Shown: one piece after another, positions 1-64,000 of the stretch
Layout of the letters: each line of letters starts with the position of its first letter
Position numbering within the stretch: position 1 is the first letter of the stretch
Assembly (NCBI GenBank): GCA_048882325.1
Contig: JBHLRS010000013.1
Location: 25,375-89,374, forward strand
Direction: 5' to 3'
Source of the DNA: Candidatus Thorarchaeota archaeon
GTDB taxonomy: Archaea; Asgardarchaeota; Thorarchaeia; Thorarchaeales; Thorarchaeaceae
DNA: 64,000 nucleotides
Program-made: the position numbers and the translations under genes
Notes under the pieces: model-generated
Seen by the model: the letters and a program-made list of their open reading frames with translations, nothing else
What the model was told of the DNA's origin: nothing
Databases searched by the model: none

Positions 1-3000
1 GTGTTGCATCCTCAATAGTAATCGATGTTCCAGTTCCACTGGCATCATACGAGATTGGCCATGGGAACCATGGAATGGATTGAGTCACACCAAAGACTAT
101 CAAGACACCACCATCTCTGACATAAGCCTCAAAAGCCCCACTTGAGGAAGAAAGGCTAGAGCTTAGGTCACTCAAGGTATCCGGTTCTACAATTACAAGC
201 TGACGCAGCGGTAGGAGTTGAAGGAACTCTGTATAGTTAGAAGACTCGTAGTACTCGTAGCTTGCACCCAAACCAGCCAGACTAGTTGGAAGGTATGAGG
301 AAACCCCAAGTGCAGCTACAGCTCGAATCCCCTGTCCAGGTTCGTGGGTGTCAAATGGCACATCTGTTGGATCTACTGATGAAACATGAGGAGAGGTTGC
401 AGGCTCGTATAGTCGAATCGATGGATCACCAAAGAGGACCTGTTGGTTTCCATAGTCACGAGGATCACGACCAACCAGTGGATCGGAATAATCAGCAGAT
501 GTGAGACTAAGACCGATAGAGAGTGCATCGCCAACTGTATTACCCTCGGAGAGCTCTTGAGCCAAAACTACTGAAAGCATACCTGCTGCTTGGAAGTAAA
601 CTGTTCGAGGAGCGGCGGTAACTGCCACGGCTCCATGTTCCATCAACATCAAAGGCATTTCGGTTCCTCCAAGGAGACAGGCTGTGAGAATCACAATAGG
701 ACTACCGATGTTGCCAATAGATGCTTCCAGTTCATCCGTTGACTTTACAACATGGTTCGATACTTCGGGAAATGCAACTGGATTGACCAGATGGTTCGAG
801 TCTGTGGGACTTTCTCGAGTGGTTAGACTATCTTCAAATCCATATGGTGCATCTGCGGTTCTCAATGAGATATACCCCACACCATACGGTCTATCAGGTG
901 GGTCTCGAGGCAGCTTTGTCAGTGTTCCATGTGTGCTAAGTGACCATAGGGCAATTTGTGAATCAAGAGTGTCAAAGACCTCATTCTGTCCCACATGCTG
1001 CTCTATGAGAAAACCAGCAGAACCGAGGGCATCAGTAGTGTTATCAAGTTGGACTAACAGATGGGTGTCCAAATTGTTATCCCAGTATATTTCGCCATCA
1101 GTATAGGCATACATACTCACGAGAGCAGTGTCAGCCTCATCGGCCTGAAGGAAGAGAAACCTGTGGAGGAGGCCTCTGTTAATGAGAATAGAAGTCAAGG
1201 CAGGTGTTGTCGCAGGAATTCGCCCTGGACTGAAATGGGATTGAAGTGATCTATCAAAGCTCAGTGGTATTAGAGAAACAGGTGAAACGACAACTACAGG
1301 CTGATTCATTGTTGTGTTGTAAGCACCACGTGAGATGAGAAACGACTCAAATGATCCCTCTGATTCCATCATTGAGAACTTGTTCGGAATCCTTTCATCG
1401 TACCAACCATTTTCTGCTCGGTTCTCGTACTTGTGAATAACGTAGATGTTGTCGATTTCCGGACCTATCATATATGGGGCCCAGGTTTCTTGTGCGAGTG
1501 TAGTTAGCTCATTTGAGTTCCCACAGAGAGAGAATACTGGACTCCCGTGAGCTGCAGCTGAGAATGCAGCAGGAGCAAAGAATTCGTCCCCATCACCTGT
1601 AGGAATAGAAACCACAATGTCGTGTGATCCTGAGAGGGACTTAATCATTGAGGTCATTCCAGAATAACTCACAATATTATTGAGAGTCCCATATGCAGCA
1701 AGTAAAGCAGCTAGTCCTGCGTCTTGATGATTGGTTGGGTCGATAAGATAGACATCCGTAACACCAAGATAGTTGAGAGCCCAAGATGTTTCAGCTGGGA
1801 TTGTGTCTTCATAGACATACAATAACGGAGCATTGAGGAGAGAGGCCAAGACAGCAGCATTTGATGCAGACTCCATGTATGTCTGAATATCTGCATCAAT
1901 TCTAGAGATTGCCCAAGAAAGCTCGATGTTATTCTGTTCCAGAGTTGCATCCATCCAAGCTGCAATGATAGTCCAATCTCCAGCCTTGGGATAAGGGAGT
2001 TCAATTTCTTCTTGCCCGGGATTTGATAAGATACTTCCAGCAGGGGCCCACATTGCTAGTCTCCCATCTGGGTCGATAAGAGCAAGATTTAGGTTAGTTG
2101 CAGCGTTATCCCAAAGAAGTGATACATTCAACCACTTAGCGTTTGCAGGAACCAATACAGATTGTGTATATCCAGGATGATAGAGAACTTCATTATCCAT
2201 GTTCGTCGTACCACTGATATCACGGGTGAGGTTCATGGTCCAGACCCCATCTGAGGTCTTAGGGAACCAAAAATTCAGAGGAACTGGAGTAACTACATAA
2301 CCGACTTGTCTTGAGAAAAAGACTTGGTTTATAACAGAATAATCGACTATCACGCCATTTGGATCAATAAGTTCATGTGTCAGTAGCTCATCACCGGTCC
2401 AATTGAACCTTCCTTCAATCCAACCCGCCCATGCAGGAGGAGTGAAGCTGATGCTCGAAGGAGCGCCATATGTGACAGTTCCACCGAACTCTGATAATTC
2501 CGAAGCTTGATTTTGAAATGTGTAAGTTGCACTGCCAGTAGTGACTATTGGAGAACCAAACTCATCTTTTAGGAGAGCTACAACTGCAGTTGAACTTGAC
2601 CGCCATTCGTTCATTGCAAGTAGTGAAGCGATCTCAGCAGCGGAACTTCCTCTGATTCGTGGATAGATCTTTGTTCCCAAGTCAAACTGAAGTTGAGTCA
2701 GTTCACTCTCTGTGAAATCACCAACAGCAATTGCCTGTGCAACTCCTCCGTCGGTTTCTAGATACTGAGACCAATCCTCCAAGAGCCAGGATTCACTCTG
2801 TGAGCCCTCACTATAGATGAGGGGTGATATGTACTGGGTGTTGTTATGGTAGAAGATTGATGTCGGGACTGTGGCCATGTATGCAAACTCATCCATGTAT
2901 GAATTAGGATCGGGAGCAACGAAAGCAACCCGTGATAGTGGAACTTGATCTGTTGGAACGTCACTCAGAGTGTGACTAGGTGAAATAGAAACAGTTCCTG

Positions 3001-3091
3001 AGTTGATGAAAGATTCAGTGATTGGACCCAGTGTTCCTATCATGAGAACTACTAGAAGAATCGAGAGCATCTTTTTCCTAGAATTGGTCAT
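1..3091 (-). CDS. Large secreted protein (>1030 aa, runs off window start) with probable peptidase C25 (gingipain-like) domain
   Basis: Absent from ORF track; translated by hand at both ends and in parts of the middle, same frame. ATG at 3091 gives signal peptide MTNSRKKMLSILLVVLMIGTLG. Later WSLSTHGT and IVILTACLLGG...GAVAVTAAPRTVY resemble the C25 His/Cys catalytic region. Confidence 0.65.
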   Translation of the reverse strand, partial: MTNSRKKMLSILLVVLMIGTLGPITESFINSGTVSISPSHTLSDVPTDQVPLSRVAFVAPDPNSYMDEFAYMATVPTSIFYHNNTQYISPLIYSEGSQSESWLLEDWSQYLETDGGVAQAIAVGDFTESELTQLQFDLGTKIYPRIRGSSAAEIASLLAMNEWRSSSTAVVALLKDEFGSPIVTTGSATYTFQNQASELSEFGGTVTYGAPSSISFTPPAWAGWIEGRFNWTGDELLTHELIDPNGVIVDYSVINQVFFSRQVGYVVTPVPLNFWFPKTSDGVWTMNLTRDISGTTNMDNEVLYHPGYTQSVLVPANAKWLNVSLLWDNAATNLNLALIDPDGRLAMWAPAGSILSNPGQEEIELPYPKAGDWTIIAAWMDATLEQNNIELSWAISRIDADIQTYMESASNAAVLASLLNAPLLYVYEDTIPAETSWALNYLGVTDVYLIDPTNHQDAGLAALLAAYGTLNNIVSYSGMTSMIKSLSGSHDIVVSIPTGDGDEFFAPAAFSAAAHGSPVFSLCGNSNELTTLAQETWAPYMIGPEIDNIYVIHKYENRAENGWYDERIPNKFSMMESEGSFESFLISRGAYNTTMNQPVVVVSPVSLIPLSFDRSLQSHFSPGRIPATTPALTSILINRGLLHRFLFLQADEADTALVSMYAYTDGEIYWDNNLDTHLLVQLDNTTDALGSAGFLIEQHVGQNEVFDTLDSQIALWSLSTHGTLTKLPRDPPDRPYGVGYISLRTADAPYGFEDSLTTRESPTDSNHLVNPVAFPEVSNHVVKSTDELEASIGNIGSPIVILTACLLGGTEMPLMLMEHGAVAVTAAPRTVYFQAAGMLSVVLAQELSEGNTVGDALSIGLSLTSADYSDPLVGRDPRDYGNQQVLFGDPSIRLYEPATSPHVSSVDPTDVPFDTHEPGQGIRAVAALGVSSYLPTSLAGLGASYEYYESSNYTEFLQLLPLRQLVIVEPDTLSDLSSSLSSSSGAFEAYVRDGGVLIVFGVTQSIPWFPWPISYDASGTGTSITIEDAT

Positions 3092-3189
3092 ACGGGCGCA
3101 CTCCGATAGAATTCAACATGATGACGAATTCTATGTAAATAGAGTTTTCCTGTGGAAAGCAATAAAGAATATGATATGGAGTGATTAGC

Positions 3190-4047
3190 TTAATCTTCCT
3201 GAAACTCAAGCAGATCCTCATCAAACTCCTCATCATCATCATCAGATTCAGTTTCTTCAGGTAGCGCGTCAATGAGTTCATCAATCACACGACGTAGTCT
3301 CCTACGAGTGCTCTTGGGAACATCCCACATTTTTTGTTCAGCTCGTTCCAAAACCTCTCGTGCAATATCATAGATTTCAGAGTCATAGTAGTTCTGTGCG
3401 GCTTCCACAAAGAGTTCAGCTGCTTTTTTCTGGTTCCCTGCAGTTTCTGCAATATCACCTAGGAGTGAACAAGCATCAGCGACTCCAGATTTATCATCAA
3501 TCTCTCGATAGACCTTTAGAGCCTTCTTGATTGTGGTTTCAGCAGTTGTCCAATCCTCTTTATCAACGTAGGCAGCGCCCATGTCCATAATCACACTTGC
3601 CACACCTTGTTCATTTTCAAGTGATTTGTATGCTTTTTGGGCTTTCTTGAAGTGATCCATGGCAGTATCAAAACTGCCATGTCCTAGACTTGCCAATGCA
3701 AGACCATACAAGGCATCAGCTGCACCGCTGTCGTTGGATGACTTCTCAAACATCTTTCTTGCTGACTCAAGTGTGGAAATGGCTTCATCCCATTGTTCAA
3801 GATTAATCTGTGCGACCCCAAGGTTGTACATTGTGTCACAAATACCAGTTTCATCCTTCAAATCCTGATAGATCTTTAATGAGTCCTCGAAGCACTTGTG
3901 AGCCTCCTCAAATTCAGCGACTGACATGTAGATGTTTCCAACAGCATTGAACATCTTTGCAGCAGTATCATTGTCTCCAGCCTCTAGTGCGGCTTGTGCC
4001 TGTTCCAATAACTCAGCCGGGTCCATGTCTTCGATGTCATCACTCAT
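3190..4047 (-). CDS. Tetratricopeptide repeat protein with acidic C-tail
   Basis: Repeated TPR-like helices (e.g. YNLGVAQINLEQWDEAI). Start set to ATG 4047 after GGTGA. Confidence 0.85.
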   Translation of the reverse strand: MSDDIEDMDPAELLEQAQAALEAGDNDTAAKMFNAVGNIYMSVAEFEEAHKCFEDSLKIYQDLKDETGICDTMYNLGVAQINLEQWDEAISTLESARKMFEKSSNDSGAADALYGLALASLGHGSFDTAMDHFKKAQKAYKSLENEQGVASVIMDMGAAYVDKEDWTTAETTIKKALKVYREIDDKSGVADACSLLGDIAETAGNQKKAAELFVEAAQNYYDSEIYDIAREVLERAEQKMWDVPKSTRRRLRRVIDELIDALPEETESDDDDEEFDEDLLEFQED

Positions 4048-4169
4048 TTGGCTCACCTGCAAATATCAACGGTGGCGGCCTATATCGCTTTTGATTCTTT
4101 CTGAACGACTCAAACGATGTAGACGTGTACATAAGTAAAGCGCGGATTCAAGAAAACTAATTTGAAATA

Positions 4170-4910
4170 TTAGCGAGGCATCAGCAAAACTGGATTCTCG
4201 AGTAGTGGGCGTACTGCATCCTTCACCATAAACTGTTCATCACCCACTTGAACCTCTAGGAGTTTTCTAAGTTCAAACCTGCGAAGATATCCGACAGCTT
4301 GGTCTCGTTCTAAGTTAAGATCCTTCATCATCTTGCTTAGCCCTTTCTTGTCACCACTGAATTCAGCGAATTTTCCAAAGACTGAACTCCATTGCATCAT
4401 TACTAGATACAGCAATGTACGAAGCATGCTGTCAACATTTTCACCAGTCTTTGCTGATACAGGGAAGACTGGGAGTCCTGCAAGAAACCGAAGGTTCTTT
4501 CTTAGTTGGTCAATTGGTCTTGACTCAGGAATATCTTGCTTGTTTGCGGCCACTACACATGGCACACCAGGTAGGAAGAATGCAATCTCCCTGAAGAATA
4601 GCTTTGCTCTAGCATCAGATTCAGGGTCAACTGAATCTACTACAAAGATTATACCATCAGCTCCTTCACTGAGAATCTTTCTCATTGTGCGAAAACGAAG
4701 TAGACCCGGGGTTCCAAACATAAAGACGTTTAACCCATCTACATTTGCTAGACCGTGATCCATAGCTATTGTAGTACCCCTACGTTCAACATTGATACAT
4801 TGGCCATTGGTGATATGATGAATCATCTGGCTCTTACCAGCTTCATAGGGACCTGTAACGACTATCTTCATTCGACCACCAAATTCTAACTCCGAATCAG
4901 TGTGTTTCAA
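4170..4910 (-). CDS. MglA/CvnD-like small GTPase with C-terminal helical/wHTH extension
   Basis: GPYEAGKS P-loop, TTIAMDHG, FGTPG, NKQD, SAK motifs. Confidence 0.85.
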   Translation of the reverse strand: MKHTDSELEFGGRMKIVVTGPYEAGKSQMIHHITNGQCINVERRGTTIAMDHGLANVDGLNVFMFGTPGLLRFRTMRKILSEGADGIIFVVDSVDPESDARAKLFFREIAFFLPGVPCVVAANKQDIPESRPIDQLRKNLRFLAGLPVFPVSAKTGENVDSMLRTLLYLVMMQWSSVFGKFAEFSGDKKGLSKMMKDLNLERDQAVGYLRRFELRKLLEVQVGDEQFMVKDAVRPLLENPVLLMPR

Positions 4911-5034
4911 GTATTCTGCTGCTCATTATAAGGTTTGTAGTGCTATTATCGGTCTAACAACTTCCGGCGCCACAATGCATGTTTCAGACACTAATTTCAT
5001 TGAATTGCGCAATTTGAGAGAACAGAGTAGGATG

Positions 5035-5113
5035 GAGACCGGCCGCTCGCAACGGCAGTCCTCAAACTCGGGCCCCAGTGGGATTTCCAATGTCATCATG
5101 GGAACTCGGTCTC
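5035..5113 (-). promoter_or_regulatory. Eukaryote/Loki-type SECIS element overlapping the selD stop codon
   Basis: Minus strand GAGACCG AGUUC cc AUGA UGACAUUGG AAA UCCC acu GGGG CCCGAGUU UGA GGACU GCCGU ugcga GCGGC CGGUCUC. Contains AUGA/GA core, ~9-bp upper stem, unpaired AAA, apical ministem and closing helices. Confidence 0.8.
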
Positions 5114-6130
5114 AATGAACTGAACATCCTGTGCAAGTTTTGCAGAGGGTGATCCATTAGATTTCACGACTTTGCCTACAGGCCAACAAGGCAGATTCTT
5201 CTCCTCAAGTGTGTTGCAGAACTCCTCGACCTTTGTGGAATCGAGGAACACAAGCATGCCACCGGCGGTTTCAGCACCAAGTCCAGTCGCGAGCTTATGA
5301 CCAAAGAACTCTGCAAGCTCGAGTGTGCCACGAATAACAGGAATCCGCTCAATGACCACACTGACATCACTAAGAGAACAGACATTCCCAGCATGACCGA
5401 GAAGGCCAAACCCTGTGACGTCCGTAGCAGCATTTACCTCAACTGCTCTCATCGTTTCAGCAACCTCCAGATTACTGAAGGTCATTAGTCTAACAGCAAC
5501 ATCTTGTATTCGTTTTAGGTCACTCTCTTTGAACTTGGACAAGAGCACATCACGCTTCTCATCTTTGAGGTCTCTATATGATCTCATCGCTGGTTGAATA
5601 CCCAATGGTTTAGTCAGAAGAACTGCATCACCTGGTTTGGCTCCATGTGAATAGACGACTTCACTAGGGTGTGCAGAACCCAGAGCTATTCCACCAAACA
5701 CGGGAACTGGATTCCTGATTGTCTGACCACCAGCGAGCTTCGCATCATGCCTTTCCATAAAGGTCTTCATACCTTCGAGGACACCTACAACAATATTTTC
5801 AGGTAGTTCTATGGGATAAGCAAGAAAAGCCTGAAGCGAGAGAAGTTTCGTGACACCCATAGCAAAGATATCATTGGTCGCATTGCACGCGACAATCTCT
5901 CCCTGTATCTGAGGGTCATCATGTATCGGTGTGAAGATATCCACATTTTCTACAATAGCCACATCATCGTTGACGATACGGACCACAGCATCGTCCCCGA
6001 TTTCCTCGGTTACGCATTCACCTAACGGAAGAAGACCAGCGGTCTGTAGAAGACGAGTGAGATCATCCTGGTTGACCTTGCAGCTTCAGCCATGAGAAGT
6101 TACCATTGCAGTCAACCGCACTTCATGCAC
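5096..6130 (-). CDS. selD: Selenide, water dikinase SelD, selenocysteine-containing (UGA at 6086-6088)
   Basis: The track ORF extends upstream in frame through TGA to give MHEVRLTAMVTSHG-U-SCKV...IGDDA. SelD motifs present: NATNDIFAMG, GGQT, LTKPLG, TDVTGFGLLGH, ETAGG. Start is GTG 6130 or TTG 6142, with GGAGG upstream. Confidence 0.95.
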
Positions 6131-6282
6131 CTGGTGACTCAACCTCCTGCATCCTTTAAGGCAAGTTAGCCCAACTCACAACTGGAGGTAGCCAGTAATA
6201 AGATTCTGGGTCAAGCTCACTTCACAAGCCTTATAGCCAGTGTCACGAAGCGATGCGCTATTCTAAGAGAGAGTGATTCGAG

Positions 6283-7728
6283 TTGGATATCAAGAAGGTC
6301 TCGGAAAACATTCATGAAATTCCAAAGAGCACACAAGCGTGCATGAAGGTCCCTGTAAAGGTGTTTGCTTCTGACAAACTCGTGCAGAAGATGCGTCAGG
6401 ACAAGACCTTCACTCAGGCAACTAATGCAGCTTGCTTGCCTGGAATCTATAAACATAGCATTGTATTGCCGGACGGACATCAAGGCTATGGATTCCCCAT
6501 TGGTGGTGTTGCAGCTACAGATTATGATTCAGGCGTGATTTCTCCAGGGGGAGTTGGATATGACATCAACTGCGGTGTTCGGGTATTACGGACTAATCTG
6601 GATGAAAGCGATGTCAGACCGAAGATCAGAGACCTTATCGACAGGCTCTTCGAAGAGGTTCCTACCGGTGTGGGTAAGCAGGGTAAAATAGACCTACGCA
6701 ACCACAGCGGTGTAGATGAGGTTCTAGCAAATGGGGCAACATGGGCTGTGGAACAGGGCTATGGATGGGATGAAGACCTGGACCATCAAGAGGCCAACGG
6801 CAGGCTCGAAATCGCAAATCCTTCTGATGTTCCAGACTCTGCAAAGAATCGAGGCATCAAGCAGAGTGGTACCCTTGGTTCGGGCAATCACTTTCTTGAG
6901 ATACAGGTCGTAGATGATATCTACGACGAAGAAGCTGCAAAACGTATGGGTATAACAAGAAAGAAACAGATCATGGTAATGATTCATAGTGGGTCTCGCG
7001 GTCTCGGACATCAAGTGTGCTCTGAATACATCAAGACGATGACCCAAGCTATGAGAAAGTACAACATAGAACTTCCAGATAGAGAACTATGCAGCGCACC
7101 CACTACGTCACCAGAGGGACAGGCTTATCTCGGAGCCATGAGCGCAGCAGCAAACTACGCTTTTGCGAATAGACAGGTCATGATGCACTGGACAAGAGAG
7201 GTATTTGGAAAGGTTCTAGGTAGTACACCAGAAGACCTGGATATGGGTCTGATTTATGACGTTGCTCACAATATGGGCAAAATCGAGGAGCACGAGATAG
7301 ATGGCAAGAAAACCAAGGTTGTTGTCCACAGAAAGGGTGCTACTCGAGCATTTCCACCGGGACACCCAGATGTGCCTACGAAATATCGAGATATCGGACA
7401 ACCGGTGATTATCCCCGGAACCATGGGTACAGCATCGTACATCCTTATCGGAAACGAGAGAGGGATGGACTTGACGTGGGGGTCAACTGCGCATGGGGCT
7501 GGTCGCTTCATGAGCCGATCGAAAGCCAAGAAACGTTTCTTTGGAAAAGAAGTTCAACAGGATCTTGCTTCCGAGGGGATTCTTGTGAGGGCAACCAAGG
7601 GTATCGTAATAGCAGAGGAAGCCCCGGGTGCATACAAAGATGTTGATGAAGTTGTGAAAGTGTCTGATGCAGTTGGAATTGCTACAAAGGCTGTCAGACT
7701 ACGACCTATCGGTGTTATCAAAGGTTGA
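6283..7728 (+). CDS. rtcB: tRNA-splicing ligase RtcB
   Basis: LPDGHQGYGFPIGGV, GYDINCGVR, GNHFLE, HSGSRG, HNM, HGAGR motifs. Confidence 0.97.
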   Translation: MDIKKVSENIHEIPKSTQACMKVPVKVFASDKLVQKMRQDKTFTQATNAACLPGIYKHSIVLPDGHQGYGFPIGGVAATDYDSGVISPGGVGYDINCGVRVLRTNLDESDVRPKIRDLIDRLFEEVPTGVGKQGKIDLRNHSGVDEVLANGATWAVEQGYGWDEDLDHQEANGRLEIANPSDVPDSAKNRGIKQSGTLGSGNHFLEIQVVDDIYDEEAAKRMGITRKKQIMVMIHSGSRGLGHQVCSEYIKTMTQAMRKYNIELPDRELCSAPTTSPEGQAYLGAMSAAANYAFANRQVMMHWTREVFGKVLGSTPEDLDMGLIYDVAHNMGKIEEHEIDGKKTKVVVHRKGATRAFPPGHPDVPTKYRDIGQPVIIPGTMGTASYILIGNERGMDLTWGSTAHGAGRFMSRSKAKKRFFGKEVQQDLASEGILVRATKGIVIAEEAPGAYKDVDEVVKVSDAVGIATKAVRLRPIGVIKG

Positions 7729-8649
7729 GTTTTGAGTTCGTTCACGTGCAGCAATATCTGCAAGCACCATAGCAATTCCGATAAGAATTATAACAAACCC
7801 GATGATGGTTGTTGGACCAGGGATTTGCGCGAAGATTAGTGCTGCAAGCAAAGCTGCTCCAATAGGTTCGCCGAGTACCGCTGATGAAACCACATATGCT
7901 GGGACCTTTGTCAATAGGTAGTTATTGACAGAATGTCCTAGAACTGTTGGAAAGATTGCGAGCGCCAAGAATATTGCGACCTCAGTCGGTTCCAAGACAA
8001 TTATGTTGAGATTAATTGTAACACAGATAGGGACTGTTGTAAGTGCAGCTATAAAGTAGATTATTGCAGTGTATACTGTGATTGGCATTTCTTTCGCAAA
8101 TCGGCGACCGCCAATAAAATAGAGCGCGAGAAAGACCGCACCTGATAACGCGAGAAGGTCTCCCGATAGAGCAACAATGCCCCCACCCCCAAAATCGCCC
8201 CATGCTAGAAAGACGGCGCCAATTGAAGCAATGAGTATTCCAGCCCATGATCGTCTTCTCAATGCTTCACCAAGAAAAATAGTCGACAGGATTGCTGTGT
8301 ATATTGGGGACGAATCAACGAGAACCACACTTGCAGCCACTGTGGTCATGAATAGTGATTGAAACCATGTGCAAAAATGGAGAGACAATGTTATCCCAAT
8401 GGCTGCTAGCCAAAACCAATTATCCCTTGTAACTAGTTGACGTACTTTCTTGAAGTCACCCCTAACAAGACCAATCGTTGCCATGAAGATGGCTCCGTAG
8501 AGAGTTCTCCAAAAGACAATAACAAAAGGATGAGAAGAACTGAAGAGAATGAGAATGCTTGCACTTGACACCATGGAAACTGAAAGAACCAGAAGTGGGA
8601 TTATTTGACGCTTACTGCTTGATGAATCAATAAGCGACTCGGACATCAT
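7699..8649 (-). CDS. DMT/EamA family transporter
   Basis: About 10 hydrophobic segments in two repeats; GEPIGA motif. Confidence 0.88.
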   Translation of the reverse strand: MMSESLIDSSSSKRQIIPLLVLSVSMVSSASILILFSSSHPFVIVFWRTLYGAIFMATIGLVRGDFKKVRQLVTRDNWFWLAAIGITLSLHFCTWFQSLFMTTVAASVVLVDSSPIYTAILSTIFLGEALRRRSWAGILIASIGAVFLAWGDFGGGGIVALSGDLLALSGAVFLALYFIGGRRFAKEMPITVYTAIIYFIAALTTVPICVTINLNIIVLEPTEVAIFLALAIFPTVLGHSVNNYLLTKVPAYVVSSAVLGEPIGAALLAALIFAQIPGPTTIIGFVIILIGIAMVLADIAARERTQNSTFDNTDRS

Positions 8650-9150
8650 CTACACCTTGACATGGTGACTACCAGATCCGCATCCTACGCACTTCAGTCC
8701 TTCCTCAAGAGCTTCCGCGACGTGAGAATCACAGACAGGGCATTTCTGAACAATTAGGTTTTCCAGATTATGTGATCGAAGAACCTTCTCAACATCATCA
8801 AGTGTCTTATACTCGATGAGAACTTTACCATCCGCCCCACGAACCATCTTTGACAAGGTATTCATGTCACCGTTATAGAACATTAAAATCGGTTTCATCA
8901 ACTCAATAGCAAGCATAATTTCCATCCCAACACCTAGTGAAGGATTAGAAACTTCTGCCAACAAAAAATCACTCATTCGAACATTATGGACATCACGTAG
9001 GTAAATCTCTTGAGGTTCAGCAGGACCTAAGAATTGAGGTGCAAAAACTGTTAATCCAATGTTTTCAAGTATGGACACAACTCTGGTGCAGAAATCATCC
9101 TTCCGCGATGCTTTAGAGATGATTGGTGCGGATAAGTAGACATGAACCAA
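8650..9150 (-). CDS. Nucleoside 2-deoxyribosyltransferase-like protein with C-terminal Zn ribbon
   Basis: VYLSAP, IYLRD, SLGVGMEI motifs; CPVC...CVGC. Confidence 0.8.
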   Translation of the reverse strand: MVHVYLSAPIISKASRKDDFCTRVVSILENIGLTVFAPQFLGPAEPQEIYLRDVHNVRMSDFLLAEVSNPSLGVGMEIMLAIELMKPILMFYNGDMNTLSKMVRGADGKVLIEYKTLDDVEKVLRSHNLENLIVQKCPVCDSHVAEALEEGLKCVGCGSGSHHVKV

Positions 9151-9179
9151 TACTTAACCCCCAAAATGGCGTAGATTGA

Positions 9180-9536
9180 TTATTCCTCACCAGTAGATTC
9201 TGTTGCTGAACCAAGATCAGTAATGGATGGAACTGAACCATCGTCTACTAATATCTCGTATCTTCCAGATCGACCGAGAGAGAGTTGGACTTTGCCTCTC
9301 CATTCTTTTGCCCACCCATCAATAATCCTAATCACCTTCCCAGCAGAGAGATCAGTACCTTCATTGAAACCCCAGAGTGAGAGTATTGTAGATCCAGTAT
9401 CATCAGCCACAAGAACCTCAGTCAGTTGCGTCTTCCTTCCAGCGCGGGTGCTGATCATCTTTGGTGGGGCCATGGATACAATGCGAACGACTAAGTCGGT
9501 AACATTCTTTTCTGGTTCAACTTCTGCTAATTTCAA
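9180..9536 (-). CDS. ssb: Single OB-fold ssDNA-binding protein (SSB/RPA)
   Basis: VADDTGSTILSLW, WAKEWRGKVQLSLGR; similar to crenarchaeal SSB. Confidence 0.85.
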   Translation of the reverse strand: MKLAEVEPEKNVTDLVVRIVSMAPPKMISTRAGRKTQLTEVLVADDTGSTILSLWGFNEGTDLSAGKVIRIIDGWAKEWRGKVQLSLGRSGRYEILVDDGSVPSITDLGSATESTGEE

Positions 9537-9594
9537 TAGGATTCCTCGGGTTTGCTGAACCTTACTTACAAATCAGTCTTTCCGCTTGTCACAA

Positions 9595-11349
9595 CTAGTC
9601 TTCTTTCGTTTCTTCCTCAGCTGAGTCAAGCAGTTTATCCAGTTCAGCTAAGGTTTCTCCGTTGAGTGGGAGATATGAATCGTGTTCATCCTCCTCGTTG
9701 ACGTCGGTAATTCCAAACCCACCCACAGAGCGATCTAAAGGACCTAGGATAGTCTCTAATTCCTCAAGTGATTCTGCGTCTATCTCTTCGGTTTCTATGG
9801 ATTCGTCTGCAACTGGCTTTGTTTCGTCACTCCCGATTGCTTGCAGTGCTGTGTCAATCTCCTCATCGGATGCTTGTTCAATTTCTGCTGCAATAATATC
9901 ATCAAAATCATCAGTTTCGAGGGCTTCAAAGATTATGTCCTTAGCCATTTTAATGGCATCTGTATTCTCTTCGACAACAAGTTCTGGACCAGCATCAACA
10001 GTTGTTTCTGAAACATCAATCTCGGGCCCCACTGGTTCCGGTTCTGGTATTGGTTCAGGTTCCGAATCAACATCGATTTCAACGGCTATCTCATCTCCAA
10101 TGCCGACCTCATCCACTGAAACCTCAATCTCTTCTTCAACAATGGGTTCTTCGACTTCAGGTGCTTCTTCCTCAACCGCTTCGAGTTCCTCCTCTTCCTC
10201 TTCTTCCTCTACTTCTTCGATTTCTTCTTCTATAATTTCATACTCTTCAAGGTCTTCAATGATTCTACCTTCTTCATCTATATAGACTTCCTCATATTCC
10301 TCCTCTTCTTCAACTTCAGAAACGGCAGTGGCTGCAGCTGCCTCTTCAGCAGCTAGCTCTTCCATTGCATCAACTTCAGCAATAGCTTCCTCAGTAGCAG
10401 TATCTGTGAATTTTAGGAGCTCAGCAGCGGGAAGATCAGGTAATGCAACTCCTACATATTGAGCAGCCGCGTTCATGAGAATGCGTAGCATCTCATCTCT
10501 ACGGTCTTTATCAATAGCGACCATGGGGTAGGTTGGGATTCCAAGAATTTTCTGGACAACTTCTGGTTTCATTGCATTTGGCTTGTCTTGCTTGTTTGCC
10601 ATGGCAAAAACAGGAACCTTTGGTGCATCCCTCTTAATCAGCTTCAGAATGTCCTTACTTATAATGACATTTCTCAGCGTTGAATCGCAAACCAGAAAGA
10701 TGACATCAGCTCCATGAAAGTAGAATCGCCAGAGCGTTCTGAATCGTTCCTGACCTGCAAAGTCCCACAGAACTAAGGAATAGTTGCCAAACCGGATGTT
10801 TTCGACAGTTTCAAGGTTTAATGCAATTGTTGGTACATACTGAAGTGGTGGCGTATCACCTAGAAGCAGGTGAAGTGTAGTTGTCTTTCCTACACCTCCC
10901 TCTCCAACGAGAGCAATCTTGAGCCTAGTTGTCACCGAGGGCTCGATGAGAAATCTATAGTTCTTGATTGCACCTTCAATGCCATCCTTTTTGAACTTCC
11001 TTCGAAGAGCCTTCAAAGCAATATCGATCTTTTCGTAGGTGTTTCCTTCGTCTTCACCTTTATCAGTCACGAAGACAAGAGTTGAGTCTTCAATCCAGTC
11101 CTTTCCAAGGAATTTGTGGTCACCTATAATCAGGGGTAACTCCTGTACTTGTCCGTGACCAGTTCTGAGTTCCTCTCTTGTTGAGATGAACTCCATCAGT
11201 GCTTCGTTGCTCACTTCTACTGGCCAGTACTGTGTCGATGCGATTATCTGTTGTGTGGAAATGCGGACAAGGAAAGTATTGTGGATCACTTCAGCATCAC
11301 CGGATTCATTCACTTCAAGAGGGTAGTACACTAATGCGCTTTTTATCAC
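9595..11349 (-). CDS. Arf/Rab-like small GTPase with N-terminal longin-like domain and very long acidic tail
   Basis: GEGGVGKT, PTIA, WDFAGQERFRTLW, NKQD motifs; ~140-aa N-terminal domain; ~270-aa Glu/Asp-rich C-terminus. Confidence 0.85.
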   Translation of the reverse strand: MIKSALVYYPLEVNESGDAEVIHNTFLVRISTQQIIASTQYWPVEVSNEALMEFISTREELRTGHGQVQELPLIIGDHKFLGKDWIEDSTLVFVTDKGEDEGNTYEKIDIALKALRRKFKKDGIEGAIKNYRFLIEPSVTTRLKIALVGEGGVGKTTTLHLLLGDTPPLQYVPTIALNLETVENIRFGNYSLVLWDFAGQERFRTLWRFYFHGADVIFLVCDSTLRNVIISKDILKLIKRDAPKVPVFAMANKQDKPNAMKPEVVQKILGIPTYPMVAIDKDRRDEMLRILMNAAAQYVGVALPDLPAAELLKFTDTATEEAIAEVDAMEELAAEEAAAATAVSEVEEEEEYEEVYIDEEGRIIEDLEEYEIIEEEIEEVEEEEEEEELEAVEEEAPEVEEPIVEEEIEVSVDEVGIGDEIAVEIDVDSEPEPIPEPEPVGPEIDVSETTVDAGPELVVEENTDAIKMAKDIIFEALETDDFDDIIAAEIEQASDEEIDTALQAIGSDETKPVADESIETEEIDAESLEELETILGPLDRSVGGFGITDVNEEDEHDSYLPLNGETLAELDKLLDSAEEETKED

Positions 11350-11431
11350 TAAGTTATCCCTTAGGGCATAGATTAAGCTGTCCTGTGTGTATATTTTGAT
11401 ATTCTGTGTATCTACTCATGATAACAATAGC

Positions 11432-11622
11432 AAAAATGTTGGAGCGGCGGGTCCGCCGAGGCGAACCTTCCGCATCCGTGGAGCTCTTCTTGGCAGGATG
11501 CATGGTAAAATCAAATTACATGCGCAAGACTGCCCCGAAGGGCAATAGGGACCTAGAACTCACTTTGGGACCGTGTTTGCTGCGAGTTCCTGACGGGGGA
11601 AGCCATGCAACCCTGTCATGAA
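11432..11622 (-). ncRNA. Unassigned structured RNA (sRNA or 5' leader)
   Basis: GC-rich intergenic block with six helices. G-U pairs and a C(UUCG)G tetraloop mostly favour the minus strand. BRE/TATA-like AGAAAGCTTCTTATG upstream (11650-11664) and U-tract at the 3' end. Confidence 0.55.
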
Positions 11623-11796
11623 GATTCACAAGCCCGAAACGCAAAGTAACATAAGAAGCTTTCTAGGTTTTTCTTGAGCACTCCCAAATCGATTTTCTAT
11701 GAAGTATTCGCAGTAATATCGGGGTCATATTGGGGAAATCGCAGGAACTCTGGAGTCCAATATATCATGTTCAGGATGCAATATGAGGATCTTCGT

Positions 11797-12936
11797 CTAC
11801 CTGGGAAAGTTGTCTCTGAGTAGCCGAAGATGATGGTGAACCATTTCCATTTGCTTAGGATCATCCGGAGTCTTCTCAAGATCAGTCACTAGAGTCTGCA
11901 AAAAGTACTCTGGGAAGAAGAGCCTGACACGAATGTCATTCAGAAGGAACAACCATTTGTCATACTCACCAGATGCACCCTTACGCCGTTTCTCAGAGAT
12001 TATCCTGAATTTCTTTAAGGTCTGGATGGCAGTCTTTAGCTCCTTAGGTGGAATTGCAAGAGTGGCTTCCAATTCAGAAATGTTAACAGGTCTTCTCCTG
12101 AGTTCACTTAATGTATCATAGCAGTCTGGATCAGCTAAAACTTGGGCAACAGATACGGTATCCTCAGGAGTCTTTTGCCACTCTGTTAAGAACTCTAGCA
12201 CTTCTGACTTGTATTCAGCAGCGAGCTCCGGGTCCAAAACACTACCTGCCGATTCCATTGCTACCAAAGGTGGTGCACGGAAAACTTCGAGGTCTTTTAT
12301 CATGAAAACACAAGTTCGACCAATTTCGTCAACCCACTCGGTCTTCACGAGTCCTAGCTCTTCAAATGGAGCAACTACAGAATCGACACTCACACTAGGC
12401 AAGCCTGTGACCATTTTAAGCCACTCTTCAAGCTCTTCTTTGGAGATACCTCCCTTCCAGAGCTTTGGAAACACAGCTCGTGATACTTCATCTGAGAATA
12501 GTCGTGCTAGACGTGACTCATCAGTCATTCCTGCAAGTCGGATGATTCTACGATATGTGTTGTCGAGCTCGGTCTGCAATTCCGCATCAGTCATGGATAC
12601 AACCGCGTTCGTGAGGGGGGTAACCACTGAAGTGATCGCAGCCTCGTATGTCTTGGGATCCTCAGAGGGTGTGAGAAGTAGAGAAACACAGTACTGCTCC
12701 TCTTCTCGAACAATACCAGTGTAGTATGAAGCAACACCATATTCTTCTCCTCCAATTCTAACACTTAGTGATGAGAATCCTGCAGTTGCGTCACCCATGG
12801 CATGTGACGTAAAGATACGCATAATTTCTGTATTGAGGTCCTCTCTGTAGTAGTCAGCAAAGTCAGCAGGCACTTTAGCCTTTAAGACAGCACCAATCTT
12901 TGAGTCCCAATCTATCAGCAGCATCGCTACGGGCAT
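11797..12936 (-). CDS. Longin/uDENN-like (NPRL2-type) domain protein with C-terminal winged helices
   Basis: N-terminus MLLIDWDSKIGAVLKAKVP resembles the first hairpin of uDENN/longin; two wHTH-like segments follow. Confidence 0.6.
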   Translation of the reverse strand: MPVAMLLIDWDSKIGAVLKAKVPADFADYYREDLNTEIMRIFTSHAMGDATAGFSSLSVRIGGEEYGVASYYTGIVREEEQYCVSLLLTPSEDPKTYEAAITSVVTPLTNAVVSMTDAELQTELDNTYRRIIRLAGMTDESRLARLFSDEVSRAVFPKLWKGGISKEELEEWLKMVTGLPSVSVDSVVAPFEELGLVKTEWVDEIGRTCVFMIKDLEVFRAPPLVAMESAGSVLDPELAAEYKSEVLEFLTEWQKTPEDTVSVAQVLADPDCYDTLSELRRRPVNISELEATLAIPPKELKTAIQTLKKFRIISEKRRKGASGEYDKWLFLLNDIRVRLFFPEYFLQTLVTDLEKTPDDPKQMEMVHHHLRLLRDNFPR

Positions 12937-13090
12937 TTTACTTATCTCCCAGTCCCTGGAGTTAGGTAGTATAAAGCCAGACTAATTTACGTTGCATGGT
13001 GCCAGCCTAAAAAACCTTGTCTTATTTGGACCCGACTATTTGAAATATCGAATTGTTCAGCGCTTTTTAGATACCCACCTTAGAATACTC

Positions 13091-13759
13091 CTATTCATTC
13101 ATAATCAAGACATCTGTAATAATGTCGAAAATCTCATCCACAACCTGGTTTAATGGGTTCTTGGAATCAATTATTCTGAAATTCCCTGTGTCTTTTTCTA
13201 CCATCTCTAGATAGTTTTGACGTACTCTCACAAGTCTATCAATTTTTTCAAACTGCAGATTGGCTTTTCCTGTTCTCCCAGTTGCACGTTCAAGACCAAT
13301 CTCAGCAGGAACATCAAGTATGAACACAATATCAGGTTCTGGTGCAGAAAGCTGTTCACGATTTATCCTGAGGATTTCACTCCAGTGGAGGTCCACAACT
13401 GTTGATTGGTAGGCACCTGAAGCAAAAAAGTAGCGATCCATAAGGACAACCTTGCCAGCCTGTAGAGCAGGCAGAATCCTATTGGCTATGTGCCATTCCC
13501 GATCTTTGGTATAAAGGTCAAGTTCTTCCTCCGGACTAAGTTCACCAGCAGGAGTTTTCTCCTTGATTTCTTTACCCCATGGACTCTCATGAGTTGGCTC
13601 TCTGAGCTGGACGACTTCGTAGCCCAAGGACTGCAGTCTATTCAATAAGTCTTGGCACGCACAGGTCTTACCTGACCCATCTATCCCCTCCAGGACAAAG
13701 AGAAAACCAGTGTATTCCTTTTGAGTGGTATCCGTCAAGTAGGAGTTCTCCTTTCGCAC
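13091..13759 (-). CDS. tmk: Thymidylate kinase
   Basis: EGIDGSGKT, REPT, MDRY, PDIVFILDV. Confidence 0.95.
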   Translation of the reverse strand: MRKENSYLTDTTQKEYTGFLFVLEGIDGSGKTCACQDLLNRLQSLGYEVVQLREPTHESPWGKEIKEKTPAGELSPEEELDLYTKDREWHIANRILPALQAGKVVLMDRYFFASGAYQSTVVDLHWSEILRINREQLSAPEPDIVFILDVPAEIGLERATGRTGKANLQFEKIDRLVRVRQNYLEMVEKDTGNFRIIDSKNPLNQVVDEIFDIITDVLIMNE

Positions 13760-13873
13760 GAACGAGATTTCTCATTCCTGAACTTGTATTAGATGCTTCG
13801 GTTTGTTCACGAAAAGAAAAGGTTAAAATAACGAGTGTCGTAGGATATGTTAACCTACCATAGGATGTGAGAT

Positions 13874-14371
13874 GTGCTGAACCGACGAGGAAGCTTCCTC
13901 ATACTGATGCTGGCTCTGATGTTTGTGATCAATTGCACAAGCACAACAGCTGCAGAGTCAGGAAATGAGTACATCCTAGCGGCAGAGGGAATAACGCTCA
14001 CCATAGACTTTGGGAATGGAACAATAAGAGAGTACAATGACCTCAATGGATCTACAGTTCTTGAGGTGACATCATCAGTTCTTGATGTAGAAGTTCAATG
14101 GTTTGGTCCGTTGGTATATATTCGAGGAATTGAAGGATTTGTAGGTGAAGGAACAGAAGGGTGGGAATTTTGGGTGAACGGTGAGTTTGCATCAATTGCT
14201 GTCAATCTTTATTCCTTAGAAAATGGTGATTCAATATTGTGGAAATACACAAGTCCTGAACCACAGACGCAATATGATCCCACTTTCATTCCTGGAGTTA
14301 TCATTGTATCATTATCTGGTCTGGGATTCATCGCAATAGTCTATGTTCAAACCTCAAGGAGAATCGTTTAG
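13874..14371 (+). CDS. DUF4430 (transcobalamin C-terminal-like) membrane-anchored protein
   Basis: Signal peptide; YIRGIEG...WEFWVNGEFA...LENGDSILWKY; C-terminal TM segment. Confidence 0.8.
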   Translation: MLNRRGSFLILMLALMFVINCTSTTAAESGNEYILAAEGITLTIDFGNGTIREYNDLNGSTVLEVTSSVLDVEVQWFGPLVYIRGIEGFVGEGTEGWEFWVNGEFASIAVNLYSLENGDSILWKYTSPEPQTQYDPTFIPGVIIVSLSGLGFIAIVYVQTSRRIV

Positions 14372-14372
14372 A

Positions 14373-15110
14373 ATGAAGAAAGAGATTGCACTGGCACTAA
14401 TTATAGCAATATTCATGTTGCCTGTTAATAGCGTGGCTCAAAACAGCTCCTACTACCCATTCTGGGATTATAGCATAGACTGGGATGTCAGCATAGCGTC
14501 TGACTTCACCATGTGGTACACTGAAGGAGGATACTGTCATGTAGTGAATGATAGTATAATGTCCTTCTCTGTAAACAGTATCGACAACGAAGTCTCTGGA
14601 ACGTTGGAGATAGGCAATGTCACGGTAGCCACAAATGACACAATGGTGGCTCTTGATCTGACATTGGGAATCTGGCCATCATGGTTGACCGGCCTTTTTG
14701 TAGAAATTGGTCAAGAGAAAATAGATAGTCTGAACGAAACTGCATATGCAGCTGCAGAAAGGGTATCTGGAAATTGGATGAATGGTACAATGTCCTCTCG
14801 CTATGAAGACATTGTCGTTAATCAAGAAACGTACAGTTGCATTGTATTTGACTATGAACAAGACCCTCCTGGAACACAGGTGACTCATTTAGCATATTCA
14901 ACAGCAACGGGATTGCTTGTTGAGGCTGATACAAGTGTAACATTTGGCAGCACATTTAGGCTTGTTTTTTCATTGCGAGAGGTGAGGACACCTCCACCAG
15001 TAGATTTTACCGTGAATCCGCTTCTAATGCTCGCTTGGTATGGTATTATTGGCGGGGGAGTACTTGCTGTAATTGTACTAGTATACATCGTTCTGAATAA
15101 ACGGCAATGA
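14373..15110 (+). CDS. Secreted, C-terminally membrane-anchored hypothetical protein
   Basis: Signal peptide MKKEIALAL; YSTATGLL motif; C-terminal TM plus basic tail. Confidence 0.75.
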   Translation: MKKEIALALIIAIFMLPVNSVAQNSSYYPFWDYSIDWDVSIASDFTMWYTEGGYCHVVNDSIMSFSVNSIDNEVSGTLEIGNVTVATNDTMVALDLTLGIWPSWLTGLFVEIGQEKIDSLNETAYAAAERVSGNWMNGTMSSRYEDIVVNQETYSCIVFDYEQDPPGTQVTHLAYSTATGLLVEADTSVTFGSTFRLVFSLREVRTPPPVDFTVNPLLMLAWYGIIGGGVLAVIVLVYIVLNKRQ

Positions 15111-15129
15111 AACTAGAGGTGTAGACTGT

Positions 15130-15732
15130 TTGGGGACTACTAAGGCAGTCAGGCAAATGAAAGATAGTAGGTGGGTTTCCATTGCAGCTATCATGACTGC
15201 TCTTGCTTTGGTTGGAAATTACGCACTAGTGGCAATTCCTAACTTAGAGTTAGGTTCAACTGTCCTGTTCGTCACAGCATACATCTTTGGTGCACACATG
15301 GCTATCTGGGTAACTCTCATTATGTCCCTCCTGTTTGGAATCATCAATCCGTGGGGAGGATTCATCCCTCAAATCTGGTTATCACAGGTTATCGGGTGGT
15401 TTTACATCATCGCTGTGGGATCAATCATGGGAAGACAAGGTAGAGATGGGAAAAGCCTAGAACCTCGAAAGTGGGAGTTAGCAATAACTGGAGCTTTTGT
15501 CACATTCATCTTTGAGCAAGTAACGAACCTAGGATACTCGGCCACATTTGGAGTCCCATTCCTGTTAGCAGTTTCTGCAGCCATTCCCTTCTCTGTTGTT
15601 CATATCTTGTCGAATGCCATCATTTTCTCTCAGGTCGTACCAATGTTGAATAAGGTTCTGAGAGATCAGCTCAAAGACCTTATCTGGAGTGCTGAATCTG
15701 GAGTAAGAGTCGAGAAGTTGGAGAGTGCATGA
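15130..15732 (+). CDS. ECF transporter S component (CbrT-like)
   Basis: AAIMTALALVG...IPNLE; about 6 TM segments; HILSNA. Confidence 0.75.
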   Translation: MGTTKAVRQMKDSRWVSIAAIMTALALVGNYALVAIPNLELGSTVLFVTAYIFGAHMAIWVTLIMSLLFGIINPWGGFIPQIWLSQVIGWFYIIAVGSIMGRQGRDGKSLEPRKWELAITGAFVTFIFEQVTNLGYSATFGVPFLLAVSAAIPFSVVHILSNAIIFSQVVPMLNKVLRDQLKDLIWSAESGVRVEKLESA

Positions 15733-16372
15733 TTTGACATGGAAGGATGAGTTCATCAAACTCTCTGAACCCGCCGACGGACGCGTAGCACCATCGTTCA
15801 AGCCGCATCATGCGGCTGTTGGGTTAATCATGATAGGGAGAGAACAACCTCTTGGCAGGTATGAACTCTGTGATAAGATGTCAATCGGGGAGGGTAGCGT
15901 GAGGACACTTCTGAAGAGGCTTTCAGATGCAGATTTCATTGAGCCTGAGGGAAAACAGGGACAGAAGCTAACATCTAAGGGTAAGGAGCTGTTTGATGAT
16001 GTGTCACATGATGTTCCTATCGGTCTCATGCTCGATGTTCGTCAGCTCGTGATGTATGAATACGCTTATGCTAATCTTGTACGTGATAGAGCATCTCAGG
16101 TGACGGATGGCGTTCGTCAAAGAGATGAGGCCATAATTCAGGGAGGCTACGGAAAGGCAGGAGCCACGACCTTGATTCAGCGTAACATTCGCCTTGTCAT
16201 GCCTCCAGATGACTTTCACATCCTTGTTGCTTATGAGGCTGAAACACTATTAATTATTGAGAGCCTGCGGCCAAAGAACAATGACGTAGTTGTTATCGGT
16301 TCTGCAGACGACCCCAATCTAGCTAGGGAGGTCTCTATGGCTGCAGTCATGACGCTCTTCGAAGAGGGTTAG
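15725..16372 (+). CDS. wHTH protein (DUF4443/DUF2111-like)
   Basis: GRYELCDKMSIGEGSVRTLLKRL HTH; QRDEAI...GATT. Confidence 0.75.
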   Translation: MHDLTWKDEFIKLSEPADGRVAPSFKPHHAAVGLIMIGREQPLGRYELCDKMSIGEGSVRTLLKRLSDADFIEPEGKQGQKLTSKGKELFDDVSHDVPIGLMLDVRQLVMYEYAYANLVRDRASQVTDGVRQRDEAIIQGGYGKAGATTLIQRNIRLVMPPDDFHILVAYEAETLLIIESLRPKNNDVVVIGSADDPNLAREVSMAAVMTLFEEG

Positions 16373-16374
16373 GG

Positions 16375-17211
16375 ATGCAATCGGACCTGTTTGGAAATGT
16401 ACCGGAGATCGTTATCGACGTCCATGAAACAGGCGGAAAAGGCAAGAATGCTGTTAAGCATCTTATGGACATGCTCGATAAGGCACAAATCACGTTTTCA
16501 GTGCAGAAAATACCAATTGGTGATGTTCTGGGTATTGATGGTATAGCAATTGAGAGAAAGACCGTCAATGATCTCGTAAATACGCTAAAGGGAAGTGCTG
16601 CTGGTGTGCCACGACTCACAAAACAGCTGGATGCTTTGCTGGAGTACGACAAACCGTATGTCCTCATTGAGAATATACTGGCTATCAGACGAGATCCCGT
16701 GAAAGGTTGCATCTACATCCCATTCTCTACAAAGCAGACCAAAGGCAAACCATATTTTGTGACTATGGAACGTGCCAGCTTTATTCATCCCAACTCTTTA
16801 GATGCTTTGATTGAAAGTATCACTGATAGAGGTATTGAGGTTCTCAGAGGATTCAATGCTTTACATTCAGCGGGTCTTCTATATGGAGTTCTAGTGGGTG
16901 ATGATGCTGATAAGAGAAAACAGAAGGGACAAAGACTTCCTGTCATCCGAACTCGAAAGGGACTTGACTCAATGAATGATGAACAGGAATTCTTTCTGGC
17001 TGGTTTTCCTGGTGTAAATGTTGTCCGTGCTAAGAGCCTTCTAGAGCGTTTTGGATCGCCCCAAGAAGCCATAATGCGGATTGATGACTGGGGGCAAATC
17101 CCCGGTATAGGCCCCAAGACTATTGCCTCGGCTAAAAGGCTACTCTACTCAGATTATGAAATCACTGAGTCAGAACCCGACGAAGGTGAAGAAATGGCTT
17201 CTGACTCCTAG
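16375..17211 (+). CDS. ERCC4/XPF-family nuclease with HhH pair
   Basis: IVIDVHE, GD, IERKTVNDL; FPGVN and IPGIGPKT HhH motifs. Confidence 0.88.
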   Translation: MQSDLFGNVPEIVIDVHETGGKGKNAVKHLMDMLDKAQITFSVQKIPIGDVLGIDGIAIERKTVNDLVNTLKGSAAGVPRLTKQLDALLEYDKPYVLIENILAIRRDPVKGCIYIPFSTKQTKGKPYFVTMERASFIHPNSLDALIESITDRGIEVLRGFNALHSAGLLYGVLVGDDADKRKQKGQRLPVIRTRKGLDSMNDEQEFFLAGFPGVNVVRAKSLLERFGSPQEAIMRIDDWGQIPGIGPKTIASAKRLLYSDYEITESEPDEGEEMASDS

Positions 17212-17278
17212 GATTGCCAGCTCACAAGTTTTAAAAGAACTAACTATTCTATGGCTGTAGAATACTCAGAAAGGTGAG

Positions 17279-18373
17279 TTGAAAATGGGAGATGTCCGAA
17301 TAGCAATCGCAGGACTTGGTAACTGTGCCTCCGCGCTTATTCAAGGCACACACTACTATAGAAACGCAAAGGCAGATGAGGAAGTACCAGGTTTAATGCA
17401 TGTTGATTTTGGCGGCTACTTTCCAAAGGACCTCAAATTTGTTGCAGCCTTTGAAGCAAACAGGAAGAAGATAGGTCTTGATATTGCTGAAGCCATGTGG
17501 GTGGAGCCAAACTGTTGTGTTCCATTCGCTCCTGATGTACCGAAAACAGGTGTCAAGGTACTCCCAGGTCCAATATCGGATGGAGTCGCACCCCACATGA
17601 GAGAATCCTTCTTTGCATATGACGAGAAGGAAATGGAACCTGTGGATGTTGTAGAGGAAATAAAGAAATCAAAGGCAGACCTGCTTGTTTCTTACCTCCC
17701 AGTTGGAAGTGCAGAAGGCTCCAGAATATACGCACAAGCTGCACTGGAAGCCGAGATAGGTTATATCAACGCAATCCCAGAGTTCATTGTATCAGATCCT
17801 AAATCACCAATAGCTCAGGCCTTCGAGAAGAAAGGAATTCCGTGTGCTGGTGATGACATTAAGAGCCAACTTGGTGCAACAATCTTGCATCGCGTTCTAG
17901 CCCAGCTTTTCGACAAGAGAGGACTGATTCTTGAAAATACGTATCAGCTCAACATTGGGGGGAATACTGATTTTGAAAATATGCAGGTTGAAAATCGGTT
18001 GAGTTCAAAGAGAATCAGCAAGACTGAAGCAGTCACAAGTTGTGTCGATTATGAGCTGCCCACAAAGATTGGTCCTAGTGACTACGTACCGTTTCTTGAT
18101 GACAACAAGGTCTGCTACATCAGCATGAGGTCTAGAGCGTTTGGAGACCTACCTATAGACCTTGATCTAAAACTCTCAGTTCAAGACTCGCCCAACAGCG
18201 GTGGTGTAATCATTGATGTTGCTCGAGCTGTCAAGATTGCTCTAGATAGAGGGATTGGAGGAGAACTCTCAAGCATTAGCTCCTACAGCTTCAAACACCC
18301 TCGATATCAGATTGATGACTTCGAAGCAAGAAAGCGAGTTGACGAATTCATAGAAGGAAAACGCGAGAGGTAG
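17279..18373 (+). CDS. ino1: myo-inositol-1(3)-phosphate synthase
   Basis: GLGNCASALIQG, GDDIKSQLGAT, QLNIGGNTDF, DSPNSGG. Confidence 0.95.
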   Translation: MKMGDVRIAIAGLGNCASALIQGTHYYRNAKADEEVPGLMHVDFGGYFPKDLKFVAAFEANRKKIGLDIAEAMWVEPNCCVPFAPDVPKTGVKVLPGPISDGVAPHMRESFFAYDEKEMEPVDVVEEIKKSKADLLVSYLPVGSAEGSRIYAQAALEAEIGYINAIPEFIVSDPKSPIAQAFEKKGIPCAGDDIKSQLGATILHRVLAQLFDKRGLILENTYQLNIGGNTDFENMQVENRLSSKRISKTEAVTSCVDYELPTKIGPSDYVPFLDDNKVCYISMRSRAFGDLPIDLDLKLSVQDSPNSGGVIIDVARAVKIALDRGIGGELSSISSYSFKHPRYQIDDFEARKRVDEFIEGKRER

Positions 18374-18428
18374 TTTTCAAAAAGAATGAGAGTCAGCCTA
18401 GTAGATTGCTAGGCTGATCTATTCTCAC

Positions 18429-19580
18429 TCAGATTTCGGTGAAACTCTTAACGGTTGACTCATCCAGTCTTTGCAGAACTTCTACGAGGAGCTGGACAGC
18501 TGCCTCTACATCGCCAAGGTCAAGCATCCCATTGTGAGAGTGAATATATCGAGTGGGAATTCCAAGGTACAGTGATGGTGCACCCATACCAGCAAGATGG
18601 ATCTGACCAGCATCAGTTCCACCAAGCATTAGAAGCGAGTATTGATGCTGAATTTTCTTCTCTTCTGCGACCCTCAGGACAAACCTACGTAGCTTTGGGT
18701 TTGGTATCATTGACGCGTCTCCACCTGAGATTGCCACTCCTTTACCCATCTTTTGAGCTAGTTGGTCGGCACCAGGTGAATCACCAGATATGTCAACATC
18801 CACAGCAAATCCAATGTCTGGCAGAACCGTCTGAGCAGAGGTCTTTGCACCGCGTAGTCCAACCTCCTCCTGGACTGTAGACACAAAATAGACTGTGTTT
18901 GGTAGTGAGATGTTCTTTTCGGATATCCTCCGAAGTACTTCAAGAACAACAAAGACACCAATTCTGTCGTCAAAAGCCTTAGCAATTGCTAGGGTGACCT
19001 CCCGCTCCTTCTCCTTCGCATCTTTGTCATCCTCGTCTTTCTTCTCTTTTCGAGTTCTCTTAATAGTGCGAAAGTCTGAACGTGGAACTGCAGGGTCACC
19101 AACTCGTATTCCAAGTTTTTTGACTTCCTCAGCAGATGAACATCCGATGTCGATGTACATCTTCTCTTTAGTAACGACCTTACTCCGCATCTCAGGGGTT
19201 AGTAAATGGGGAGGTGGTGCACCGATAACACCGATGATCTTCTCATCGCCCTCAGAAGGTCGGATGACGACCTCTTGTGTTAGAAGAGTTTGGTCCCACC
19301 AACCGCCTAGCTGATGAAATGTGAGGTACCCATACTTCTTGATGTTGGTGATGATGAATCCGATCTCATCAACATGCCCTGCTATCATTACTTTAGGTCC
19401 ACCATCGCCTTTCTTGAAGATGAGCGATCCTATGCCATCTTGGAGTACTTCGACACCGTACTTCTTAGCGTACTCAAGTGCTACTTTCTGAGCCTCCTCC
19501 TCATGACCACTTGGTCCGAATGCATTACAAAGGTCTTCAAGTAGCTTCAAATCAAGATTCAATTCAGTCATGAAACTCAC
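18429..19580 (-). CDS. M42 family aminopeptidase (TET-like)
   Basis: PSGHE, HVDEIG, KAFDDRIG, QEEVGLRGA, RYIHS. Confidence 0.93.
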   Translation of the reverse strand: MSFMTELNLDLKLLEDLCNAFGPSGHEEEAQKVALEYAKKYGVEVLQDGIGSLIFKKGDGGPKVMIAGHVDEIGFIITNIKKYGYLTFHQLGGWWDQTLLTQEVVIRPSEGDEKIIGVIGAPPPHLLTPEMRSKVVTKEKMYIDIGCSSAEEVKKLGIRVGDPAVPRSDFRTIKRTRKEKKDEDDKDAKEKEREVTLAIAKAFDDRIGVFVVLEVLRRISEKNISLPNTVYFVSTVQEEVGLRGAKTSAQTVLPDIGFAVDVDISGDSPGADQLAQKMGKGVAISGGDASMIPNPKLRRFVLRVAEEKKIQHQYSLLMLGGTDAGQIHLAGMGAPSLYLGIPTRYIHSHNGMLDLGDVEAAVQLLVEVLQRLDESTVKSFTEI

Positions 19581-19660
19581 TTCATTTCCCTTGGGAACTT
19601 GTTTGGTGCGAAATATTACCCTCTTTAGTGGTTTTGGTTATAGCAGATTCTAGAATGTGA

Positions 19661-20203
19661 TTAAGAAATTGCTAGCGAATTCTTCGCAAGCATGTTGAAT
19701 GCCTCTTCGACGTTCTGACCATTCAGTGCGCTTGTTTCTAGATATCCGGTGAGATTATGCTCTCGGGTAAACTGTTCACCCATCTCACGAGTAATCACCC
19801 TATGTTCGATGAGGTCCACTTTGTTTGCTAGAAGAATAATCGGAATCCTTTCGCCTAAAGCATCTTCAGTTTCCTTAATCCACTTTGGTAGTTCTAACCA
19901 TGTACTCTTTCGGGTTGTATCGTACACAAGTAAAGCCCCTTTAGATCCTCGATAATAACTACCACGAATGAAATCGAATCTCTGCTGTCCAGCAAGGTCC
20001 CAAACCAAAAGTTTCACAACCACATTACGACCGTTCGCAGCTTCTACTTCTACCGTCTTGACTGCAAATTGTGAACCAATGGTCACGATATACTCTTCAG
20101 AGAACTTGTGTGTGAGAAATCTGTTGACTAGGGCAGTCTTTCCACTACCGCCAGCGCCAATCATGACGACCTTACGCATGTAGTCAAAGCCACCGCTACT
20201 CAA
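19661..20203 (-). CDS. Rab-like small GTPase
   Basis: GAGGSGKT, TIG, WDLAGQQRF, YYRG, NKVDL, ETSA. Confidence 0.93.
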   Translation of the reverse strand: MSSGGFDYMRKVVMIGAGGSGKTALVNRFLTHKFSEEYIVTIGSQFAVKTVEVEAANGRNVVVKLLVWDLAGQQRFDFIRGSYYRGSKGALLVYDTTRKSTWLELPKWIKETEDALGERIPIILLANKVDLIEHRVITREMGEQFTREHNLTGYLETSALNGQNVEEAFNMLAKNSLAIS

Positions 20204-20434
20204 GTACTCACCTTTCTGCTCAATTATCGGGACTCACATAGGTGTGTCTAAAGCTTCCACCCGCAGGATTCCTCATGCGAAGTTAGTTTCACCATATTTA
20301 GCCTTTTATGGGTCGAATGTCCACGAGTGAAAGTCTCACTCGTCGTTTCATTAAAGATGGCGCGAAGCACTTCTGGTTTGGTATCGACTTATATCCGGTA
20401 ATACCCGGTTAACACCTGACGCGAGGGATCACGT

Positions 20435-20611
20435 GTGCAACTTGTGACCGTAAAAATGAGCGATATTTATGTGAAGGGACTTGACAAGTTAGTGGACATC
20501 GGTATGTACCCGTCCAGAAGCGAGGCTATCAGAGTAGCAATCAGAGATCTACTGCGGAGAGAGTTGTGGCCAGCAGATGGAAGTCCCATCAACATGGATG
20601 AGAGCAAATAA
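20435..20611 (+). CDS. Ribbon-helix-helix protein, CdrS/CopG-like (58 aa)
   Basis: Below the ORF-track size cutoff. GTG start; MQLVTVKMSDIYVKGLDKLVDIGMYPSRSEAIRVAIRDLLRRELW... Confidence 0.88.
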   Translation: MQLVTVKMSDIYVKGLDKLVDIGMYPSRSEAIRVAIRDLLRRELWPADGSPINMDESK

Positions 20612-20680
20612 CACGGAATTTGTGCCCACAAGACACATTAAGCCTATTGAGATGAGTGAGTCGTTACTTGCGTCTACAGC

Positions 20681-21208
20681 ATGGAGGACAAGTGTTTGAA
20701 CTTCAGGGTATTCTTCAAGAGTGTCAAATTCGCATATCGAGCTAGGATTCGAGTTTTGGCATTCATTTTGATTTACGCAATATTGTACATAATTGTAGCA
20801 AAAGGTCTGACGAACAATCCAGGAGATTTGTCGTATGTAGGTCTTGCCTTCATCGTGGCAACAATATACGCAATTTTGGTTTCACAATTCAGAAGACGAG
20901 ACATTTCTATCTTCAAATGTATCGGATGGGATAATTCGAATGTTATGCTTTTAGTGATGGGAGAAGTCATTCTTGTTTCATTCACTGCTTTTCTCCTAGT
21001 CTTCCAAGTGAGTGTGGAGATTCTTGGTCTATTTGCGTATTTCCTGGGAGTCACAGAAGTCACTGGATTGTGGGATCTTGTATATGTTGATTTGATATCC
21101 ATGTTTGTAACACTGTTCTGGATAATCATCGCGCAGATACCAGGACTTCTATTGTCCATGTGGAGAGCAACTCAAGTCCCACCAATGAGGGCACTTAGGG
21201 AGGAATGA
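20681..21208 (+). CDS. Minimal FtsX/MacB-like ABC permease
   Basis: RRRDISIFKCIGW and PPMRALREE motifs; 4 TM segments. Confidence 0.8.
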   Translation: MEDKCLNFRVFFKSVKFAYRARIRVLAFILIYAILYIIVAKGLTNNPGDLSYVGLAFIVATIYAILVSQFRRRDISIFKCIGWDNSNVMLLVMGEVILVSFTAFLLVFQVSVEILGLFAYFLGVTEVTGLWDLVYVDLISMFVTLFWIIIAQIPGLLLSMWRATQVPPMRALREE

Positions 21209-21211
21209 GAT

Positions 21212-21889
21212 ATGGTTGGACCAATAATTCAACTCGAAGATGTCAATAAAGAATTTGGCAAGGGAAAGAACACCGTAGCAGCGCTGAAAGATGTTGATTT
21301 GCAGATTGAAGCTGGTGACTTTGTGGCCGTACTAGGTCCCAGTGGTTGTGGAAAGTCAACACTGCTCCACGTGATGTCAGGTCTTGAAGCACCATCATCT
21401 GGTAGAGTCCTTGTGGATGCGGTTGATGTCACATTGATAAGCGAACGGGATATGCCTAAGGTTCGAGCGCAGAAGATTGGCTTTGTGTTTCAGTCATTCT
21501 TGCTTGTTGACCATCTGACAGCATATGAGAACATCGAATCTGTTCTCTGGCCTAGAAATGATATAACTAAGACAGAACAAGAGGAAAGAACTCTAGCAGT
21601 CCTCCGTGAAGTTGATATGCTCGAGAGGAGAGACCACTTTCCAAAACAGCTGTCTGGTGGGGAACAACAGAGAGTAGCTATTGGTAGAGCACTTGTGAAC
21701 AATCCACCGATCCTATTTTGTGATGAACCCACCGGGAACCTCGACTCGAGAACAGGTGAGAATATTCTCAAGATCATCGCTCAGCTGAATCGGGAGAGGA
21801 GGATGACTGTTGTTCTTGTGACGCACAACCATGACATTGCCAAATTTGCTAAGAGAACGCTCAATATGAAAGATGGTGTCATCAGATAG
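21212..21889 (+). CDS. ABC transporter ATP-binding protein (LolD/MacB type)
   Basis: [27 protein letters not shown]. Confidence 0.95.
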
Positions 21890-21912
21890 TCACTTACCAG
21901 AATCACGGGGTC

Positions 21913-22755
21913 TTGATATTCATGGGTCAGTCAGAGTGCCAAAAATTGGAGGAACTGGCTGAGGAAAAAGCGGACTCTGGAAAGAACAAGGAGGCAATGA
22001 CTCTCTTTCGGAAAGCAGGGGACTGTTGGAAGAACTGGGAGTCATACTCAAAATCTGCACAATCGTATGAGCGTGCGTATGAACATGGTATGCTAGCTCA
22101 GAATTATTGGGATGCTGCCCTTGTGATGAAGAAAGCTGGTGCTTCGTGGATAAAGCATGGCGAACATGAAAAGTTCGAGATTGACTGTCAGATTGCGGCA
22201 CAGGCATATGTGTCTGCGGCTGAGGAGAAGAAAGATCCATATCTCCTTCTTGATGGAGCTTTCTGTGCCATCACAGGAGGAGACCTTGAGCTATCTAGAC
22301 AATTGATTGATGCAGTTATTCAAATCACAAAAGGAGAAGTCACAGGCTTTATCGACCTCGCCCTGATGCTTACTGAGTATCGTTTCGGTGATGCAAACAA
22401 GTTAATGGAAACAGTCTTAGCTGCTGAAATTGATAGAACTGAACTCAATAAACTCAGACAGTCTTTTGAGCTGGTTCTTGCGGGCTTTATCCGGACCTCA
22501 CTTGAGTCTGAAGCAGCAGTAACGCTTGCAAGTCTTGAAGAGAGCACAGGTCTGGAAAAAAACCAACTGAAGAGGTTGATTGTTAGGTTAATCGAAAATG
22601 GGTACATTCCTGCCTATCTTGACGAAATTTCTGAAGAGCTAGTTGTTGACGCTGATAGATTCGATGTTTCATCACTGGAAACGAGGAAGAGACCCATTCT
22701 AAGTAGGGATCTAGAGGACCCTGGTGCTTGGGACATTGACCTTGATGAGGAGTGA
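21913..22755 (+). CDS. alpha-SNAP/TPR-like solenoid with C-terminal PCI-like winged helix
   Basis: Helical repeats KAGDCW/KAGASW; C-terminal VTLASLEE...[19 protein letters not shown] resembles PCI. Confidence 0.6.
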
Positions 22756-22859
22756 TTGAGTGGATTTGCTGACTCTTTATAGGGCCCCTAGAAAACGTTT
22801 TTAGTACCATTGCTGACACTCACAATTGCCTGCTCACTTATTGATAGGTGATAGTACAA

Positions 22860-23075
22860 ATGGCTGAAGGGCTGAAATGGATGCAGTGTCCTGTTTGTAA
22901 GGAATCAATCTACTGGGAGGTTCCTAAGGACAGTTTGAAGAATGTCAAGCGGTTTCCAGCCCCTGTCGTTGTCAAGCATAAAGACCACTATCTTATCTGC
23001 TACTTGGATAGCCATCAACAACTGGCTGATACCGAAATTGGAATTGCCTGTGTTGATGGTAAGGAGAAGAAGTGA
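22860..23075 (+). CDS. Small putative Zn-binding protein
   Basis: CPVC...HKDH pattern; GGTGA RBS before ATG 22860. Confidence 0.7.
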   Translation: MAEGLKWMQCPVCKESIYWEVPKDSLKNVKRFPAPVVVKHKDHYLICYLDSHQQLADTEIGIACVDGKEKK

Positions 23076-23086
23076 TCCGCGTTCAT

Positions 23087-23635
23087 TCACTCAATCCCAT
23101 TGTCCATAGCCCATTCGAGGACGCGTGCGGCTTGAGCACTTGCCATACCCCACGATCGAAGATTGAGAATCAAATTTCTTATACCTGCTATCCAATCATC
23201 AAGAAGGTCCTTGATCCTCTGATGGATGACGGGATCGGTGTCTTGCTTATAGATTGGAAGAATCATATCTACCAGACTCTGGGAGAGAACCAATATGGTT
23301 TCCAAACGAGCAATCCATTCCTCTCTGGGCAGACCAGACAAGGTCTGAGCTACTGCAAGATGGTAGTCATATTGGGCGGTGAAATATCTAAGACGCCAGC
23401 TTAGTACTTCTACAAGTAGTGTCTTATGAGCTGTACTTGGAGCTGTCTTGATAAGCAAACTTAGGAACCGTTGGGTCATCTCGTCAGCTGATTGGCTTGC
23501 GTCATAATACAGCGCCATAGCTTGCTGATATTCCTCGTTAGTTAGACATTCGTTAGCGCGGCCAACTGCGTGCTTGAAGCGGTCAAGCAGTGCCTTTGTG
23601 GTTGCGCCTTCAACGTCTTCCAACTGGATATTCAC
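23087..23635 (-). CDS. Hypothetical all-helical protein
   Basis: 182-aa ORF with amphipathic helices; codirectional with upstream genes. Confidence 0.7.
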   Translation of the reverse strand: MNIQLEDVEGATTKALLDRFKHAVGRANECLTNEEYQQAMALYYDASQSADEMTQRFLSLLIKTAPSTAHKTLLVEVLSWRLRYFTAQYDYHLAVAQTLSGLPREEWIARLETILVLSQSLVDMILPIYKQDTDPVIHQRIKDLLDDWIAGIRNLILNLRSWGMASAQAARVLEWAMDNGIE

Positions 23636-23744
23636 CTTGTCATTTTTCCGATTCTGTTGACCTGAGGTATATGTAATGGAGGGCCCTCTTGGTCTTTCCG
23701 ACGGACGAGATTGCCTATAATTCTAATAAGATGTTTTGCTGTTT

Positions 23745-24734
23745 CTACTCAAGGTCAGAGATAGGTGGTGGATGTTTCAATTTGAACTCTTCTGATGCAT
23801 GAGTCCAGCTAATGAAATCTTCACTGGGAGGGTCAGTTACATAACGCTTTTCGCGCTCAGCCTCAAGCATTGATCTTTCCACACCTAGGAGGTCAGCCAT
23901 AGTCAGCACCTGATTTCCAGAGTTCTTCGCGGTACTTAGCACAGGTGACAGCCACTCTTTCCAATTCTTACCTCTCATAAGATGATGGTCAACCACAAGA
24001 GTAGGAACCGATGACGCAAGAACTATCAATGATCTCTGAGCAGCCTCTCTCTCGTCATCAGTGAACTTTGATAGATAGATAGGAGGACCACCAACTATCA
24101 ACAAGTCAGGTGCAATCGACAGGATGTATTGAAGAGTTTCTTGGACAACAGGTCCCTGAATGTCAGGTGCGAATAAGAAACGATTTTCTGAGTACTCGAC
24201 AAGCGTTGCTAACACATAGCCTAGAAATGAATTTTCTGGACCATGAGGAAGTGGTTGTGAATAGGTGACGAAAGTATCCCCGAATTTGAACTTTCGATCA
24301 TCAGCCCATTCTATCTTTGAAACAACATCGCCAATGTCTTTCTCGAAGTAAAAACCACGTCGTCTCTGGGAAGGATTGATTTTCGCACGGTTATCTTTAC
24401 TCAAAACCACCTTATCTGCAAACATATCTCTACGTTCTTCCTTCGAACTTAGATTGTAGAGTTTATTATCAAAGCCTGGTCTGACATGATCGTAATGATA
24501 ATGTGAGATTGAGAGTACGTTCGAATTTGCAGCAGCCATGTTGATCTTGTCAAGTGAAGTTTTCAAAGCCTGATATTCTGTAGGATGCGGTTCTAAACCA
24601 TATCGCTTTGCCAATGCAGCAGATGGATCAAATAAGATGCTTAGGTCAGGAGTGATAACGTGAGTGCAGAGGGACCTCGTACCAAGACTTTCTGCAGCCA
24701 ATGGGATGATATCAATCTCTCCTAACTTCATCAC
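23745..24734 (-). CDS. UPF0282-type MBL-fold metallo-hydrolase
   Basis: PLAAESLGTRS, SHYHYDH, DHHLMR. Confidence 0.85.
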   Translation of the reverse strand: MMKLGEIDIIPLAAESLGTRSLCTHVITPDLSILFDPSAALAKRYGLEPHPTEYQALKTSLDKINMAAANSNVLSISHYHYDHVRPGFDNKLYNLSSKEERRDMFADKVVLSKDNRAKINPSQRRRGFYFEKDIGDVVSKIEWADDRKFKFGDTFVTYSQPLPHGPENSFLGYVLATLVEYSENRFLFAPDIQGPVVQETLQYILSIAPDLLIVGGPPIYLSKFTDDEREAAQRSLIVLASSVPTLVVDHHLMRGKNWKEWLSPVLSTAKNSGNQVLTMADLLGVERSMLEAEREKRYVTDPPSEDFISWTHASEEFKLKHPPPISDLE

Positions 24735-25218
24735 CAGACTTCCTGTAATAGATTAGATGATACCCATCTTCATCATGCTTCAGCTCAGCCTCATAGGGTG
24801 TTAAAGATGGCTCATTCTGAAAACAATGGAACATCTCAAAGTCAGAGGGAAGAAACCGCCCTTTTGCAGATTCAATCTCGTCCTCAGTGAATAGTGCGAG
24901 ATCCCCTTCCCGATGATTCTTAGTAAATGATGCAATTTCTGCATAACCAACAAAAATGAGAAAGTGAGAAGATAGTGATTCATCGGATTCGACAAGCCTC
25001 TCAGAAACAAGTCCGCGATATTCATAGTTATTGACCTTGAATGCACCAGTTTCTTCCCTAACCTCTCTTGTGGCAGCAGCCCGTATATGTTCCCCTAGTC
25101 CAACCTTGCCTCCTACCAAACTCCAAAGATTCTCATACGGTGGATTTCGCCTCTGTAGGAACAAATAACGTTCACCAACACGGAGTATGGTGATTGCAAT
25201 TGGTACTAGTTTAGTCAT
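24712..25218 (-). CDS. NUDIX hydrolase
   Basis: GGKVGLGEHIRAAATREVREETG Nudix box. Confidence 0.92.
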   Translation of the reverse strand: MTKLVPIAITILRVGERYLFLQRRNPPYENLWSLVGGKVGLGEHIRAAATREVREETGAFKVNNYEYRGLVSERLVESDESLSSHFLIFVGYAEIASFTKNHREGDLALFTEDEIESAKGRFLPSDFEMFHCFQNEPSLTPYEAELKHDEDGYHLIYYRKSGDEVRRD

Positions 25219-25336
25219 GTATTAATCCACCGATACTGGAGATGATGAAGCCACTCCTTTAAAGCTAGAGGCTGTCCTATCCTCTTGAAGCTAAAATTCA
25301 TAGCAAGCAAAAAACCACATAGGAGTAGGTCTGAAA

Positions 25337-26824
25337 TTGGAACAACTGTTAACCGATGATGTAAGGAGAAGAATTCTAGCAGAGATAACCCCAACTCGGA
25401 AAGAGCTAGACCTACAGAACACTGTAATTCAGACACTAATAGATGCACTAGCAAATCATACCGGTTCACAGCAGTTTTCATACTCGTTCATTGAGGCACA
25501 AGGTTCTACAGGAAAGAAGCAGACTCAACTTCGAGGCGCTGCTGATATAGACCTGTTTGTGGGACTTATTCCCGATGAATACGGTAATATTCTAGAACAA
25601 CCGTTACCGAAGAGACACAAGGCCATTGACGATTTGATGAACTGGATGATCAAGAATTGGTTTGAACCTGCGGTTGATAGGTTAAACGTGGTTAACGTTC
25701 AGCGAGCTTTCTCACAACACCCATTCTTGTCACTAAGGATGAACGGATTGGAGATAGATATTCTAGGATGTTTCGACATTAGTGCGGACCATCTTTCAAG
25801 AGAAGGACCATATACTGCAGTCGACAGAACTGTTCATCATACGCGTTACATTGCAGAAGCTATCACACGGGTAAAGAGAGAAGATGCCAGGATACTGAAG
25901 TCATTTGTGAGAGCGAGTCATGCGTATGGTGACCAGTGTGCTGTTGGGAGAATGGGGATAACAGGAGTTTCACTCGAGATATTATCTATTATCTCAGACG
26001 ACCTCACCCATGCGTTTGAGAACCTAGAACTACTAATTGACAGACCAATAGACCCCCAATATCGTCCTGTCAAAACTTTACGCAACAACTCGACATTCAA
26101 GGATGACTACATCATCCTTATTGATCCAACAGACCACAAACGAAATATCGCATCAAGTTTCACACCCAGAGCATATGAATGGGTGAGGCATCGGATATGC
26201 AACCTCCGGGATGCGACCAACCTAAATGACATCGATGAAGTGTTGAACATCATACTTGAGAGTCCGATCCCAACGACTGATATTCCTCGGTGGTTAGCTA
26301 GACATGCATTTGTTTTTGAGTTCAGATCGGATGGAACCAGACACTACACAATATTGCGAGACAAGCTCTACCGAATTGCAAGAAAGATTGAGATTGCTCT
26401 TCAATCTGAAAGAACAGGAGAAGTCAGGTTTGGAGATACTCTTTCAGAAGTGTACTTTGAGGACAACAGGTATTCGGTAGGGTTCTTGGTTGAAACACCA
26501 GAGATTTCTGACCATTATGTTAGACGGGGGCCTCCAGTGGCTTTGGTTGATGCATGTGTCGAGTTCAGAAATAACCATCAAGAGGTTGTGGAACGGGATG
26601 GTTTTTTGTGGACAACTGAAAGGAGAGCATGGGTAAATCCAAAGAGTCTCATAGACCAAGTCTTGGAGGATAGCCCAGTTATGGGATTGGTTCCGATTGA
26701 AAAACCCAGTGAGGTTTCGAAGAAGGTACTGAATGTGTTATATAGATACATTCTCCCAATTGAACAAGCATTCTCCGAAAAAATGACAAGAGTTAAGGAC
26801 AGAGACCCTGACAATCCGCGGTGA
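25337..26824 (+). CDS. cca: CCA-adding enzyme (class I tRNA nucleotidyltransferase)
   Basis: GSTGKKQTQLRGAADIDLF, HPF, AVDRTVHHT, IDPTDHKRNIA. Confidence 0.9.
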   Translation: MEQLLTDDVRRRILAEITPTRKELDLQNTVIQTLIDALANHTGSQQFSYSFIEAQGSTGKKQTQLRGAADIDLFVGLIPDEYGNILEQPLPKRHKAIDDLMNWMIKNWFEPAVDRLNVVNVQRAFSQHPFLSLRMNGLEIDILGCFDISADHLSREGPYTAVDRTVHHTRYIAEAITRVKREDARILKSFVRASHAYGDQCAVGRMGITGVSLEILSIISDDLTHAFENLELLIDRPIDPQYRPVKTLRNNSTFKDDYIILIDPTDHKRNIASSFTPRAYEWVRHRICNLRDATNLNDIDEVLNIILESPIPTTDIPRWLARHAFVFEFRSDGTRHYTILRDKLYRIARKIEIALQSERTGEVRFGDTLSEVYFEDNRYSVGFLVETPEISDHYVRRGPPVALVDACVEFRNNHQEVVERDGFLWTTERRAWVNPKSLIDQVLEDSPVMGLVPIEKPSEVSKKVLNVLYRYILPIEQAFSEKMTRVKDRDPDNPR

Positions 26825-26830
26825 AACATC

Positions 26831-27904
26831 GTGTCAGAGGATAGATTTGCTTTCATCTCACACCCGAAATCCAGCCTACATAGGATGCCCTTTCCAAAGC
26901 CACACATTGAAGCCTTTGAAAATCCTCTAAGGACTCAGATTACAGAGAGATATCTCGACAAGGAGGGTGTGCTCGAAACAGCTATCAGAATCAAGGCACC
27001 CAGAGCAAAACTGAATGACATACGTTTGGTTCATTCAGCGTATCTAGTCGAAACTGTCGAGATGATGTCAGAGATTGGCAATGGCCAACTTGGGGAGTCG
27101 TCGTATGCAAGTCCGGATCTTCTCAGAACTGCCCTCCTCTCAGTTGGAGGTGCATTGAAAGGTGCTGAGATGGTTGTTTCTGGAGAAGTCAAACATGCAT
27201 TCTCCTTGATGAGACCTCCAGGACATCATGCTACTTCCTCGAATCCAATGGGATTGTGCTATTTCAACAATGTAGCAATTGCAACTCGAAAAATAATGGA
27301 GCACGATGATGTTAGCAAGGTTTCAATCATTGATTTTGATGATCATCATGGAAATGGCACTTCAGAAATATTCTACGAGGATAGAAATGTACAGATGATT
27401 TCTGTTCATGAGTATGACTATGAGAACTTTGGTCTGGGAAATTTTCAGGAACTTGGCTTTAGCGATGCAAAGGGAACGAATATCAACATACCTCTACTGG
27501 AAACCTCACCGAATGTTTCATATGAAACAGCTATTGATAGAGTGATAGAACCTGCACTCAAGAGATTCAAACCAGATGTCATAATGGTTTCCGCAGGTTA
27601 TGATGCTCATTATGCAGACCCTGTGGGAAACATGGATGCAGATTCAGAGATTTTCTGGCGTTTCGGTGAGTTCATTCGAGAGATGGTAGATGCCACGAAG
27701 GCAATGGGATCAGTATGGGTTCTTGAAGGGGGATACAATCCGTTTGCATTGAGTTATTCTGTCAGAGCAAGCCTTGAGGGGCTATTAGGAAATACTCTTC
27801 CAGAACTTGATGACCAGATAGAGAGGGAAGTGTATCAGCAAATAATTGATGCAAATGATGAAATTGTGGACAAGGTTCTGGACACTTTAGAGCCTCACTG
27901 GTAA
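26831..27904 (+). CDS. Histone deacetylase family (Zn-dependent) amidohydrolase
   Basis: RPPGHHA, DFDDHHGNGT, SAGYDAH, LEGGY. Confidence 0.93.
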   Translation: MSEDRFAFISHPKSSLHRMPFPKPHIEAFENPLRTQITERYLDKEGVLETAIRIKAPRAKLNDIRLVHSAYLVETVEMMSEIGNGQLGESSYASPDLLRTALLSVGGALKGAEMVVSGEVKHAFSLMRPPGHHATSSNPMGLCYFNNVAIATRKIMEHDDVSKVSIIDFDDHHGNGTSEIFYEDRNVQMISVHEYDYENFGLGNFQELGFSDAKGTNINIPLLETSPNVSYETAIDRVIEPALKRFKPDVIMVSAGYDAHYADPVGNMDADSEIFWRFGEFIREMVDATKAMGSVWVLEGGYNPFALSYSVRASLEGLLGNTLPELDDQIEREVYQQIIDANDEIVDKVLDTLEPHW

Positions 27905-27996
27905 GGTGGTAACTCATTATTCGGGGTGGTGGCATGAACAAGATTTTAAGGCCACCCGAGTTGCAGGCGCACAATCAGTCATGGTGGAACTGAAAA

Positions 27997-28293
27997 TTGG
28001 GTAAGAAAAGAAAATCTGGTGGCAGAAGCAAAGGCAGTTCAGGCAAGAGCGGAACTGTTCAATGCTCGAAATGCGGACGCATTGTGCCAGCTGACAAGGC
28101 AAAGAAATACACGAAGAGAGTATCAGCTGTTGATCCTCAGCTTGCAAGAGAGCTTAGGCAGCAGGGTAGCTTTATCCAGACCAGAAAAGTGACTTCATAC
28201 TATTGTGTGAGCTGTGCAGTCCACGCTGGAAGGGTCCAGATAAGACAAGCTACAGAGAGAAAGACCGTACCCGGTCGTCAGCGTCGATATTAA
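27997..28293 (+). CDS. rps26e: 30S ribosomal protein S26e
   Basis: KKRKSGGRSKG, CSKCGRIVPADKA, YCVSCAVH. Confidence 0.95.
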   Translation: MGKKRKSGGRSKGSSGKSGTVQCSKCGRIVPADKAKKYTKRVSAVDPQLARELRQQGSFIQTRKVTSYYCVSCAVHAGRVQIRQATERKTVPGRQRRY

Positions 28294-28365
28294 ACTCATC
28301 ATGAACGCTCTTCATGGCAAACCAACTGACTCATTCGACGAGTAGCATTATAGCTGGTATGCCAA

Positions 28366-28953
28366 ATGCCAGAGTCCACCATGCTCAGATTCGTGCAGAT
28401 TTTGCCGCATGTTTCCCCAGAAGGGGACTTTCTTTTGAGAGACCTACCGGGATCTGGCAAACGGATAGACGTGCTCTGTCGTGACCTCGAAGCTTGTTTT
28501 GATTGGGGACCAGTCACTTGGTCCACATCACATCTCGAAGTAATTGCCATAATAGGGAATCGTAGAATTCTAACATTTCATTATCCTAAGAGCAAACTCC
28601 CAACTGGAGAGTTCGAGTGGGCAGATCTAATTCGAGCCTCGTTGCAAGGACACCCTCCTGATTTCATTGATGTGTCTGATGGATCATTGGAGGACCTCAT
28701 CAAGATGCTTTTGGACACAACATCAACCTCACTGTGGGTTCTTGATGAAGAAGGAATCAATCTATCCGAAACTTTGATTCATCCAAATTCTCAGAACAGT
28801 TTTATGCTTGGCGACCATAGAGGATTTGATTCTCAAACAGAGAAGGTCATTTCTCAGTACAACATACCAACAATATCACTTGGGGGGAAGAGTTATCTTA
28901 GCAGTCATTGTTTAGCTGCAATAATCTCGGAGTTAGAAAGGATGGTCAGCTAA
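28366..28953 (+). CDS. trmY: tRNA (pseudouridine54-N1)-methyltransferase, SPOUT family
   Basis: DLPGSGKRIDVLCR, FMLGDHRG, ISLG..YLSSHC. Confidence 0.85.
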   Translation: MPESTMLRFVQILPHVSPEGDFLLRDLPGSGKRIDVLCRDLEACFDWGPVTWSTSHLEVIAIIGNRRILTFHYPKSKLPTGEFEWADLIRASLQGHPPDFIDVSDGSLEDLIKMLLDTTSTSLWVLDEEGINLSETLIHPNSQNSFMLGDHRGFDSQTEKVISQYNIPTISLGGKSYLSSHCLAAIISELERMVS

Positions 28954-29294
28954 TGCCAGACGACGACCAAAAACCCAAAGCCATGACAAGACTTGTGAAT
29001 AAACTGACCAAAGAGATGCTTTGGATGTACATTCTTCGTTTATTGCAAGAACGCCCTCACTACGGATATGAGATTAAGGAACTGATAACCGAACGATTTG
29101 GGTTCTCTCCAGCAACTGTTAGCGGATATGCGATAATCTATCGCTTGACAAAGGACGGTCTTATTGAGGCGCAGAGGAAGGACGATTCTCCAAGGAAATA
29201 CTATGCAATAACAGAGAAGGGCAGTAGGGCAATGACTGAGGCAAAGGCATTCCTCAGAAAAACAGTGGATATGGTGTTTGACCAGACGGACTAG
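28953..29294 (+). CDS. PadR family transcriptional regulator
   Basis: YGYEI, RKYYAITEKG; ATG overlaps the trmY stop. Confidence 0.9.
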   Translation: MPDDDQKPKAMTRLVNKLTKEMLWMYILRLLQERPHYGYEIKELITERFGFSPATVSGYAIIYRLTKDGLIEAQRKDDSPRKYYAITEKGSRAMTEAKAFLRKTVDMVFDQTD

Positions 29295-30169
29295 CGTGTG
29301 TCAACGGAACTAGATATCAGGTTAGATCTTCGTGAGACCTCATTTTCGTCTATTTGGAACTCCAATGCTTTGTTTTCAACCTTCAGACTAGCAATAGAGG
29401 ATGCATAAGCACCACTGACAATGTTTGGTTTTCCAGCTATTGATTGTGCTGCGAAAGCAGCTAGGTACACGTCTCCAGCCCCATTTGCATCAACTTCCTC
29501 CGTATCATAGGCAGGTATTGTACTGAAGTCCGCGCCATCATAGATTAGGCTACCTTCCTTACCTAGTGTTATGACGCAGGTTTCAGAAGCCAACTCCACG
29601 AGAAGTTCAGCAGCCAGGTAGGGATCTGATTCACCAGTTATCAACTCAGCTTCGAGTTGATTTGGTTTTATCACATCAAGATAACTCTGAGTCTTCTCGG
29701 TCACACTGAACTCACGGATAACCTCTAACCGACCTGCTGAATTCAATCCACGGAGTTGAGGATCGAGAAAGACAAGGGCATCGGTAGAACTACATATCCA
29801 TTCTACAAACTCAGCAGTGATTTCTTGAAGGGAGGGACTTAGCAATACTGCCTGTGTTTGAAGAAACTCATCAGGTACTTCCCGTATAGAGATTTTGGCT
29901 GGAAATCCGACGACACTCGTTCTTCGATTGACCGATGGGTTTTGAAATTCGACTGCTCTAACGCGGTCACTGTTGATAAGAAAGTACTCAGGAATATCGA
30001 GTGCGTCAACACCACTGATGAATTCATTCGCTTTGGTCTGATCCACAGAGCTGAGTACTGCCAACTGTTCGATACCAATCTTGGCTGCTGTCGCAGCGGC
30101 ATAGACACTTGGCCCAGCAAGTCGATTGCTATGGAATACTGGATTACCAATGACAACAATGTCATACAT
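29291..30169 (-). CDS. PfkB/ribokinase family sugar kinase (possibly myo-inositol kinase)
   Basis: KPNQLEA, ITLGKEGS, DANGAGD. Confidence 0.85.
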   Translation of the reverse strand: MYDIVVIGNPVFHSNRLAGPSVYAAATAAKIGIEQLAVLSSVDQTKANEFISGVDALDIPEYFLINSDRVRAVEFQNPSVNRRTSVVGFPAKISIREVPDEFLQTQAVLLSPSLQEITAEFVEWICSSTDALVFLDPQLRGLNSAGRLEVIREFSVTEKTQSYLDVIKPNQLEAELITGESDPYLAAELLVELASETCVITLGKEGSLIYDGADFSTIPAYDTEEVDANGAGDVYLAAFAAQSIAGKPNIVSGAYASSIASLKVENKALEFQIDENEVSRRSNLISSSVDTR

Positions 30170-30911
30170 CTAGCGAGTCACCCTTCTCTGTGGCGAGAAT
30201 CATCTTCTTTGCATAGTGGAGTCTCTGGACCACTGTAATATGAGAAAGGATACCCACAATGACAATGCAAAGTGTGAGAATGTTAGTAATGTCCAAGAAT
30301 ACAAAGAAGTCGAGTAATGCAGGAACAGGGGTCAGAAGATTGACCCAGATATTTGTTGGAGGGAGAGCTAGCAAGAGGATTCCTGCTATTTGAAGAATCA
30401 GTTTTTCTTGCCTTTCAGCAATTCCTACAGTACAACTTTCCATTCCGCCGACAGATTCAGCTTTTGCACGAGCAAAACTAGCCATAATCATTCCAAAGAG
30501 TGTAAAAAAGCCCCAAAACCATGGGACGAAGGTTGTGAACACTTCAGTTCCAGAACTATATGGCCACCACGGTATCATTACTGCGTTAATAGGACCCATT
30601 ATGAGACCGACCATGAAGAGGTACTCTGCATATCTATCTAGAGTGTGGTCAAAGGTTGCGCCAAACTTTGTTGCCAAGCCTGCAGCTCGAGCAACAGCAC
30701 CGTCAAACATATCCATGACTACCGTGAGAATCATAACTAACAAACCAATGATGAGATTTCCCATCGCAAAGAAATAAGCACTCACAAATGCAACTAGAAC
30801 TGTCAATCCGGTTATGATGTTAGGCGTGATACCAGTTCGAGCCAGTGCTTTTCCAACTGGCATCATAGCTTTCTGATATCTTTCTCTTAGAGATCCGAGC
30901 ATTTTCTTCAC
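30162..30911 (-). CDS. CDP-alcohol phosphatidyltransferase (archaetidylinositol phosphate synthase-like)
   Basis: TPNIIT, DMFDGAVAR...GATFDHTLDR, RAKAES, GIAERQE. Confidence 0.9.
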   Translation of the reverse strand: MKKMLGSLRERYQKAMMPVGKALARTGITPNIITGLTVLVAFVSAYFFAMGNLIIGLLVMILTVVMDMFDGAVARAAGLATKFGATFDHTLDRYAEYLFMVGLIMGPINAVMIPWWPYSSGTEVFTTFVPWFWGFFTLFGMIMASFARAKAESVGGMESCTVGIAERQEKLILQIAGILLLALPPTNIWVNLLTPVPALLDFFVFLDITNILTLCIVIVGILSHITVVQRLHYAKKMILATEKGDSLDV

Positions 30912-30976
30912 AAATCCGGTACTGTTGGGTCGGCTTCGCCGACTTGTATCGCGTTAATAAACGTGTTGTGAGGATT

Positions 30977-32644
30977 TCACAACACACTCATGACGCGTTT
31001 CAAGACCCATTCATTTCCTAGAAGATTGAGAAAGCCACCAAGTCTAGGACCCGATTTTCTAGATATCAGGATTCTATAGAGAACAACAAAAGCCCGCTTG
31101 TCTTTCAGACCAACTTCTCTTGCAGTTTCGAATACCTTCCCCTGTAGCTCCTCGTCATCAAGAGGGTCCCCTTTCAGTACATCGACGAATTGCCGGAGGA
31201 AATCTCTATCTGCATCGGTAAGAGTATCAATGATTTCCTTGGGAACAGAGTCAGGAACTGCAACTCGGTCTCGTTCACTACCAAATTCCTCGGCCCAGTT
31301 CAAAGCTCTCGTGAGCCTTGTTGGAATCAACGATTTGGCGAGGGGGGGAATCGCGGAAAGATTGTATTGTTTTTTCAAGACGTCATAACATCTTTGTAGG
31401 ATTGCTTCTTCACTCAGAATTTCTTGAAGTTGTGAGGTTATAACAGCGAATTTGAAAGGCAATTTTGGAATATACTCTTCACTGAGTGTGCGTACTTCAG
31501 TGAGAGGATATAGGATCTTAGCTAATTCCTGCTTCTCACTATCTACATCATCTAATCCATAATACTCTCGCTCAAACGATTCGTAGATGTCAACTAAATC
31601 AGGAATGAGATCGGTTTGAACATTGTTTGCCTTTTCTGGATCAGTCCTTAGAATCATATACCTGAATAATTCTGCGGGAGCAATATTCAACCACTCCCTT
31701 GGTGTGAAAACATATCCTCTGGAAGTCCCCATATCTCGCCCACCAAGACGAACCCATTCAAATGGAACTTTGACAGGACCTGCCCAACCGAACACCCGTC
31801 GAGACATCTCAAGACCAGTATCATAAGACCCGCCCTTAACAGCATGGTCCTTCCCGGCTGGCTCACAGGTCGTCTTCATGACGTACCATTTCGCAGGCCA
31901 GTCAACTCTCCATGACAACTTCAACCTGATTTTGTCGAGTTTCACTGTCGCTGAATGTCCGCAGTGTGCACATTTGTAAGAAACCTCATCACTCTCCGGA
32001 TTGTATGATGTTACTCGATTGGGTACTATTGATCCCTTACCACCACTCTGTAATCTTCCACACTCTGGACAAACAACTGTGGCAGGATACCAGGTCTTCA
32101 TCGATTCGATATATTCTGCCTTCTGTTTCTCATCAAAGTCGCGAGCGACATACTCAATCAGTATCTCTCTGATAGTTTCGGTATGGTTTAGACATATACG
32201 AACAGCCTCAAGCATCTCTTTTGTTTCGTAGAGCTTTGTTTGTGATACAACCTCTGGATCTACTCCAAACTCAGGAAACGTTTCCACTAATTCATTCGTC
32301 CAATGTGCAGCCAAGCTCTCACAGCAACCGTTCGGATCGGGAGCATCTGAGTAGGGAACCCCCATATACTCGTCTGGAGAGAGCGTCAAACTTGGTGGGA
32401 AAGCACGGATTGGATCAAAATCATCTGCAATGAAGACGGTCTTTGCTATTTTACCTATTTTCTGGAGCTCCCGTTTGATGACATCTGCAATTATGACCTC
32501 CTTCATGAAGCCAGCATGAACACTGCCACTCATGCTTTTTCCAGTCACAATTAGATACTGATCGGGATTGCGTTCCAGCACTTCACTGACAATATCTTGA
32601 ATCCAGTGAATAGAGAATTCATCTTGTGATTCATCAGACGACAT
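30977..32644 (-). CDS. lysS: Lysyl-tRNA synthetase, class I
   Basis: SGSVHAG, KLSWRVDWPAKW, EPAGKDH, GPRLGGF. Confidence 0.95.
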   Translation of the reverse strand: MSSDESQDEFSIHWIQDIVSEVLERNPDQYLIVTGKSMSGSVHAGFMKEVIIADVIKRELQKIGKIAKTVFIADDFDPIRAFPPSLTLSPDEYMGVPYSDAPDPNGCCESLAAHWTNELVETFPEFGVDPEVVSQTKLYETKEMLEAVRICLNHTETIREILIEYVARDFDEKQKAEYIESMKTWYPATVVCPECGRLQSGGKGSIVPNRVTSYNPESDEVSYKCAHCGHSATVKLDKIRLKLSWRVDWPAKWYVMKTTCEPAGKDHAVKGGSYDTGLEMSRRVFGWAGPVKVPFEWVRLGGRDMGTSRGYVFTPREWLNIAPAELFRYMILRTDPEKANNVQTDLIPDLVDIYESFEREYYGLDDVDSEKQELAKILYPLTEVRTLSEEYIPKLPFKFAVITSQLQEILSEEAILQRCYDVLKKQYNLSAIPPLAKSLIPTRLTRALNWAEEFGSERDRVAVPDSVPKEIIDTLTDADRDFLRQFVDVLKGDPLDDEELQGKVFETAREVGLKDKRAFVVLYRILISRKSGPRLGGFLNLLGNEWVLKRVMSVL

Positions 32645-32693
32645 CTATCTCTCCTCGGATAACCCCCAAGTTCGAGCTTAAAGAACATTATCA

Positions 32694-34547
32694 TCAAGAG
32701 GAGAATTCTGAGACTATCAGGTCAGTTCTTGTGGCAAAGAATATGTATGTCGGAATGGATGCCAAGAGAATCACTCCGATCATTGTCACCATGACTGCGA
32801 CAATTGACAATGGAAGATATGCCAATGATGGAACAGCGGCCTCAGGTATTAACATATAGATACTAAGAAGTGTGCTGACAATGAGTGCAGGAATTCCAGC
32901 TCTCAGTCCAACTTCTAGGCCTTCTGCAATCATCACCTTAGCAATGAAAGATGGTTTTGCTCCTACTGACCGCATGATTATGTAATCTCGAAGACGACCG
33001 AACACTGAAACTAGTAGATAGTTCATTAGACTCAGGAACGCGCTAAGTAGAGTAACAAGAGCAAGTGGATTCAAGAGTGCCCAGATGGCATCAATTGTTT
33101 CCAGATTTCCTTCTAGTACATCCTGTTGTCTGAAGATACCAAATCCATAACTCTCAGCAAGAATCTCAATTTCACTAATGAGTGAGTCATCATAATCTTC
33201 AAGCTGAACCAAGACCAAGTTGGTCCCTGAAACCCCAAATGAATTCTGCAGCTCTGAAAGCTCCATCAGGGCCATCATACCACCATTTAGAATGTCAAAA
33301 GCCTGTGCTTTGATTTCGAGTGTATTTCCTTGTACCTCAAGGTTTTGTATGAGAGGATCTTCGAAGAGGTCACTAGCCATCTTTCCCCCAATCCATACCT
33401 GTTCTGTGTTCTCAGGAATACGACCTTCATAATACCAATCAGAGATTGATGAATCCCAATTGATACCAACTAGTACCGCATTTGATGTTCGGTCTTCTCC
33501 AACAATCTCATACTGCTCCAGCTCTTCATTCCAGACAGTAACTCGTTTCGCTTCAATTTCAGAATAGACCACAAGACGTTGTTCAACAGCGTACACACCT
33601 AAAATATCTCCCAGGTCTGTTGTTAATGCACTGGGTATCATATCTGAACTGCTAAGATAGTTGAAACTGTTGTCAAGAGGAGAACCATAGAGCGAGTATG
33701 AGTCGTAGTAGGAATCAAGAAGGTCAGGATTCCCAACTGCGACAATGTTTTCTCCCATTGAACGTGTCACGTATGAACTTGAGGTTGTGTGAACCACTCC
33801 ACCACCAATCCAGAGAATAGAAGCAATCGTAAAACTCAGGAAAAGAGACAGTACCGTCCGCCTTGTACCTTTCAATCTTCTTCCTGTTCCTTTTGTGGCA
33901 ATACGGAAAGAAAGGCCAAAACTATCAAGAAATCCTGAAACACGGACCTTTGTCCCGACATCGGGGTTCAGAGCGAGGGAGGGAGACTCTTGAACTGTGT
34001 CATAGATTGGCTTTTGAGCTGAAAAGTACCCGGCGATAACAAGGACCACGGCTAAAACTGACAATTGAATAATTGGAAAGGAATTGGTCAGTTGAATATT
34101 GGGAATGAAACCACTTAGCCAAATTATTCCAGCTATGTACAGAATTGTACCGAACGACAGTCCAAGTACAATACTTGCCAACAGCATTATCACTGATTGA
34201 GCCATAAAGAAATCAAAGATCGTGTCTAGGAGTGTTCCTATTGATTTCATCAAACCAATATCGCGACGCCTAGTCACCATCTCCAACGAGATTGTCGTGG
34301 ACACCACTGCCGCACCCAGAACAAAAACAAGGAGTAGGATTGTCCAAACAAAGGTCGAGAAGAAAGTTCCGAAAGATGAAGACAGAGCACTTGCTACTGA
34401 GAAAGTAGATACGTCAAGTAGTACATTCCCAAATAGAAACACAAACGTGGTCGCCGTGACTACACTCGTTAATGAGATGAGAGTGAGAGTTGTCCGAAAT
34501 GGACGTCGTTTCAGATCTCGTGAGGCAAAAATCTGATGTTCAGACAT
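32694..34547 (-). CDS. ABC transporter permease (FtsX/MacB, two permease domains)
   Basis: RRRDIGLMKSIG and RLRDYIIMRSVGA with an extracellular domain between. Confidence 0.88.
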   Translation of the reverse strand: MSEHQIFASRDLKRRPFRTTLTLISLTSVVTATTFVFLFGNVLLDVSTFSVASALSSSFGTFFSTFVWTILLLVFVLGAAVVSTTISLEMVTRRRDIGLMKSIGTLLDTIFDFFMAQSVIMLLASIVLGLSFGTILYIAGIIWLSGFIPNIQLTNSFPIIQLSVLAVVLVIAGYFSAQKPIYDTVQESPSLALNPDVGTKVRVSGFLDSFGLSFRIATKGTGRRLKGTRRTVLSLFLSFTIASILWIGGGVVHTTSSSYVTRSMGENIVAVGNPDLLDSYYDSYSLYGSPLDNSFNYLSSSDMIPSALTTDLGDILGVYAVEQRLVVYSEIEAKRVTVWNEELEQYEIVGEDRTSNAVLVGINWDSSISDWYYEGRIPENTEQVWIGGKMASDLFEDPLIQNLEVQGNTLEIKAQAFDILNGGMMALMELSELQNSFGVSGTNLVLVQLEDYDDSLISEIEILAESYGFGIFRQQDVLEGNLETIDAIWALLNPLALVTLLSAFLSLMNYLLVSVFGRLRDYIIMRSVGAKPSFIAKVMIAEGLEVGLRAGIPALIVSTLLSIYMLIPEAAVPSLAYLPLSIVAVMVTMIGVILLASIPTYIFFATRTDLIVSEFSS

Positions 34548-35292
34548 TACGGGTTAGCTCTCCTAGCTCCATCTTATATTGGTGGACATTCGATTGATTG
34601 ATTATTCCCTCGTCATGAGTCATAACAATCACAGCCTTTCCTTGTTTGTTCAAATCACGAAGCAGGTCTCGAATCATTTGTCCACTTTCACCATCAAGAT
34701 TGGCTGTGGGCTCATCTGCGAGAATGATAGGAGGATCATTAGCCATAGCGCGTGCTATCGCGATTCGTTGTTGTTCGCCAGAACTGAGCTGCCACGGAAG
34801 ATGGTCAGCACGATCCTCCAACTCAACTCTCTCGAGAAGCTTCATTGCCTCTTCTCGTAACAGTGAATGACTCCGCTCATAAAGCTGCATAGGAAACATC
34901 ACATTCTCAACAGCAGTTAAGGTGGAAACTAGATTATAGCTCTGAAAGATGAAGCCTGTGTTGTTGAGTCTGAAGGATGCACGAAATGATTCATCATAGT
35001 CATTGATGGGAACATCCATGACAAACACCCGACCATTTGTTGGGAGATCTATTGCTCCGATGATATTCAGGAGAGTTGTCTTTCCAGATCCTGACCTTCC
35101 CGAGATTACGACAAAATCACCGGCATCGATAATAAGATTGACATCACGCACAGCCCCAATTGTCGTTTTCCCCAATGAGAAGGCTCTCGAAACATTCTGA
35201 AGGTCCACTGCGTGACGGACTTCTTCAAGATCTTCTGCATCCAAATCGTCCCGAGTATAGTCGACCGCATCTAGATAATCGTCATCAGCCAT
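34540..35292 (-). CDS. ABC transporter ATP-binding protein
   Basis: GRSGSGKT, LSSGEQQR, DEPTANLD; start reset to ATG 35292. Confidence 0.93.
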   Translation of the reverse strand: MADDDYLDAVDYTRDDLDAEDLEEVRHAVDLQNVSRAFSLGKTTIGAVRDVNLIIDAGDFVVISGRSGSGKTTLLNIIGAIDLPTNGRVFVMDVPINDYDESFRASFRLNNTGFIFQSYNLVSTLTAVENVMFPMQLYERSHSLLREEAMKLLERVELEDRADHLPWQLSSGEQQRIAIARAMANDPPIILADEPTANLDGESGQMIRDLLRDLNKQGKAVIVMTHDEGIINQSNVHQYKMELGELTRNV

Positions 35293-35355
35293 TACTTGCC
35301 ACCTTGATAGGTGGCGAATGACTCTCAACCCAAGATAAGCGTAAGGGTTGAACAA

Positions 35356-36171
35356 CTAATGTACCAAAATGGCCTGAACATCAAGCGCTGAACGGGCCCA
35401 GTCTGTGAGTAGTACAGGTTTCTCTCTACCAAACACCTTCACTGATCGAAGAATATCCGCATCAAGAAGACTACTGATATAGTAGGAGATTAGGCTCTTA
35501 TCCACATCTAGTGTTCTACTTATCACGGCTTGAGTTGTCTGACCATTAGATGCACATTCACTGAGGATTGATCCCACAGTGGGATTACGCGCCATGGCTG
35601 TAAGAAGCATCACCTTTTCATCAGAGGAGTAGTCAGGTGTGAATAAGTGTCGAACATTGCCATTCCTGAGTGATACAACCTGTCCATCCTCTTCGAGCGC
35701 ACGAAGATGGTACTGGAGTGCGCCCATGGCACATCCAATAATTCGATGAAGTTCGCGAAGGTGAATACCAGGATTAGCTGATACCTCTCCGAGGATTCGA
35801 TCACGAAGTTTCTGAAGTCGACGGTCTTCTCTCCTGTCAATTGAGACAGTTCCAATCGCAAGAACGAGAAATCCTAAATCAAGTGCAGTGAAAAGCGAAT
35901 TAGACCAGGCTATGTTAGTGCCTCCAGAGTTCCAAGTAAATACCTTAGCATCAATAGAGAGGTTTTCAATAATAGTAGATTTCCCAATACAGAACGACAG
36001 TGCCTCAAATTGTGCGAGGTTATCATTTGCACTCAGTGTGGGAGACAAGTCCTGAGCCAATGGCTCTACACCACCAAAACCCGCTCCAGATAGAACTACA
36101 CCTAGAACGCCCCATGAGAGGAGGGCAAGTGAGAATCCAACTAGGATATGTTTGGTGAACCGTCTATTCAT
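35356..36171 (-). CDS. Membrane-anchored double-wHTH transcriptional regulator
   Basis: N-terminal hydrophobic segments; NPGIHLRELHR...LQYHLRALE and a second HTH. Confidence 0.8.
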   Translation of the reverse strand: MNRRFTKHILVGFSLALLSWGVLGVVLSGAGFGGVEPLAQDLSPTLSANDNLAQFEALSFCIGKSTIIENLSIDAKVFTWNSGGTNIAWSNSLFTALDLGFLVLAIGTVSIDRREDRRLQKLRDRILGEVSANPGIHLRELHRIIGCAMGALQYHLRALEEDGQVVSLRNGNVRHLFTPDYSSDEKVMLLTAMARNPTVGSILSECASNGQTTQAVISRTLDVDKSLISYYISSLLDADILRSVKVFGREKPVLLTDWARSALDVQAILVH

Positions 36172-36243
36172 GTCCTAACTTCCATCAGCAAATCCTAATA
36201 GCATTTTGCAGTTAAAAACTACGTTTGTTGAAATTTCGCACTA

Positions 36244-36798
36244 CTACGTGGCTCCACGTGCTGGATAGGTCATTGTAATTTTGAATGTGCAGCTCTCTTC
36301 ACCAGCAGACATACAAGTGTCTTCTGTGACGATCAACTTCTCATACTCAATTCTATTGAAGTCGGTTAAGTACTCAAGAACTGCCTCTACGAATCCCTTC
36401 AAGAAGAAACAAGATGGTTCTTCAGCTTCATAACCCGAAGCATATGGATTGTCACCAATTTCTATAATCGCTTCTTCATCCAACCAAAGTTTGTAGAGTT
36501 TAGCAATCCGAACATCACCAAATGGAACAATCAAAGTTTCGAGAGCCATTTTGATGAACTCGATGATTCCCTTAAAATCACCAGGAGGTTTTTGCTTCCC
36601 AATCTTGAAGTATTCTCTTTGAGCTTCAAGTCCTGCAAGACGTCCAGCTGAGTAATAGAGGTCCTTTACTCGATCTGGGAACATGACTGCAATCCTGCTC
36701 CCGAGTTTGTTCCAGGTCTTCGCGAAGAATGCAACCATTAAGTCACGTTCCTTGAGTCGACCTTGCCACCAAGGAATCACCTTATCTTGATCTGACAT
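36244..36798 (-). CDS. V4R-domain (Bet3/TRAPP-related) protein
   Basis: YSAGRLAG, DNPYA, PSCFFLKGFVEA, EDTCMSAGEESCTF. Confidence 0.85.
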   Translation of the reverse strand: MSDQDKVIPWWQGRLKERDLMVAFFAKTWNKLGSRIAVMFPDRVKDLYYSAGRLAGLEAQREYFKIGKQKPPGDFKGIIEFIKMALETLIVPFGDVRIAKLYKLWLDEEAIIEIGDNPYASGYEAEEPSCFFLKGFVEAVLEYLTDFNRIEYEKLIVTEDTCMSAGEESCTFKITMTYPARGAT

Positions 36799-36866
36799 TT
36801 CTAGGCCTCGTTGTCACTGACAGATGATGAAATGATGTTTAATTGCTTTATGTGTGTGTGATACAT

Positions 36867-37340
36867 CTATACTAGACGGACATTCCATACGCATGCATCT
36901 GCACCGGTGGCTTGGCTCATCTCTTGGAAGACCTTTGCATCAACACCTTTGAACTCCAGAATAGACTGGAGTATTCCACTAAAGACCTCACAGTACCCAA
37001 AACCCCGCATTCCTTCAAGGTTTACTTCTTGGCACCACACGCACTTGTCATCTGTAATCCTTACTGATCCGCGAGCTGTTTTCATATCAACATCTTTGGG
37101 TTTCTTATCGAATAAGGTGCGATATACAATTTCAATCAGCTTGGCAACATCCTCGCGGGTTGTGACATTATCCTTTGTTTTTTCAACAATCTCTGTGTTA
37201 AGGTAGATTTGCTGACCAATCTCGCATCCAAGGTCTCGTAGTTTCTGATTTGCTTCTTCGATGTTTTCTGTTTCAGACAAAACCTTCTCGACATAATAGG
37301 AGTATAAGCTAATTAACAAAGGATTTTCAATCTTGGGCAT
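36867..37340 (-). CDS. Bet3/TRAPPC3-like (V4R-related) protein
   Basis: KLRDLGCEIGQQI resembles the Bet3 GxxIG helix; CVWC, YCEVFSGIL, ACVW. Confidence 0.75.
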   Translation of the reverse strand: MPKIENPLLISLYSYYVEKVLSETENIEEANQKLRDLGCEIGQQIYLNTEIVEKTKDNVTTREDVAKLIEIVYRTLFDKKPKDVDMKTARGSVRITDDKCVWCQEVNLEGMRGFGYCEVFSGILQSILEFKGVDAKVFQEMSQATGADACVWNVRLV

Positions 37341-37363
37341 TATATGTACACCTTCTCTGAAAT

Positions 37364-38368
37364 CTAGAGGGTCTTTCCGATTAATTTCAGACCGTGTTTT
37401 CTGTATTTGGCAATTGTTTGTACAACCCTAGGTAGTGGAACACTCAATTCTTCGGCAATCTGTTCAGTAGTTCGAGTGCCATCACACAACCTAATGATGT
37501 TTTGATCATTATTCGCGACTTTCTTCATATCACCCTCATAATGTGGACATTTAACATATCGTCCCATTGCACTAGTCGCTGATGCTGAAACTTCCTCACC
37601 CTCTGTAAGTTGCGGAACCGTGATTATACCTCGTGAAGCTCCCCACTTCAGTAAATCTATTACCCTATTGTTTGGCTGAAACATTGAGTCTGCAATTTTC
37701 TCTACACTGTTGGCACCATCAACCAGCATTAGAACATCAAAGCCAAAGTTTCGATAGAGTTTCTTCATCTCTGTGTACAGCTTTGAGTCCAGAGAGAGTG
37801 CGTTAGAATACCTTGGACCTCTCTCAGGGACAGTAGTAGGCTGAACATTGAATGACTCTGGTGGTGGAAGATCCTCAACTGGAGTGGGAGATTCTTCCAC
37901 AACTGGTGGTGTGGCTACTTCAGGTTCAGGTCGTGGAGTTGTATCAGGTGCTTCAGTGGATTCGATAGAAGCTGCATTGATTGCGATGCTCTCTAGAACC
38001 TGCAGATTGGATTCTACTGATTCCTCGAACTCCTCTGGAGGAGGTGGTAGTTCAATTCCTTCTAACAATCTGAGAACGTTCTTTGTCTTAGCAATAGCCA
38101 GTCCAAGCTGGAGCTCTGGTACGTATAGAACAGTCAAAATCCAGTTGTCATCAACGGGGGAGAGAACAACAAGCCCACGATCAGTATCAATGGTCATAAG
38201 TCGTAAATCACTCTTATAGAGGGCTATGCTATCCTTCACTCGTGGGAATAGTTCATCCGGAAATGCAAAGCTGACAAAAGGTCTACCAACCTTTGTCATC
38301 AATGAATAACCCAATACTTGGTCATCGAATCTCAACTTGGATAAAGCGCGTTCCAAATCTTTGGACAT
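37364..38368 (-). CDS. Roadblock-like domain + Pro/Glu linker + two wHTH domains
   Basis: VLGYSLMTKVGRP...LGLAI roadblock-like N-terminus; LVDGANSVEKIA and LCDGTRTTEQIA wHTHs; start reset to ATG 38368. Confidence 0.7.
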   Translation of the reverse strand: MSKDLERALSKLRFDDQVLGYSLMTKVGRPFVSFAFPDELFPRVKDSIALYKSDLRLMTIDTDRGLVVLSPVDDNWILTVLYVPELQLGLAIAKTKNVLRLLEGIELPPPPEEFEESVESNLQVLESIAINAASIESTEAPDTTPRPEPEVATPPVVEESPTPVEDLPPPESFNVQPTTVPERGPRYSNALSLDSKLYTEMKKLYRNFGFDVLMLVDGANSVEKIADSMFQPNNRVIDLLKWGASRGIITVPQLTEGEEVSASATSAMGRYVKCPHYEGDMKKVANNDQNIIRLCDGTRTTEQIAEELSVPLPRVVQTIAKYRKHGLKLIGKTL

Positions 38369-38515
38369 AATGTATACCTCACGGACACTGGTCTGAATAA
38401 TAATGGCTGTCCCTGCTATTCTCTCGAAGTTCGTCTGAAAAGGATTGTGGTGGTGAAGCAAGTTGAGACTCGTCAAAAACGGTTAAGAGGGGTTCGAGTC
38501 TGCCGATTAACTACA

Positions 38516-39082
38516 ATGAAGAACTTTGTTGGCGGTCTACTAGCGGTTTTCATAGGTTCTATGGTCATAGTAATGTTCCTGGGACTTACGCAACCGGTTT
38601 ATCCAGAACCGTTCAACATTTTCTGGTTCCTTTTTGCAGGGAGTTATGCTATACAGACAACGCTCCTCAACCCACTCACGCTAATCAGTGTTGGGCTCTA
38701 TATTCTCACATGGATTGTCATGGGATTGGTTATCGCACCATTTTCAAAACCTGGATGGAATACAGTCAGATCTGCACTTTGGGTTGGTCTAATTCATGCA
38801 GTCCTGGCACTAATGTCAACCCTCTTCACAGAACCTGGATTTTGGGAGAGCGCCAGTAGAAACTATCAATTACTCACCAAGTTTACAACTTCGCTTCTAC
38901 TAAGCATTCTTTCGTTACCAGCAGCAATACCAGCAGCAATAATCGTTGAAAGAGTTGGTCGTGAGGCTGAACCACCAATTCCATCCAAGATTGAAACAGT
39001 TTGTGAATGTGGAGCAGTTTTCAAATCGAAACCAATGATGTGTTCGGAATGTGGAAGGATATTGAATAAACCCACAGAATAG
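38516..39082 (+). CDS. Membrane protein with C-terminal Zn ribbon
   Basis: 4-5 TM segments; CECG...CSECG. Confidence 0.75.
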   Translation: MKNFVGGLLAVFIGSMVIVMFLGLTQPVYPEPFNIFWFLFAGSYAIQTTLLNPLTLISVGLYILTWIVMGLVIAPFSKPGWNTVRSALWVGLIHAVLALMSTLFTEPGFWESASRNYQLLTKFTTSLLLSILSLPAAIPAAIIVERVGREAEPPIPSKIETVCECGAVFKSKPMMCSECGRILNKPTE

Positions 39083-39610
39083 CTAGCGATCTCTTGTTAT
39101 GGCTCCACCAAGGAGGCCACCTATAGCACAAGCAATAGCAGGATATATTGTTCCTTCAAGTGCAGCTTGCATGATGATGAGTGAGCCTTGTTGGAAGATC
39201 CCACCAATTCCAGCAAAGGAAGAGGATATCATGAAGAAAAGTAACCATGTAAGAAATGCACCAATAACAGCTGAGAAGACAGCAGAAAGAATTCCAGGAA
39301 GTATCTCTTTAGTCACTAATCCAGCAATGAGACCACCTGTGCCCCATGCTAACCACATCAGGACCGTACCGCCTGGTGCACCGTAACCAACAAGAGAACC
39401 AAGACTTGTTGATCCAAGTATCGCTGGGGCAGGGAACAGGATTGTACCTGTTACAGCTAGACGTTTCTCGAGCTCTCTACTAGCGAGAAAGTCATCTACA
39501 ATAGTTGATGCAATGAGATCATTTGGCATAAAGGATCCGAACATCAGAACGATGAATGCAAGTGCGAATGCTGTTATCAAACCTAGGAGCGTGCCTAAAC
39601 CTTGACCCAA
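39083..39610 (-). CDS. Gly-rich integral membrane protein
   Basis: Four or more TM segments with GGLIAG/GGLLGG motifs. Confidence 0.75.
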   Translation of the reverse strand: MGQGLGTLLGLITAFALAFIVLMFGSFMPNDLIASTIVDDFLASRELEKRLAVTGTILFPAPAILGSTSLGSLVGYGAPGGTVLMWLAWGTGGLIAGLVTKEILPGILSAVFSAVIGAFLTWLLFFMISSSFAGIGGIFQQGSLIIMQAALEGTIYPAIACAIGGLLGGAITRDR

Positions 39611-39707
39611 TTGAGGTCCTCCGTTTGTGTTGGTTCTATACCCCTATTTCTAGTTATTAGGTTTTATACCTATGCCGGATGGTTATCTTGAGAGTTGAAG
39701 CATCAGG

Positions 39708-40211
39708 TCACAATAGTGATAGTGTCCAGGTGCACGCCTCATCACCCAACGCCCTACAGGACTCCTGAAAGCTCTCAGCTTGGAATCCTCTGAGCTTCAT
39801 GACAGCGTCAAACACACCACTCACTATGACACAGTATTGCAATCCAGGCATGTCAGTGATATGCACTCCAGCGCATATTGGACAATCCGCATCAGAGAAC
39901 TTGATTGTTCGTTTGTCAGGACTTACTGAAATATCTGTGAATGTTTGCCCTGAATTCACCTTGTAAGCAAGTTGAAGAGTATTGGCGAACTCATGGAACT
40001 GACCAGCGTGATCTCGAATTCGATCAGCGTAGTCCATCAGCAGGGTTTCACCGACTCTAAAGCCAATGTCCTTCATCTTACGGTTAATCTCATCAACTGT
40101 TTCACTGGTGCTCATTAGCAGGTTCATAAGTTCCCGATAACTAGCTTGAAACAGAACTTTAGAGACCTTGTCCGTCATGAAATTCCAAGCAATCTTACCT
40201 TTTACACCCAT
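39708..40211 (-). CDS. Bet3/TRAPPC3-like (V4R-related) protein, paralog of 36867-37340
   Basis: KMKDIGFRVGETLLMDY, CPIC, YCVIVSGVF, ESCRALGDEACTW; start reset to ATG 40211. Confidence 0.78.
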   Translation of the reverse strand: MGVKGKIAWNFMTDKVSKVLFQASYRELMNLLMSTSETVDEINRKMKDIGFRVGETLLMDYADRIRDHAGQFHEFANTLQLAYKVNSGQTFTDISVSPDKRTIKFSDADCPICAGVHITDMPGLQYCVIVSGVFDAVMKLRGFQAESFQESCRALGDEACTWTLSLL

Positions 40212-40231
40212 TGTTACTTCGACCTCCAGTT

Positions 40232-41209
40232 TCAAAATCTTGATGTCTTGTCTGTACGAATGAATTTGACTTCCTTCCCACGATATGGGACAACACATTG
40301 CAACGCTTCGAAATAGGGTATTCCAAGTTCAGTAGCAATTTCTTGCAATGTCCTCTTTCCATCACATAGCTCAAGCACGGGACGATGTTTCTTCTTCATT
40401 TTGTCAATCTTTCCTTCGAATAATGGTAACTCGATAATTTCCTTCTGGCTTAGCTCTTGTTCCTCTGGACACTCGATTCGAAGAACTGAATTAGATACAC
40501 ACCATTTCACGATTTCGATGATCTTTTCAACAGGTCTAGCTAATTGCTCCGCAATCTTATAGACTGTCATTTTTTCATCGACTATCAGAAGTACATCAAT
40601 GCCAACATTGGCAAATACCCTCTTTATAGCAGTGTTAAGCTGCGTTTCCAAGGTCACAGTAGGTTTGTAGTTCTCACTTCTGTGTACTACACATCCATGT
40701 CGAACTTCAATTTCCTCAGGTGGCACCACTGGAACATCAGAAGGTTTTATTTCAGATGGTTCAGATTCAAGAGCGACTTCTGGAGCTAAACCTTGAGGTG
40801 TATTTTGAGTTGCTGATGCGACCTCAGTGACTTCTTCTTCAAGTGAAATCAGTTGTTCTTCCTCCTCAACACCTAGACCGGCAGGGGGTGGAGGAAGGTC
40901 AACTTGCACAAGAAGATCAACAACAGCTTTGGTTCGTGATAGAGCCCCACCAAGTTGGAAGTCCGGTTCGAATAGTACAGCAAGAACCCATTTAGGATTG
41001 ACTCTTGCCAGAATAACTATTCCTTCACTTGTCATTGTGTTAACGAGTTTTAGATCACTCCCGTGTATTCGGAGAGTTCCTTTGATTTGTGGAAGAACCT
41101 CATCTGGTAAAGAGAACGAGAGGAAAGGATGTCCATCACTGGTGATTAGTGCATACCCACTAACTGCTTCATCAAACTTCAGTTTAGTAAGTACACGCTC
41201 CAGTTGCAA
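40232..41209 (-). CDS. Roadblock-like + two wHTH protein, paralog of 37364-38368
   Basis: LERVLTKLKFDEAVSGYALITSDGHPF aligns with LERALSKLRFDDQVLGYSLMTKVGRPF; LCDGKRTLQEIA. Confidence 0.72.
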   Translation of the reverse strand: MQLERVLTKLKFDEAVSGYALITSDGHPFLSFSLPDEVLPQIKGTLRIHGSDLKLVNTMTSEGIVILARVNPKWVLAVLFEPDFQLGGALSRTKAVVDLLVQVDLPPPPAGLGVEEEEQLISLEEEVTEVASATQNTPQGLAPEVALESEPSEIKPSDVPVVPPEEIEVRHGCVVHRSENYKPTVTLETQLNTAIKRVFANVGIDVLLIVDEKMTVYKIAEQLARPVEKIIEIVKWCVSNSVLRIECPEEQELSQKEIIELPLFEGKIDKMKKKHRPVLELCDGKRTLQEIATELGIPYFEALQCVVPYRGKEVKFIRTDKTSRF

Positions 41210-41256
41210 AGACTACACCTAACCTAGCGTCGCAAATTCAGTTGGTGGTACGAAAG

Positions 41257-42357
41257 TCACTGAACTTTAAGTAACTTTGTACCATCTCCCGACAAAGGAG
41301 GATTGGACTCTAAATATTTCACTATTTCAGGTATTTGTGGATGAGTTGCTGAAGAAGAAGACACATAGAGCGATGCTATCGCATTAGCAAGAATTAGTCT
41401 ATCTCTCGGAGTTAAGCTAAGGAGAGTCCCATAGACATCTCCTGCATTCCAAGCATCTCCAGCACCACAAACAACTTTGCTTTCAACGGCAAACGCTGGA
41501 ACTGCAGTAACATCATTCTCGTCTATTGTTGCAGCGTAATGCGGTGTGTGTAAATCAACCCGGACACCCGACATACTGAAGATTAATTGGGCTCCTTCGA
41601 TCCAGAGATCAGGCTTTGTAGGTAAGTCCTTCCAACGGTTTTTGTCCTCTGTTAAAGATTGGACTATCCATCCAACTTCGTTCTCATTTAAGCCTATCAC
41701 ATCTAGGAGGCCAGTTTTGATAACATGCTCTACAAGCTTAGGAACGATCCCTGGGTTTCCCGATGGATCGCCCATATCTAGGAAAGTCACAGAATCAGAG
41801 GAATCCTTTATTCTCTGAAACAATTCCTGAGCTAGGTCAGCACCCAGTTTGTTGTGATTGAGATTTACCAAAGCAACGATACCACTATCCATTATGACAT
41901 CGAGATCGTTCTCAGTCAAATCAGAGAATGCAAACTCGGAGGCAGAACCGCTATCACTGATCATTAGATTAACACTTCTCCCCTGATATTTTGTTTCAAT
42001 GGAAACTGTAGAGGAGAGCCTTCCATTAGTATGAACATGACTCAGATCGAGATTTGAATCAACAAGCGTCCTGAGAAGGGATGCGCCATTTCCATCTGTC
42101 GTGACAATTAGTTTTGGACTAAGGCCTAATGTGTGGAGAGCAGCGGCAGTATTGACTGCATTTCCTCCTCTGCGAATAAACTGCTGATTATCAAGAAGAT
42201 TGCCACCTCCTTGATCGGCAAGTCGTTTCAAGCCATCTATTAGAGTGTCTAGTGATTCGTACATCACAAAATGATCTACAAAAAAGTCTGGAAGTACAAC
42301 AGGGTACTTCACCTTAGGGGGGTTTTGCAGGACGGAAATGAGTTGAGTGTAGTCCAA
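41257..42357 (-). CDS. PfkB family carbohydrate kinase
   Basis: GGNAVNTA, NENE, GAGDAWNAG. Confidence 0.88.
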   Translation of the reverse strand: MDYTQLISVLQNPPKVKYPVVLPDFFVDHFVMYESLDTLIDGLKRLADQGGGNLLDNQQFIRRGGNAVNTAAALHTLGLSPKLIVTTDGNGASLLRTLVDSNLDLSHVHTNGRLSSTVSIETKYQGRSVNLMISDSGSASEFAFSDLTENDLDVIMDSGIVALVNLNHNKLGADLAQELFQRIKDSSDSVTFLDMGDPSGNPGIVPKLVEHVIKTGLLDVIGLNENEVGWIVQSLTEDKNRWKDLPTKPDLWIEGAQLIFSMSGVRVDLHTPHYAATIDENDVTAVPAFAVESKVVCGAGDAWNAGDVYGTLLSLTPRDRLILANAIASLYVSSSSATHPQIPEIVKYLESNPPLSGDGTKLLKVQ

Positions 42358-42391
42358 CTCTCATCTCCCCATAGGCAAGATGTTGCTTCTT

Positions 42392-42841
42392 CTACACCTT
42401 TCGAAGAGCTGCTTTGACCATAGCAGTGATACGATCTTCTTCAATACCGGTCTTTTTAGCGACTTTTGTAATATCGCAATATGCTAGGTCTTCAAATGTC
42501 TGAATGCCAGCTTTCACTAACAATGGAACATCGGTCTTTTTGACAGCGCGAAGTGAACCCAAGTCATCTTTGGGAGCGGCCCCTTTCACTTGAGCTGGTG
42601 CAGCTTCTTCAGCCAAAGAAGCGACAATTTCCTCAAGGTCCTTGATGTATTGCTTGAGGGCATCTACATTCTCAGGATGGACTGTCTTTCGTCGAAGGTC
42701 AACAATCAGTCCCATCTGCCGAGCTTCATTTATGGTGAGACCAGCTTGAGCAGTTTCTTCACTACTAAAACCACGTCCTCTCTTAGGGCGACCATCTCTT
42801 GGAGATCTAACTGTTGGCTCAGCGATAATATCAAAGCTCAT
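42392..42841 (-). CDS. rpl13e: 50S ribosomal protein L13e with C-terminal HhH-like extension
   Basis: RGRGFS.EE...AGL...GL.VD.RRKT.H.ENV; extra C-terminal LVKAGIQTFEDLA. Confidence 0.9.
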   Translation of the reverse strand: MSFDIIAEPTVRSPRDGRPKRGRGFSSEETAQAGLTINEARQMGLIVDLRRKTVHPENVDALKQYIKDLEEIVASLAEEAAPAQVKGAAPKDDLGSLRAVKKTDVPLLVKAGIQTFEDLAYCDITKVAKKTGIEEDRITAMVKAALRKV

Positions 42842-43123
42842 CTGTCAATCACCTGACTCGGCATCGAGCCGTTGGTCCGCTTATTAGGCTTTCGAGATGG
42901 CAAAGTAATGCGTCTTACTTTACACTAACAGGCAAAGTAGTTTTTGATGTGTACCCCTATGACTCATGGGCTATACGATGTGATATCAATCGTAGGCAAA
43001 TGAACTACTCATTACACTCTCTATGCCAATCACCATCTATTGCCAAGAGATTACCTCCTCCTCCTAAGAAACTCACCCTAGTTGCCACGTAAGATCGAAT
43101 TGCATCTTACATTATTTCAAACT

Positions 43124-43414
43124 TCATTCTATCTCTAAGGCTTTCAGTGCATCTTGAACTCCCATACAAGGTTCTATTTTCCAGACGTATCCGTCAATGT
43201 CTGTAAACTCATTCAGTAGTTTTGTAATATAGATTAATGCCTCATCTGACTTATTTTTTTCAACCATGATAAGATTATAGACTTTCGTCCCGTTTTTCCC
43301 GTCTGGAGTGCCAAATACCTGCCACTTCTTAATATAATCTGGTAACTGAGGTGCGCCAATGGTCCTCTTTGTAACCTCTTTTGTTTTAGGATTTGGATAC
43401 CATACTGTTAACAT
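43124..43414 (-). CDS. Hypothetical protein
   Basis: 96-aa ORF in AT-rich region; true start may lie slightly upstream. Confidence 0.6.
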   Translation of the reverse strand: MLTVWYPNPKTKEVTKRTIGAPQLPDYIKKWQVFGTPDGKNGTKVYNLIMVEKNKSDEALIYITKLLNEFTDIDGYVWKIEPCMGVQDALKALEIE

Positions 43415-43745
43415 GAAAATTATACTTTTTCCCCTTATTGATTAATTGAATTATTGTATTTTACTGCAAAAATGATTACTCGTCTACGATATAAATTCTC
43501 GCCCCTAGAGGAAGAGCGAAGCGACATACATCAGTTCCATAGAGTTTGTGCATGTTTTAGTAGCACAACTTGAGCTTCCAGAGGAAGATGATGAAAGAAT
43601 AGCTTATGTGATTCCAGCAGGTGTCTACTACTTCTACAAATACAATGGAGATAGGAATGATGATTTTGTTCAAATTCGTCTTTAAGCAAAGACTGGATCG
43701 CAGGTTCCTGCTTGATAAGTTTTCGAGATGACACTGAAACATTCT

Positions 43746-44561
43746 TCACTTGATGTCAAATCCGAATCCAGACTCGACTAATTCAGCAAACCGGGCCACA
43801 AAGCGAGCGGCTGGACCGCCATCAACTACATCATGGTTCAAAAAGATAGTGACACAAAGAAATTCTCTTATCACTATGCTTTCATCAACCACTGCCGCCT
43901 TTTTTGCAATGCCTCCAAGAGCAAAAAGCACAGGAGAGATACTAATAGGTACAGCCCATCCACTTTTTCCTTTTCCAAACATTCCCACTGCGGTCACTGT
44001 CACAGTACCAAGGTGTTTCTTAACAAAAAAGGGATCAGTTCTAAACTTTCGCCAGAATAGGAAGTCACGCAGAAACTTTGGGAGCGCAAAGAGTCTTCGC
44101 ATCATTTGTTGATTGACAGTATCAGAGATATCGCCATCAGTACGAGATTGAACAGCCCATATCTCATCCTGAATATCATGGACTGTTTTTTCATTGGCTT
44201 TTCTAACAATATATGTCTGAGCTCCTGCCTCTCCGTCAATCTGCCTTTCAATCATGACAGAAACATCCACATCTTTGAAGATTATCAATCGCTTTCCCTT
44301 TCTAATTGCATGAACATTCCTATGTTCACAGACTGCTTGTGCAATACATTTCGTTATCCAAGCTGTGAACGAGAGCTCTTTCCCTGAACTTTCCTCATAC
44401 TCTCTAATAAATTGACGACCTTCTGTAACATCCACCTCAACCAGACCTGAAATGTAATGAGTACGAAGTCCTTGTTCCATCAACTCCACAACTATTTCTC
44501 GTTCAAAGGGCTTCTCCTCATATTGATCTATCAGACTCATCACAATCCTATCAATTGGCAT
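43746..44561 (-). CDS. 2-oxoacid dehydrogenase E2-like acyltransferase (catalytic domain only)
   Basis: EVDVT, SFTAWITK, GTVTVT, NHDVVDGGPAARF (HxxxDG). Confidence 0.88.
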   Translation of the reverse strand: MPIDRIVMSLIDQYEEKPFEREIVVELMEQGLRTHYISGLVEVDVTEGRQFIREYEESSGKELSFTAWITKCIAQAVCEHRNVHAIRKGKRLIIFKDVDVSVMIERQIDGEAGAQTYIVRKANEKTVHDIQDEIWAVQSRTDGDISDTVNQQMMRRLFALPKFLRDFLFWRKFRTDPFFVKKHLGTVTVTAVGMFGKGKSGWAVPISISPVLFALGGIAKKAAVVDESIVIREFLCVTIFLNHDVVDGGPAARFVARFAELVESGFGFDIK

Positions 44562-45334
44562 TGTAGGTCCAATGTATTATTGTTTTGGTTTACAAAGAAA
44601 CTCGAGAGTCTAGGATACGAAAATGATGCTTGGAATAATCTATGGTAGACATCATTTCCAAACTCATTTTCTGTGTTAGAGGATTATGAAAGCATGAGAA
44701 GTTTATTTAGATGTGTTTCTAAATTAATGTTAAGTGTCTAAGTCCTCATACCTCGATGAAACACTTCACAGGCACACTTAGAACACTTGTCTTTGAAATC
44801 CTCATGTGTTTCACGGCTATGGCCGCAAGTACAGTGGTCAAAATTTCGTGTACTCATTTTTTTTCACCTTTCCTCCAGGGGCTCATTCTCAGCTAACCGG
44901 TCCAACAGTTTTTGTTGCTTCATTTCCAATATTCGATGAGGTCCATACCCACTAATCACTCGGTTTCGAGTATAGCTTGTCTTTGAATTGATCTTCAGTT
45001 TTTCCATTGTATTTATCCTGCTCTTGTGAGTGTAGTATATCATACAGACTATGTCTGTGATTGCTGAAAAAGCAGATACATCAAATACCAGAGAAAACAT
45101 TCTGGTTTTAGTATGGTTATTTGTTAACCTGACTCTTCCTTTCTCACTTTACGCAATGAAACGTCACAGAGTGTCCTTATAACCTTGGGCATTTCGGTCA
45201 GAGTAGCTTTCGAGAGGGGTTTAGATTACATTCTAAACTGGATTTATGGAAGCTTACTCACTTTACAAGGGACACTTAACGCAAGAGAGCTGAATTGGGC
45301 TGGTTCTTATCTTGTGAGTGCAATATCCAGCAAC

Positions 45335-46189
45335 TCATAGAGCACTAGCTGTGCCATTCAGAACAATTTGGAATCCAACAGCTGCTTCTCCATAATTAGA
45401 TGGATATGTTGATTCAAGATAGTTGATGGTTCCTTCGCCACTGCAGTGTATAGGAAAGATGTTTTGTACACCCATATCAATAAGTGTGTCAATTGTTTCC
45501 TCGATTGTGTCCTGGTTTTCATTTAGCAAGTGGAACCCTCCCAACACCATGTAGATGTCATTCACATTCAAGTCATCAACTGTTTTGGAAACAATGTTTT
45601 CAACTCCAGGATGACTGCATCCGACCAAGACCACCAATCCAAGATTTTCTATATTAACAACTAATGCCTGTTCGTTATAATTTAGTACGCCTTCGAAACC
45701 TCGACCAACTATGAATATTCCAGGTGAAATCTCAACCGTATCTTCGACCTCAATTTGAAAGAAATCACTCGTCCACGACTTCGAGTGACCATAATAAGGC
45801 GTGTAAAGAGTGAGATTATCTCGAGTGTCTGAAACATAAGTGAGTCCGTTGACATGATCTGGATGATCATGAGAAATTACAATGAAGTCACAATCTGATA
45901 CAAAGTCTGCACCTAATTGCTTAGAATTATTTTCCAGTGCAACTGGTTCAAGTCCGGAATCGAATAATATGGTCAAATCACTGGTTTCAACAAGTATACT
46001 TAGACCCCAAGGAGTAAGAAGTGTTCCATTAGGATTGTTATCTATCAAGACTGTTATTTTAACATAACTAACACTCTCAGTTTGAGTTTGCACAGGAAAG
46101 AAACTTGGGATTAGAATAACTGATACCGCCAGAACAGCAGAAATGCCAATAACTAATGCGAGTTTTAGATTCTTGTTCAATGCAATCAT
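45335..46189 (-). CDS. Membrane-anchored MBL-fold metallo-hydrolase (COG1237-like)
   Basis: GLSILVE, ILFDSG, SHDHPDH, GCSHPG, GGFH, HCSG. Confidence 0.85.
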   Translation of the reverse strand: MIALNKNLKLALVIGISAVLAVSVILIPSFFPVQTQTESVSYVKITVLIDNNPNGTLLTPWGLSILVETSDLTILFDSGLEPVALENNSKQLGADFVSDCDFIVISHDHPDHVNGLTYVSDTRDNLTLYTPYYGHSKSWTSDFFQIEVEDTVEISPGIFIVGRGFEGVLNYNEQALVVNIENLGLVVLVGCSHPGVENIVSKTVDDLNVNDIYMVLGGFHLLNENQDTIEETIDTLIDMGVQNIFPIHCSGEGTINYLESTYPSNYGEAAVGFQIVLNGTASAL

Positions 46190-46303
46190 CTCCTGCTTTG
46201 CTGGCACAGTTTGATAATACACTACGAAGATGAAGTTTTATGACATTGGTGTAACCCTTTAAGAATCACTATGTAAAGAACTAGAACACATCCAGAGTAT
46301 TGA

Positions 46304-46450
46304 GAACGAAGTCTTGGTTCCATCAACTCCACAACTATCTCTCGCGTAAGAGTTTCTCTTCATTTTCTTCTTTCAGGTCTGTCACCAGTCTAACAATCAG
46401 AATTACCAATCCAACGGATTACAGTTTTTTGAAGTCAGGTAACACTCGAA
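46304..46450 (-). pseudogene. Decayed copy of the 5' end and upstream region of the E2-like gene
   Basis: gaacgaagtcttggttccatcaactccacaactatctctcg matches 44461-44501 gtacgaagtccttgttccatcaactccacaactatttctcg; weaker similarity continues. Confidence 0.65.
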
Positions 46451-46518
46451 TCGAATGAAGGAACGTGTGTATGACTTATTACTGTCATTTGATAGAGAAC
46501 TGTCTGAAGTGAATCGAT

Positions 46519-47286
46519 TTGAAACAAAGAAGGATTAGGCTTGTAATATTTGCCAGTCTAATATCACTCCTGGTTGTCGGAACTCCTTTTGTTTCAGGTC
46601 AGACACTCGAACTAATAGAATGGCATGACTGTATGAAGACGAATGCCATCTTTGCATGGAAAGCCACAGAAGTGGATATTCCAGATGAAGAGATGGCAGA
46701 TTATCTTCAAGATCTTCTGATTCAAATTAAGTTCATCAGAAATCCCCCAAGTGACGCATCACGAATCTTCAATGCAACAGAACCACCGAACTGGTTTAAG
46801 GTATATATCAATGGGTTCTACATTGAGCTTGATCAAATGGGAGAGTTGGGTACAGCATTCATTCAACTACTTTCACCAATATCATTTCAGTTTGATAATG
46901 GAACTAGTTTTACTCTAGAAGAAATTCATCGATTGTTGGCACCGACTGGAGAGTTCGGTCCTTATGTTGATGTAGCTGGGGGTTATGTAAATACTACAAT
47001 TGGTAATGCTTCGATGCGTTTCACAACATTCACAAGTATAGCAACTGGAATTGCGAGGAATATATCAATAGTAATGGGGGAGAATGGTTCATTCCTAATG
47101 GAATATTATGCTGCGGCAGCAAATGTCAATGAGGATGGCACCTCTACAGAGGTGGAAGGGGAATATACTAACTTTCATGGCAATCTTCTAACAACATACA
47201 TCAGGCTCATCATTGCTACAGGAATTGGTATGATGGGCTTGATATTGGTAGGTGTTGTAGGCATAAGGTATCGAAAACGAGTGTAG
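46519..47286 (+). CDS. Secreted, C-terminally anchored hypothetical protein
   Basis: Signal peptide; TSIATGIA; C-terminal TM plus RYRKRV. Confidence 0.75.
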   Translation: MKQRRIRLVIFASLISLLVVGTPFVSGQTLELIEWHDCMKTNAIFAWKATEVDIPDEEMADYLQDLLIQIKFIRNPPSDASRIFNATEPPNWFKVYINGFYIELDQMGELGTAFIQLLSPISFQFDNGTSFTLEEIHRLLAPTGEFGPYVDVAGGYVNTTIGNASMRFTTFTSIATGIARNISIVMGENGSFLMEYYAAAANVNEDGTSTEVEGEYTNFHGNLLTTYIRLIIATGIGMMGLILVGVVGIRYRKRV

Positions 47287-47295
47287 AACAAACAA

Positions 47296-48123
47296 TCAGA
47301 AGAACGAGTCCAGAGTTGATTGTGTAGTATCTGCCGCTTTTAGCATTCGATCGAGTTTCACTTGTTGTTTAGGACTTATCTTCTTCAGTAATGATAACAT
47401 CTGCAAAGCATTCAGAGGTGCATTTCCTGCAAAGTGGTTGTTGAAGTAGCCGAATGTAGTTTCAACACTATCAGTGACCTCTTCAATACGAGGAACCCAA
47501 TCAGTCAGTTCTTCAATAGAGAATCGATAATTGAACCAAGGATTTTCTCCATGCCCGTGCCATCGAATATATGAGAAGTCAGCTGTGATTCGAAGATCTA
47601 TTGGAAGTTTAGGTTCATCCACAATCACGTTTGCGACACCGTAGTCCTCCAATTTATTCCAGACGTCATTTACCAACCAAGATTGGTCTCTGAATTCGAT
47701 AGCATATCTATATGACGTATCTAAGAACGAAAGAAAAGTTTCAAGATCGCCCATTGTGGAGATTTCCCATGGTGGTAGTTGAATAAGAAGCACTGGAATC
47801 CTTTCATGTATTGGTTCCAAGATTCTGAAAAACTCTGTGAGAGTTTCTCCTCCTTCTCCTTGTATATTTAGACGATTATCGTGAGTGACCTTCTTTGGTA
47901 GTTTTGTTGTGAAGAAGACATTTTCATCTAGGGATGAAAGATGACGAACAAAGTTGGGTTTTGGAAGAGCATAGAAGGTTGAATTGATTTCTGCTGTGTA
48001 GAACACAGAAAGGTAGTGTTTGAGCATAGATCCTCCAGAGGTATAGAAAGTGCCTTTCCAGTCCTTTTCGTATGACCAACCACTTGTACCTATGTGTAGT
48101 CCTTTTCGCATCTCACTCAACAC
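47296..48123 (-). CDS. DUF72 family protein
   Basis: IGTSGWSY, EINSTFY, QLPP, AIEFR, YIRWHG, YFNN. Confidence 0.93.
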   Translation of the reverse strand: MLSEMRKGLHIGTSGWSYEKDWKGTFYTSGGSMLKHYLSVFYTAEINSTFYALPKPNFVRHLSSLDENVFFTTKLPKKVTHDNRLNIQGEGGETLTEFFRILEPIHERIPVLLIQLPPWEISTMGDLETFLSFLDTSYRYAIEFRDQSWLVNDVWNKLEDYGVANVIVDEPKLPIDLRITADFSYIRWHGHGENPWFNYRFSIEELTDWVPRIEEVTDSVETTFGYFNNHFAGNAPLNALQMLSLLKKISPKQQVKLDRMLKAADTTQSTLDSFF

Positions 48124-48204
48124 TCATTTATCCATGAGTGACTATCTGTCTTCCGGATTCAATTATCCTGATAATGAAATTCATAAGATAGCACGTATCA
48201 TCAG

Positions 48205-48531
48205 TTGGTTGTGAGGCCGATGAATGCGGAGAATATTAAAGCAGAGTTTAGCAATCTTGAGATTCACATGGGATCATTCGGAGATAACAAGTTCAAGTTC
48301 AAATGCGATATGACATACCACGACCAGTTACTTGTCATGGATGGAGGGAAGAGGGTGGCTACAATGCATGCGCGCAACATCGGAAATGTCCACCTTGAAA
48401 AGAAGGCAATCAGGATTGCTGGGTTGAACTTTGAGATTAAAGAGGGCGATGAGATCAGTGTTGTGAGTGGGTCCATTCGACTAGAACTCGGTGATGATGC
48501 CGAAACATGGTACAAAGAACTTTGGGAATAA
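48205..48531 (+). CDS. Hypothetical beta-rich protein
   Basis: 108-aa ORF, codirectional with glnA. Confidence 0.65.
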   Translation: MVVRPMNAENIKAEFSNLEIHMGSFGDNKFKFKCDMTYHDQLLVMDGGKRVATMHARNIGNVHLEKKAIRIAGLNFEIKEGDEISVVSGSIRLELGDDAETWYKELWE

Positions 48532-48588
48532 ACCAAGCTTTTAAACGGAAGTAAAACCGAACGGAACGAACAATCCTGGGGTTTTACG

Positions 48589-49890
48589 ATGTCTGAGAAG
48601 ATAGAGTTCATTGAGCTGAGATTCCCTGACCTTTTGGGTAGAATGAAAGCCATGGTTGTACCTTGTAAGCCAGTAGATAGTATTGATGAGGTGGCGAAGG
48701 ATCCCGCTTTAAAGAATGGAACGAGTTGTGACGGAAGTTCGGTCACTGGCCTGGCTAAGGTTGAATCATCAGATCTCCGCTTGGTACCAGACCCGTCGTC
48801 ACTAATCGAACTCCCCTTCGTTGCACATCGTATGGCGGCAGCCATGTGTTTTGTCAGAGAGAAGGCTGCCACGGGAACTGAGTTTTATTCTCTTGACTCT
48901 AGAGGTCTCTTACACACAACTTGTGAAACACTGTTGTCGGGAAAAATGCAATTGAAGGTCAAGGTTGAGCCAGAGTTTCATCTAATCACTCCAGACGGGG
49001 AACCACTTGACGAGGCTGAATATGCTGATACCTATCCGAAAAGTCCTGGGATGGATATACTTCTTGATATTTCATCTGCACTAAGGACTCTTGGTATTCA
49101 ACCACGAGTGATACATCATGAGGTGGGAAAGGCGCAACAAGAGATTGAACTGGCTTTTGAGGAGGCGTTGAGGATGGCTGATAATATCATGATTTTCAAG
49201 AATCTTGCTAGGGCCATTGCACAAAATCAGGGAGTGGATGTTACCTTCATGCCAAAGCCATTCGAGGGTCAAGCGGGAAATGGACTCCACTGTCACTTAC
49301 AACTCTGGGATGGAGAGAAAAACCTATTCGGAGTGGATGGTTCCTCAGAGCTCTCTGAAACTGCGAAGATGTTTCTCGCGGGACTAATTGAGCATGCTGG
49401 TGCTATCACCGCTTTTGCGAATCCTACAATAAACTCGTACAAACGTCTCGTTCCGCATCATGAAGCACCAGTATATATCACCTGGGGCTTGATGAATAGA
49501 ACTGCTTTGATCAGAGTTCCAATGTTTAGCACAGGAGATAACGCAGCAATAGAGTTTCGTTCCCCAGACCCCATGGCTAACCCATACCTACTATTTACAG
49601 CAATTATCGCTGCAGGAATGGATGGAATCAAGAGAGAACTGATTCCTCCAGAACCGAGAAGTGAAGACATCTTTCACATGACCGATAAGGAGAGAGATGA
49701 ATTGGGTATTCAGATTCTCCCCACTGCTTTGGATGAAGCCCTTGATGCCTTGGAAAAGGACGAAATGATCAGTCGTGCAGTAGGTGCTGACATTCTAAGA
49801 TCCTATATCAATCTGAAAAAAGAAGAGTGGCGTATTTACACAAGTGAGATTGTGACAGATTGGGAATGGGATATGTATGAATACCATTAA
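48589..49890 (+). CDS. glnA: Glutamine synthetase family protein
   Basis: DGSS, EPEF, HHEV, MPKPF..GNGLHCH, NSYKRL, NRTALIRVP, IEFRSPD. Confidence 0.9.
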   Translation: MSEKIEFIELRFPDLLGRMKAMVVPCKPVDSIDEVAKDPALKNGTSCDGSSVTGLAKVESSDLRLVPDPSSLIELPFVAHRMAAAMCFVREKAATGTEFYSLDSRGLLHTTCETLLSGKMQLKVKVEPEFHLITPDGEPLDEAEYADTYPKSPGMDILLDISSALRTLGIQPRVIHHEVGKAQQEIELAFEEALRMADNIMIFKNLARAIAQNQGVDVTFMPKPFEGQAGNGLHCHLQLWDGEKNLFGVDGSSELSETAKMFLAGLIEHAGAITAFANPTINSYKRLVPHHEAPVYITWGLMNRTALIRVPMFSTGDNAAIEFRSPDPMANPYLLFTAIIAAGMDGIKRELIPPEPRSEDIFHMTDKERDELGIQILPTALDEALDALEKDEMISRAVGADILRSYINLKKEEWRIYTSEIVTDWEWDMYEYH

Positions 49891-51044
49891 TCCTGCTTGA
49901 AGAATTCCGTCAACCTGTCAAATGCCTCATCAACTGCTTCAGGGGTCAGAGGACCTATGGATATTCGTAAATGGCCCTCGCCAGCATCACCAAAAATTGA
50001 ACCAGGTAGAATCAAAGTACCTGTAGATTGTAGAATGTCCATCACGAGCTTCTGTGAATCAGTACAGCCTTTCACTCGAGGGAATAGATAGAACGTTCCT
50101 TTTGTATAGACCTCTTCGAAAGCGTCAATCTCGCGCATTCGTAAGTATGCCAAGTCTCGTAGAAGAGCGAGTCGTTGTAACTCTTTTTCCACCGTATCAA
50201 GTCCCTTCTTAAGGACCTCCAGAGCAAGCATCTGCCCTGCTGTAGGCGCACAGATTGTGACTGTATCCTGTACTTTGAGAAATTCTGTTATGAATTCAGG
50301 AGGGCCAATAGTGAATCCTACACGCCAACCACTCATTCCGAAGTCCTTCGAGAAACTTCCTAGGGTTACGACATGGTTCTTGGCATCTCGACGAGATTGG
50401 GGACTGTAGTGAGTTGCATCATCGAAGACCAATCGAGAGTATGTTTCATCAGAAATTAGCATGATATCATGTTGAAGACATAGATCAACTATGCTGTCAA
50501 GTGTAGCTTTCTCATAGACAGCTCCTGTGGGATTGTTAGGAGTAATCATGAAGATTGCCCTTGTTCTCTTGTCTATTGCTGCTTCGATGGCCTCAACTCT
50601 TGGCTGAAATGAACTATCAGTTGACACTTGTTTAACCTCAGCTCCTGCAAGTTTCACAGCCATTACTGAGTTGAAGTAGTATGGAGTTGGCATGATGACA
50701 TTTTCTTTTGGGTTAACAAGGGTAAGAATAGTCCCTGCAAACGCGTTATTTGCGCCTGCTGCAATCACAATTTCATCCTGAGGGTTAGCATCAATTCCTG
50801 ATTTCTGTCGTAGGTATAGAGCTAGTTCTTCACGTAGCTCAAGAAGACCTTCATCAGGTGAATAGACATGAGTAGCGGGGTGTGAAATCCGTTCCTTTAG
50901 AGTTTGGAGTGCGTCATCGGGAGGAATGTGACCTGGAAGCCCCTGACCGAGATTCAAAAACCCAGGTGATTTGATGAATCTCTTTGCTGCTTCAGCTAGT
51001 TTGACGATAGGGGGAGGCATAATGTCTTCGGTACGGTATTTCAT
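49887..51044 (-). CDS. PLP-dependent aminotransferase class I/II
   Basis: NLGQGLP, PNNPTG, SDETY, SFSKDFGMSGWRVG; start reset to 51044. Confidence 0.92.
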   Translation of the reverse strand: MKYRTEDIMPPPIVKLAEAAKRFIKSPGFLNLGQGLPGHIPPDDALQTLKERISHPATHVYSPDEGLLELREELALYLRQKSGIDANPQDEIVIAAGANNAFAGTILTLVNPKENVIMPTPYYFNSVMAVKLAGAEVKQVSTDSSFQPRVEAIEAAIDKRTRAIFMITPNNPTGAVYEKATLDSIVDLCLQHDIMLISDETYSRLVFDDATHYSPQSRRDAKNHVVTLGSFSKDFGMSGWRVGFTIGPPEFITEFLKVQDTVTICAPTAGQMLALEVLKKGLDTVEKELQRLALLRDLAYLRMREIDAFEEVYTKGTFYLFPRVKGCTDSQKLVMDILQSTGTLILPGSIFGDAGEGHLRISIGPLTPEAVDEAFDRLTEFFKQD

Positions 51045-51165
51045 GATTGGTCCCGAGCCTACGCTAGCTAACAGTAACAGGGGACACGATATAACATTAC
51101 CTCCAACGAGAACTTGTTTAGTAACCGTTATATCCAGCATCTGTCGGCGATTCGATGTGGTCTAC

Positions 51166-52563
51166 ATGGATCAAGTGACTGAAGGAAGAAAAGAAGTTCA
51201 GCGTGCAGCTGGATTGTCGGTCTTAGCTGCTGCATTTCTTACAATTCTAAAACTAGTCACCGGATTCATCACAAATTCGCTTGGGATTCTATCTGAAGGT
51301 CTGCATAGTGGGCTAGATTTTGCAGCCGCTGGAATTACACTGGTTGCTGTACGTAGAGCTTCCAGAGCTCCAGATGAAGATCATCTCTATGGTCATGGTA
51401 AGATTGAAAATTTCGCCGCATTTGCTGAAACTATCATCTTGTGGATTACTTCAATCTGGATCATCTTGGAAGCATTACACAGAATCGAGGTTGAGAATTG
51501 GCCAAAGTCCTCAATCTGGGGCATTCTAATCATGGCAATTGGAGTCATAGTCACCTTTTCTCAGAGTCGAACACTATACCATGCGGCAGAGAAACATGGT
51601 AGTCAAGCACTTGAAGCAGATGCGCTTCATTTCAGAACAGACATGATAAGCTCTGTTGTTGTGCTGATGGGTCTAGGATTCGTCTGGGGAGGTCTTCCTA
51701 TTGCAGATCCCATAGCTGCTATCGGTGTAGCCATTATCATCTTCATTGTATCAGCGAGGCTTGGAAAGCGGACATTCGATGCTCTTACTGACAGAGCACC
51801 AGCAGGATTGCAAGAGGACATTATGCAAAGAGTGACCGAAGTGAAGGGTGTTGTCGACTGCATAAGGGTTCGAGCTCGACACTCAGGACCTGAGTTATTC
51901 GCAGACATTGTCGTAACTATAGATGAACACATTGCAACGGCTGAAGCTCACCTGATTGCTGAGGAGATAGAGAAGAAGCTTGTCGAACTGGCGCCTCGGG
52001 TTGATGTAGTGGTCCACATTGAACCAGCAGAAGGAGACATCTCGAAATTCTCTGAAATGAACATCTATGACCAGATGCAGGTTATTGCTCGAAGACTTCC
52101 TGAAGTACAGAGTGTTCACAATGTCAGAGTGTTTGAGATAGACGACTGTATGGATATTGCAGCTGACCTAGAAATGGCGGATGACTTGACATTAGAAGAA
52201 GCTCACTCAGTTTCTGACACGTATGAGGAACGACTGAGAGATTTAGTCGGAAGTTGCATAAATACAGTGACGTTACATCTGGAAACAATCATGACAAAGG
52301 ATGAAGGTGGAGATATTACGATGGAGTCATCAGATATTATCGAGTCAGTAAAAGAGATTGTAGCGAGGTTCTCACCACCAGTAAATTTCAGACATGCTCA
52401 GATTCGAGAAGAGAAGGAAGGTGTTTCAGTTCTGCTATATTGCACTATCCCTGGTCAGATAACACTCACAGAAAGCCATGAACATGCTGAAGCAATAGAG
52501 AAGAGAATCATGGAACAGCTCGAAACTGTCAAGTCTGTATTCATTCATTTCGACCCGGTATGA
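51166..52563 (+). CDS. Cation diffusion facilitator with three C-terminal dimerisation domains
   Basis: EGLHSGLD, HLYGHGKIE, ADALHFRTD; three repeats ending HIEP, HLET and HFDP. Confidence 0.9.
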   Translation: MDQVTEGRKEVQRAAGLSVLAAAFLTILKLVTGFITNSLGILSEGLHSGLDFAAAGITLVAVRRASRAPDEDHLYGHGKIENFAAFAETIILWITSIWIILEALHRIEVENWPKSSIWGILIMAIGVIVTFSQSRTLYHAAEKHGSQALEADALHFRTDMISSVVVLMGLGFVWGGLPIADPIAAIGVAIIIFIVSARLGKRTFDALTDRAPAGLQEDIMQRVTEVKGVVDCIRVRARHSGPELFADIVVTIDEHIATAEAHLIAEEIEKKLVELAPRVDVVVHIEPAEGDISKFSEMNIYDQMQVIARRLPEVQSVHNVRVFEIDDCMDIAADLEMADDLTLEEAHSVSDTYEERLRDLVGSCINTVTLHLETIMTKDEGGDITMESSDIIESVKEIVARFSPPVNFRHAQIREEKEGVSVLLYCTIPGQITLTESHEHAEAIEKRIMEQLETVKSVFIHFDPV

Positions 52564-52587
52564 CCCAAGCTTAATATTTGACCACGA

Positions 52588-53394
52588 TTGATGGCAGTAC
52601 GAGGTTCTGGAAAGATGGACGAAGATTGTGCAGTAAAGATACTTGGAGCCCCCGAGGCCCAAGTCATTCAGACAAAAGAGATTGAGATGGATCAACCTCT
52701 GCTTGTATGTTGTTTTCCGTCGGCAGGAGTTGTGGGAACAATAGCCGCCAACACTCTAATCGAGAAGTTTGAGATGGAGGAGGTAGCTCATGTAAGGTCG
52801 CGATATATGCCATCAGCTGCTGTCTTCCTAGATGGTCGTCTAAGGCATCCCTTTAGAATTTATGGACACAAGGAGAAGAACCTGCTTGTTGTGACTGCAG
52901 AGCTTCCAGTGGCTGACGATGGTCTGTATCCTGTGAGCTCGGCCCTTCTGGATTGGGGTGCATCAGTAGGAGCAAGAGAAACCGTAATTCTTGATGGAAT
53001 TCCGGTACAAGGCCTACCATCAGATCGCAAAGTTCTGTACGCTGCTGAGGAAGAAAAGATTGCTGAACTTGAAGAAGATGAAAACATGGAAATTCTAACA
53101 AAAGGAGTCATCACTGGCATAGCTGGTTCAATTCTCTCTGAAACCCTGTGTCGGGACATGATTGGATTTGCTTTACTTACACCAGCGATAGCAATGGTAC
53201 CAGACCCTGAAGGCGCAGTCCAACTTCTCGAGGCATTGAATAGACTCTATAAAGTAGGAGTAGATGTATCAGAACTCAAAACCAGTGCGGCTGAAATACG
53301 TAAGAAAATGGAAGACATGGCACAGCAGGTTGAAGGACTCAGAAGGCAGCAACCCGGTGCAGGTCGATCAGGTTATGAGAGAATGTATGCTTGA
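52588..53394 (+). CDS. PAC2 family proteasome assembly chaperone
   Basis: FPSAGVVGTIAA, HPFRIY, GVITGIAG, PDPEGA. Confidence 0.85.
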   Translation: MMAVRGSGKMDEDCAVKILGAPEAQVIQTKEIEMDQPLLVCCFPSAGVVGTIAANTLIEKFEMEEVAHVRSRYMPSAAVFLDGRLRHPFRIYGHKEKNLLVVTAELPVADDGLYPVSSALLDWGASVGARETVILDGIPVQGLPSDRKVLYAAEEEKIAELEEDENMEILTKGVITGIAGSILSETLCRDMIGFALLTPAIAMVPDPEGAVQLLEALNRLYKVGVDVSELKTSAAEIRKKMEDMAQQVEGLRRQQPGAGRSGYERMYA

Positions 53395-53397
53395 AGA

Positions 53398-53955
53398 TTA
53401 GTCAGTACAGGTGTCATATGCCTCTTTGGCACCCTTTGCGTTTCGCTCTCCCACCTTTCCAGACCACTTCTCGCAGATGACTTTCTGGACAGTTTCCAGC
53501 TTTACGAGATCCGTTGCCTTTGCGAATGCACCGAGCATAGTGGTGTTAATGACTGGAAGTCCTCCTACGAGTAGTCCGTTCTTTAGAGCAATTCCAGTTC
53601 CATCATAGGTATAGACATGGCCCATCGGGAGGTTAATCTCATTAGCTTTCTTTGGAGTGTTTATGATAACCTTACCGTTCTCTACAAGACCCTCCGTGAC
53701 ATCAATCAAATCAAGTATTGAGGAATCAAGGACAGCGACGATATCTGGAGTGTATATCTGGCTCCTCACGTTAATCTCCTCATCTGCAATTCGTGTAAAA
53801 GCCTTTACAGGGGCTCCACGGCGTTCAGCACCAAAATATGGAAAAGCTTGGACACCCTTGTATCCGTCAATATATGCGGCCTTTGCGAGAAGTTCTGCGG
53901 ACGTCACTCCACCTTGTCCACCGCGACCATGCCAACGAATTTCAATCATCTTCAT
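53398..53955 (-). CDS. porG: Pyruvate/2-oxoacid:ferredoxin oxidoreductase gamma subunit
   Basis: EIRWHGRGGQGGVT, FGAERRGAPV, NTTMLGA. Confidence 0.92.
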   Translation of the reverse strand: MKMIEIRWHGRGGQGGVTSAELLAKAAYIDGYKGVQAFPYFGAERRGAPVKAFTRIADEEINVRSQIYTPDIVAVLDSSILDLIDVTEGLVENGKVIINTPKKANEINLPMGHVYTYDGTGIALKNGLLVGGLPVINTTMLGAFAKATDLVKLETVQKVICEKWSGKVGERNAKGAKEAYDTCTD

Positions 53956-54047
53956 ATGAAGGACTCCTGAGAATCGACCCTGTTGTCTGACCTTGGGCCA
54001 CATCGGCCAAACATAACCTTTACGTTCGCACAACTTGTCCAGAATAG

Positions 54048-54869
54048 GTGAACAATATGGATGACTACATGAAAGCCAACAGAGAACTCTGGAACAAACT
54101 GGCTAGGATACACCACAAGTCAGAGTTCTATGATGTTGACGGGTTTCTAAAAGGAAATCAGACATTAGATCCAATTGAACTCGAAGAGCTCCCAGAGCTG
54201 AAAGGAAGGACTCTCTTACATCTCCAGTGTCACTTTGGAATGGACACGCTATCATTGGCAAGATTGGGTGCTGATGTAACAGGAGTCGACTTTTCCTCCG
54301 AGGCAATTGAGCTGGCAATTGAGTTGAGTAAGACTGCGAATATTGATGCGAAATTTGTCTGTACAAATATCTACGACCTTCGTGAGAAACTAAATGGAAA
54401 ATTCGATATTGTCTTCACATCAGGTGGAGTCATCATGTGGCTCCCAGACCTCAAGGAATGGGCTCGGATAATCGCTCATTTCCTCAAACCCGGGGGGATA
54501 TTTTACATTCGAGAGTTTCATCCATTTGGCTATGTGTTCGATGACGATGAAGATGTGACAGATCTTCGAGTTAGGTACCCATACTTTCAGGGCAAAAATC
54601 CATTGAGCTTCGAGGATGAGGGCACATATGCTGACAAGAGTGCCAAGACGGGAAAGATGCGGTCATACGAGTGGAACCACTCCTTCTCCGAGATAATCAA
54701 CGTCCTCATAGATGTTGGACTCACCATCGAGTTCTTGCACGAGTTTCCTATGACGACGTTCAAAGCCCTACCATTCATGATTGAGAAAGAAGCAGGCAGA
54801 TGGTTCTTGCCAGATGAGGAGGACAAGGTTCCTTTCATGTTCTCGCTCAAAGCAGCAAAACGAGAGTAA
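54048..54869 (+). CDS. Class I SAM-dependent methyltransferase
   Basis: LLHLQCHFGMD, GVDFS, FDIVFTS, LKPGG. Confidence 0.9.
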   Translation: MNNMDDYMKANRELWNKLARIHHKSEFYDVDGFLKGNQTLDPIELEELPELKGRTLLHLQCHFGMDTLSLARLGADVTGVDFSSEAIELAIELSKTANIDAKFVCTNIYDLREKLNGKFDIVFTSGGVIMWLPDLKEWARIIAHFLKPGGIFYIREFHPFGYVFDDDEDVTDLRVRYPYFQGKNPLSFEDEGTYADKSAKTGKMRSYEWNHSFSEIINVLIDVGLTIEFLHEFPMTTFKALPFMIEKEAGRWFLPDEEDKVPFMFSLKAAKRE

Positions 54870-56237
54870 TCAAGCGACTTCTCGAAGAGCCTTAACCACT
54901 CCATCTGCTGACTGGGCAGCTTGTTGAAGCCCTACACCAGATCCAGCTGTGTCTGTTCCAACTATATAGAGACCACTGATTGGAGTTCGTGGCCCTGGTC
55001 GGTCCAGATCAGTCTGGCCCGGAATCAGTGCAGCCCGCGTGGCATATGACATCTGTACATGTTCCATCTCTATGTGATCCAAGATACCAGGATGATACTC
55101 ACCTAGCCCATTGCCTTTCATGATCTTAACCATCTCATCCTTACTCTTCCCGGGGATTGCCATCATAGCGATGCCGATCAGCTCCTTACCTTCAGGAGCA
55201 CAGCTAGGATCGAAACTAGAGATTGACACAATCCACCGATTAGGAGTAGGATGAACCAGAACTCGATTCTTTCTGTCACCCAATACAATCTTGCCAAGAC
55301 CGAGCCAGAGGGTGATTCCTTGAGTTGGTTGCATAGTGCTCCATTTGCTAAAGAACTCTGCAGTCTTGGTGTCGGTAGACCTCACAATTTCTGGCATTGC
55401 CCAAAGTGGAATATTACTAACGATTTTGTTGTGCATCAGTTTCTTGCCAGCAACATCGCACCCAGTGACAGTACCATTCTCTTCATGAATTTGTTCGACA
55501 GGAGCTTCAAGTATATAGTCCCCATTGATTGTTTGAATCACTCTCTTGATGAGTTCCTCCATGCCGCCAATTACATAACCCTCATCATAATCCCTTGAAC
55601 CGAATAACAGTTTCTTAACAGATCCAAGTTTGGATGACTCTTTATCAGTGTCCTTTAGCGTTCGTAGCGCCTCATAAGCTGAAGCTTCAGATATTGGAAC
55701 ACCGGCGGCCATGTAGATAGCACTCTGCATCACATCTAGCATAATCTGATTTGTTGCTCCTCTAGATTGCATGAACTCAAGAAAAGAGATGTCCTTGTAT
55801 CTCTGCATCTCCTCAAGCTTCATGGTCTTGATCTTGGCACCAATACGAGCCAATCCCAGACGACCTCTCCAATCAGTCAGCGGCCACCGGAGTGTTTCTC
55901 CAACACTGGAGGGAATTGTACCAACCTTATCACAAACACGGAACTCCCAGCCCTCATGGAGGACGAACTCTGGTGGTGGTGAAAGGTAATCTTTGAGAAA
56001 TCGAACAAAGGCACCTCTAGTGACCCGAGTGATGACATGGAGTCCTTGGTCAACGCGATAGCCATCTACCCAGTAACTGTGCCAAACTCCACCAAGACGA
56101 TTAGCCTTCTCCAAAATCAGTACACGTTTTCCTTCTGCAGTCAAGGCTAGTGCAGTTAGAAGACCTCCAGCTCCTCCACCAGCAATCACAACGTCATAGG
56201 AGGAACTGTCGACTTGGTCCAGGGTAATCTTTTGCAT
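54870..56237 (-). CDS. FAD-dependent oxidoreductase (phytoene desaturase/amine oxidase family)
   Basis: IAGGGAGGL, LEK..RLGG, DQGLH, TPISGLYIVG. Confidence 0.85.
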   Translation of the reverse strand: MQKITLDQVDSSSYDVVIAGGGAGGLLTALALTAEGKRVLILEKANRLGGVWHSYWVDGYRVDQGLHVITRVTRGAFVRFLKDYLSPPPEFVLHEGWEFRVCDKVGTIPSSVGETLRWPLTDWRGRLGLARIGAKIKTMKLEEMQRYKDISFLEFMQSRGATNQIMLDVMQSAIYMAAGVPISEASAYEALRTLKDTDKESSKLGSVKKLLFGSRDYDEGYVIGGMEELIKRVIQTINGDYILEAPVEQIHEENGTVTGCDVAGKKLMHNKIVSNIPLWAMPEIVRSTDTKTAEFFSKWSTMQPTQGITLWLGLGKIVLGDRKNRVLVHPTPNRWIVSISSFDPSCAPEGKELIGIAMMAIPGKSKDEMVKIMKGNGLGEYHPGILDHIEMEHVQMSYATRAALIPGQTDLDRPGPRTPISGLYIVGTDTAGSGVGLQQAAQSADGVVKALREVA

Positions 56238-56292
56238 TGCTGAACTCGTCTTCGAGGTCTATTCATGTCTACTTAAGGATGTCCAATACTCC

Positions 56293-57399
56293 TTATAGAA
56301 TATCAATAGGAGTCTTCTTGTTTGCAGACTCATAAGCAGCATCTACAACTTGATGTGCAGAAACAGCCTCATGAAAGTTGGGTGATGGGGTTTCACCTGA
56401 TTGGACTGCTTTTAGAAATGAATAGCTTAATGCTAGATGTTTGTTTATTCCCGCATCTGAGATTGGCTTGTGTATGTCAATGGCAAGATTGTTTGAAGAG
56501 AGGTTTAAATGTTCGAGGAGAACCTCTCTGGCATTCTCTGAGTGGATTCTGACCTGTCCTTCTCCCTGAAGATGGTAGTCCAGATATGTGTCTCCGGATT
56601 CCAATGTGATTCCGATGTAACCCTTGGCGAAGAAGAACTCAACCTTTCGTTCATCTGGTCGATCTAATCGGTGCCAAAGTAAGTCAAGCGTACTGGTTGC
56701 TCCATTTTCATGAAGCATGATCAGGGAGGCTTGGTCTTCAATTCCTTTCTCCCCGTAAAAACCGACTTGAGCAAATACATTAGCAATATCACCAAAGAGC
56801 CAAATGAGGACGTCAATATCTTGGATTCCTTGATGTAACAGAATGCCGCCTCCCGGTACCTCTGTATCACCTCGCCACTGCGCGTAGTCTTCTTGACCCA
56901 GAGGAAATTGTTGGTCATCGCGAATGTGAGCGAGAAGTGGTTTTCCAAAGTCATACTTCTCAATCAAGCGTTTAGTGTATAGCAAGAATGGATCATATCG
57001 GAGCATAAGACCTGCACTTGTTGGGACAGACGAATCTAAAGCAACCGCATTGAGTTCTCGAACCTGCGGGCAGCTATGGGCAAGTGGTTTTTCACAAAAA
57101 ATCGCTTTGTTTGCTCGAGCTGCTTCCTTAACCATTTCAATATGCTTACTTGTAGGAGTGCAAACATAGACAATATCCACATTCTCATCATTGATGAGAG
57201 CAACATGGTCTTCATACACACTAGGGACATCGAACTCTTTCGCAGTCTTCTTTAGTTTCACAGTATCGATATCACTTACTGCATTAATCTCAATATTCAG
57301 CAGCCCTGATTCTTTCAGAGACCTCAACGCAGAAAGATGCTTGCGCCCAGATTTCCCTATCCCGATGAGTCCAAGCCTTAGTTCTGCTTCTTTGCTCAA
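56293..57399 (-). CDS. Gfo/Idh/MocA family oxidoreductase
   Basis: GLIGIGKSG, CTPT..H, FCEKPL, GGGIL. Confidence 0.9.
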   Translation of the reverse strand: MSKEAELRLGLIGIGKSGRKHLSALRSLKESGLLNIEINAVSDIDTVKLKKTAKEFDVPSVYEDHVALINDENVDIVYVCTPTSKHIEMVKEAARANKAIFCEKPLAHSCPQVRELNAVALDSSVPTSAGLMLRYDPFLLYTKRLIEKYDFGKPLLAHIRDDQQFPLGQEDYAQWRGDTEVPGGGILLHQGIQDIDVLIWLFGDIANVFAQVGFYGEKGIEDQASLIMLHENGATSTLDLLWHRLDRPDERKVEFFFAKGYIGITLESGDTYLDYHLQGEGQVRIHSENAREVLLEHLNLSSNNLAIDIHKPISDAGINKHLALSYSFLKAVQSGETPSPNFHEAVSAHQVVDAAYESANKKTPIDIL

Positions 57400-57538
57400 T
57401 GGGTTTCAACTACCAATCTCATAGAGAGGAACGATGATATTTGAGTGTTCTGAGAATAATATGAGAGTTATTGAATCATCACGACAACTATTATCTGACA
57501 ATTGAATCCTATAACGTAAGAATCGAGGAGACCCTACT

Positions 57539-59341
57539 TTGACGACAGACGATGATATCCTGAAAGAAGCAAGGAATGCAATTAAGGAGGGTAATAAAGA
57601 ACAAGGGGCAAAGCTCCTCCTTGCTTATGCTAGTCGTCTTGCTAAACAAGAGGAGAATGAAACAGCAGCCAAAATCTATGAGGAGGCCGCTGTAGTCTAT
57701 CGGGATCTGTATAACGCTGATGAAGCCTTCAATGCATATGATAATGCCACATTGATGCTTGTTCGTCTACCTCAAAGCACAGAAGTTTTTCAGGAAATAG
57801 TTCGAATCAGCAAAGACGCCGCCAAGATTGCTGAAGAGGCAAGTGAATTCAAAAAAGCAGCAGACTACTACTTCAGAGCACAGGATTTCGTAGATTCTGA
57901 TGGGGAAAAAAATGAACTAAATATCATAGCTGCGGACGCATTGGAGAATCTAGCTGACATTAAGGAAGAAAATGAGGACTTTGCGGAAGCTGTGAGTCTT
58001 CTCCGTAAGGTGAGTCGTTTATACTACACCGGAGGCGATGATGAGCTCGGTGAGAGAATCAATGATCGTGCATCTCGCCTTGCTCGAAAGTGGGCGAATA
58101 TCGCTAAAGCAAAAGGAGATTATCTGTCAGCAGGTAACGCTCTTGCTGAAGCAGCACAGATTATGGACACTGGAGAGAACACTGAAGCAGCGCGGATAAT
58201 GATGGAAGCAGGAGAGCTGTATGAGGCTGCAGAACTATTTGAAAAGGCAGGCAACATCTATGATGCAGCTCAGGAGAATTACAAGCTTCAAAGATTGACA
58301 TCAGCGAGAAATCAAGCTATGTCTAAAGCTGCTGAAGCATACCTAAAAACTCAAGGAACTCCTGAAGCAGTAGCACCGCTTCTTGTCAAAGGTGGAAACA
58401 TGTTTCTTGAGATTGGTCGTCCAATGAAGGCCAAATGGGCATTCAAGAGAGGAAATGAACTCTTTGGTGAACTTGCAGAGAAGGCCAAATCACAACGTGA
58501 CACGGAATCTGAAATGAAATACTATCGATTCCAAGCGATGTGTTTGGAAAAGTGGGGTGAGCGAGGTGAGTCAGAGAAGCTCTACAAGCAAGTCATTGAC
58601 CACTATCTTCTACAAGCAACCAAAGAAGAAGAAAACGACAACAAGGAGCTTCAAGCGTTAGCCCTAGAGGAGGCTGCTGAGGTTCTTAATGAGTCTGGAA
58701 ATGAAACAGAAGCAAACAAACATCTAGAGCGTGCAATAGAACTCTATGTTGAACTCGCGGATGCGTCATCAACCTCAGGAGATTCGGAAAGCGGATCCAA
58801 ATTATACAGTAAGGCTGCAGAATGCGCCTTAAAACTTGGAAACAATGATAGGTTTGAGTCATTTCGTTGGGTGGCAAGTGAGAAGGCTGAGAATGCAGCG
58901 GAGTATTATCAAGAGCTTGGAGTTCCTGAATTAGCAACGATCTGGATTCGTACTGCAGGGATGGAGGCATTGGTGACAAAATCACCAGAGATGTTAGAGA
59001 GAGCCATTATAATGCTCACGAAATCTGGAGAGGGATTTAAGGTGGCAAACGAACCCAAAGAAGCGTTTGAGGATTTCTTCACTGTTTTTGAAACACGCTT
59101 CATGCACTATCCAGAGAAGAAGCGATCTATTAAAGAAACAATCAAGATGATGGATGAGATGGCAGTAGCCACTCAAGATGAGGTAATGCTAGCTTTGATG
59201 TCCTTGGTTCGTGCTCTTAATGCTGGAAACCATATCGGAGCGCTTCTCATTCTTCAAGAGAATGAAGAGGCTTTGTTAGATAAAGCAGAGAGAATTCGTG
59301 CGATGATTGCACAGTCGAAGAGCGTACGACCAGTGAAGTAG
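57539..59341 (+). CDS. alpha-SNAP/TPR-like helical repeat protein (600 aa)
   Basis: Many A..Y..AA repeats (AAKIYEEAA, AGELYEAA, LYSKAAECA). Confidence 0.75.
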   Translation: MTTDDDILKEARNAIKEGNKEQGAKLLLAYASRLAKQEENETAAKIYEEAAVVYRDLYNADEAFNAYDNATLMLVRLPQSTEVFQEIVRISKDAAKIAEEASEFKKAADYYFRAQDFVDSDGEKNELNIIAADALENLADIKEENEDFAEAVSLLRKVSRLYYTGGDDELGERINDRASRLARKWANIAKAKGDYLSAGNALAEAAQIMDTGENTEAARIMMEAGELYEAAELFEKAGNIYDAAQENYKLQRLTSARNQAMSKAAEAYLKTQGTPEAVAPLLVKGGNMFLEIGRPMKAKWAFKRGNELFGELAEKAKSQRDTESEMKYYRFQAMCLEKWGERGESEKLYKQVIDHYLLQATKEEENDNKELQALALEEAAEVLNESGNETEANKHLERAIELYVELADASSTSGDSESGSKLYSKAAECALKLGNNDRFESFRWVASEKAENAAEYYQELGVPELATIWIRTAGMEALVTKSPEMLERAIIMLTKSGEGFKVANEPKEAFEDFFTVFETRFMHYPEKKRSIKETIKMMDEMAVATQDEVMLALMSLVRALNAGNHIGALLILQENEEALLDKAERIRAMIAQSKSVRPVK

Positions 59342-59407
59342 AGGACTGATGGAAGACGGAAATGTTTTTTCTCCACTAGTCAGCATACATCAAACAGGTG
59401 AGTTGAC

Positions 59408-59827
59408 TTGAGTACACATAGTGAGAGTATTTCATTTGACACTAGAGGAGACTGCGACATGATAGACATCACTCTGGCAGTTGAGGAAGCTGTGACTAAG
59501 AGCGGTCTGAATACAGGTATCTGCACAGTTTTCTGTACTGGTTCTACTGGATCAATAACAACGATAGAGTATGAGAATGGACTCTTGAAGGACTTTCCAG
59601 TAGCAATGGAAAGAATCGCTCCGACTGATGCAGTGTATGAACATCATTTGAGATGGCGTGATGGAAATGGACACTCTCATGTTAGAGCATCAATTCTTGG
59701 TCCTAGTCTGACTGTGCCTTTCGTCAATGGAAGACTGACACTGGGCACATGGCAGCAAATAACATTCATTGACTTTGACAATAAGCCTAGAAACAGAAGA
59801 CTTGAGGTTGTAATCATCGGCGAGTAA
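59408..59827 (+). CDS. yjbQ: YjbQ/UPF0047 family protein
   Basis: DIT, YEHH..DGNGHSH, LGTWQ, DFD. Confidence 0.92.
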   Translation: MSTHSESISFDTRGDCDMIDITLAVEEAVTKSGLNTGICTVFCTGSTGSITTIEYENGLLKDFPVAMERIAPTDAVYEHHLRWRDGNGHSHVRASILGPSLTVPFVNGRLTLGTWQQITFIDFDNKPRNRRLEVVIIGE

Positions 59828-60097
59828 TCACGGTAGGTCAAGGTCGTTGTGTAAATCCCAAGAGAGTTTCCGCATACTTGGGCTCTGAGGCGTGGAGTCT
59901 CTGATCTTCAAAGCGAGATAATGAATTCTTAATGCTCGGCGAAGACGATGAATCTGAAATGGAGCATTCCAAGTTGGAGTTGGATTTCGATATCCAAAGG
60001 AATCCATCAAGTCTCTGATGGTGTCCAACTCTTTCTTTACCTGAGTCTTGATTTCATCCAAGTCTCGTTGAATTGTGAGTTCGGGTCTATCTGTCAA
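59828..60097 (-). CDS. Hypothetical protein
   Basis: 89-aa ORF downstream of nob1 on the same strand. Confidence 0.5.
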   Translation of the reverse strand: MTDRPELTIQRDLDEIKTQVKKELDTIRDLMDSFGYRNPTPTWNAPFQIHRLRRALRIHYLALKIRDSTPQSPSMRKLSWDLHNDLDLP

Positions 60098-60170
60098 GCA
60101 AGAGAACTCTCCAACACTCGTCCTCCCAATGTTGCCATATTACATGATGTAAGACCCAAGTATTACCTAC

Positions 60171-60695
60171 TTAGGCCTTCTTTTGCCTCTTTAAAGGCAC
60201 TTTTTTCATGGATGTCCCGCACACGGGACATTCGTTATCGCGCGAAGGTCCATCTGATTTGTATTGACAGGCTGGACACTTCATCCCCCAAGTTATCATC
60301 TGTTTGAATTTTCCTGAGGGATCAATGAAAGGGATACTCAAATGACTGGCAATGTTCAAAACCGCAAAGTCTGTAGATACTAGTTCTACATTCTCCCCTA
60401 CATTCTGTAGCATCAATGCTAAGGCTACAAGTTCGGTGTCAGCAGTAGAGAGGGTGTTACTATCACCAGAGCGTGTGGCGGTCTGGTTAGTCTGTTCAAC
60501 ATAGGTGTCTTCAGGATTAACTACTCTCATTCGGTCCAGCAGAAGCATAATTTCTGCTCGAAGCTTACTTCTTCTATTCCTTATTTCAACCATTATGCTG
60601 CTTGTTGTGACAATAGTTGCATCAGCTATCTTCATAGCCCAAGTGGTAAACAGGACTCCTGCATCTACTACATAGACCTGTGACATATGTGTCAC
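60171..60695 (-). CDS. nob1: Nob1-type PIN endonuclease with Zn ribbon
   Basis: VVDAG, LSTADTELVALA, STDFAVLN, CPAC...CPVCG. Confidence 0.88.
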   Translation of the reverse strand: MTHMSQVYVVDAGVLFTTWAMKIADATIVTTSSIMVEIRNRRSKLRAEIMLLLDRMRVVNPEDTYVEQTNQTATRSGDSNTLSTADTELVALALMLQNVGENVELVSTDFAVLNIASHLSIPFIDPSGKFKQMITWGMKCPACQYKSDGPSRDNECPVCGTSMKKVPLKRQKKA

Positions 60696-61565
60696 CTACA
60701 GAGTTCTTGGTATCAATCGTGTATTGAGCCGGTCATAGTAATTGTCGTACATCCGAATGAACCTTGTCACCGTATCTGATTTCTTCATCCACACAGTTTC
60801 GAGAGGTTCTACATCCCATCGTGTCTGACCGTCAATTATTGCCAAACCTGATGCTCCTGGTTTTACTAGTTCGAGCTCCAACTTCGATTTGTCGGGGATC
60901 ACGATCGACTTCAATTCAAATCTTGGAGGACAAACGGGTACAAAGATCAAACCGTTGACATTGGGTGTGAGAATGGACCCACCTGCTGCAAGAGCATAAG
61001 CTGATGATCCTACAGGAGTTGCCAACATTGCACCATCAGCACGTCCATAATCCACATTCACACCATCTAGATACACTTGGAATGTAAGTAGACGACCGGG
61101 TATCTTTGATACGACATAGACCTCGTTGAGAGCCTCCTCAAAGACCCTATCACCAACTCCAGAGCTAATATTCACGTTGTGTTCAATTACACATTCTCTA
61201 TTCAGTATCTTTTCCAATGAAGTGAAGACCGATTCTGTGTTGCTTTCTGTTAGAAAACCCACATGTCCACGGTTTATGCAGAAAAGTGGAGTTTCCCTAT
61301 CCTTGAGTGTAGAGATAGTATGGAGAATTGTTCCATCACCTCCGATGGTGATTGCAAAATCAACTTCCATTTCTTCGATTGGTGTGAATTGTGCATTTTT
61401 GTTGGTGATATTACATGATCCTGGATCTACATGTAGATTCAGCCCCTGCTTGATGAGGTAGTCTGCAACCTCATTCGCAATTCCTTCAATACCTACTCGA
61501 CCAGGTTTACAAACCAAACCAACAGTCTTCTTGTCTGTGAGTATCTGCGGGTTTTCTTCAATCAC
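60696..61565 (-). CDS. nadK: NAD+ kinase
   Basis: GGDGTIL, GHVGFL, ALNE, ADG..ATPVGSSAYALAAGG. Confidence 0.95.
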   Translation of the reverse strand: MIEENPQILTDKKTVGLVCKPGRVGIEGIANEVADYLIKQGLNLHVDPGSCNITNKNAQFTPIEEMEVDFAITIGGDGTILHTISTLKDRETPLFCINRGHVGFLTESNTESVFTSLEKILNRECVIEHNVNISSGVGDRVFEEALNEVYVVSKIPGRLLTFQVYLDGVNVDYGRADGAMLATPVGSSAYALAAGGSILTPNVNGLIFVPVCPPRFELKSIVIPDKSKLELELVKPGASGLAIIDGQTRWDVEPLETVWMKKSDTVTRFIRMYDNYYDRLNTRLIPRTL

Positions 61566-61711
61566 CAGTAAGCACTCCCAAGCTTGGCCTTTATCTAGCC
61601 CCTTTTACAGTTATTGTACAGGAAAGAAAACTTCAACGCCCTCAAATATATATAGATGAAACAAATGGAGTGGACTAACACAGGTCTGCAAGACTAAGTT
61701 GGTGAATTAGA

Positions 61712-62113
61712 GTGAGCATTAAGAAGTCTGAGGCCAAGAGCCTAAAGCCCGGAAGCTACTTCTTGATTGAAGGAGAACCGTGCAGAGTCGTATCAATTGA
61801 AAAATCAAAGCCTGGTAAGCACGGCGCCGCAAAGGCAAATATCGTTGCTATTGGCTTCTTTGACAATCGGAAACGTAATGTCATCATGCCAGCAGACCGG
61901 ATGGTCGATATTCCGCTCATTGACAAGACTAGCGCGACAGTCATTGCTGACATGGGAGAAACATATAGTCTCATGGATAGTGAAACCTACGAAACCTATG
62001 AGGTTCCAAAACCAACAGATGAAGAAATAGCTTCAAAGATGGAACTGAATGTCGCAGTGGAAGTCTGGGATGTTATGGGGAGAAAGGTCATCACTAGGGT
62101 CAAGACCTCATAG
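61712..62113 (+). CDS. eif5a: Translation factor aIF5A
   Basis: KSKPGKHGAAK hypusination motif. Confidence 0.96.
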   Translation: MSIKKSEAKSLKPGSYFLIEGEPCRVVSIEKSKPGKHGAAKANIVAIGFFDNRKRNVIMPADRMVDIPLIDKTSATVIADMGETYSLMDSETYETYEVPKPTDEEIASKMELNVAVEVWDVMGRKVITRVKTS

Positions 62114-62141
62114 TTCCTGAAACATCTTTTCGTGGTAAGGG

Positions 62142-62591
62142 ATGTTTTACATGGGGTCAGTAGAAAAAATCGATAAGCATGACCTTAGTATAATTGAGAT
62201 GCTCACCAAGAATGCTCGTTGCTCTCTAAGAGATATGGCCGCTGTGGTGAACCTTAGTCCCAGTTCTATTCGAAACAGAATGGAGCGACTAGTTGACATT
62301 GGAGTCATTAAGAGATACACTCTCGAGTTGGACCACAGAAAACTTGGATATGAGGTTCAGGTTGTTGCATTAATCACTTCAAAACCTAGTGAGTCAGATG
62401 TGATTTACAGAAAACTCTCAAGATACAATGAGGTTTCTAACGTTCTTAGAACATCAGGACCAGCGAACTTCATATGTATGATCCAAGTCCAAGATATCTC
62501 ACAACTTGCGAGATTCATCACCGGTGAACTTGAGAAATTGGATGGAGTTGAAAGGATAGAAACTATGTTCATTCTTCCACAAGAGGTGTAG
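62142..62591 (+). CDS. Lrp/AsnC family regulator
   Basis: IDKHDLSIIEMLTKNAR, GVIKRY, KLGY. Confidence 0.92.
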   Translation: MFYMGSVEKIDKHDLSIIEMLTKNARCSLRDMAAVVNLSPSSIRNRMERLVDIGVIKRYTLELDHRKLGYEVQVVALITSKPSESDVIYRKLSRYNEVSNVLRTSGPANFICMIQVQDISQLARFITGELEKLDGVERIETMFILPQEV

Positions 62592-62769
62592 TTGGAGAAT
62601 GATCATTAATCTAGGAAATACATCTTTTATTCACATCTTGAGATAATAGTAACTCCTGACGACAAGTAAATCCCGATTGGTGATGTCAGTTTTTCCGGCC
62701 ACATGAGTTGCAAAACTAAGAGTGAAAAACATAAAAGAGAATCGCAACAATTAACTATTGTGAATTATC

Positions 62770-63060
62770 ATGTACCTGATGATATCTCTGTTTCAGAGCG
62801 GTTTGTCAATGGAGGAGATTGAGAAGACCTCAGAAGAGAGGGCAGAGCAATACAGAAAGGTTCCCGGACTAGTTCAGAAATATTACGTGTTTGATAAAGC
62901 TCTGGGCCGTATTGGTGGTATCTTTGTCTTCGACACATTTGAGAATCTACAGGCATTTCAAGAATCAGATTTGGCTAGGAGCACAGCTGAAGCATACAAG
63001 TTTCAAGGAACTCCGCATGGCCGCGTACTTGAGATAGCAAAGGTACTTCGTGAGTCCTAA
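62770..63060 (+). CDS. YdhR-like putative monooxygenase
   Basis: VPGLVQKYY...GGIFVFD. Confidence 0.78.
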   Translation: MYLMISLFQSGLSMEEIEKTSEERAEQYRKVPGLVQKYYVFDKALGRIGGIFVFDTFENLQAFQESDLARSTAEAYKFQGTPHGRVLEIAKVLRES

Positions 63061-63108
63061 GTGACTTATCGGTAGTGGTGCTAAGAGCGAAACTCGACAG
63101 CATTTATA

Positions 63109-63870
63109 TTGAGCAGACCCTTTCAGTTTCAATGGTGGTGGTTGGTGAGGTCTGAATTCAAGCATGTGTCTACATTTCTCATTTTGACGATTTTTCTTGT
63201 GCCAAGCGTTTCTGTAGCAACATTTTCTGATCTTAAGTGGAAGGTCCAAGAAGGAGATGAGATTAGGTATCAAATCCGTGGGTATATTACCACCGGCAGT
63301 GTTGGTGATTTAACAATTGAGGATGAGATGTATTTTATAATAGATGATTTATCCGGAATTCCAATACCCGGTGTAAGTGGGGTATATACAGAAGGAGCCC
63401 CTTCCGTATCCGCGTACTGGAAGAATGATTCACTCATTTATGATGATGATTGGTTCCCTGACATATCTGTCATTAACGCAATTGTTGTTCGAGTAGGGAA
63501 TTGGAGTCTGTATTCTGAATTGACTTATGATTTCTTTGAATTAAGGAATGATCAATATTCATGGATAGAGCCACCCTATGAACCGTTCATGGTTTATCTG
63601 AACGAAAAAACGAATGTCTGGAATGTTACAGTAACATATTCCTCTCCGAGCGGAAGTCTCATGAGCATTTCATCATTCTCATATTCAAAGACTGATGGAG
63701 TGTTGAAAGAAGGTAGCTTTGTCTTTTTCTCTCAAAGTGAGCCTGGTGAAAGTTACTATCTTTCTATAACACAAATAGATAACGAACTCATAATGCTGTT
63801 TGGAATAATCATTATTGCAGCAATTCTGATTGCGCTCTCAGTTGTCATTATTCTTGTAAGGAAGAAATGA
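63109..63870 (+). CDS. Secreted, C-terminally anchored hypothetical protein
   Basis: LKWKVQEGDEIRY, YSKTDGVL, C-terminal TM plus RKK. Confidence 0.75.
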   Translation: MSRPFQFQWWWLVRSEFKHVSTFLILTIFLVPSVSVATFSDLKWKVQEGDEIRYQIRGYITTGSVGDLTIEDEMYFIIDDLSGIPIPGVSGVYTEGAPSVSAYWKNDSLIYDDDWFPDISVINAIVVRVGNWSLYSELTYDFFELRNDQYSWIEPPYEPFMVYLNEKTNVWNVTVTYSSPSGSLMSISSFSYSKTDGVLKEGSFVFFSQSEPGESYYLSITQIDNELIMLFGIIIIAAILIALSVVIILVRKK

Positions 63871-63874
63871 GAAT

Positions 63875-63993
63875 TGGTGCGGAGGGCGAGATTCGAACTC
63901 GCGATTAGGCCATGAGAGGAGAAATCCGCACATGTACTCCTACGAGACAGGGATCTGAGCCCTGCGCCTTTAACCTGGCTTGGCAACCTCCGC
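63875..63993 (-). tRNA. tRNA-Leu(CAG) with 31-nt intron (63905-63935) at the 3' side of the variable arm; CCA encoded
   Basis: GCGGAGG..CCAGGTTAAAGGCG CAGGG CTCAGAT CCCTG TCTCGTAGGAGT [intron] TC GCGAG TTCGAAT CTCGC CCTCCGC ACCA. Confidence 0.93.
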
Positions 63994-64000
63994 ATTCAAA

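Follow-up and report, generated by a model that had tools for sequence, protein, structure and literature searches.

The selD gene model and its in-frame TGA

The window, i.e., the whole stretch of 64,000 nt that was analyzed, is part of contig C13 of a Candidatus Thorarchaeota genome (Asgard archaea, class Thorarchaeia) of 3.6 Mb with a completeness of 93%. On its minus strand the window contains a selenophosphate synthetase gene, selD, with an in-frame TGA near the 5' end:

5096 to 6130, minus strand: coding sequence of selD with 344 codons, followed by the UGA stop at 5096-5098; SelD equivalog with AIRS and AIRS_C domains
6086 to 6088, minus strand: putative Sec codon UGA in HG-U-SCK, codon 15, with the SECIS core approximately 987 nt downstream

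The TGA is in frame with the ORF at 5096-5986 and with the 14 to 18 codons upstream. The codons around it (GTG CAT GAA GTG CGG TTG ACT GCA ATG GTA ACT TCT CAT GGC TGA AGC TGC AAG) give the peptide context V-H-E-V-R-L-T-A-M-V-T-S-H-G-U-S-C-K, and with TGA read as U the product starts with VHEVRLTAMVTSHG-U-SCKV. In the standard ORF listing selD begins at GTG 5986 and encodes 296 aa, corresponding to a loss of 48 aa compared to a start at GTG 6130 and of 52 aa compared to TTG 6142. The automatic call should be replaced by the model 5096-6130 with UGA as Sec, since gene callers cut 48 aa including the active site.

With 302 bits (cut-off 291), the read-through protein is a full-length match to NF010705, the SelD equivalog of NCBIfam, residues 5-344 being aligned to profile positions 3-344 of 345; TIGR00476 matched with 219 bits (cut-off 125). 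The AIR-synthase-related Pfam domains PF00586 and PF02769 were found with 53.9 and 63.5 bits, respectively. In alignments to solved structures (human SEPHS1, Leishmania SelD, Aquifex SelD, and E. coli SelD) the similarity begins at residue 3-4. The U is situated opposite the Cys of GCSCK in Leishmania SelD (5l16) and opposite the Thr of GTGCK in human SEPHS1, which is the known Sec/Cys position, and the SelD signature loop G-[C/U]-x-x-K is present as HG-U-SCK. A preliminary description of this DNA had placed the TGA at the catalytic Cys/Sec site of SelD, regarded the codons upstream as the SelD N-terminus, and estimated the truncation by standard gene calling at about 48 aa. All three statements are borne out by the alignment to the structures, by the profile match from position 3 onwards together with the conserved RLTAMVTSHG, and by the comparison of the 296-aa ORF to the 344 aa counted from GTG 6130.

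The same description had extended the gene over 5096-6142, of which the stop end was retained and the start was revised. In six relatives a TAA or TAG occurs between the upstream ATG/TTG and the GTG, at the fourth codon past the ATG/TTG, and the GTG matching 6130 is invariant (17 out of 17 congeners). Due to these upstream stops and the invariance of the GTG, the start was set at GTG 6130, which according to the sequence comparison is probably the start codon of selD rather than TTG 6142. Some relatives in the data set of Huang 2024 (PMC11227280) were started at the upstream ATG (MSHQV...), and where the frame is open both the ATG/TTG and the GTG start are possible.

The intergenic region between selD and rtcB (6283-7728, plus strand) is short and divergent (window positions 6131-6282). 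It contains the A/T-rich box CCTTAAAGG at 6159-6151, approximately 21-29 nt upstream of GTG 6130, and the selD mRNA could therefore be leaderless. In that case the GGAGG at 6147-6143 would have no Shine-Dalgarno role.

Conservation of the TGA and the Sec machinery

The TGA at the Sec position was found in all 30 distinct Thorarchaeia selD sequences which cover this region; another sequence, the 31st, begins after the TGA position, at a contig end. Each of the 17 full-length congeners (70-86% protein identity) has exactly one TGA, located at the Sec position, and the TGA also occurs in 13 more distinct Thorarchaeota MAG loci. It is kept in selD of two further Asgard families with 37-44% identity. 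In one of them, a low-GC Asgard family, it is present in selD of 23 out of 26 genomes, some of which carry tandem selD copies. In total, more than 50 selD genes, belonging to three Asgard families, share the TGA. The Sec codon is also spanned by Logan contigs of four runs (two studies) with TGA as the only letters, neither TGC nor TGT being found; these are contigs and not raw reads, and one run is possibly the source sample.

For the 14 codons 5' of the TGA, the comparison of 16 congeners to the window revealed 56 synonymous versus 31 non-synonymous codon differences, the latter mostly at codon 2. The predominance of synonymous differences indicates that this stretch is translated. The stop codon of selD itself is a TGA, too, and is conserved across the congeners, and thus TGA is not reassigned genome-wide.

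A 4.3 kb cluster of Sec machinery genes is located on contig C26 (30504-34743):

C26 30504 to 31208, plus strand: PSTK, KTI12 family PF08433, 119.9 bits
C26 31246 to 31332, minus strand: tRNA-Sec, Rfam RF01852 with 58.6 bits (gathering score 47), ARAGORN tRNA-SeC (tca)
C26 between tRNA-Sec and SepSecS (L003:808-1473), minus strand: ORF of 221 aa without Pfam match
C26 32055 to 33320, minus strand: SepSecS, TIGR03531 with 457.5 bits (cut-off 224.85), PF05889 with 384.9 bits
C26, ending near 34740, minus strand: EFSec, TIGR00475 with 289 bits (cut-off 242), aSelB domain III

The presence of tRNA-Sec, PSTK, SepSecS, and EFSec is in good agreement with the complete Sec system which the preliminary description had expected elsewhere in the genome. 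EFSec comprises the Pfam domains GTP_EFTU, domain 2, and aSelB_III (PF21440, 48.3 bits versus a threshold of 19). PSTK scores 149 bits against TIGR03574, which is under the cut-off of 290.5, yet it is the top match in the genome and is situated 38 nt from tRNA-Sec. The 221-aa ORF could represent a further factor of the Sec pathway.

The SECIS element at the 3' end of selD

An alignment of the 3' gene ends from 31 distinct selD sequences of Thorarchaeia revealed a SECIS element at 5035-5113. Its predicted structure, for which the evidence is comparative throughout, comprises the following parts:

5035 to 5113, minus strand: whole SECIS, a three-way junction overlapping the last six codons and the stop codon of selD, from the 31-sequence alignment
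5107 to 5113, minus strand: 5' strand of helix I, GAGACCG, located in the codons for Glu-Thr-Glu and paired with 5035-5041
5035 to 5041, minus strand: 3' strand of helix I, CGGUCUC, partner of 5107-5113
5096 to 5103, minus strand: bulged strand of the kink-turn, with the C-stem UCC (5103-5101), the bulge CAU (5100-5098), and GA (5097-5096) at the putative tandem G.A pairs
5059 to 5063, minus strand: non-bulged strand of the kink-turn, GA (5063-5062) followed by the C-stem GGA (5061-5059)
5064 to 5095, minus strand: helix II and apical part, 5095-5088 paired with 5071-5064; changes on both sides in each of the eight pairs
5042 to 5056, minus strand: side hairpin GCCGU, loop UGCGA, GCGGC, flanked by the kink-turn and the 3' strand of helix I

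Helix I is paired in 99.5% of the cells of the alignment with compensatory changes in three pairs, some of them synonymous at the codon level, and in case of the codon changes GAG to GAA, ACC to ACT, and ACC to GCC the partner changed to match. The UGA at 5098-5096, which lies within the kink-turn core AUGA, is the selD stop codon. RUGA (with A or G as first base) and the opposite GA are invariant in the 31 sequences, and the C-stem is paired in 98.9% with one compensatory change. Considered as a sequence pattern, UCC-CAU-GA opposite GA-GGA matches a kink-turn exactly, which suggests kink-turn geometry of the SECIS core. The apical part displays the type II form with an unpaired AAA at 5086-5084 and a CC/GG ministem (5081-5080 with 5075-5074), the latter being paired in 87.5%. 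Read from its sequence, helix II of the window itself contains one bulged A or two mismatches. The side hairpin is paired in 94.8% of the cells with compensatory changes in four out of five pairs. Overall, 89.2% of the cells are paired, 17 of the 25 pairs changed on both sides, and covariation was observed in all five helices. The covariation score of 0.327 compares to 0.170 for shuffles (0 out of 500 as high) and to 0.06-0.11 for slid partners.

Huang 2024 (PMC11227280) defines type II SECIS elements by the core GA_[G/A]A after A/G-U, the upper stem, the bulge, the ministem, and the place of the element. The selD element has the RUGA and GA core and an upper stem in the range of 7-15 bp with at most two mismatches and covariation, for which the copy of the window is borderline. 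The A-rich bulge is followed by a ministem in the range of 2-8 bp (AAA and CC/GG), and with 5035-5113 spanning the stop codon the element is located, as expected for this type, at or just past the 3' end of the selenoprotein gene.

When its own genome was searched with a covariance model built from the element, the sole match was 5023-5118 with 84.9 bits. In 161 kb of the low-GC Asgard family the same model gave 10 matches (E 2.5e-7 to 1.6e-3), each directly 3' of a selD stop codon, also for both members of tandem pairs, and with the same five helices, of which 88.8% of the cells are paired and 18 pairs changed on both sides; since this alignment was fitted to the model, its pairing leans towards the model. 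Read from the sequences, members of this family have a hairpin with a YGCRA-like loop at the same place. Tandem duplicates of selD are frequent in this family (L033/L091 at G032:C5:26601-28897, L083 on G063:C39, G053:C16, and G056:C51). In at least two of these pairs, those of G032 and G063, the three-way-junction SECIS occurs in a copy located 3' of a selD stop. The G053 copy at C16:19031-20005 lacks an in-frame TGA in the matched part.

The Rfam SECIS families (SECIS_1 to SECIS_5) gave no match in window positions 4000-7000 at E values of up to 10. The Rfam matches that did occur in this range, sR30 with 17 bits and GlsR4 with 16 bits, were dismissed as weak box C/D-like noise. Single-sequence folding of the selD 3' UTR by RNAfold was not better than for shuffled sequences (z of 0.9 and 0.22), and the MFE fold did not recover the structure supported by covariation. 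An RNAalifold structure from 18 sequences with two separate hairpins, in which GGACUG pairs with CGGUCU, was rejected because its six outer pairs show no compensatory change, 18 cells are unpaired, and the fold is broken in distant Thorarchaeia. A descriptor scan of the genome for RUGA...AAA...GA hairpins yielded 509 matches, mostly noise, which the selD SECIS escaped because of its bulged helix.

We conclude from these sequence comparisons, with a probability of about 95%, that the gene is a selenophosphate synthetase selD whose product is itself a selenoprotein, with UGA codon 15 encoding Sec under the direction of a type II SECIS. Sec would be inserted at codon 15, and the protein is predicted to synthesize selenophosphate with Sec at the catalytic Cys/Sec position. 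The UGA might alternatively be decoded by a near-cognate or suppressor tRNA carrying Cys or Trp, with the 3' structure serving another role, e.g., in mRNA stability. Although the Sec identity of the inserted residue is deduced from sequence and SBP2 is not known in Asgard archaea, we consider this very improbable given a genome with tRNA-Sec (anticodon TCA), PSTK, SepSecS, and EFSec, a 3' element with RUGA_GA core, AAA, and ministem as in eukaryotic type II SECIS elements, and a UGA at the known Sec/Cys site of SelD. Equally improbable is a functional SelD which begins 3' of the TGA, at GTG 5986 or elsewhere, with the upstream codons as an untranslated leader and without any recoding. This would match the output of ORF finders, but the SelD profile is aligned from position 3 onwards, and RLTAMVTSHG is kept as a peptide despite synonymous changes of the DNA. 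The short protein would also be devoid of the glycine-rich loop by which SelD is defined and which carries the catalytic Cys/Sec and Lys. An origin of the TGA from a nonsense mutation or from faulty assembly, i.e., a selD pseudogene or a mis-assembled gene, would need only one base change (TGY to TGA) and would account for the truncated ORF of standard gene calling, but is refuted by the conservation of the same TGA in three Asgard families and is further opposed by its presence in contigs of independent studies, by purifying selection on both of its flanks, and by the Sec machinery and SECIS.

Published relatives, proposed mechanism, and further loci

For Thorarchaeia, a SelD that contains Sec and has a type II SECIS is already known from Huang 2024 (ISME J, PMC11227280) and Mariotti 2016 (MBE, PMC4989117). 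In the former, more than 400 Asgard genomes were surveyed, SelD was a selenoprotein in over 90% of the Sec users, and selD of Thorarchaeia was mainly associated with type II SECIS elements, often with GUGA_GA. Apical bulges were given as [U/A][A/G]AA and lower stems as G[A/U]G_C[U/A]C. All of these features agree with the present observations, with helix I fitting the lower-stem signature as GAG_CUC. In the supplement, 19 SelD sequences of Thorarchaeia carry the shorter motif TAMVTSHGXSCK, whereas the SelD string of the window was not found there verbatim. Mariotti 2016 described a Sec-containing SPS in Lokiarchaeota and a distinct type II-like SECIS with a shorter stem, and reported that Loki genes defeat the standard SECIS tools. 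An AUGA doubling as UGA stop codon has been described for Loki VhuU.1 (PMC4989117) and for Lokiarchaeia generally (PMC11227280). In family, Sec position, and type II SECIS (AUGA/GUGA opposite GA, A-rich bulge), the published SelD of Thorarchaeia and Lokiarchaeia and that of the window agree, without an essential difference, and selD of the window is thus one more well-documented case of the eukaryote-like Sec system in Asgard archaea. Only the side hairpin, and with it the three-way junction, goes unmentioned in the main text of PMC11227280 and PMC4989117, figures apart.

Eukaryotic SEPHS2 carries Sec at the same catalytic position, and its SECIS, with an AUGA/GA kink-turn core, AAR, and a ministem, acts over a long range from the 3' end. 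With SEPHS2 the window selD shares the Sec site, the kink-turn core, the AAR motif, the ministem, and the long range. It differs in a shorter helix II (7-8 bp), in the overlap of the SECIS with the coding sequence and the stop codon, in the extra side hairpin between the core and helix I, and in lacking an Rfam SECIS match; moreover, SBP2 is not known from Asgard archaea according to the literature. Similar to SelD of the window, that of the Methanococcales is archaeal and Sec-containing, with a SECIS in the 3' UTR and the PSTK/SepSecS/aSelB pathway. The SECIS of the Methanococcales consists of a GAA_A bulge and a GC-rich upper stem, whereas the window SECIS is without these and has a eukaryote-like kink-turn core instead.

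We propose that EFSec, an elongation factor of the archaeal/eukaryotic type, would be recruited with Sec-tRNA(Sec) via the SECIS to ribosomes at the UGA approximately 987 nt upstream. In the lower helix the last selD codons pair with a stretch located about 65 nt into the 3' UTR. The terminal UGA presumably escapes recoding because a ribosome positioned on it has melted helix I and the kink-turn, i.e., the terminating ribosome has unwound the SECIS (after Mariotti 2016, PMC4989117). Every round of termination would then melt the SECIS, which would refold afterwards. Selenophosphate, the product of SelD, would feed the SepSecS step of Sec-tRNA synthesis, and since SepSecS requires selenophosphate to build Sec-tRNA, selD would need its own product. 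SBP2 was not found in Asgard archaea (PMC11227280), and the covariation-supported selD SECIS, whose kink-turn includes the stop codon, whose lower helix lies in the coding sequence, and which carries a side hairpin, could guide studies of SBP2-less recognition.

It is tempting to speculate, though rather doubtful, that the Asgard selD SECIS constitutes a distinct, gene-specific class. The hairpin with the YGCRA loop would sit between the kink-turn and the helix of the last codons, thereby making the three-way junction, and this form would be common to Thorarchaeia and the low-GC family and absent from the other selenoprotein gene of the genome. Coupling of selD translation to the selenium/Sec supply could be brought about by the side hairpin or by the melting which every terminating ribosome must cause; alternatively, the side hairpin could dock an Asgard SECIS-binding factor.

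A second selenoprotein candidate is located on the plus strand of contig C4, where an ORF of approximately 267 aa contains an in-frame TGA in C-V-E-C-I-T-U and ends at another TGA at about position 127116. At its 3' end a eukaryote-like SECIS of type I was seen (AUGA, a 9-bp stem, a GUAAAG... loop, and GA), of which the AUGA, as in selD, represents the stop codon of the gene. The element was among the matches of the descriptor scan. Provided that this candidate holds, the Sec system of this genome serves more than selD.

Among the typical selenoproteins of other Asgard archaea are HdrA and VhuD. In the genome of the window, no in-frame stops were found in the matched domains of FlpD/MvhD, NiFeSe hydrogenase, AhpC-TSA, and molybdopterin oxidoreductase. 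It contains four HdrA-MvhD (FlpD) fusions (C3:55062-55430, C6:116853-117221, C3:169039-169404, and C9:4917-5285) in genes of 721-1159 aa, and with frames read through TGA, none of the four genes revealed an in-frame TGA; they represent complete Cys forms.

In three genomes of the same genus (G001, G002, and G012), no selD orthologue was found with SelD of the window as query. The best matches there (L035-L037; G001:C15:38453-39226, G002:C64:40949-41728, and G012:C81:29419-30195) are open frames of 743-750 aa which share 36-39% identity with SelD residues 3-277 and are without stops. They may belong to the oxidoreductase/SelD-related fusion family TIGR04369.

Downstream of the SECIS, at window positions 4920-4950 on the minus strand, the block GATAATAGCACTACAAACCTTATAATGAGCA is near-identical in most congeners while its surroundings are variable. 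With its TATA-like CTTATAAT it looks like the promoter of the next gene, which encodes a small GTPase (4170-4871/4910).

Follow-up and report, generated by a model that had tools for sequence, protein, structure and literature searches.

How can a single mRNA have one in-frame UGA read as selenocysteine (Sec) and another read as stop? The question is raised by selD, the gene for selenophosphate synthetase, in a stretch of 64,000 nucleotides from a Candidatus Thorarchaeota genome (here called the window), where the terminal UGA lies inside the core of a hairpin that resembles the SECIS elements of eukaryotes. Behind it stand two questions that are, to our knowledge, long-standing ones: how an archaeal SECIS at the 3' end of an mRNA signals to a ribosome a kilobase upstream, and by way of which binder, and how the eukaryotic SECIS originated. 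As judged from comparative sequence analysis, the hairpin is a real, functionally constrained SECIS of a known class, whose third arm and family-specific coding overlap are undescribed in the texts that we searched. It very probably serves as the SECIS of selD mRNA in Thorarchaeota and belongs to the eukaryote-like type II class of Asgard archaea. A covarying third arm with a conserved loop, recurring across Asgard families and selenoprotein genes, would change the view of the pre-eukaryotic SECIS and would offer a second concrete target for binding and mutagenesis work. Thorarchaeota selD also provides a natural experiment, in which one RNA appears to be under coding, termination, and structural constraint at once.

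The selD gene and the hairpin at its 3' end

The selD reading frame spans 5096..6130 on the minus strand of the window (344 codons plus stop) and starts with a GTG at 6130 or, alternatively, with a GTG at 6121. Translated with TGA as Sec (U), it reads ...RLTAMVTSHG-U-SCKV..., which places an in-frame UGA (6088-6086) at codon 15 within the catalytic motif SHG-U-SCKV. The product passes the NCBIfam SelD model NF010705 (301 bits; cut-off, 291), and each selD orthologue in 52 genomes of the Thorarchaeota family has a single in-frame TGA. The same genome encodes tRNA-Sec (contig C26:31242-31332, found with aragorn) and selB (C26:33688-34722, TIGR00475 above cut-off); the two lie within 3.5 kb of each other (31242-34722). 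Upstream of selD and divergent from it is an open reading frame of 481 amino acids (6283-7728, plus strand) that, by the look of its translation, we take to encode an RtcB-like RNA ligase. A SelD-like domain also occurs in open frames of 740 to 760 amino acids without an in-frame TGA in five genomes of the Thorarchaeota family, three of the same genus and two of other genera (G001, G002, G012, G032, and G034). A Sec-type selD match to the same query was absent in four of these five, G034 having both, and the window SelD itself matches NCBIfam TIGR04369 ("oxidoreductase/SelD-related fusion") well below cut-off. These long frames without TGA may be an alternative to Sec use.

The RNA of interest is the reverse complement of positions 5035-5113, and its first 18 nt (5113-5096) are the last five selD codons and the stop. 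In the basal helix, H1, the 5' strand GAGACCG (5107..5113), which comprises a Glu codon, a Thr codon, and the first base of the next codon, pairs with CGGUCUC (5035..5041) in the 3' UTR. Above it lies helix H2, the C helix of a putative kink-turn, in which AGUUC (5102..5106), likewise coding, pairs with GGACU (5057..5061); an alternative register uses UCC (5100-5103). The 5' core follows as CC-AUGA (5101-5096; AUGA at 5096..5099). Its A (5099) closes the last Pro codon and its UGA (5098-5096) is the selD stop, so that the 5' G.A/A.G strand of the kink-turn comes from the stop codon. The upper arm (5065..5094) has a stem of about 8 to 9 steps, in which GACAUUGG (5094-5087) faces CCCGAGUU (5072-5065) over eight positions that include two mismatches in the window sequence; it continues with an unpaired AAA (5086-5084) and ends in the ministem UCCC/GGGG with the loop ACU (5083-5073). 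The 3' core strand, U-GA (5062..5064, with GA at 5063-5062), completes the kink-turn. A side hairpin (5042..5056) starts 5 nt after the core GA, its stem GCCGU/GCGGC (5056-5052 with 5046-5042) carrying the pentaloop UGCGA (5051-5047). It closes a three-way junction on which the kink-turn arm would stand, the other two arms being the 7-bp basal helix and the 5-bp side hairpin itself.

The minimum-energy structure of these 79 nt (RNAfold) reproduced every part of the fold that an earlier note on this DNA had proposed by eye (H1, H2, upper stem, AAA, ministem, and side hairpin), with the side-hairpin stem drawn as GCCGU(U)/(A)GCGGC. The folding energy was -29.3 kcal/mol (z = -1.76; 12 of 200 shuffles were as good), and z was +0.53 in a 151-nt context. 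Since the energy of the single sequence is within chance, the case rests on comparative evidence; the window taken alone is only suggestive of a SECIS.

Type II, eukaryote-like SECIS elements of selD have already been published for Asgard archaea, as the texts of PMC4989117 and PMC11227280 attest; the earlier note had said that eukaryote-like SECIS elements are known in this group. The type II pattern in the text of PMC11227280 consists of a core (A/G)UGA...(G/A)A, an upper stem of 7 to 15 bp with at most two mismatches, an unpaired A-rich bulge, a ministem of 2 to 8 bp, and an apical loop of 2 to 6 nt. The window element has AUGA (5099-5096) and GA (5063-5062) in its core, an upper stem of eight positions with two mismatches, and an apex of AAA, UCCC/GGGG, and ACU, and it lies at the 3' end of a Sec-UGA gene in a genome with tRNA-Sec and selB. 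It is predicted to direct Sec insertion. For Thorarchaeia selD, the text of Huang et al. 2024 (PMC11227280) gives GUGA_GA cores, a [U/A][A/G]AA bulge, and GAG_CUC lower-stem pairs. The SPS lokiSECIS of PMC4989117, which corresponds to the Asgard type II eSECIS-like element of PMC11227280, is as described in those texts similar to our element in its core, short upper stem, unpaired As, ministem, and location at the selD end. The models in both texts consist of core, upper stem, apex, and a "lower stem," to which the element described here adds the side hairpin and the junction.

Form 2 of the eukaryotic SECIS (e.g., SEPHS2; RF00031) shares with the selD element the AUGA_AA_GA motif, a kink-turn-like core, a ministem after AAR, and action at a distance. 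In contrast to that form, the selD element has a shorter upper stem, a third arm, and an overlap with the reading frame, so that it does not lie wholly in the 3' UTR. The Rfam models SECIS_1 to SECIS_5 miss it; no Rfam SECIS family reached its gathering score over the window or an E value of ≤10 over 4880-5200. The SECIS of euryarchaeal selD (Methanococcus/Methanopyrus) is also a 3'-end element that acts at a distance, but has a GAA_A bulge between a GC-rich lower stem and a 3-bp GC upper stem where the selD element has a kink-turn core. The earlier note had set the hairpin apart from this Methanococcus type, and the conserved structure indeed contains no such bulge.

Selection on the RNA among Thorarchaeota selD genes

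From 52 species-representative genomes of the Thorarchaeota family, together with database duplicates, we obtained 39 distinct selD tails; two loci with an unreadable selD 3' end (L085 and L086) were left out. That the core UGA is the terminator of selD, as read from the window by the earlier note, holds for all 39: the stop TGA lies inside the SECIS core in every tail, the base before it is A or G in 38, and the protein ends in ...IETEFP or a near variant throughout. Two alignments were made of 36 distinct orthologous 3' ends, one with MAFFT (A1) and the other by realigning A1 to a covariance model (A2). In A1, 85% of cells were paired, 20 of 30 pairs had double changes, and none of 500 shuffles reached any of five measures; in A2, 90.9% of cells were paired and 22 of 28 pairs had double changes. 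The orthologues are related, and the shuffle statistics therefore overstate independence. When the 3' partners in A1 were slid as a control, pairing fell to 31-50%. Conservation and covariation across orthologues, the check on which the earlier note had staked its reading of a eukaryote-type, form-2 (type II-like) SECIS, are thus both present. As for its other proviso, that no better SECIS should lie elsewhere, no competing kink-turn hairpin occurs between 4700 and 6500. A covariance model of the family has one match in the 3.6-Mb genome, which is the selD site (86.7 bits).

Double changes were spread over the arms of the structure. In A2 they affected three of the seven pairs of H1 (99.6% paired), all five of the side hairpin (95.6%), all eight of the upper stem (81.6%), and all three of the ministem (89.3%). 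H2 is nearly invariant, as is the unpaired AAA; the core UGA is invariant in the 36 orthologues, and the G and A of the 3' core are invariant or nearly so, one orthologue having AA. The loop of the side hairpin is always N-G-N-R-A (UGCGA in 15 sequences, CGCGA in 8, CGCAA in 5, UGCAA in 4, AGCAA in 3, and CGUGA in 1). The proposal that the lower helices are built from the last codons is supported, and H1, coding on its 5' side, covaries. For H2 the pairing AGUUC/GGACU is ambiguous in register, with RNAalifold preferring UCC/GGA. The former pairs in 28, 27, 35, 36, and 36 of the 36 sequences, position by position, and its alignment pair 11-60 covaries weakly (368 of 10,000 shuffles); the latter pairs in 35 to 36 of 36 and would leave C-R-U as a canonical 3-nt kink-turn bulge, the arrangement also seen in the Loki-like family.

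An alternative hypothesis is that positions 5099-5113 are conserved purely through selection on the C terminus of the SelD protein (IETEFP) and that pairing with the UTR is fortuitous. The 5' strands are coding and the ...IETEFP motif is well conserved, as this hypothesis would have it. However, because the 5' strand of H1 is coding, its compensatory changes connect codons with the 3' UTR, and these changes include synonymous as well as nonsynonymous ones. Relative to the window, H1 occurs as GAAACCG/CGGUUUC, GAGACUG/CAGUCUC, and GAGGCCG/CGGCCUC: the synonymous Glu codon GAA is paired with UUUC in the UTR, the synonymous Thr codon ACU with CAGU, and GCC (Thr to Ala) with GGCC. Synonymous codon choice in the last five codons is moreover strongly skewed toward the RNA consensus when compared with the body of the same selD genes. 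Pro is encoded by CCR (CCA or CCG) in 35 of 36 tails (35% in the body), Phe by UUC in 38 of 39 (56%), Thr by ACC in 30 of 36 (20%), and Glu by GAG in 34 of 39 (47%). Residue -3 of the protein differs among tails (E, D, G, V, or A), yet the nucleotides on either side are invariant, which argues for selection on RNA. SelD proteins of other Asgard archaea end in ...IEV or ...IEITKI, without TEFP. An explanation by the peptide alone is therefore scarcely credible, and the comparison indicates that the RNA fold, rather than the peptide, dominates selection on the last five selD codons.

The third arm across Asgard families and selenoprotein genes

The selD genes of six other Asgard families are followed by the same parts, in an arrangement that lies wholly after a UAA, UAG, or UGA stop. 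The basal helix starts 0 to 3 nt after the stop, and AUGA core, AAA, ministem, and GA are all present, with side-hairpin loops such as CGCAA, UGCGA, and UGUGA; RNAfold gives the three-way junction in most of these 3' ends. An alignment of 24 selD ends from the Loki-like family (A3) was 94.3% paired, with double changes in 16 of 22 pairs. Four of the five measures were reached by none of 500 shuffles, and the count of further pair types was reached by 16. Covariation in A3 extends to the basal helix, the side hairpin, and both pairs of a 2-bp C helix, and the side hairpin starts 5 to 7 nt after the core GA. In many Loki-like genomes, Sec-containing selD occurs as a tandem pair, and each copy has its own three-armed SECIS (L080/L081; G044, G085, G118, G143, G158, and others).

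Genes other than selD have the same architecture. In the genome of the window, a second selenoprotein gene of the CxxCxxU type (C-V-E-C-I-T-U, about 267 amino acids) ends outside the window on contig C4 (plus strand, about 127094-127200) in ...AAG AUA CGA UGA, where UGA is both stop and SECIS core. In its element, the basal helix (AGAAGA/UCUUCU) is coding, the apex is of type I (loop GUAAAGUAAUGCA), and the side hairpin reads CUGGG-AAGCA-CCCAG; RNAfold predicts the same three-way junction. The three arms (basal helix, kink-turn arm, and side hairpin) also occur behind 16 VhuD/FlpD genes with two in-frame TGAs each (L119-L134, from families f9, f16, and f19), where UGCGA and UGCA are among the side-hairpin loops. 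Six of these genes stop at the core UGA; in others, the stop is a UAG 2 nt ahead of AAUGA. For the 17 non-selD elements, tail shuffles combined by Fisher's method gave p of ~1e-9, a value overstated by the relatedness of the sequences, and the loop motif G-[C/U]-R is present in 14 of the 17, compared with 19% in shuffles. A strict genome-wide pattern scan (core, side hairpin, and basal helix) returned 10 matches, versus 6 in a control on the reversed genome. The two upper-stem mismatches kept it from detecting selD, and only its match on contig C4 was convincing. Four FlpD genes found with Pfam in the window's own genome had neither an in-frame UGA in the matched domain nor a recognizable SECIS downstream, and a single weak Pfam match to NiFeSe hydrogenase in the same genome had no recognizable SECIS after its stop.

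On this comparison, the side hairpin belongs to Asgard SECIS elements throughout the phylum. The earlier note had presented GCCGU/GCGGC as an insertion; it was right that this hairpin makes a three-way junction, and the arm covaries, but it is not an extra specific to this gene. Among the texts of Mariotti et al. 2016, Huang et al. 2024, Sun et al. 2021, and a 2026 review (figures and supplements aside), and in full-text searches, we found no description of the side hairpin or the three-way junction. The nearest structural analogue is the k-junction (Wang, Daldrop, Huang, and Lilley 2014; PMC4005666), a kink-turn within a three-way junction whose third helix is on the nonbulged strand. In the k-junction, that helix lies directly opposite the loop and is coaxial with the C helix, whereas the Asgard junction, which is known from predicted folds, has a C helix of 2 to 5 bp between the G.A pairs and the junction, and its side hairpin starts 5 nt (Thorarchaeota) or 5 to 7 nt (Loki-like) past the core GA. 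The third arm probably stabilizes the kinked junction or acts as a second site of recognition or docking.

The hairpin could also be a generic 3'-end element with no relation to Sec, such as a terminator, an element of mRNA stability, or a box C/D-like kink-turn bound by L7Ae. A perfect box C, AUGAUGA, stands at the core in the window, and the Rfam model GlsR4 has a weak match there with 16 bits (E = 0.8); GC-rich hairpins at 3' ends could moreover stabilize mRNA. The GlsR4 score is far from the gathering score of 70 and is caused by the local AUGAUGA. A box C/D sRNA (C box RUGAUGA, D box CUGA) was rejected because neither the second UGA of the box nor any D box is conserved in the orthologues. 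A terminator scan found no terminator-like site. All motifs of the Asgard SECIS are present, and in this sample the structure stands behind genes that contain an in-frame UGA and that come from several protein families and several Asgard families. A generic role is therefore very improbable.

Termination at a UGA inside the SECIS core

How the core UGA could serve as a stop is best considered from the parts of a functional SECIS. The kink-turn core (R-UGA with GA), the upper stem, the unpaired AAA, and the ministem would together present the signal, and the element, with SelB and Sec-tRNA(Sec) as the binding partners that we infer, would recode the UGA at codon 15, about 975 nt upstream. No SBP2 is reported in Asgard archaea in the texts of PMC4989117 and PMC11227280. 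The genome has the usual two L7Ae-family genes, and a search of it for a further L7Ae- or SBP2-like paralogue found none beyond these two.

During translation, the ribosome encloses roughly 12 to 15 nt of mRNA beyond the P-site codon on the 3' side, and structure is unwound where the mRNA enters its channel. With the terminal UGA in the A site, it would therefore hold the 5' strands of H1 and H2, the core, and most of the 5' arm of the upper stem single stranded, and melting of the SECIS would begin about eight or nine codons before termination. Because there would be no folded SECIS at the moment when the terminal UGA is decoded, this codon would be read as stop, while the UGA at codon 15 could meet a folded SECIS from its distance of about 975 nt. 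Position alone would thus explain how one mRNA can have one UGA read as Sec and another as stop. Such unfolding by the terminating ribosome, which the earlier note had also suggested, is plausible from ribosome geometry and was proposed in essence by Mariotti et al. 2016 (PMC4989117), whose text holds that a UGA too near a lokiSECIS cannot be recoded. The same text describes the lokiSECIS of Lokiarchaeota VhuU.1, whose AUGA doubles as UGA stop and overlaps the coding sequence, and overlaps of stop and AUGA are said to be frequent in Lokiarchaeia in the text of Huang et al. (PMC11227280). VhuU.1 differs from Thorarchaeota selD in being another gene with a type I apex and a single case, whereas the overlap in selD is fixed family-wide and comes with compensation between codons and UTR. 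In the texts searched for the third arm (again, figures and supplements aside), we found no account of a family-wide stop in the core of Thorarchaeia selD with coding lower helices and codon/UTR compensation.

A further possibility is that the overlap of stop and core is an evolved regulatory device, in which ribosomes completing selD melt the SECIS, strip its factors, and so gate Sec decoding at codon 15 or couple it negatively to downstream translation. The feedback control that the earlier note raised as a possibility would then be a loop on selenophosphate synthesis; it finds no support in the present comparisons. A control loop would be meaningful in that the selenium donor needed at the Sec codon of selD is the product of SelD itself. 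The overlap is, in addition, invariant in the 52 genomes of the family and recurs in six of the 16 VhuD genes of other families and in the CxxCxxU gene of the same genome. But overlap, once fixed, would be locked by the double constraint on codons and structure, so that invariance is no proof of adaptation. AUGA gives an in-frame stop in one of three frames, and recurrence is therefore expected from plain loss of an upstream stop. In the six other Asgard families the selD SECIS lies wholly behind the stop, and the overlap is thus dispensable for selD function. We consider a dedicated regulator unlikely. Given that selD of other families works with its SECIS behind the stop and that AUGA yields a stop in a third of frames, the overlap is probably a tolerated state, neutral or driven by compaction, and we regard it as derived within the Thorarchaeota family and later locked in by double constraint.

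We speculate further that the Asgard SECIS could be bipartite, with the N-G-N-R-A side hairpin docking an archaeal SECIS-recognition factor or clamping the kink-turn, and with terminating ribosomes in Thorarchaeota dismantling the resulting ribonucleoprotein; this combined proposal is tentative and, as a whole, rather doubtful. Candidates for the docked factor would be the C-terminal domain of SelB and an Asgard-specific hypothetical protein of Sec gene clusters. Alternatively, the pentaloop could be a candidate tertiary clamp that folds the kink-turn without SBP2. Were the bipartite proposal true, the Sec-decoding capacity of selD mRNA in Thorarchaeota would be tied to its own translation.

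In annotation practice, gene callers truncate this selD, and SECIS finders that are limited to 3' UTRs or to two-helix models will misplace the element. Beyond the SECIS, the next minus-strand gene 3' of selD encodes a small GTPase (4910-4170). A perfect 12-bp palindrome, AATTGCGCAATT, lies at window positions 5003-5014, some 20 nt past the SECIS and roughly 90 nt ahead of the GTPase gene, and TTGCGCAA-like copies are present at the equivalent position in several orthologues of the same genus (L002, L004-L007, and L010). The palindrome may serve the GTPase gene as an operator or promoter element. Near the far end of the window, an Rfam tRNA match on the minus strand (63878-63993) covers 116 nt against a model of 71 positions, which suggests an intron-containing tRNA gene.

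Follow-up and report, generated by a model that had tools for sequence, protein, structure and literature searches.

A conserved, structured non-coding RNA gene beside a longin/winged-helix protein gene in one family of Thorarchaeota

Introduction

Asgard archaea are the closest archaeal relatives of eukaryotes, and to our knowledge almost nothing is known about their non-coding RNAs beyond the universal ones. In a genome of Candidatus Thorarchaeota, the 450-nt spacer between an ORF of 379 amino acids and an ORF for a 584-amino-acid GTPase contained a G+C-rich island (0.51-0.56, compared with 0.37-0.45 in the flanks). A preliminary description of this DNA had placed an unexplained structured RNA there, on the minus strand, and had suggested as candidates a novel Asgard non-coding RNA or a riboswitch-like leader of the GTPase gene. 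This raised the questions of whether the island encodes an RNA at all, whether such an RNA is a leader or a gene of its own, and what it might do. All coordinates below refer to the window, the 64,000-nucleotide stretch of contig JBHLRS010000013.1 that was analysed.

Results and discussion

Extent and transcription signals of the RNA gene

The main features of the locus were as follows.

11432-11627, minus strand: gene for a non-coding RNA of ~196 nt
11650-11664, minus strand: BRE/TATA-type promoter AGAAAGCTTCTTATG, located by exact match
11432-11440, minus strand: 3' tail AACAUUUUU, a probable oligo-U termination site, U/pyrimidine-rich and variable in relatives
11384-11397, minus strand: AAAATATACACACA, a separate A/T-rich promoter-like block of the GTPase gene
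9595-11349, minus strand: GTPase gene (584 aa), with an Arf/Roc/Ras-type GTPase domain at residues ~141-280
11797-12936, minus strand: gene for a 379-aa protein with a longin and two winged-helix domains, the proposed regulated gene

A structured RNA was present on the minus strand much as first described, with bounds of about 11627-11432 here rather than 11622-11432, and covariance model R1 scored the locus at 242 bits. The promoter-like element that had been noticed in front of it was genuine in the sense of being conserved: it was kept in all 24 genus members, and in most other genera the promoter upstream of the RNA was recognisable as a CYAGRAAGSTTCWTATG-like element. From the spacing, transcription is predicted to start near 11627, ~23 nt downstream of the BRE/TATA element. 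The RNA terminated in a hairpin and a U/pyrimidine-rich tail, and we infer a 3' end near 11432. The AUUUUUG at this end had been read both as a terminator and as a fit to an Sm-site consensus. Within the genus the same position reads AUUUCUC, AUUAUUA, GUUUUCC or AUCUAAC, so that it can at most be a U-tract terminator, and the Sm-site reading falls. A conserved BRE/TATA element upstream together with a hairpin and U-rich end, both read from sequence alone, are the marks of an independent transcription unit. Adding the model match, the homologues in other genomes and the covariation described below, the reading of 11627-11432 (minus strand) as a stand-alone gene for a structured non-coding RNA of ~196 nt is strongly supported.

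The strand was fixed as minus by G-U pairs, which were frequent at many positions of the conserved structure. Folding of the single sequence gave z-scores of -2.4 on the minus and -2.9 on the plus strand, values so similar that thermodynamics alone decide nothing, and the minimum-energy fold differed from the conserved one.

Conserved secondary structure

When the two clades of the genus were aligned with MAFFT alone, they were misaligned and RNAalifold recovered no more than 19 pairs. They were then folded separately and realigned with a covariance model, built from nine sequences and a hand-drawn structure, that was used to realign all 24 genus sequences. Folded separately, the two clades yielded the same architecture: a three-part closing helix P1 (P1a, P1b, and P1c with a bulged U) around a junction from which hairpins H2 and H3 project, with a further hairpin, H4, and the U-rich tail on its 3' side. 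Helices were placed from conservation and covariation and junction strands from the alignments.

11603-11624, minus strand: 5' strand of P1 (P1a 11624-11620, P1b 11615-11612, P1c 11611-11603 with the bulged U)
11591-11602, minus strand: junction strand J1, CUUCCCCCGUCA, in which CCCGU is near-invariant in the family
11555-11590, minus strand: hairpin H2, 9 bp, with an 18-nt loop holding GGUCCC copy 1 (11572-11567)
11548-11553, minus strand: GGUCCC copy 2, single-stranded in junction J2 between H2 and H3, in nearly all family members
11531-11544, minus strand: hairpin H3 (UUGCCC-UUCG-GGGCA), variable in sequence and length
11506-11530, minus strand: junction strand J3, with the near-invariant CUUGCGCAU (11528-11520) and a conserved U-rich tract before P1
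11485-11505, minus strand: 3' strand of P1 (P1c 11505-11498, P1b 11497-11494, P1a 11489-11485), containing CCAUGCA
11471-11479, minus strand: near-invariant ACGGAUGCG at the start of H4a
11441-11477, minus strand: 3' hairpin H4 (H4a 11477-11470/11447-11441, H4b 11467-11461/11456-11450)

Across the 24 genus sequences, 96.5% of cells were paired, compared with 34-45% in slid controls, 25 of 45 pairs had changed on both sides, and none of 500 shuffles did as well. For 37 representatives of the family the corresponding figures were 93.4% paired against 36-49% in slid controls; 40 of 45 pairs showed compensatory changes, and again 0 of 500 shuffles was as good. Model-fitted alignments and relatedness among the sequences make these pairing figures generous, but the same structural verdict follows from the slid controls, from the independent folding of the two clades and from the hairpin shape of the insertions. 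P1 comprised 17 pairs, every one of which showed a compensatory change family-wide, with up to six pair types per position. All five pairs of H3 were compensatory and 100% paired, and the 14 pairs of H4 were 96-99% paired with compensatory changes in 11. Between the two clades, P1c exchanged UGCAUGG/CCAUGCA for GGCGGU/ACCGCC while retaining the bulged U, H3 exchanged GCCC/GGGC for GCAGU/ACUGC, and H4 was rebuilt, all by compensatory changes.

Measured against this structure, the helices first drawn from the single sequence divided into two groups. Conservation and covariation backed the helix 11590-11582/11563-11555 (H2), the hairpin AUUGCCC-UUCG-GGGCAGU at 11546-11529 (H3) and GGUUCGC-CUCG-GCGGACC at 11467-11450 (H4b). 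The proposed helix 11618-11611/11598-11591 was only 62% paired, lacked compensatory change and did no better than shuffles, and the 11523-11500 hairpin and the GCAUCC/GGAUGC helix were both impossible in the sister clade of the same genus. The complementarity of UGCAUGG (11609-11603) to CCAUGCA (11505-11499), first seen as a pseudoknot or switch that competes with local helices, turned out to be P1c, part of the main closing helix and the helix with the best support; the pairing stands, and the pseudoknot or switch role does not. As the three local helices that clash with P1 were not conserved in relatives, the mutually exclusive pairings belong to one sequence and there is no conserved switch between them.

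Indels in the RNA took the form of clean hairpins. Four species (L012, L014, L015 and L018) carried a 17-nt insert, GUUUCGAAAGAAAC, at the J1/H2 boundary, which forms the hairpin GUUUC-GAAA-GAAAC, and two loci (L010 and L011) had a hairpin inserted at the 5' end with the stem AAUCUUCA...UGAAGAUU.

Conserved single-stranded elements

The most conserved unpaired elements family-wide were CCCCGUC in J1, ACGGUCCC or UUGGUCCC in the H2 loop, (U)GGUCCC(C) between H2 and H3, CUUGCGCAU in J3, and ACGGAUGCGG. The H2 loop motif was invariant in 22 of 22 core sequences. GGUCCC was exposed in two to four copies per RNA, the third and fourth copies occurring in other genera and often lying in a hairpin loop; in the sister clade of this genus, copy 2 reads AGUCCC. 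The ACGGAUGCG element was complementary both to J1 (CCGU) and to J3 (CGCAU), in competition with H4a, and its contact with these strands could be a tertiary or alternative pairing.

Distribution

Within the genus, 23 of 24 genomes had a BLASTN match to the RNA region, and they fall into two clades. Of the 87 genomes of the class, 70 yielded one copy with the full covariance model, all from one family and covering 11 of 17 genera, and the RNA always lay just downstream of the orthologous 379-aa gene. Among the misses, that gene was absent or cut by a contig end in three genomes. Of the remaining genera, three yielded weaker copies, recognised by eye or with filters off (g15 had already been counted through other genomes), and a fourth, g21, was recovered with a core model of 96 positions of the RNA, which was used for the family and phylum search. 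Copies in g15, g16 and g18 were present but weak, and that in g28 was divergent. Of 26 family genomes, the core model recovered the RNA in 23, while a search of 125 genomes belonging to 26 other Asgard families gave no hit; among the genomes searched by sequence and structure, the RNA is restricted to one Thorarchaeota family.

Two irregular loci were seen. Downstream of the 379-aa orthologue in one g28 genome (L093, on G094:C26), the RNA copy had decayed: its motifs read GGUUCC and AAUUCC, and CCCCGU was lost. Sister genomes in g28 had a divergent but intact RNA. One assembly of the present genus (G010) held two different full-length loci, at C103:179-375 and C21:38491-38706, scoring 243 and 212 bits; since its estimated contamination is 7%, two strains in one bin are more likely than a duplication.

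Known RNA families and other identities

At the gathering threshold, the only match of Rfam 15 in the whole window was a tRNA at 63878-63993 (minus strand), and a permissive search of 11250-11850 (E up to 10) gave best matches of E = 2-5.6, far below threshold. The initial impression of a novel Asgard RNA that is not RNase P, SRP or tRNA was supported by model searches. RNase P RNA (RF00373) had a full-length copy elsewhere in the assembly (C3:141896-142234, 164.6 bits) and SRP RNA (RF01857) a partial copy at a contig end (C25, 50.5 bits), and neither model matched at the RNA locus. No description of this RNA was found in the literature on Asgard or Thorarchaeota small RNAs. The family is new, having no match in Rfam and no description in the literature found.

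Several other classes were considered and rejected. The box C/D motif RUGAUGA occurred in 0 of 37 family members, and CUGA appeared sporadically, at no conserved position. H4 had only a 2x2 internal loop and a bulge, with no pocket as in a box H/ACA sRNA, and the ACA in the tail of the RNA becomes AUA, AAU, AUU or CCU in other genera. An Sm-site RNA, which would have a conserved single-stranded AU4-6G, was rejected, the AUUUUUG at the 3' end being variable; the internal U-rich tract of J3 was conserved and is, by its sequence only, a candidate Sm-like site. Dispersal as a MITE or other repeat, which had been named as grounds for abandoning the RNA, was absent: the 3.6-Mb assembly (G000) held one full copy, its remaining matches being 15-30 nt of chance similarity, and there was one copy per genome family-wide.

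The tRNA match at 63878-63993 spans 116 nt, compared with 71 positions in the model, which suggests an intron-containing tRNA gene. Signature sequences of 16S, 23S and 5S rRNA were found in none of the 89 contigs of assembly G000.

Gene neighbourhood and relation to the GTPase gene

Across genera, the gene order thymidylate kinase, 379-aa gene, RNA, GTPase, Ssb-like gene and deoxyribosyltransferase was kept. The RNA lies on the strand of the Arf-like GTPase gene, ~80 nt upstream of its ORF in this genome, and the two are adjacent in many genera, as would suit a cis-acting 5' leader or riboswitch. This reading is largely refuted, and we regard it as very improbable. Between the terminator-like RNA end and the GTPase ORF, the genus alignment showed the separate promoter-like block at 11384-11397 to be conserved, and the RNA showed no conserved pairing with the start region of the GTPase gene. 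At least three other genera (up to five, one of them borderline) have the RNA and the GTPase gene parted by more than 1 kb of DNA or by an ORF of ~240-326 aa on the opposite strand: such an ORF (241-326 aa) directly follows the RNA 3' end in L069, L076, L077, L084 and L085, and more than 2 kb separate the two in L078 and L079. With its own promoter and end, a separate promoter block for the GTPase gene, and intervening ORFs elsewhere, the RNA is a separate gene and not a GTPase leader. Like riboswitches and other cis leaders, it has a multi-way junction whose joining strands are invariant and a 3' hairpin that may alternate with another pairing; it differs from them in lacking a consistent downstream gene and any Rfam match and in having its own promoter and end.

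Regarding the GTPase itself, the N-terminal 140 and C-terminal 300 residues of the 584-aa protein had no family match, and only its first ~320 residues aligned across genera.

The upstream longin/winged-helix protein

The gene on the other side of the RNA encodes a protein without a Pfam family, which is 84-97% identical in amino acids across genera, well above what its neighbours show; the thymidylate kinase reaches only 54-64%. An AlphaFold2 model made from a shallow alignment (pLDDT 53) was not used; with a 49-sequence alignment from a sensitive search, pLDDT rose to 92.5. Residues 1-139 of this model formed a longin domain, for which the top structural match was a Lokiarchaeota Roadblock-Longin protein (Z 12.8, 131 residues, rmsd 3.1), followed by NPRL2/NPRL3 of GATOR1 and the yeast SEA complex (Z 11-11.7), FLCN/FNIP and DENN. 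Residues 254-339 formed an ArsR-like winged helix (Z 9-9.8). A paralogue of the protein, with ~24-28% identity, was present in this genome and in each of nine others searched.

A candidate target in the leader of the upstream gene

In front of the 379-aa ORF, the leader here reads AGGGACU-GGGAG and contains the proposed target of the RNA.

12946-12956, minus strand: GGGACU (12956-12951) directly 5' of the Shine-Dalgarno sequence GGGAG (12950-12946), with the ATG at 12936

Of the first 30 loci compared across genera, 28 had GGGAC[C/U] abutting GGAG at -18 to -21 (29 of 37 checked overall), and the leader outside this GGGAC[C/U]-GGAG varied among loci. GGGAC[C/U] is the exact complement of the most conserved single-stranded motif of the RNA. 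The AGUCCC variant of the RNA was confined to loci with GGGACU in the leader (genus g1 and L070), and GGGAC[C/U] was not seen in the leader where the RNA is absent or decayed (L095 and L093). The genome uses Shine-Dalgarno sequences widely, GGAG-type words being 4 to 5.7 times enriched upstream of starts. Ranked within this genome by the predicted energy of its duplex with the junction motif, this leader came 31st of 3033; with the H2 loop it ranked only 370th of 3033.

On this evidence, we postulate that the RNA acts in trans on the mRNA of the adjacent longin/winged-helix gene. The two exposed GGUCCC motifs, in the H2 loop and in the H2/H3 junction, would pair with GGGAC[C/U] immediately 5' of the Shine-Dalgarno sequence and so control access of ribosomes to the 379-aa mRNA, in the simplest form by blocking the ribosome-binding site. 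CCCCGUC, CUUGCGCAU and ACGGAUGCG, the invariant strands of the junction, probably form a compact core that presents the GGUCCC motifs. A trans-acting translational regulator of the neighbouring gene is the best single mechanism that we can propose, and we give it a probability of about 0.4.

Several observations bear on how tentative this must be. The complementarity was assessed post hoc, with this target already proposed. The predicted duplex between RNA and leader is only 6-7 bp long, and six RNA-bearing genomes (g15, g18, g28 and L071) keep GGUCCC without a leader site, so the leader target is not the sole reason for conservation of the motif. Upstream of starts genome-wide, GGGAC[C/U] was not enriched (22 observed, ~27 expected), and the full GGGAC[C/U]-GGAG-start form was found at only 7 sites. 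Two further candidate targets were rejected: the leader site of a small GTPase on contig C17 was not conserved in five other genera, and a candidate on C29 had no orthologues in the same five genomes.

For this leader, RNAalifold predicted no conserved hairpin. By eye, a pyrimidine-rich block resembling CUCC was noticed ~30 nt upstream of the leader site, with a putative CUCC...GGAG stem that would sequester the Shine-Dalgarno sequence. In g28, the leader had GGGACC in 0 of 3 genomes.

Alternative explanations of function

Some 60 unpaired nucleotides of the multi-way junction are near-invariant across genera whose housekeeping proteins are only ~55-60% identical, a constraint that exceeds what is typical of a base-pairing sRNA and fits a ribonucleoprotein or ligand-binding core. 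The RNA may instead be part of a ribonucleoprotein, or a protein-titrating RNA, in which GGUCCC and the junction core bind one or more proteins and the leader match is secondary or coincidental. We consider this possible, though less probable than translational regulation. The repetition of one motif in two to four copies, in loops or junctions of each RNA, its retention in genomes without the leader site, and the conserved U-rich tract in J3, which could bind an Sm-like protein, all agree with it. It names no partner protein, however, and as the RNA was not found in the 26 other Asgard families searched, any partner must be lineage-specific too. Moreover, what the leader bears is the complement of the motif, and a single-strand-binding protein common to RNA and leader would leave this unexplained.

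The near-invariant strands could also point to an RNA that senses a ligand or is catalytic, an orphan riboswitch- or ribozyme-like molecule acting on its own transcript or in trans, in which docking of ACGGAUGCG on J1 (CCGU) and J3 (CGCAU) would give a pseudoknotted core, in alternation with H4a. The three strands are mutually complementary, J3 and J1 together covering one continuous 9-nt stretch that is ~90% pairable, and H4a contends for the same nucleotides. In one locus (L090) the 9-mer carries a U-to-A change and J3 the A-to-U change that restores the pair, but L076 and L077 have the same U-to-A change without compensation. The positions in J1, J3 and the 9-mer are otherwise invariant and give no covariation, whereas H4a is itself kept by compensatory changes; no regulated gene is consistently downstream, and no known ribozyme or riboswitch model in Rfam matches. 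We think this reading unlikely. No likelier is a composite in which a lineage-specific riboregulator or ribonucleoprotein scaffold, with a pseudoknotted and possibly ligand-responsive core, would be wired into a eukaryote-like longin/GTPase signalling module made up of the GATOR1-like longin/winged-helix protein and the longin-Arf-type GTPase.

That the island is not an RNA gene at all is strongly disfavoured, with a probability that we put very low. A conserved DNA regulatory region with GGTCCC/GGGACC sites for a winged-helix protein would suit a neighbouring protein with ArsR-like winged helices, and the motif does lie on opposite strands at the RNA and at the leader, as a double-stranded site could. 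Compensatory changes at 40 of 45 positions and strand-specific G-U pairs are, however, inexplicable at the DNA level. A small protein gene would account for the island no better, as no ORF was conserved in frame or strand and indels were not multiples of three.

Significance and comparison with known systems

The RNA combines family-wide occurrence and strong covariation with a clear gene and a concrete target hypothesis. Its proposed target is the ribosome-binding region of the gene for a highly conserved NPRL2/3-like (GATOR1) protein, which lies beside an Arf-like GTPase gene. If the RNA does act on this target, it would represent RNA-based control of a eukaryote-like GTPase-regulator module. 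Should the less probable composite of riboregulator and scaffold hold, it would add an RNA layer of control over the Asgard small-GTPase system, for which we know of no counterpart. Even without the target link, the RNA is well suited to enter Rfam as a family of its own, and its invariant junction core lends itself to structural work.

Among known systems, compared by description, the RsaE/RoxS-type sRNAs of Firmicutes are stand-alone RNAs with several exposed C-rich, UCCC-containing motifs that pair with G-rich sequence at or near the Shine-Dalgarno sequence. The Thorarchaeota RNA is similar in exposing C-rich motifs in loops and linkers and in its proposed pairing near the Shine-Dalgarno sequence. 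It differs in being archaeal and about twice as long, in its multi-way junction with invariant strands, and in its motif, GGUCCC, which is proposed to pair beside the Shine-Dalgarno sequence rather than with it; it also has only one conserved target candidate, the neighbouring gene, and no similarity by Rfam model. Archaeal trans-acting sRNAs, such as those of Methanosarcina mazei and Haloferax volcanii, are independently transcribed and pair with mRNA 5' regions, and are generally species- or genus-level and weakly structured. Transcription of its own (here predicted) and pairing with an mRNA 5' region (here proposed) are shared with these, whereas the present RNA has a fixed locus and covariation-backed conservation across at least 16 genera. 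In CsrB/RsmZ RNAs, which sequester protein, short motifs are repeated in hairpin loops and single-stranded linkers. We know of no CsrA-like partner in archaea, and the RNA described here, although it likewise repeats a short motif in loops and linkers, has only two to four repeats of a different motif, the complement of which lies in the neighbouring leader.

Follow-up and report, generated by a model that had tools for sequence, protein, structure and literature searches.

Of the roadblock platforms characterised, most act on GTPases. NPRL2 and NPRL3 (Npr2 and Npr3 in yeast) are paired subunits of GATOR1/SEACIT, which is a GAP for RagA/Gtr1. In MsvR, PoxR and DmpR the V4R domain senses small molecules or redox state. 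NPRL2 and NPRL3 are paralogs forming a heterodimer (PMC8534245), and the GP motif of longin GAPs sits in the β1-β2 loop (PMC12290439). The TRAPP core consists of two longin and two TRAPPC3 subunits, with the TRAPPC1/C4 pair flanked by TRAPPC3 (PMC10152722). Actinobacterial conservons combine a roadblock protein, a DUF742 winged-helix protein and a GTPase; one such DUF742 protein, MfpC, has GEF activity (PMC11343762). In archaea, Thor-TRAPPC3 (PDB codes 7YH2 and 7YH3), a Zn-bound TRAPPC3-like homodimer with cavities, was crystallised alone; Tran et al. 2024 favour ligand binding for this protein and describe relatives that bind palmitate or phenols (PMC10933270). The initial annotation of the DNA examined here, which mentioned Bet3/V4R homologues in Thorarchaeota, agrees with Tran et al. 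2024 (PMC10933270).

The window, that is, the whole stretch of DNA analysed, comprises 64,000 nucleotides from a Candidatus Thorarchaeota archaeon. The features of the locus are collected in Table 1. All seven ORFs are present, and the products of 167, 334, 184 and 175 amino acid residues are each identical to protein-database entries. The initial annotation had claimed two paralogous pairs of a roadblock/winged-helix gene (here Big) and a Bet3 gene, enclosing a convergent pair of membrane proteins. Both pairs were found, and TM1 and TM2 are located between them, stop to stop at 39082/39083. Within each cassette the Big gene comes first and the Bet3-like gene follows, with spacers of 20 nt (A) and 23 nt (B) containing ribosome-binding sites. 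Big-A and Big-B share 36% identity (E 6e-64), and Bet3-A and Bet3-B share 23% (E 3e-26). Elsewhere in the source genome there is no further PF04051 gene and no further Big gene. The duplication of the cassette is old, and each copy has been kept as a Big and Bet3 pair.

Table 1. Features of the locus and its context, in coordinates of the window
Feature	Coordinates	Strand	Remarks
Big-A, 325 aa	40232..41209	-	roadblock 1-100, LPPPP, acidic disordered linker ~112-163, winged helices ~170-325
Bet3-A, 167 aa, TRAPPC3/Bet3-like	39708..40211	-	20 nt 3' of Big-A, GGAGG ribosome-binding site
TM2, 175 aa, glycine-rich multi-pass membrane protein	39083..39610	-	hydropathy
TM1, multi-pass membrane protein, four-Cys zinc ribbon at the C-terminus	38447..39082	+	hydropathy, Cys pattern
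Conserved non-palindromic element CAATCCTTTTCAGA	38434..38447	-	divergent Big-B/TM1 spacer, ~65 nt upstream of Big-B
Big-B, 334 aa	37364..38368	-	Big-A paralog, identical architecture
Bet3-B, 157 aa, Thor-TRAPPC3 ortholog (by sequence)	36867..37340	-	23 nt 3' of Big-B
V4R-3, 184 aa, classic V4R domain	36244..36798	-	PF02830; the block's most conserved gene
Context, membership uncertain: membrane-bound double-HTH protein (35356-36171), ABC ATPase (34540-35355), permease (32694-34547)	32694..36171	-	3' of V4R-3, co-directional
Context: small GTPase	4170..4910	-	~31 kb from the cassette; then TPR protein (3190-4062)

Both Bet3-like proteins exceed the curated cut-off of 27 bits for the TRAPP family PF04051 (Bet3-B 43.1 bits, Bet3-A 28.3 bits), and PF04051 gave matches in 0 of 14 control genomes. 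Over its full length Bet3-B matches PDB 7yh3 (E 1.5e-91) and 7yh2 (E 2.3e-91); judged by sequence, Thor-TRAPPC3, whose crystal structures these are, is its ortholog. Since the structures of this ortholog have been solved, the Bet3 fold of Bet3-B is established, and the Bet3 assignment made at the outset is borne out. The four Cys of the zinc site, C100, C103, C117 and C150, are identical to those of Thor-TRAPPC3 and are kept in 99-100% of orthologs. Its paralog Bet3-A matches 7yh3 at E 1.3e-20 and eukaryotic TRAPPC3/Bet3 chains at E ~1e-5, with five Cys kept in 98-100% of 60 orthologs. In this locus the ortholog of Thor-TRAPPC3 is half of a conserved gene pair that is present twice.

The third V4R gene of the initial annotation is a real V4R gene (PF02830, 36.3 bits against a cut-off of 31). 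However, a third copy of Bet3 was rejected, because similarity of V4R-3 to Bet3-B is undetectable by BLASTP (E 0.27) and V4R-3 falls in a clade separate from the Bet3-like genes (support 100/100); it is a superfamily relative. The best PDB match of its profile is MJ1460 (E 0.0065), three Cys are invariant, and its orthologs carry the annotation 'predicted hydrocarbon binding protein'. V4R-3 resembles the V4R sensors (MJ1460; MsvR, PoxR, DmpR) in its canonical V4R domain with conserved cysteines, but it stands alone, without their fused DNA-binding or AAA+ domain. An MsvR-type transcription factor was also considered and rejected, since HTH and V4R are on separate genes and the NCBIfam MsvR scores (NF053755; 18.9 and 17 bits) are far under the cut-off of 220.

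With the Pfam profile Robl_LC7 (PF03259), neither Big-A nor Big-B gives a match at E up to 1, and both are missing from the 17 PF03259 matches of the genome at E up to 0.1. With the family profile, the Thor roadblock protein 7f8m reaches only E 0.088. Yet the AF2 model of Big-A (pLDDT 82 overall, above 90 for residues 1-100) has a roadblock fold in its N-domain, with Z 13.1 and an rmsd of 2.3 Å over 104 residues to 9jue; further structural matches are LAMTOR2 (Z 13.0) and MglB (Z 11.8). The order of the elements in the model, α-β-β-α-β-β-β-α, is that of a roadblock domain. The domain thus escapes Pfam but is clear from the fold, and to this extent the model confirms the roadblock-like protein first proposed. 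In the ortholog alignment no part of Big-B is more constrained than this domain; the protein has 107 invariant positions across 70 orthologs. The β1-β2 loop contains invariant G28-R29-P30 in Big-B and G26-x-P28 in Big-A, and the LPPPP motif is invariant in Big-A.

The 'multi-wHTH' region described earlier corresponds in the model to two winged helices per Big protein. The best match of the Big-A winged-helix model is GATOR1 8fw5_B (Z 10.6, rmsd 2.0 Å, 72 residues, chain 165-236), followed among chains of this type by SEA 8adl_S (Z 10.4), while the wHTHs of generic transcription factors do not exceed Z 8. The top 7 Foldseek matches of this region are all GATOR1/SEACIT chains, whose subunit identity (NPRL2-size) was inferred from chain length, and the full-length Big-A model finds the same chains at E ~1.5e-6. 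The second winged helix (WH2) is basic, with a pI of 9.0-9.5, and possibly binds DNA. Among the homologs of Big-A (n = 281), those with a named source are all from Thorarchaeota except for one labelled Sifarchaeia. Homologs make up only 26 representative clusters among 1.84 billion.

It is important to compare these proteins with the systems outlined above. As in NPRL2/NPRL3, two paralogs are present, each with an N-terminal roadblock/longin-superfamily domain and then winged helices, which in the model follow the N-domain directly and are collinear with NPRL2/3. However, the N-domain of Big starts with a helix and has the roadblock order, not the longin order β-β-α-β-β-β-α, and neither protein matches the Pfam families NPR2 and NPR3 at E up to 1. 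The models indicate that the likeness to the N-domains of NPRL2 or TRAPPC1/4 does not go beyond the superfamily, and the G-R-P/G-x-P of the β1-β2 loop may be a counterpart of NPRL2 Arg78 and its GP motif. GATOR1 has no Bet3-like partner. No partner resembling DEPDC5 was seen. Liu et al. (preprint 10.1101/2020.10.19.343400) describe a family that they call 'NPRL2-like' and find in most Thor MAGs; it may be Big or the pair on contig C2. A longin-winged-helix pair is present on that contig.

The roadblock fold given to Big in the initial annotation stands, but an NPRL2/NPRL3-shaped protein describes Big better than a longin-type TRAPP subunit. The locus resembles the TRAPP core in having two roadblock/longin-superfamily and two Bet3-family proteins, apparently by duplication, and differs in that its platform subunits are roadblock and winged-helix proteins, not sybindin-type or TRAPPC1/C4-type longins. 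With conservons (CvnA-D; MfpB-E; PMC11343762, PMC13343842) it shares a roadblock and a winged helix putatively of DUF742 type, here fused in one chain, and membrane proteins encoded nearby. However, the locus has no adjacent GTPase, the DUF742 scores in Big-A (16.4 bits, E 0.0085) and in the partner from Freyarchaeia (17.3 bits, E 0.0045) are below the cut-off of 27, and conservons are without a Bet3/V4R partner. No kinase that could be a histidine-kinase-like sensor was found among the locus neighbours scanned with Pfam.

The cassettes belong to a 12-gene block that is collinear in ~70 Thorarchaeota species. The block also carries unrelated L13e, PfkB and ABC genes, which are equally collinear, so synteny within this family proves little. 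Outside it, the sister family f2 has one Big-Bet3-V4R cassette, with the V4R gene after the Bet3 gene as here, and its single-copy Big is 45% identical to Big-B against 33% to Big-A. In five genomes of Freyarchaeia a Big-like gene is followed by a Bet3 gene, and an overlap of 4 nt between the genes is seen in Freyarchaeia; in Borrarchaeum the order is Bet3-Bet3-partner. The conserved 1:1 linkage suggested initially is thus kept in Thorarchaeota and recurs outside in other gene orders, which argues against inherited synteny alone. Cassette A was not found in one single-contig Thorarchaeota chromosome, and an obligate A/B heteromer therefore cannot be general. The component proteins have already been published. 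No description of the Big/Bet3 gene pairing was found in the searchable literature, and a term search of Tran et al. (PMC10933270) returned nothing on the gene neighbours of Thor-TRAPPC3. The pairing names Big as a candidate partner of the already crystallised Thor-TRAPPC3.

The coordinates of TM1 are those of the longest ORF, and its probable start is ATG 38516. The zinc ribbon noted in one membrane protein is present in TM1, where C186, C188, C199 and C202 are invariant in 67 orthologs. For TM2 nothing was found in Pfam or NCBIfam. TM2 is paired with TM1 in families f1, f2, f12, f13 and f15, and of the 400 Asgard genomes sampled, 154 contain the TM1 family. The pair adjoins Big-like genes in two families only (in f12 in 5/5 genomes examined, with no Bet3 gene there), and in f2 it lies elsewhere in the genome. 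TM1/TM2 is an older, widespread Asgard pair, tied to Big in some families only. The candidate membrane anchors of the initial annotation are thus widespread without Big and unlinked from the cassette in f2.

The three GTPases that had been noted in the window (4170-4910, 9595-11349 and 19661-20203) are all present, but none of them comes closer to the cassette than 16 kb. Nor does a GTPase lie beside the cassettes of Freyarchaeia and Borrarchaeum. In f2 an ortholog (56% identity) of the GTPase at 4170-4910 adjoins the single cassette in divergent orientation. However, this GTPase family occurs in 281 of the 400 Asgard genomes sampled and is far commoner than Big-Bet3, so no specific co-occurrence can be claimed. 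In family f4 a V4R/TRAPP fusion protein adjoins two Rab-like GTPases. The proposed link to GTPases is drawn only from the analogy of folds and from these two anecdotal adjacencies.

The reading that we prefer, tentatively, sees the proteins as a hetero-oligomer built on a roadblock platform, in which Bet3-like subunits bind a ligand and which probably regulates a small GTPase. The folds, the paralogy, the operon-like spacing and the conserved but rearranged linkage are observed, whereas the complex, its stoichiometry, the GTPase it serves and the direction in which it regulates are inferred. Big and the Bet3/TRAPPC3-like zinc protein would be made together from a tight two-gene operon and would bind each other. 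Big-A and Big-B would dimerise through their roadblock domains, each with itself or with the other, by analogy with every roadblock/longin platform characterised (MglB, LAMTOR, NPRL2/3 and TRAPPC1/4). Bet3-A, Bet3-B and V4R-3 would form dimers with cavities and be the subunits that bind a ligand or lipid. The hetero-oligomer would act as a GAP or GEF on one of the 34 Ras-superfamily GTPases of the source genome, and its signal may be a hydrophobic ligand. Against this reading stand the crystallisation of Thor-TRAPPC3 as a homodimer by itself, the basic WH2, the missing Pfam matches to NPR2, NPR3 and Robl_LC7, and the lack of a nearby GTPase here and in Freyarchaeia and Borrarchaeum. A ligand-sensing signalling module, the alternative given in the initial annotation, is also possible.

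A different role would be that of a split transcription regulator, sensing a ligand or redox state, in which Big binds DNA by the basic WH2 and dimerises by the roadblock domain, small molecules or redox changes are sensed by the Bet3-like and V4R proteins, and the targets are, for example, the genes of the membrane pair or of the HTH/ABC exporter. We regard this as unlikely. The pI of WH2 is consistent with it, and the C-terminal model resembles many transcription factors of the wHTH type (Z 6-8), but they are clearly outscored by GATOR1/SEACIT chains, whose winged helices make protein-protein contacts and do not bind DNA. The weak NCBIfam MsvR matches of V4R-3 and Bet3-A amount to only ~19 bits against 220. 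The hydrocarbon-binding annotation of V4R-3 orthologs and the ligand binding favoured by Tran et al. would suit sensors, while the long acidic disordered linker and the invariant LPPPP are atypical of a simple repressor. The divergent Big-B/TM1 spacer has conserved elements, but these are not palindromic. The ABC exporter and the double-HTH protein (Pfam HTH_HVO_0163_N and MarR-type matches) are encoded immediately 3' and collinear with the cassette across the family; however, their genes are missing next to the cassettes of f2, Freyarchaeia and Borrarchaeum.

A third role would be that of a scaffold that binds and handles a ligand or lipid, with no GTPase client, which we consider decidedly unlikely. 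Bet3-like and V4R dimers would then bind a hydrophobic molecule, and Big would use its winged helices or its polyproline motif to tether them to TM1/TM2 or to other partners. The cavities of Thor-TRAPPC3 and the palmitate or phenols bound by its relatives (PMC10933270) point this way, as does the lack of a consistently adjacent GTPase. TM2/TM1 adjoin Big-like genes in Thorarchaeota and in 5/5 f12 genomes, the latter without Bet3, but they are unlinked from the f2 cassette and widespread without Big. The most constrained part of Big-B is moreover the roadblock, the domain of platforms that mostly act on GTPases. That the genes are neighbours by inherited synteny only, with no joint action, is very improbable. 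It would account for the collinearity of the entire 12-gene block, unrelated L13e, PfkB and ABC genes included, but not for pairs recurring with different orders and flanks in Freyarchaeia, Borrarchaeum and f2, for spacers of 20-23 nt or a 4-nt gene overlap, or for both copies being kept as pairs since the old duplication.

Within the window, no second good copy of the spacer element CAATCCTTTTCAGA was found. Its core, CTTTTCAGA, occurs in 48/60 orthologous spacers, and the element is possibly a promoter element.

The two large proteins of the locus, Big-A and Big-B (a roadblock domain followed by two winged helices), are paralogs with 36% identity (E 6e-64), and the small TRAPPC3/Bet3-like zinc proteins Bet3-A and Bet3-B encoded behind them are paralogs with 23% identity (E 3e-26). 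The two duplicated large-plus-small gene pairs of the initial annotation are thus confirmed; they are called cassettes A and B below. The Big to Bet3 spacers are 20 and 23 nt long, each with a ribosome-binding site, while A/T-rich TATA-like stretches occur in the longer spacers 5' of TM2, V4R-3 and the HTH gene. In the genome carrying the window (93% complete), the two PF04051 genes and the two Big genes are confined to this locus. The HTH-membrane protein and the ABC exporter were set aside as members of the system and kept as context, because they are missing beside the cassettes outside the window's family.

Genes of the Big/Bet3 locus in the window
Feature	Position	Strand
L13e	42392-42841	minus
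PfkB kinase	41257-42357	minus
Big-A	40232-41209	minus
Bet3-A	39708-40211	minus
TM2	39083-39610	minus
TM1	38447/38516-39082	plus
Big-B	37364-38368	minus
Bet3-B	36867-37340	minus
V4R-3	36244-36798	minus
Membrane-bound double-HTH protein	35356-36171	minus
ABC ATPase + permease	32694-35355	minus

The Big family is narrow: 281 homologs were found in a collection of 5.8 billion proteins, and only 26 representative clusters among 1.84 billion. All homologs with a source name are from Thorarchaeota, except one labelled Sifarchaeia. About 70 Thorarchaeota species genomes share the collinear 12-gene block that begins with L13e and ends with the ABC permease. The Big-like/Bet3-like pairing also recurs, with other gene orders, outside the family, so the 1:1 linkage noted initially is conserved. 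One single-contig Thorarchaeota chromosome carries only cassette B at this locus and lacks a Big-A ortholog in the rest of its sequence; therefore cassette A is dispensable in some lineages. Within the window's family, 78 of 85 genomes have a PF04051 match; elsewhere matches are sporadic, and the largest sampled family has none in 135 genomes.

A sister family in the same order (f2, genome G025) has one Big-Bet3-V4R cassette with flanks different from those of the window, and its Big is nearer to Big-B (45%) than to Big-A (33%). Candidatus Freyarchaeum deiterrae encodes a 252-residue protein followed by two Bet3-like genes, and four further Freyarchaeia genomes keep this partner-then-Bet3 order with a 4-nt overlap. 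The reverse order, two Bet3-like genes and then a 224-residue protein, is found in Candidatus Borrarchaeum. The N-termini of these partners are labelled roadblock-like in Freyarchaeum and weakly longin-like in Borrarchaeum from secondary-structure pattern and weak Pfam matches only. Both end in a winged helix similar to that of Big (in Freyarchaeum with an hhalign probability of 93% and a weak DUF742 match), and this last winged helix is the only part detected by hhalign with the Big profile.

The fold of the large proteins is seen mainly in predicted structures. Pfam gives only weak winged-helix matches (HTH_47, Sigma70_r4, DUF742) and detects no roadblock domain in Big. In the AlphaFold2 model (built on 23 homologs, pLDDT 82), residues 1-100 form an alpha-beta-beta-alpha-beta-beta-beta-alpha domain, which precedes a disordered acidic linker and two winged helices. 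The N-domain aligns to Asgard roadblock crystal structures, LAMTOR2/p14, MglB and MglC with Z from 13.1 to 11 and an rmsd of 2.2-2.9 Å over about 100-107 residues, which supports the roadblock fold previously claimed; of the "multi-wHTH" description the winged helices stand, their predicted number being two. The full-length model matches GATOR1/SEA-complex chains (360-400 residues, E ~1.5e-6) in alignments of about 360 columns. A separate model of residues 165-325 (pLDDT 86) was aligned to all 48,161 PDB representatives. The top match is GATOR1 8fw5_B (Z 10.6, rmsd 2.0 Å, chain residues 165-236) and the second SEA-complex 8adl_S (Z 10.4), both above the generic wHTH background of Z 8 or less. 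The best seven Foldseek matches of this part are all GATOR1/SEACIT chains. Judging from chain length, we take the matched chains to be NPRL2/Npr2 and NPRL3. In the paralogous NPRL2 and NPRL3, the longin domains pair as heterodimers and are followed by a TINI domain, and Arg78 of NPRL2 is the GAP arginine finger (PMC8534245). By fold the Big proteins are thus NPRL2/3-shaped, likewise with an N-domain and then winged helices, but with a roadblock domain in place of the longin domain.

Several residues are strongly conserved in the orthologs. Gly28-Arg29-Pro30 is invariant in Big-B and Gly26-x-Pro28 in Big-A. Directly after the roadblock domain (residues ~105-111), Leu-Pro-Pro-Pro-Pro is invariant in both paralogs (about 60-70 species) and retained in the f2 Big; a polyproline-binding partner could dock there. 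In its winged-helix half, Big-A has Cys173, Cys237, Cys247 and Cys282, three of them invariant and one 93% conserved. Big-B has a cysteine in common only at the Cys282 column (its Cys295), and its Cys274 (90% conserved) is aligned with an Ile/Val column of Big-A. The Big-A cysteines may form an A-specific metal site or redox switch.

The small proteins are recognised directly. Bet3-A and Bet3-B pass the Pfam cut-off for TRAPP and V4R-3 that for V4R, and Bet3-B matches TRAPPC3 from Thorarchaeota (Thor-TRAPPC3, PDB 7YH3 and 7YH2) over its full length (E ~1e-91), in agreement with the Bet3/V4R folds first assigned. Bet3-A matches the same structures with E 1e-20 and eukaryotic TRAPPC3 chains with E ~1e-5. 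In both Bet3-A and Bet3-B the four zinc-site cysteines are kept in 99-100% of 60-69 orthologs. V4R-3 is separate: the best match of its profile is MJ1460, an archaeal V4R protein (E 0.0065), BLASTP detects no similarity to Bet3-B, and the tree splits it from all Bet3-like sequences with support of 100/100. Together with the roadblock domain of Big-B, it is the most constrained part of the system across orthologs. The A, B, f2, Freyarchaeia and Borrarchaeum clades of the Bet3 tree form a polytomy, and the duplication is not placed relative to those lineages. Fused Bet3 forms were absent with a single-protein query; a profile query gave only one narrow family of ~407 residues, from family f4.

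Regulation of a small GTPase by Big/Bet3 is suggested by analogy of fold with roadblock platforms, NPRL2/3 (PMC8534245) and the TRAPP core (PMC10152722), by the conservon precedent of roadblock, DUF742 GEF and GTPase (PMC11343762), by two anecdotal adjacencies and by the Gly-Arg-Pro loop of Big-B. The genome has 34 Ras-family and 17 roadblock matches. The window does contain three GTPases, as was noted initially, each at least 16 kb from a cassette. One of them, with a C-terminal extension (4170-4910), stands in a row on the minus strand (2-4910) with a TPR/SNAP-like protein (3190-4062) and a protein longer than 1030 residues that has no Pfam match (2-3091). The GTPase-then-TPR order with a long downstream ORF recurs in f2, where the orthologous GTPase (56% identity) divergently abuts the Big-Bet3-V4R cassette; in the window's family it lies roughly 31-43 kb away in the genomes checked. 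Specific co-occurrence of this GTPase with Big-Bet3 fails, since its family is present in 281 of 400 Asgard genomes. In f4 (L152, G038:C127) a protein of ~410 residues with a C-terminal V4R/TRAPP domain (3-1226, minus strand) divergently adjoins two tandem Rab-like GTPases (1440-2054 and 2287-2841, plus strand). Its N-terminal half, to which no domain is assigned, looks longin-like by eye, but hhalign found no match to the Big profile and the Atlas scores were 0.80 or lower. Another of the window's three GTPases is a 584-residue protein (9595-11349, minus strand) with an Arf/Roc-type GTPase domain at residues ~141-273 between large unassigned N- and C-terminal regions.

Collinearity within the family does not by itself show functional linkage, because unrelated flanking genes are equally syntenic. 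However, across four families the Big-like/Bet3-like pairs differ in gene order and flanks, which argues for selection on the pairing, and it is unlikely that the genes are only syntenic and have no joint function. A split V4R-sensing transcription regulator is possible: the second winged helix of Big is basic, and many transcription factors match the C-terminal model at Z 6-8. In the divergent Big-B/TM1 spacer (38369-38515), ACCACAATCCTTTTCAGAC and CCTCTTAAC are conserved across about 60 species upstream of Big-B and are putative promoter or regulator sites, though both are non-palindromic and the spacer has no operator-like palindrome. A sigma-70 promoter/terminator scan, a method inapplicable to an archaeon, gave no enrichment. 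Alternatively, the proteins may form a scaffold that handles a ligand or lipid and involves no GTPase; Thor-TRAPPC3 is a homodimer with a Zn(Cys)4 site and internal cavities, for which the depositors propose ligand binding (PMC10933270).

Big/Bet3 is therefore best regarded as a real, conserved and testable gene pairing made from known parts, with any function putative. It is quite improbable, in our estimate, that it is a surviving form of one ancestral Asgard complex with a 2+2 core acting on a small GTPase. That core would have consisted of a roadblock/longin-winged-helix platform and Bet3-family subunits, both duplicated, and the module would be the ancestor of the TRAPP core (a longin pair and a TRAPPC3 pair) as well as of the NPRL2/NPRL3 half of GATOR1. 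Already known are the Thor-TRAPPC3 crystal structure paper, an "NPRL2-like" remark and reviews; no description of the pairing was found in the searchable literature. Thor-TRAPPC3 has been crystallised, but neither a partner nor a function is known for it. Asgard GTPase regulators seldom lie in operons, which makes their clients difficult to assign (PMC10933270); term searches of this paper found nothing about the neighbours of the Thor-TRAPPC3 gene. The conserved, translationally coupled pairing of a Bet3-like and an NPRL2-shaped protein provides a concrete set to co-express and assay. Such assays bear on whether the TRAPP and GATOR1 architectures, which are eukaryotic hallmarks, already cooperated in archaea.

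Liu et al. (10.1101/2020.10.19.343400) report an "NPRL2-like" family in most Thorarchaeota MAGs. Elsewhere in the genome studied here (contig C2, locus L005), a tandem pair at 847-1905 and 1987-3264 (both plus strand) encodes proteins that combine a longin domain (FUZ/MON1-type) with double winged helices; one of them has a faint HTH_NPRL3 match. Liu et al. may mean either this pair, which is more probable, or the Big genes; the pair has only the C-terminal winged helices in common with Big-A (E 1e-3).

The products of the convergent membrane-protein genes TM1 and TM2 were initially taken as candidate membrane anchors. The two genes were described as enclosed by the cassettes. They do lie between the cassettes in Thorarchaeota, but in f2 they are on a different contig. 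Of 400 sampled Asgard genomes, 154 contain TM1 homologs (~200 residues, multi-pass, with the same C-terminal four-Cys zinc ribbon, invariant across orthologs). A Big-like gene stands beside TM2/TM1 in Thorarchaeota and in 5 of 5 genomes examined from family f12, from which Bet3 is absent. Since the pair is widespread and separate in f2, it is an older unit that is linked to Big in certain lineages only, and not a fixed part of the cassette. Neither protein has a Pfam or NCBIfam match. At least five families have TM2 adjoining TM1, and L13e often lies near the pair, as in several Asgard families. The L13e homolog of the window (L13e E 9.7e-10) has a C-terminal extension with DUF4332/HhH-like matches (DUF4332 E 2.3e-4, HHH_5 E 0.0045).
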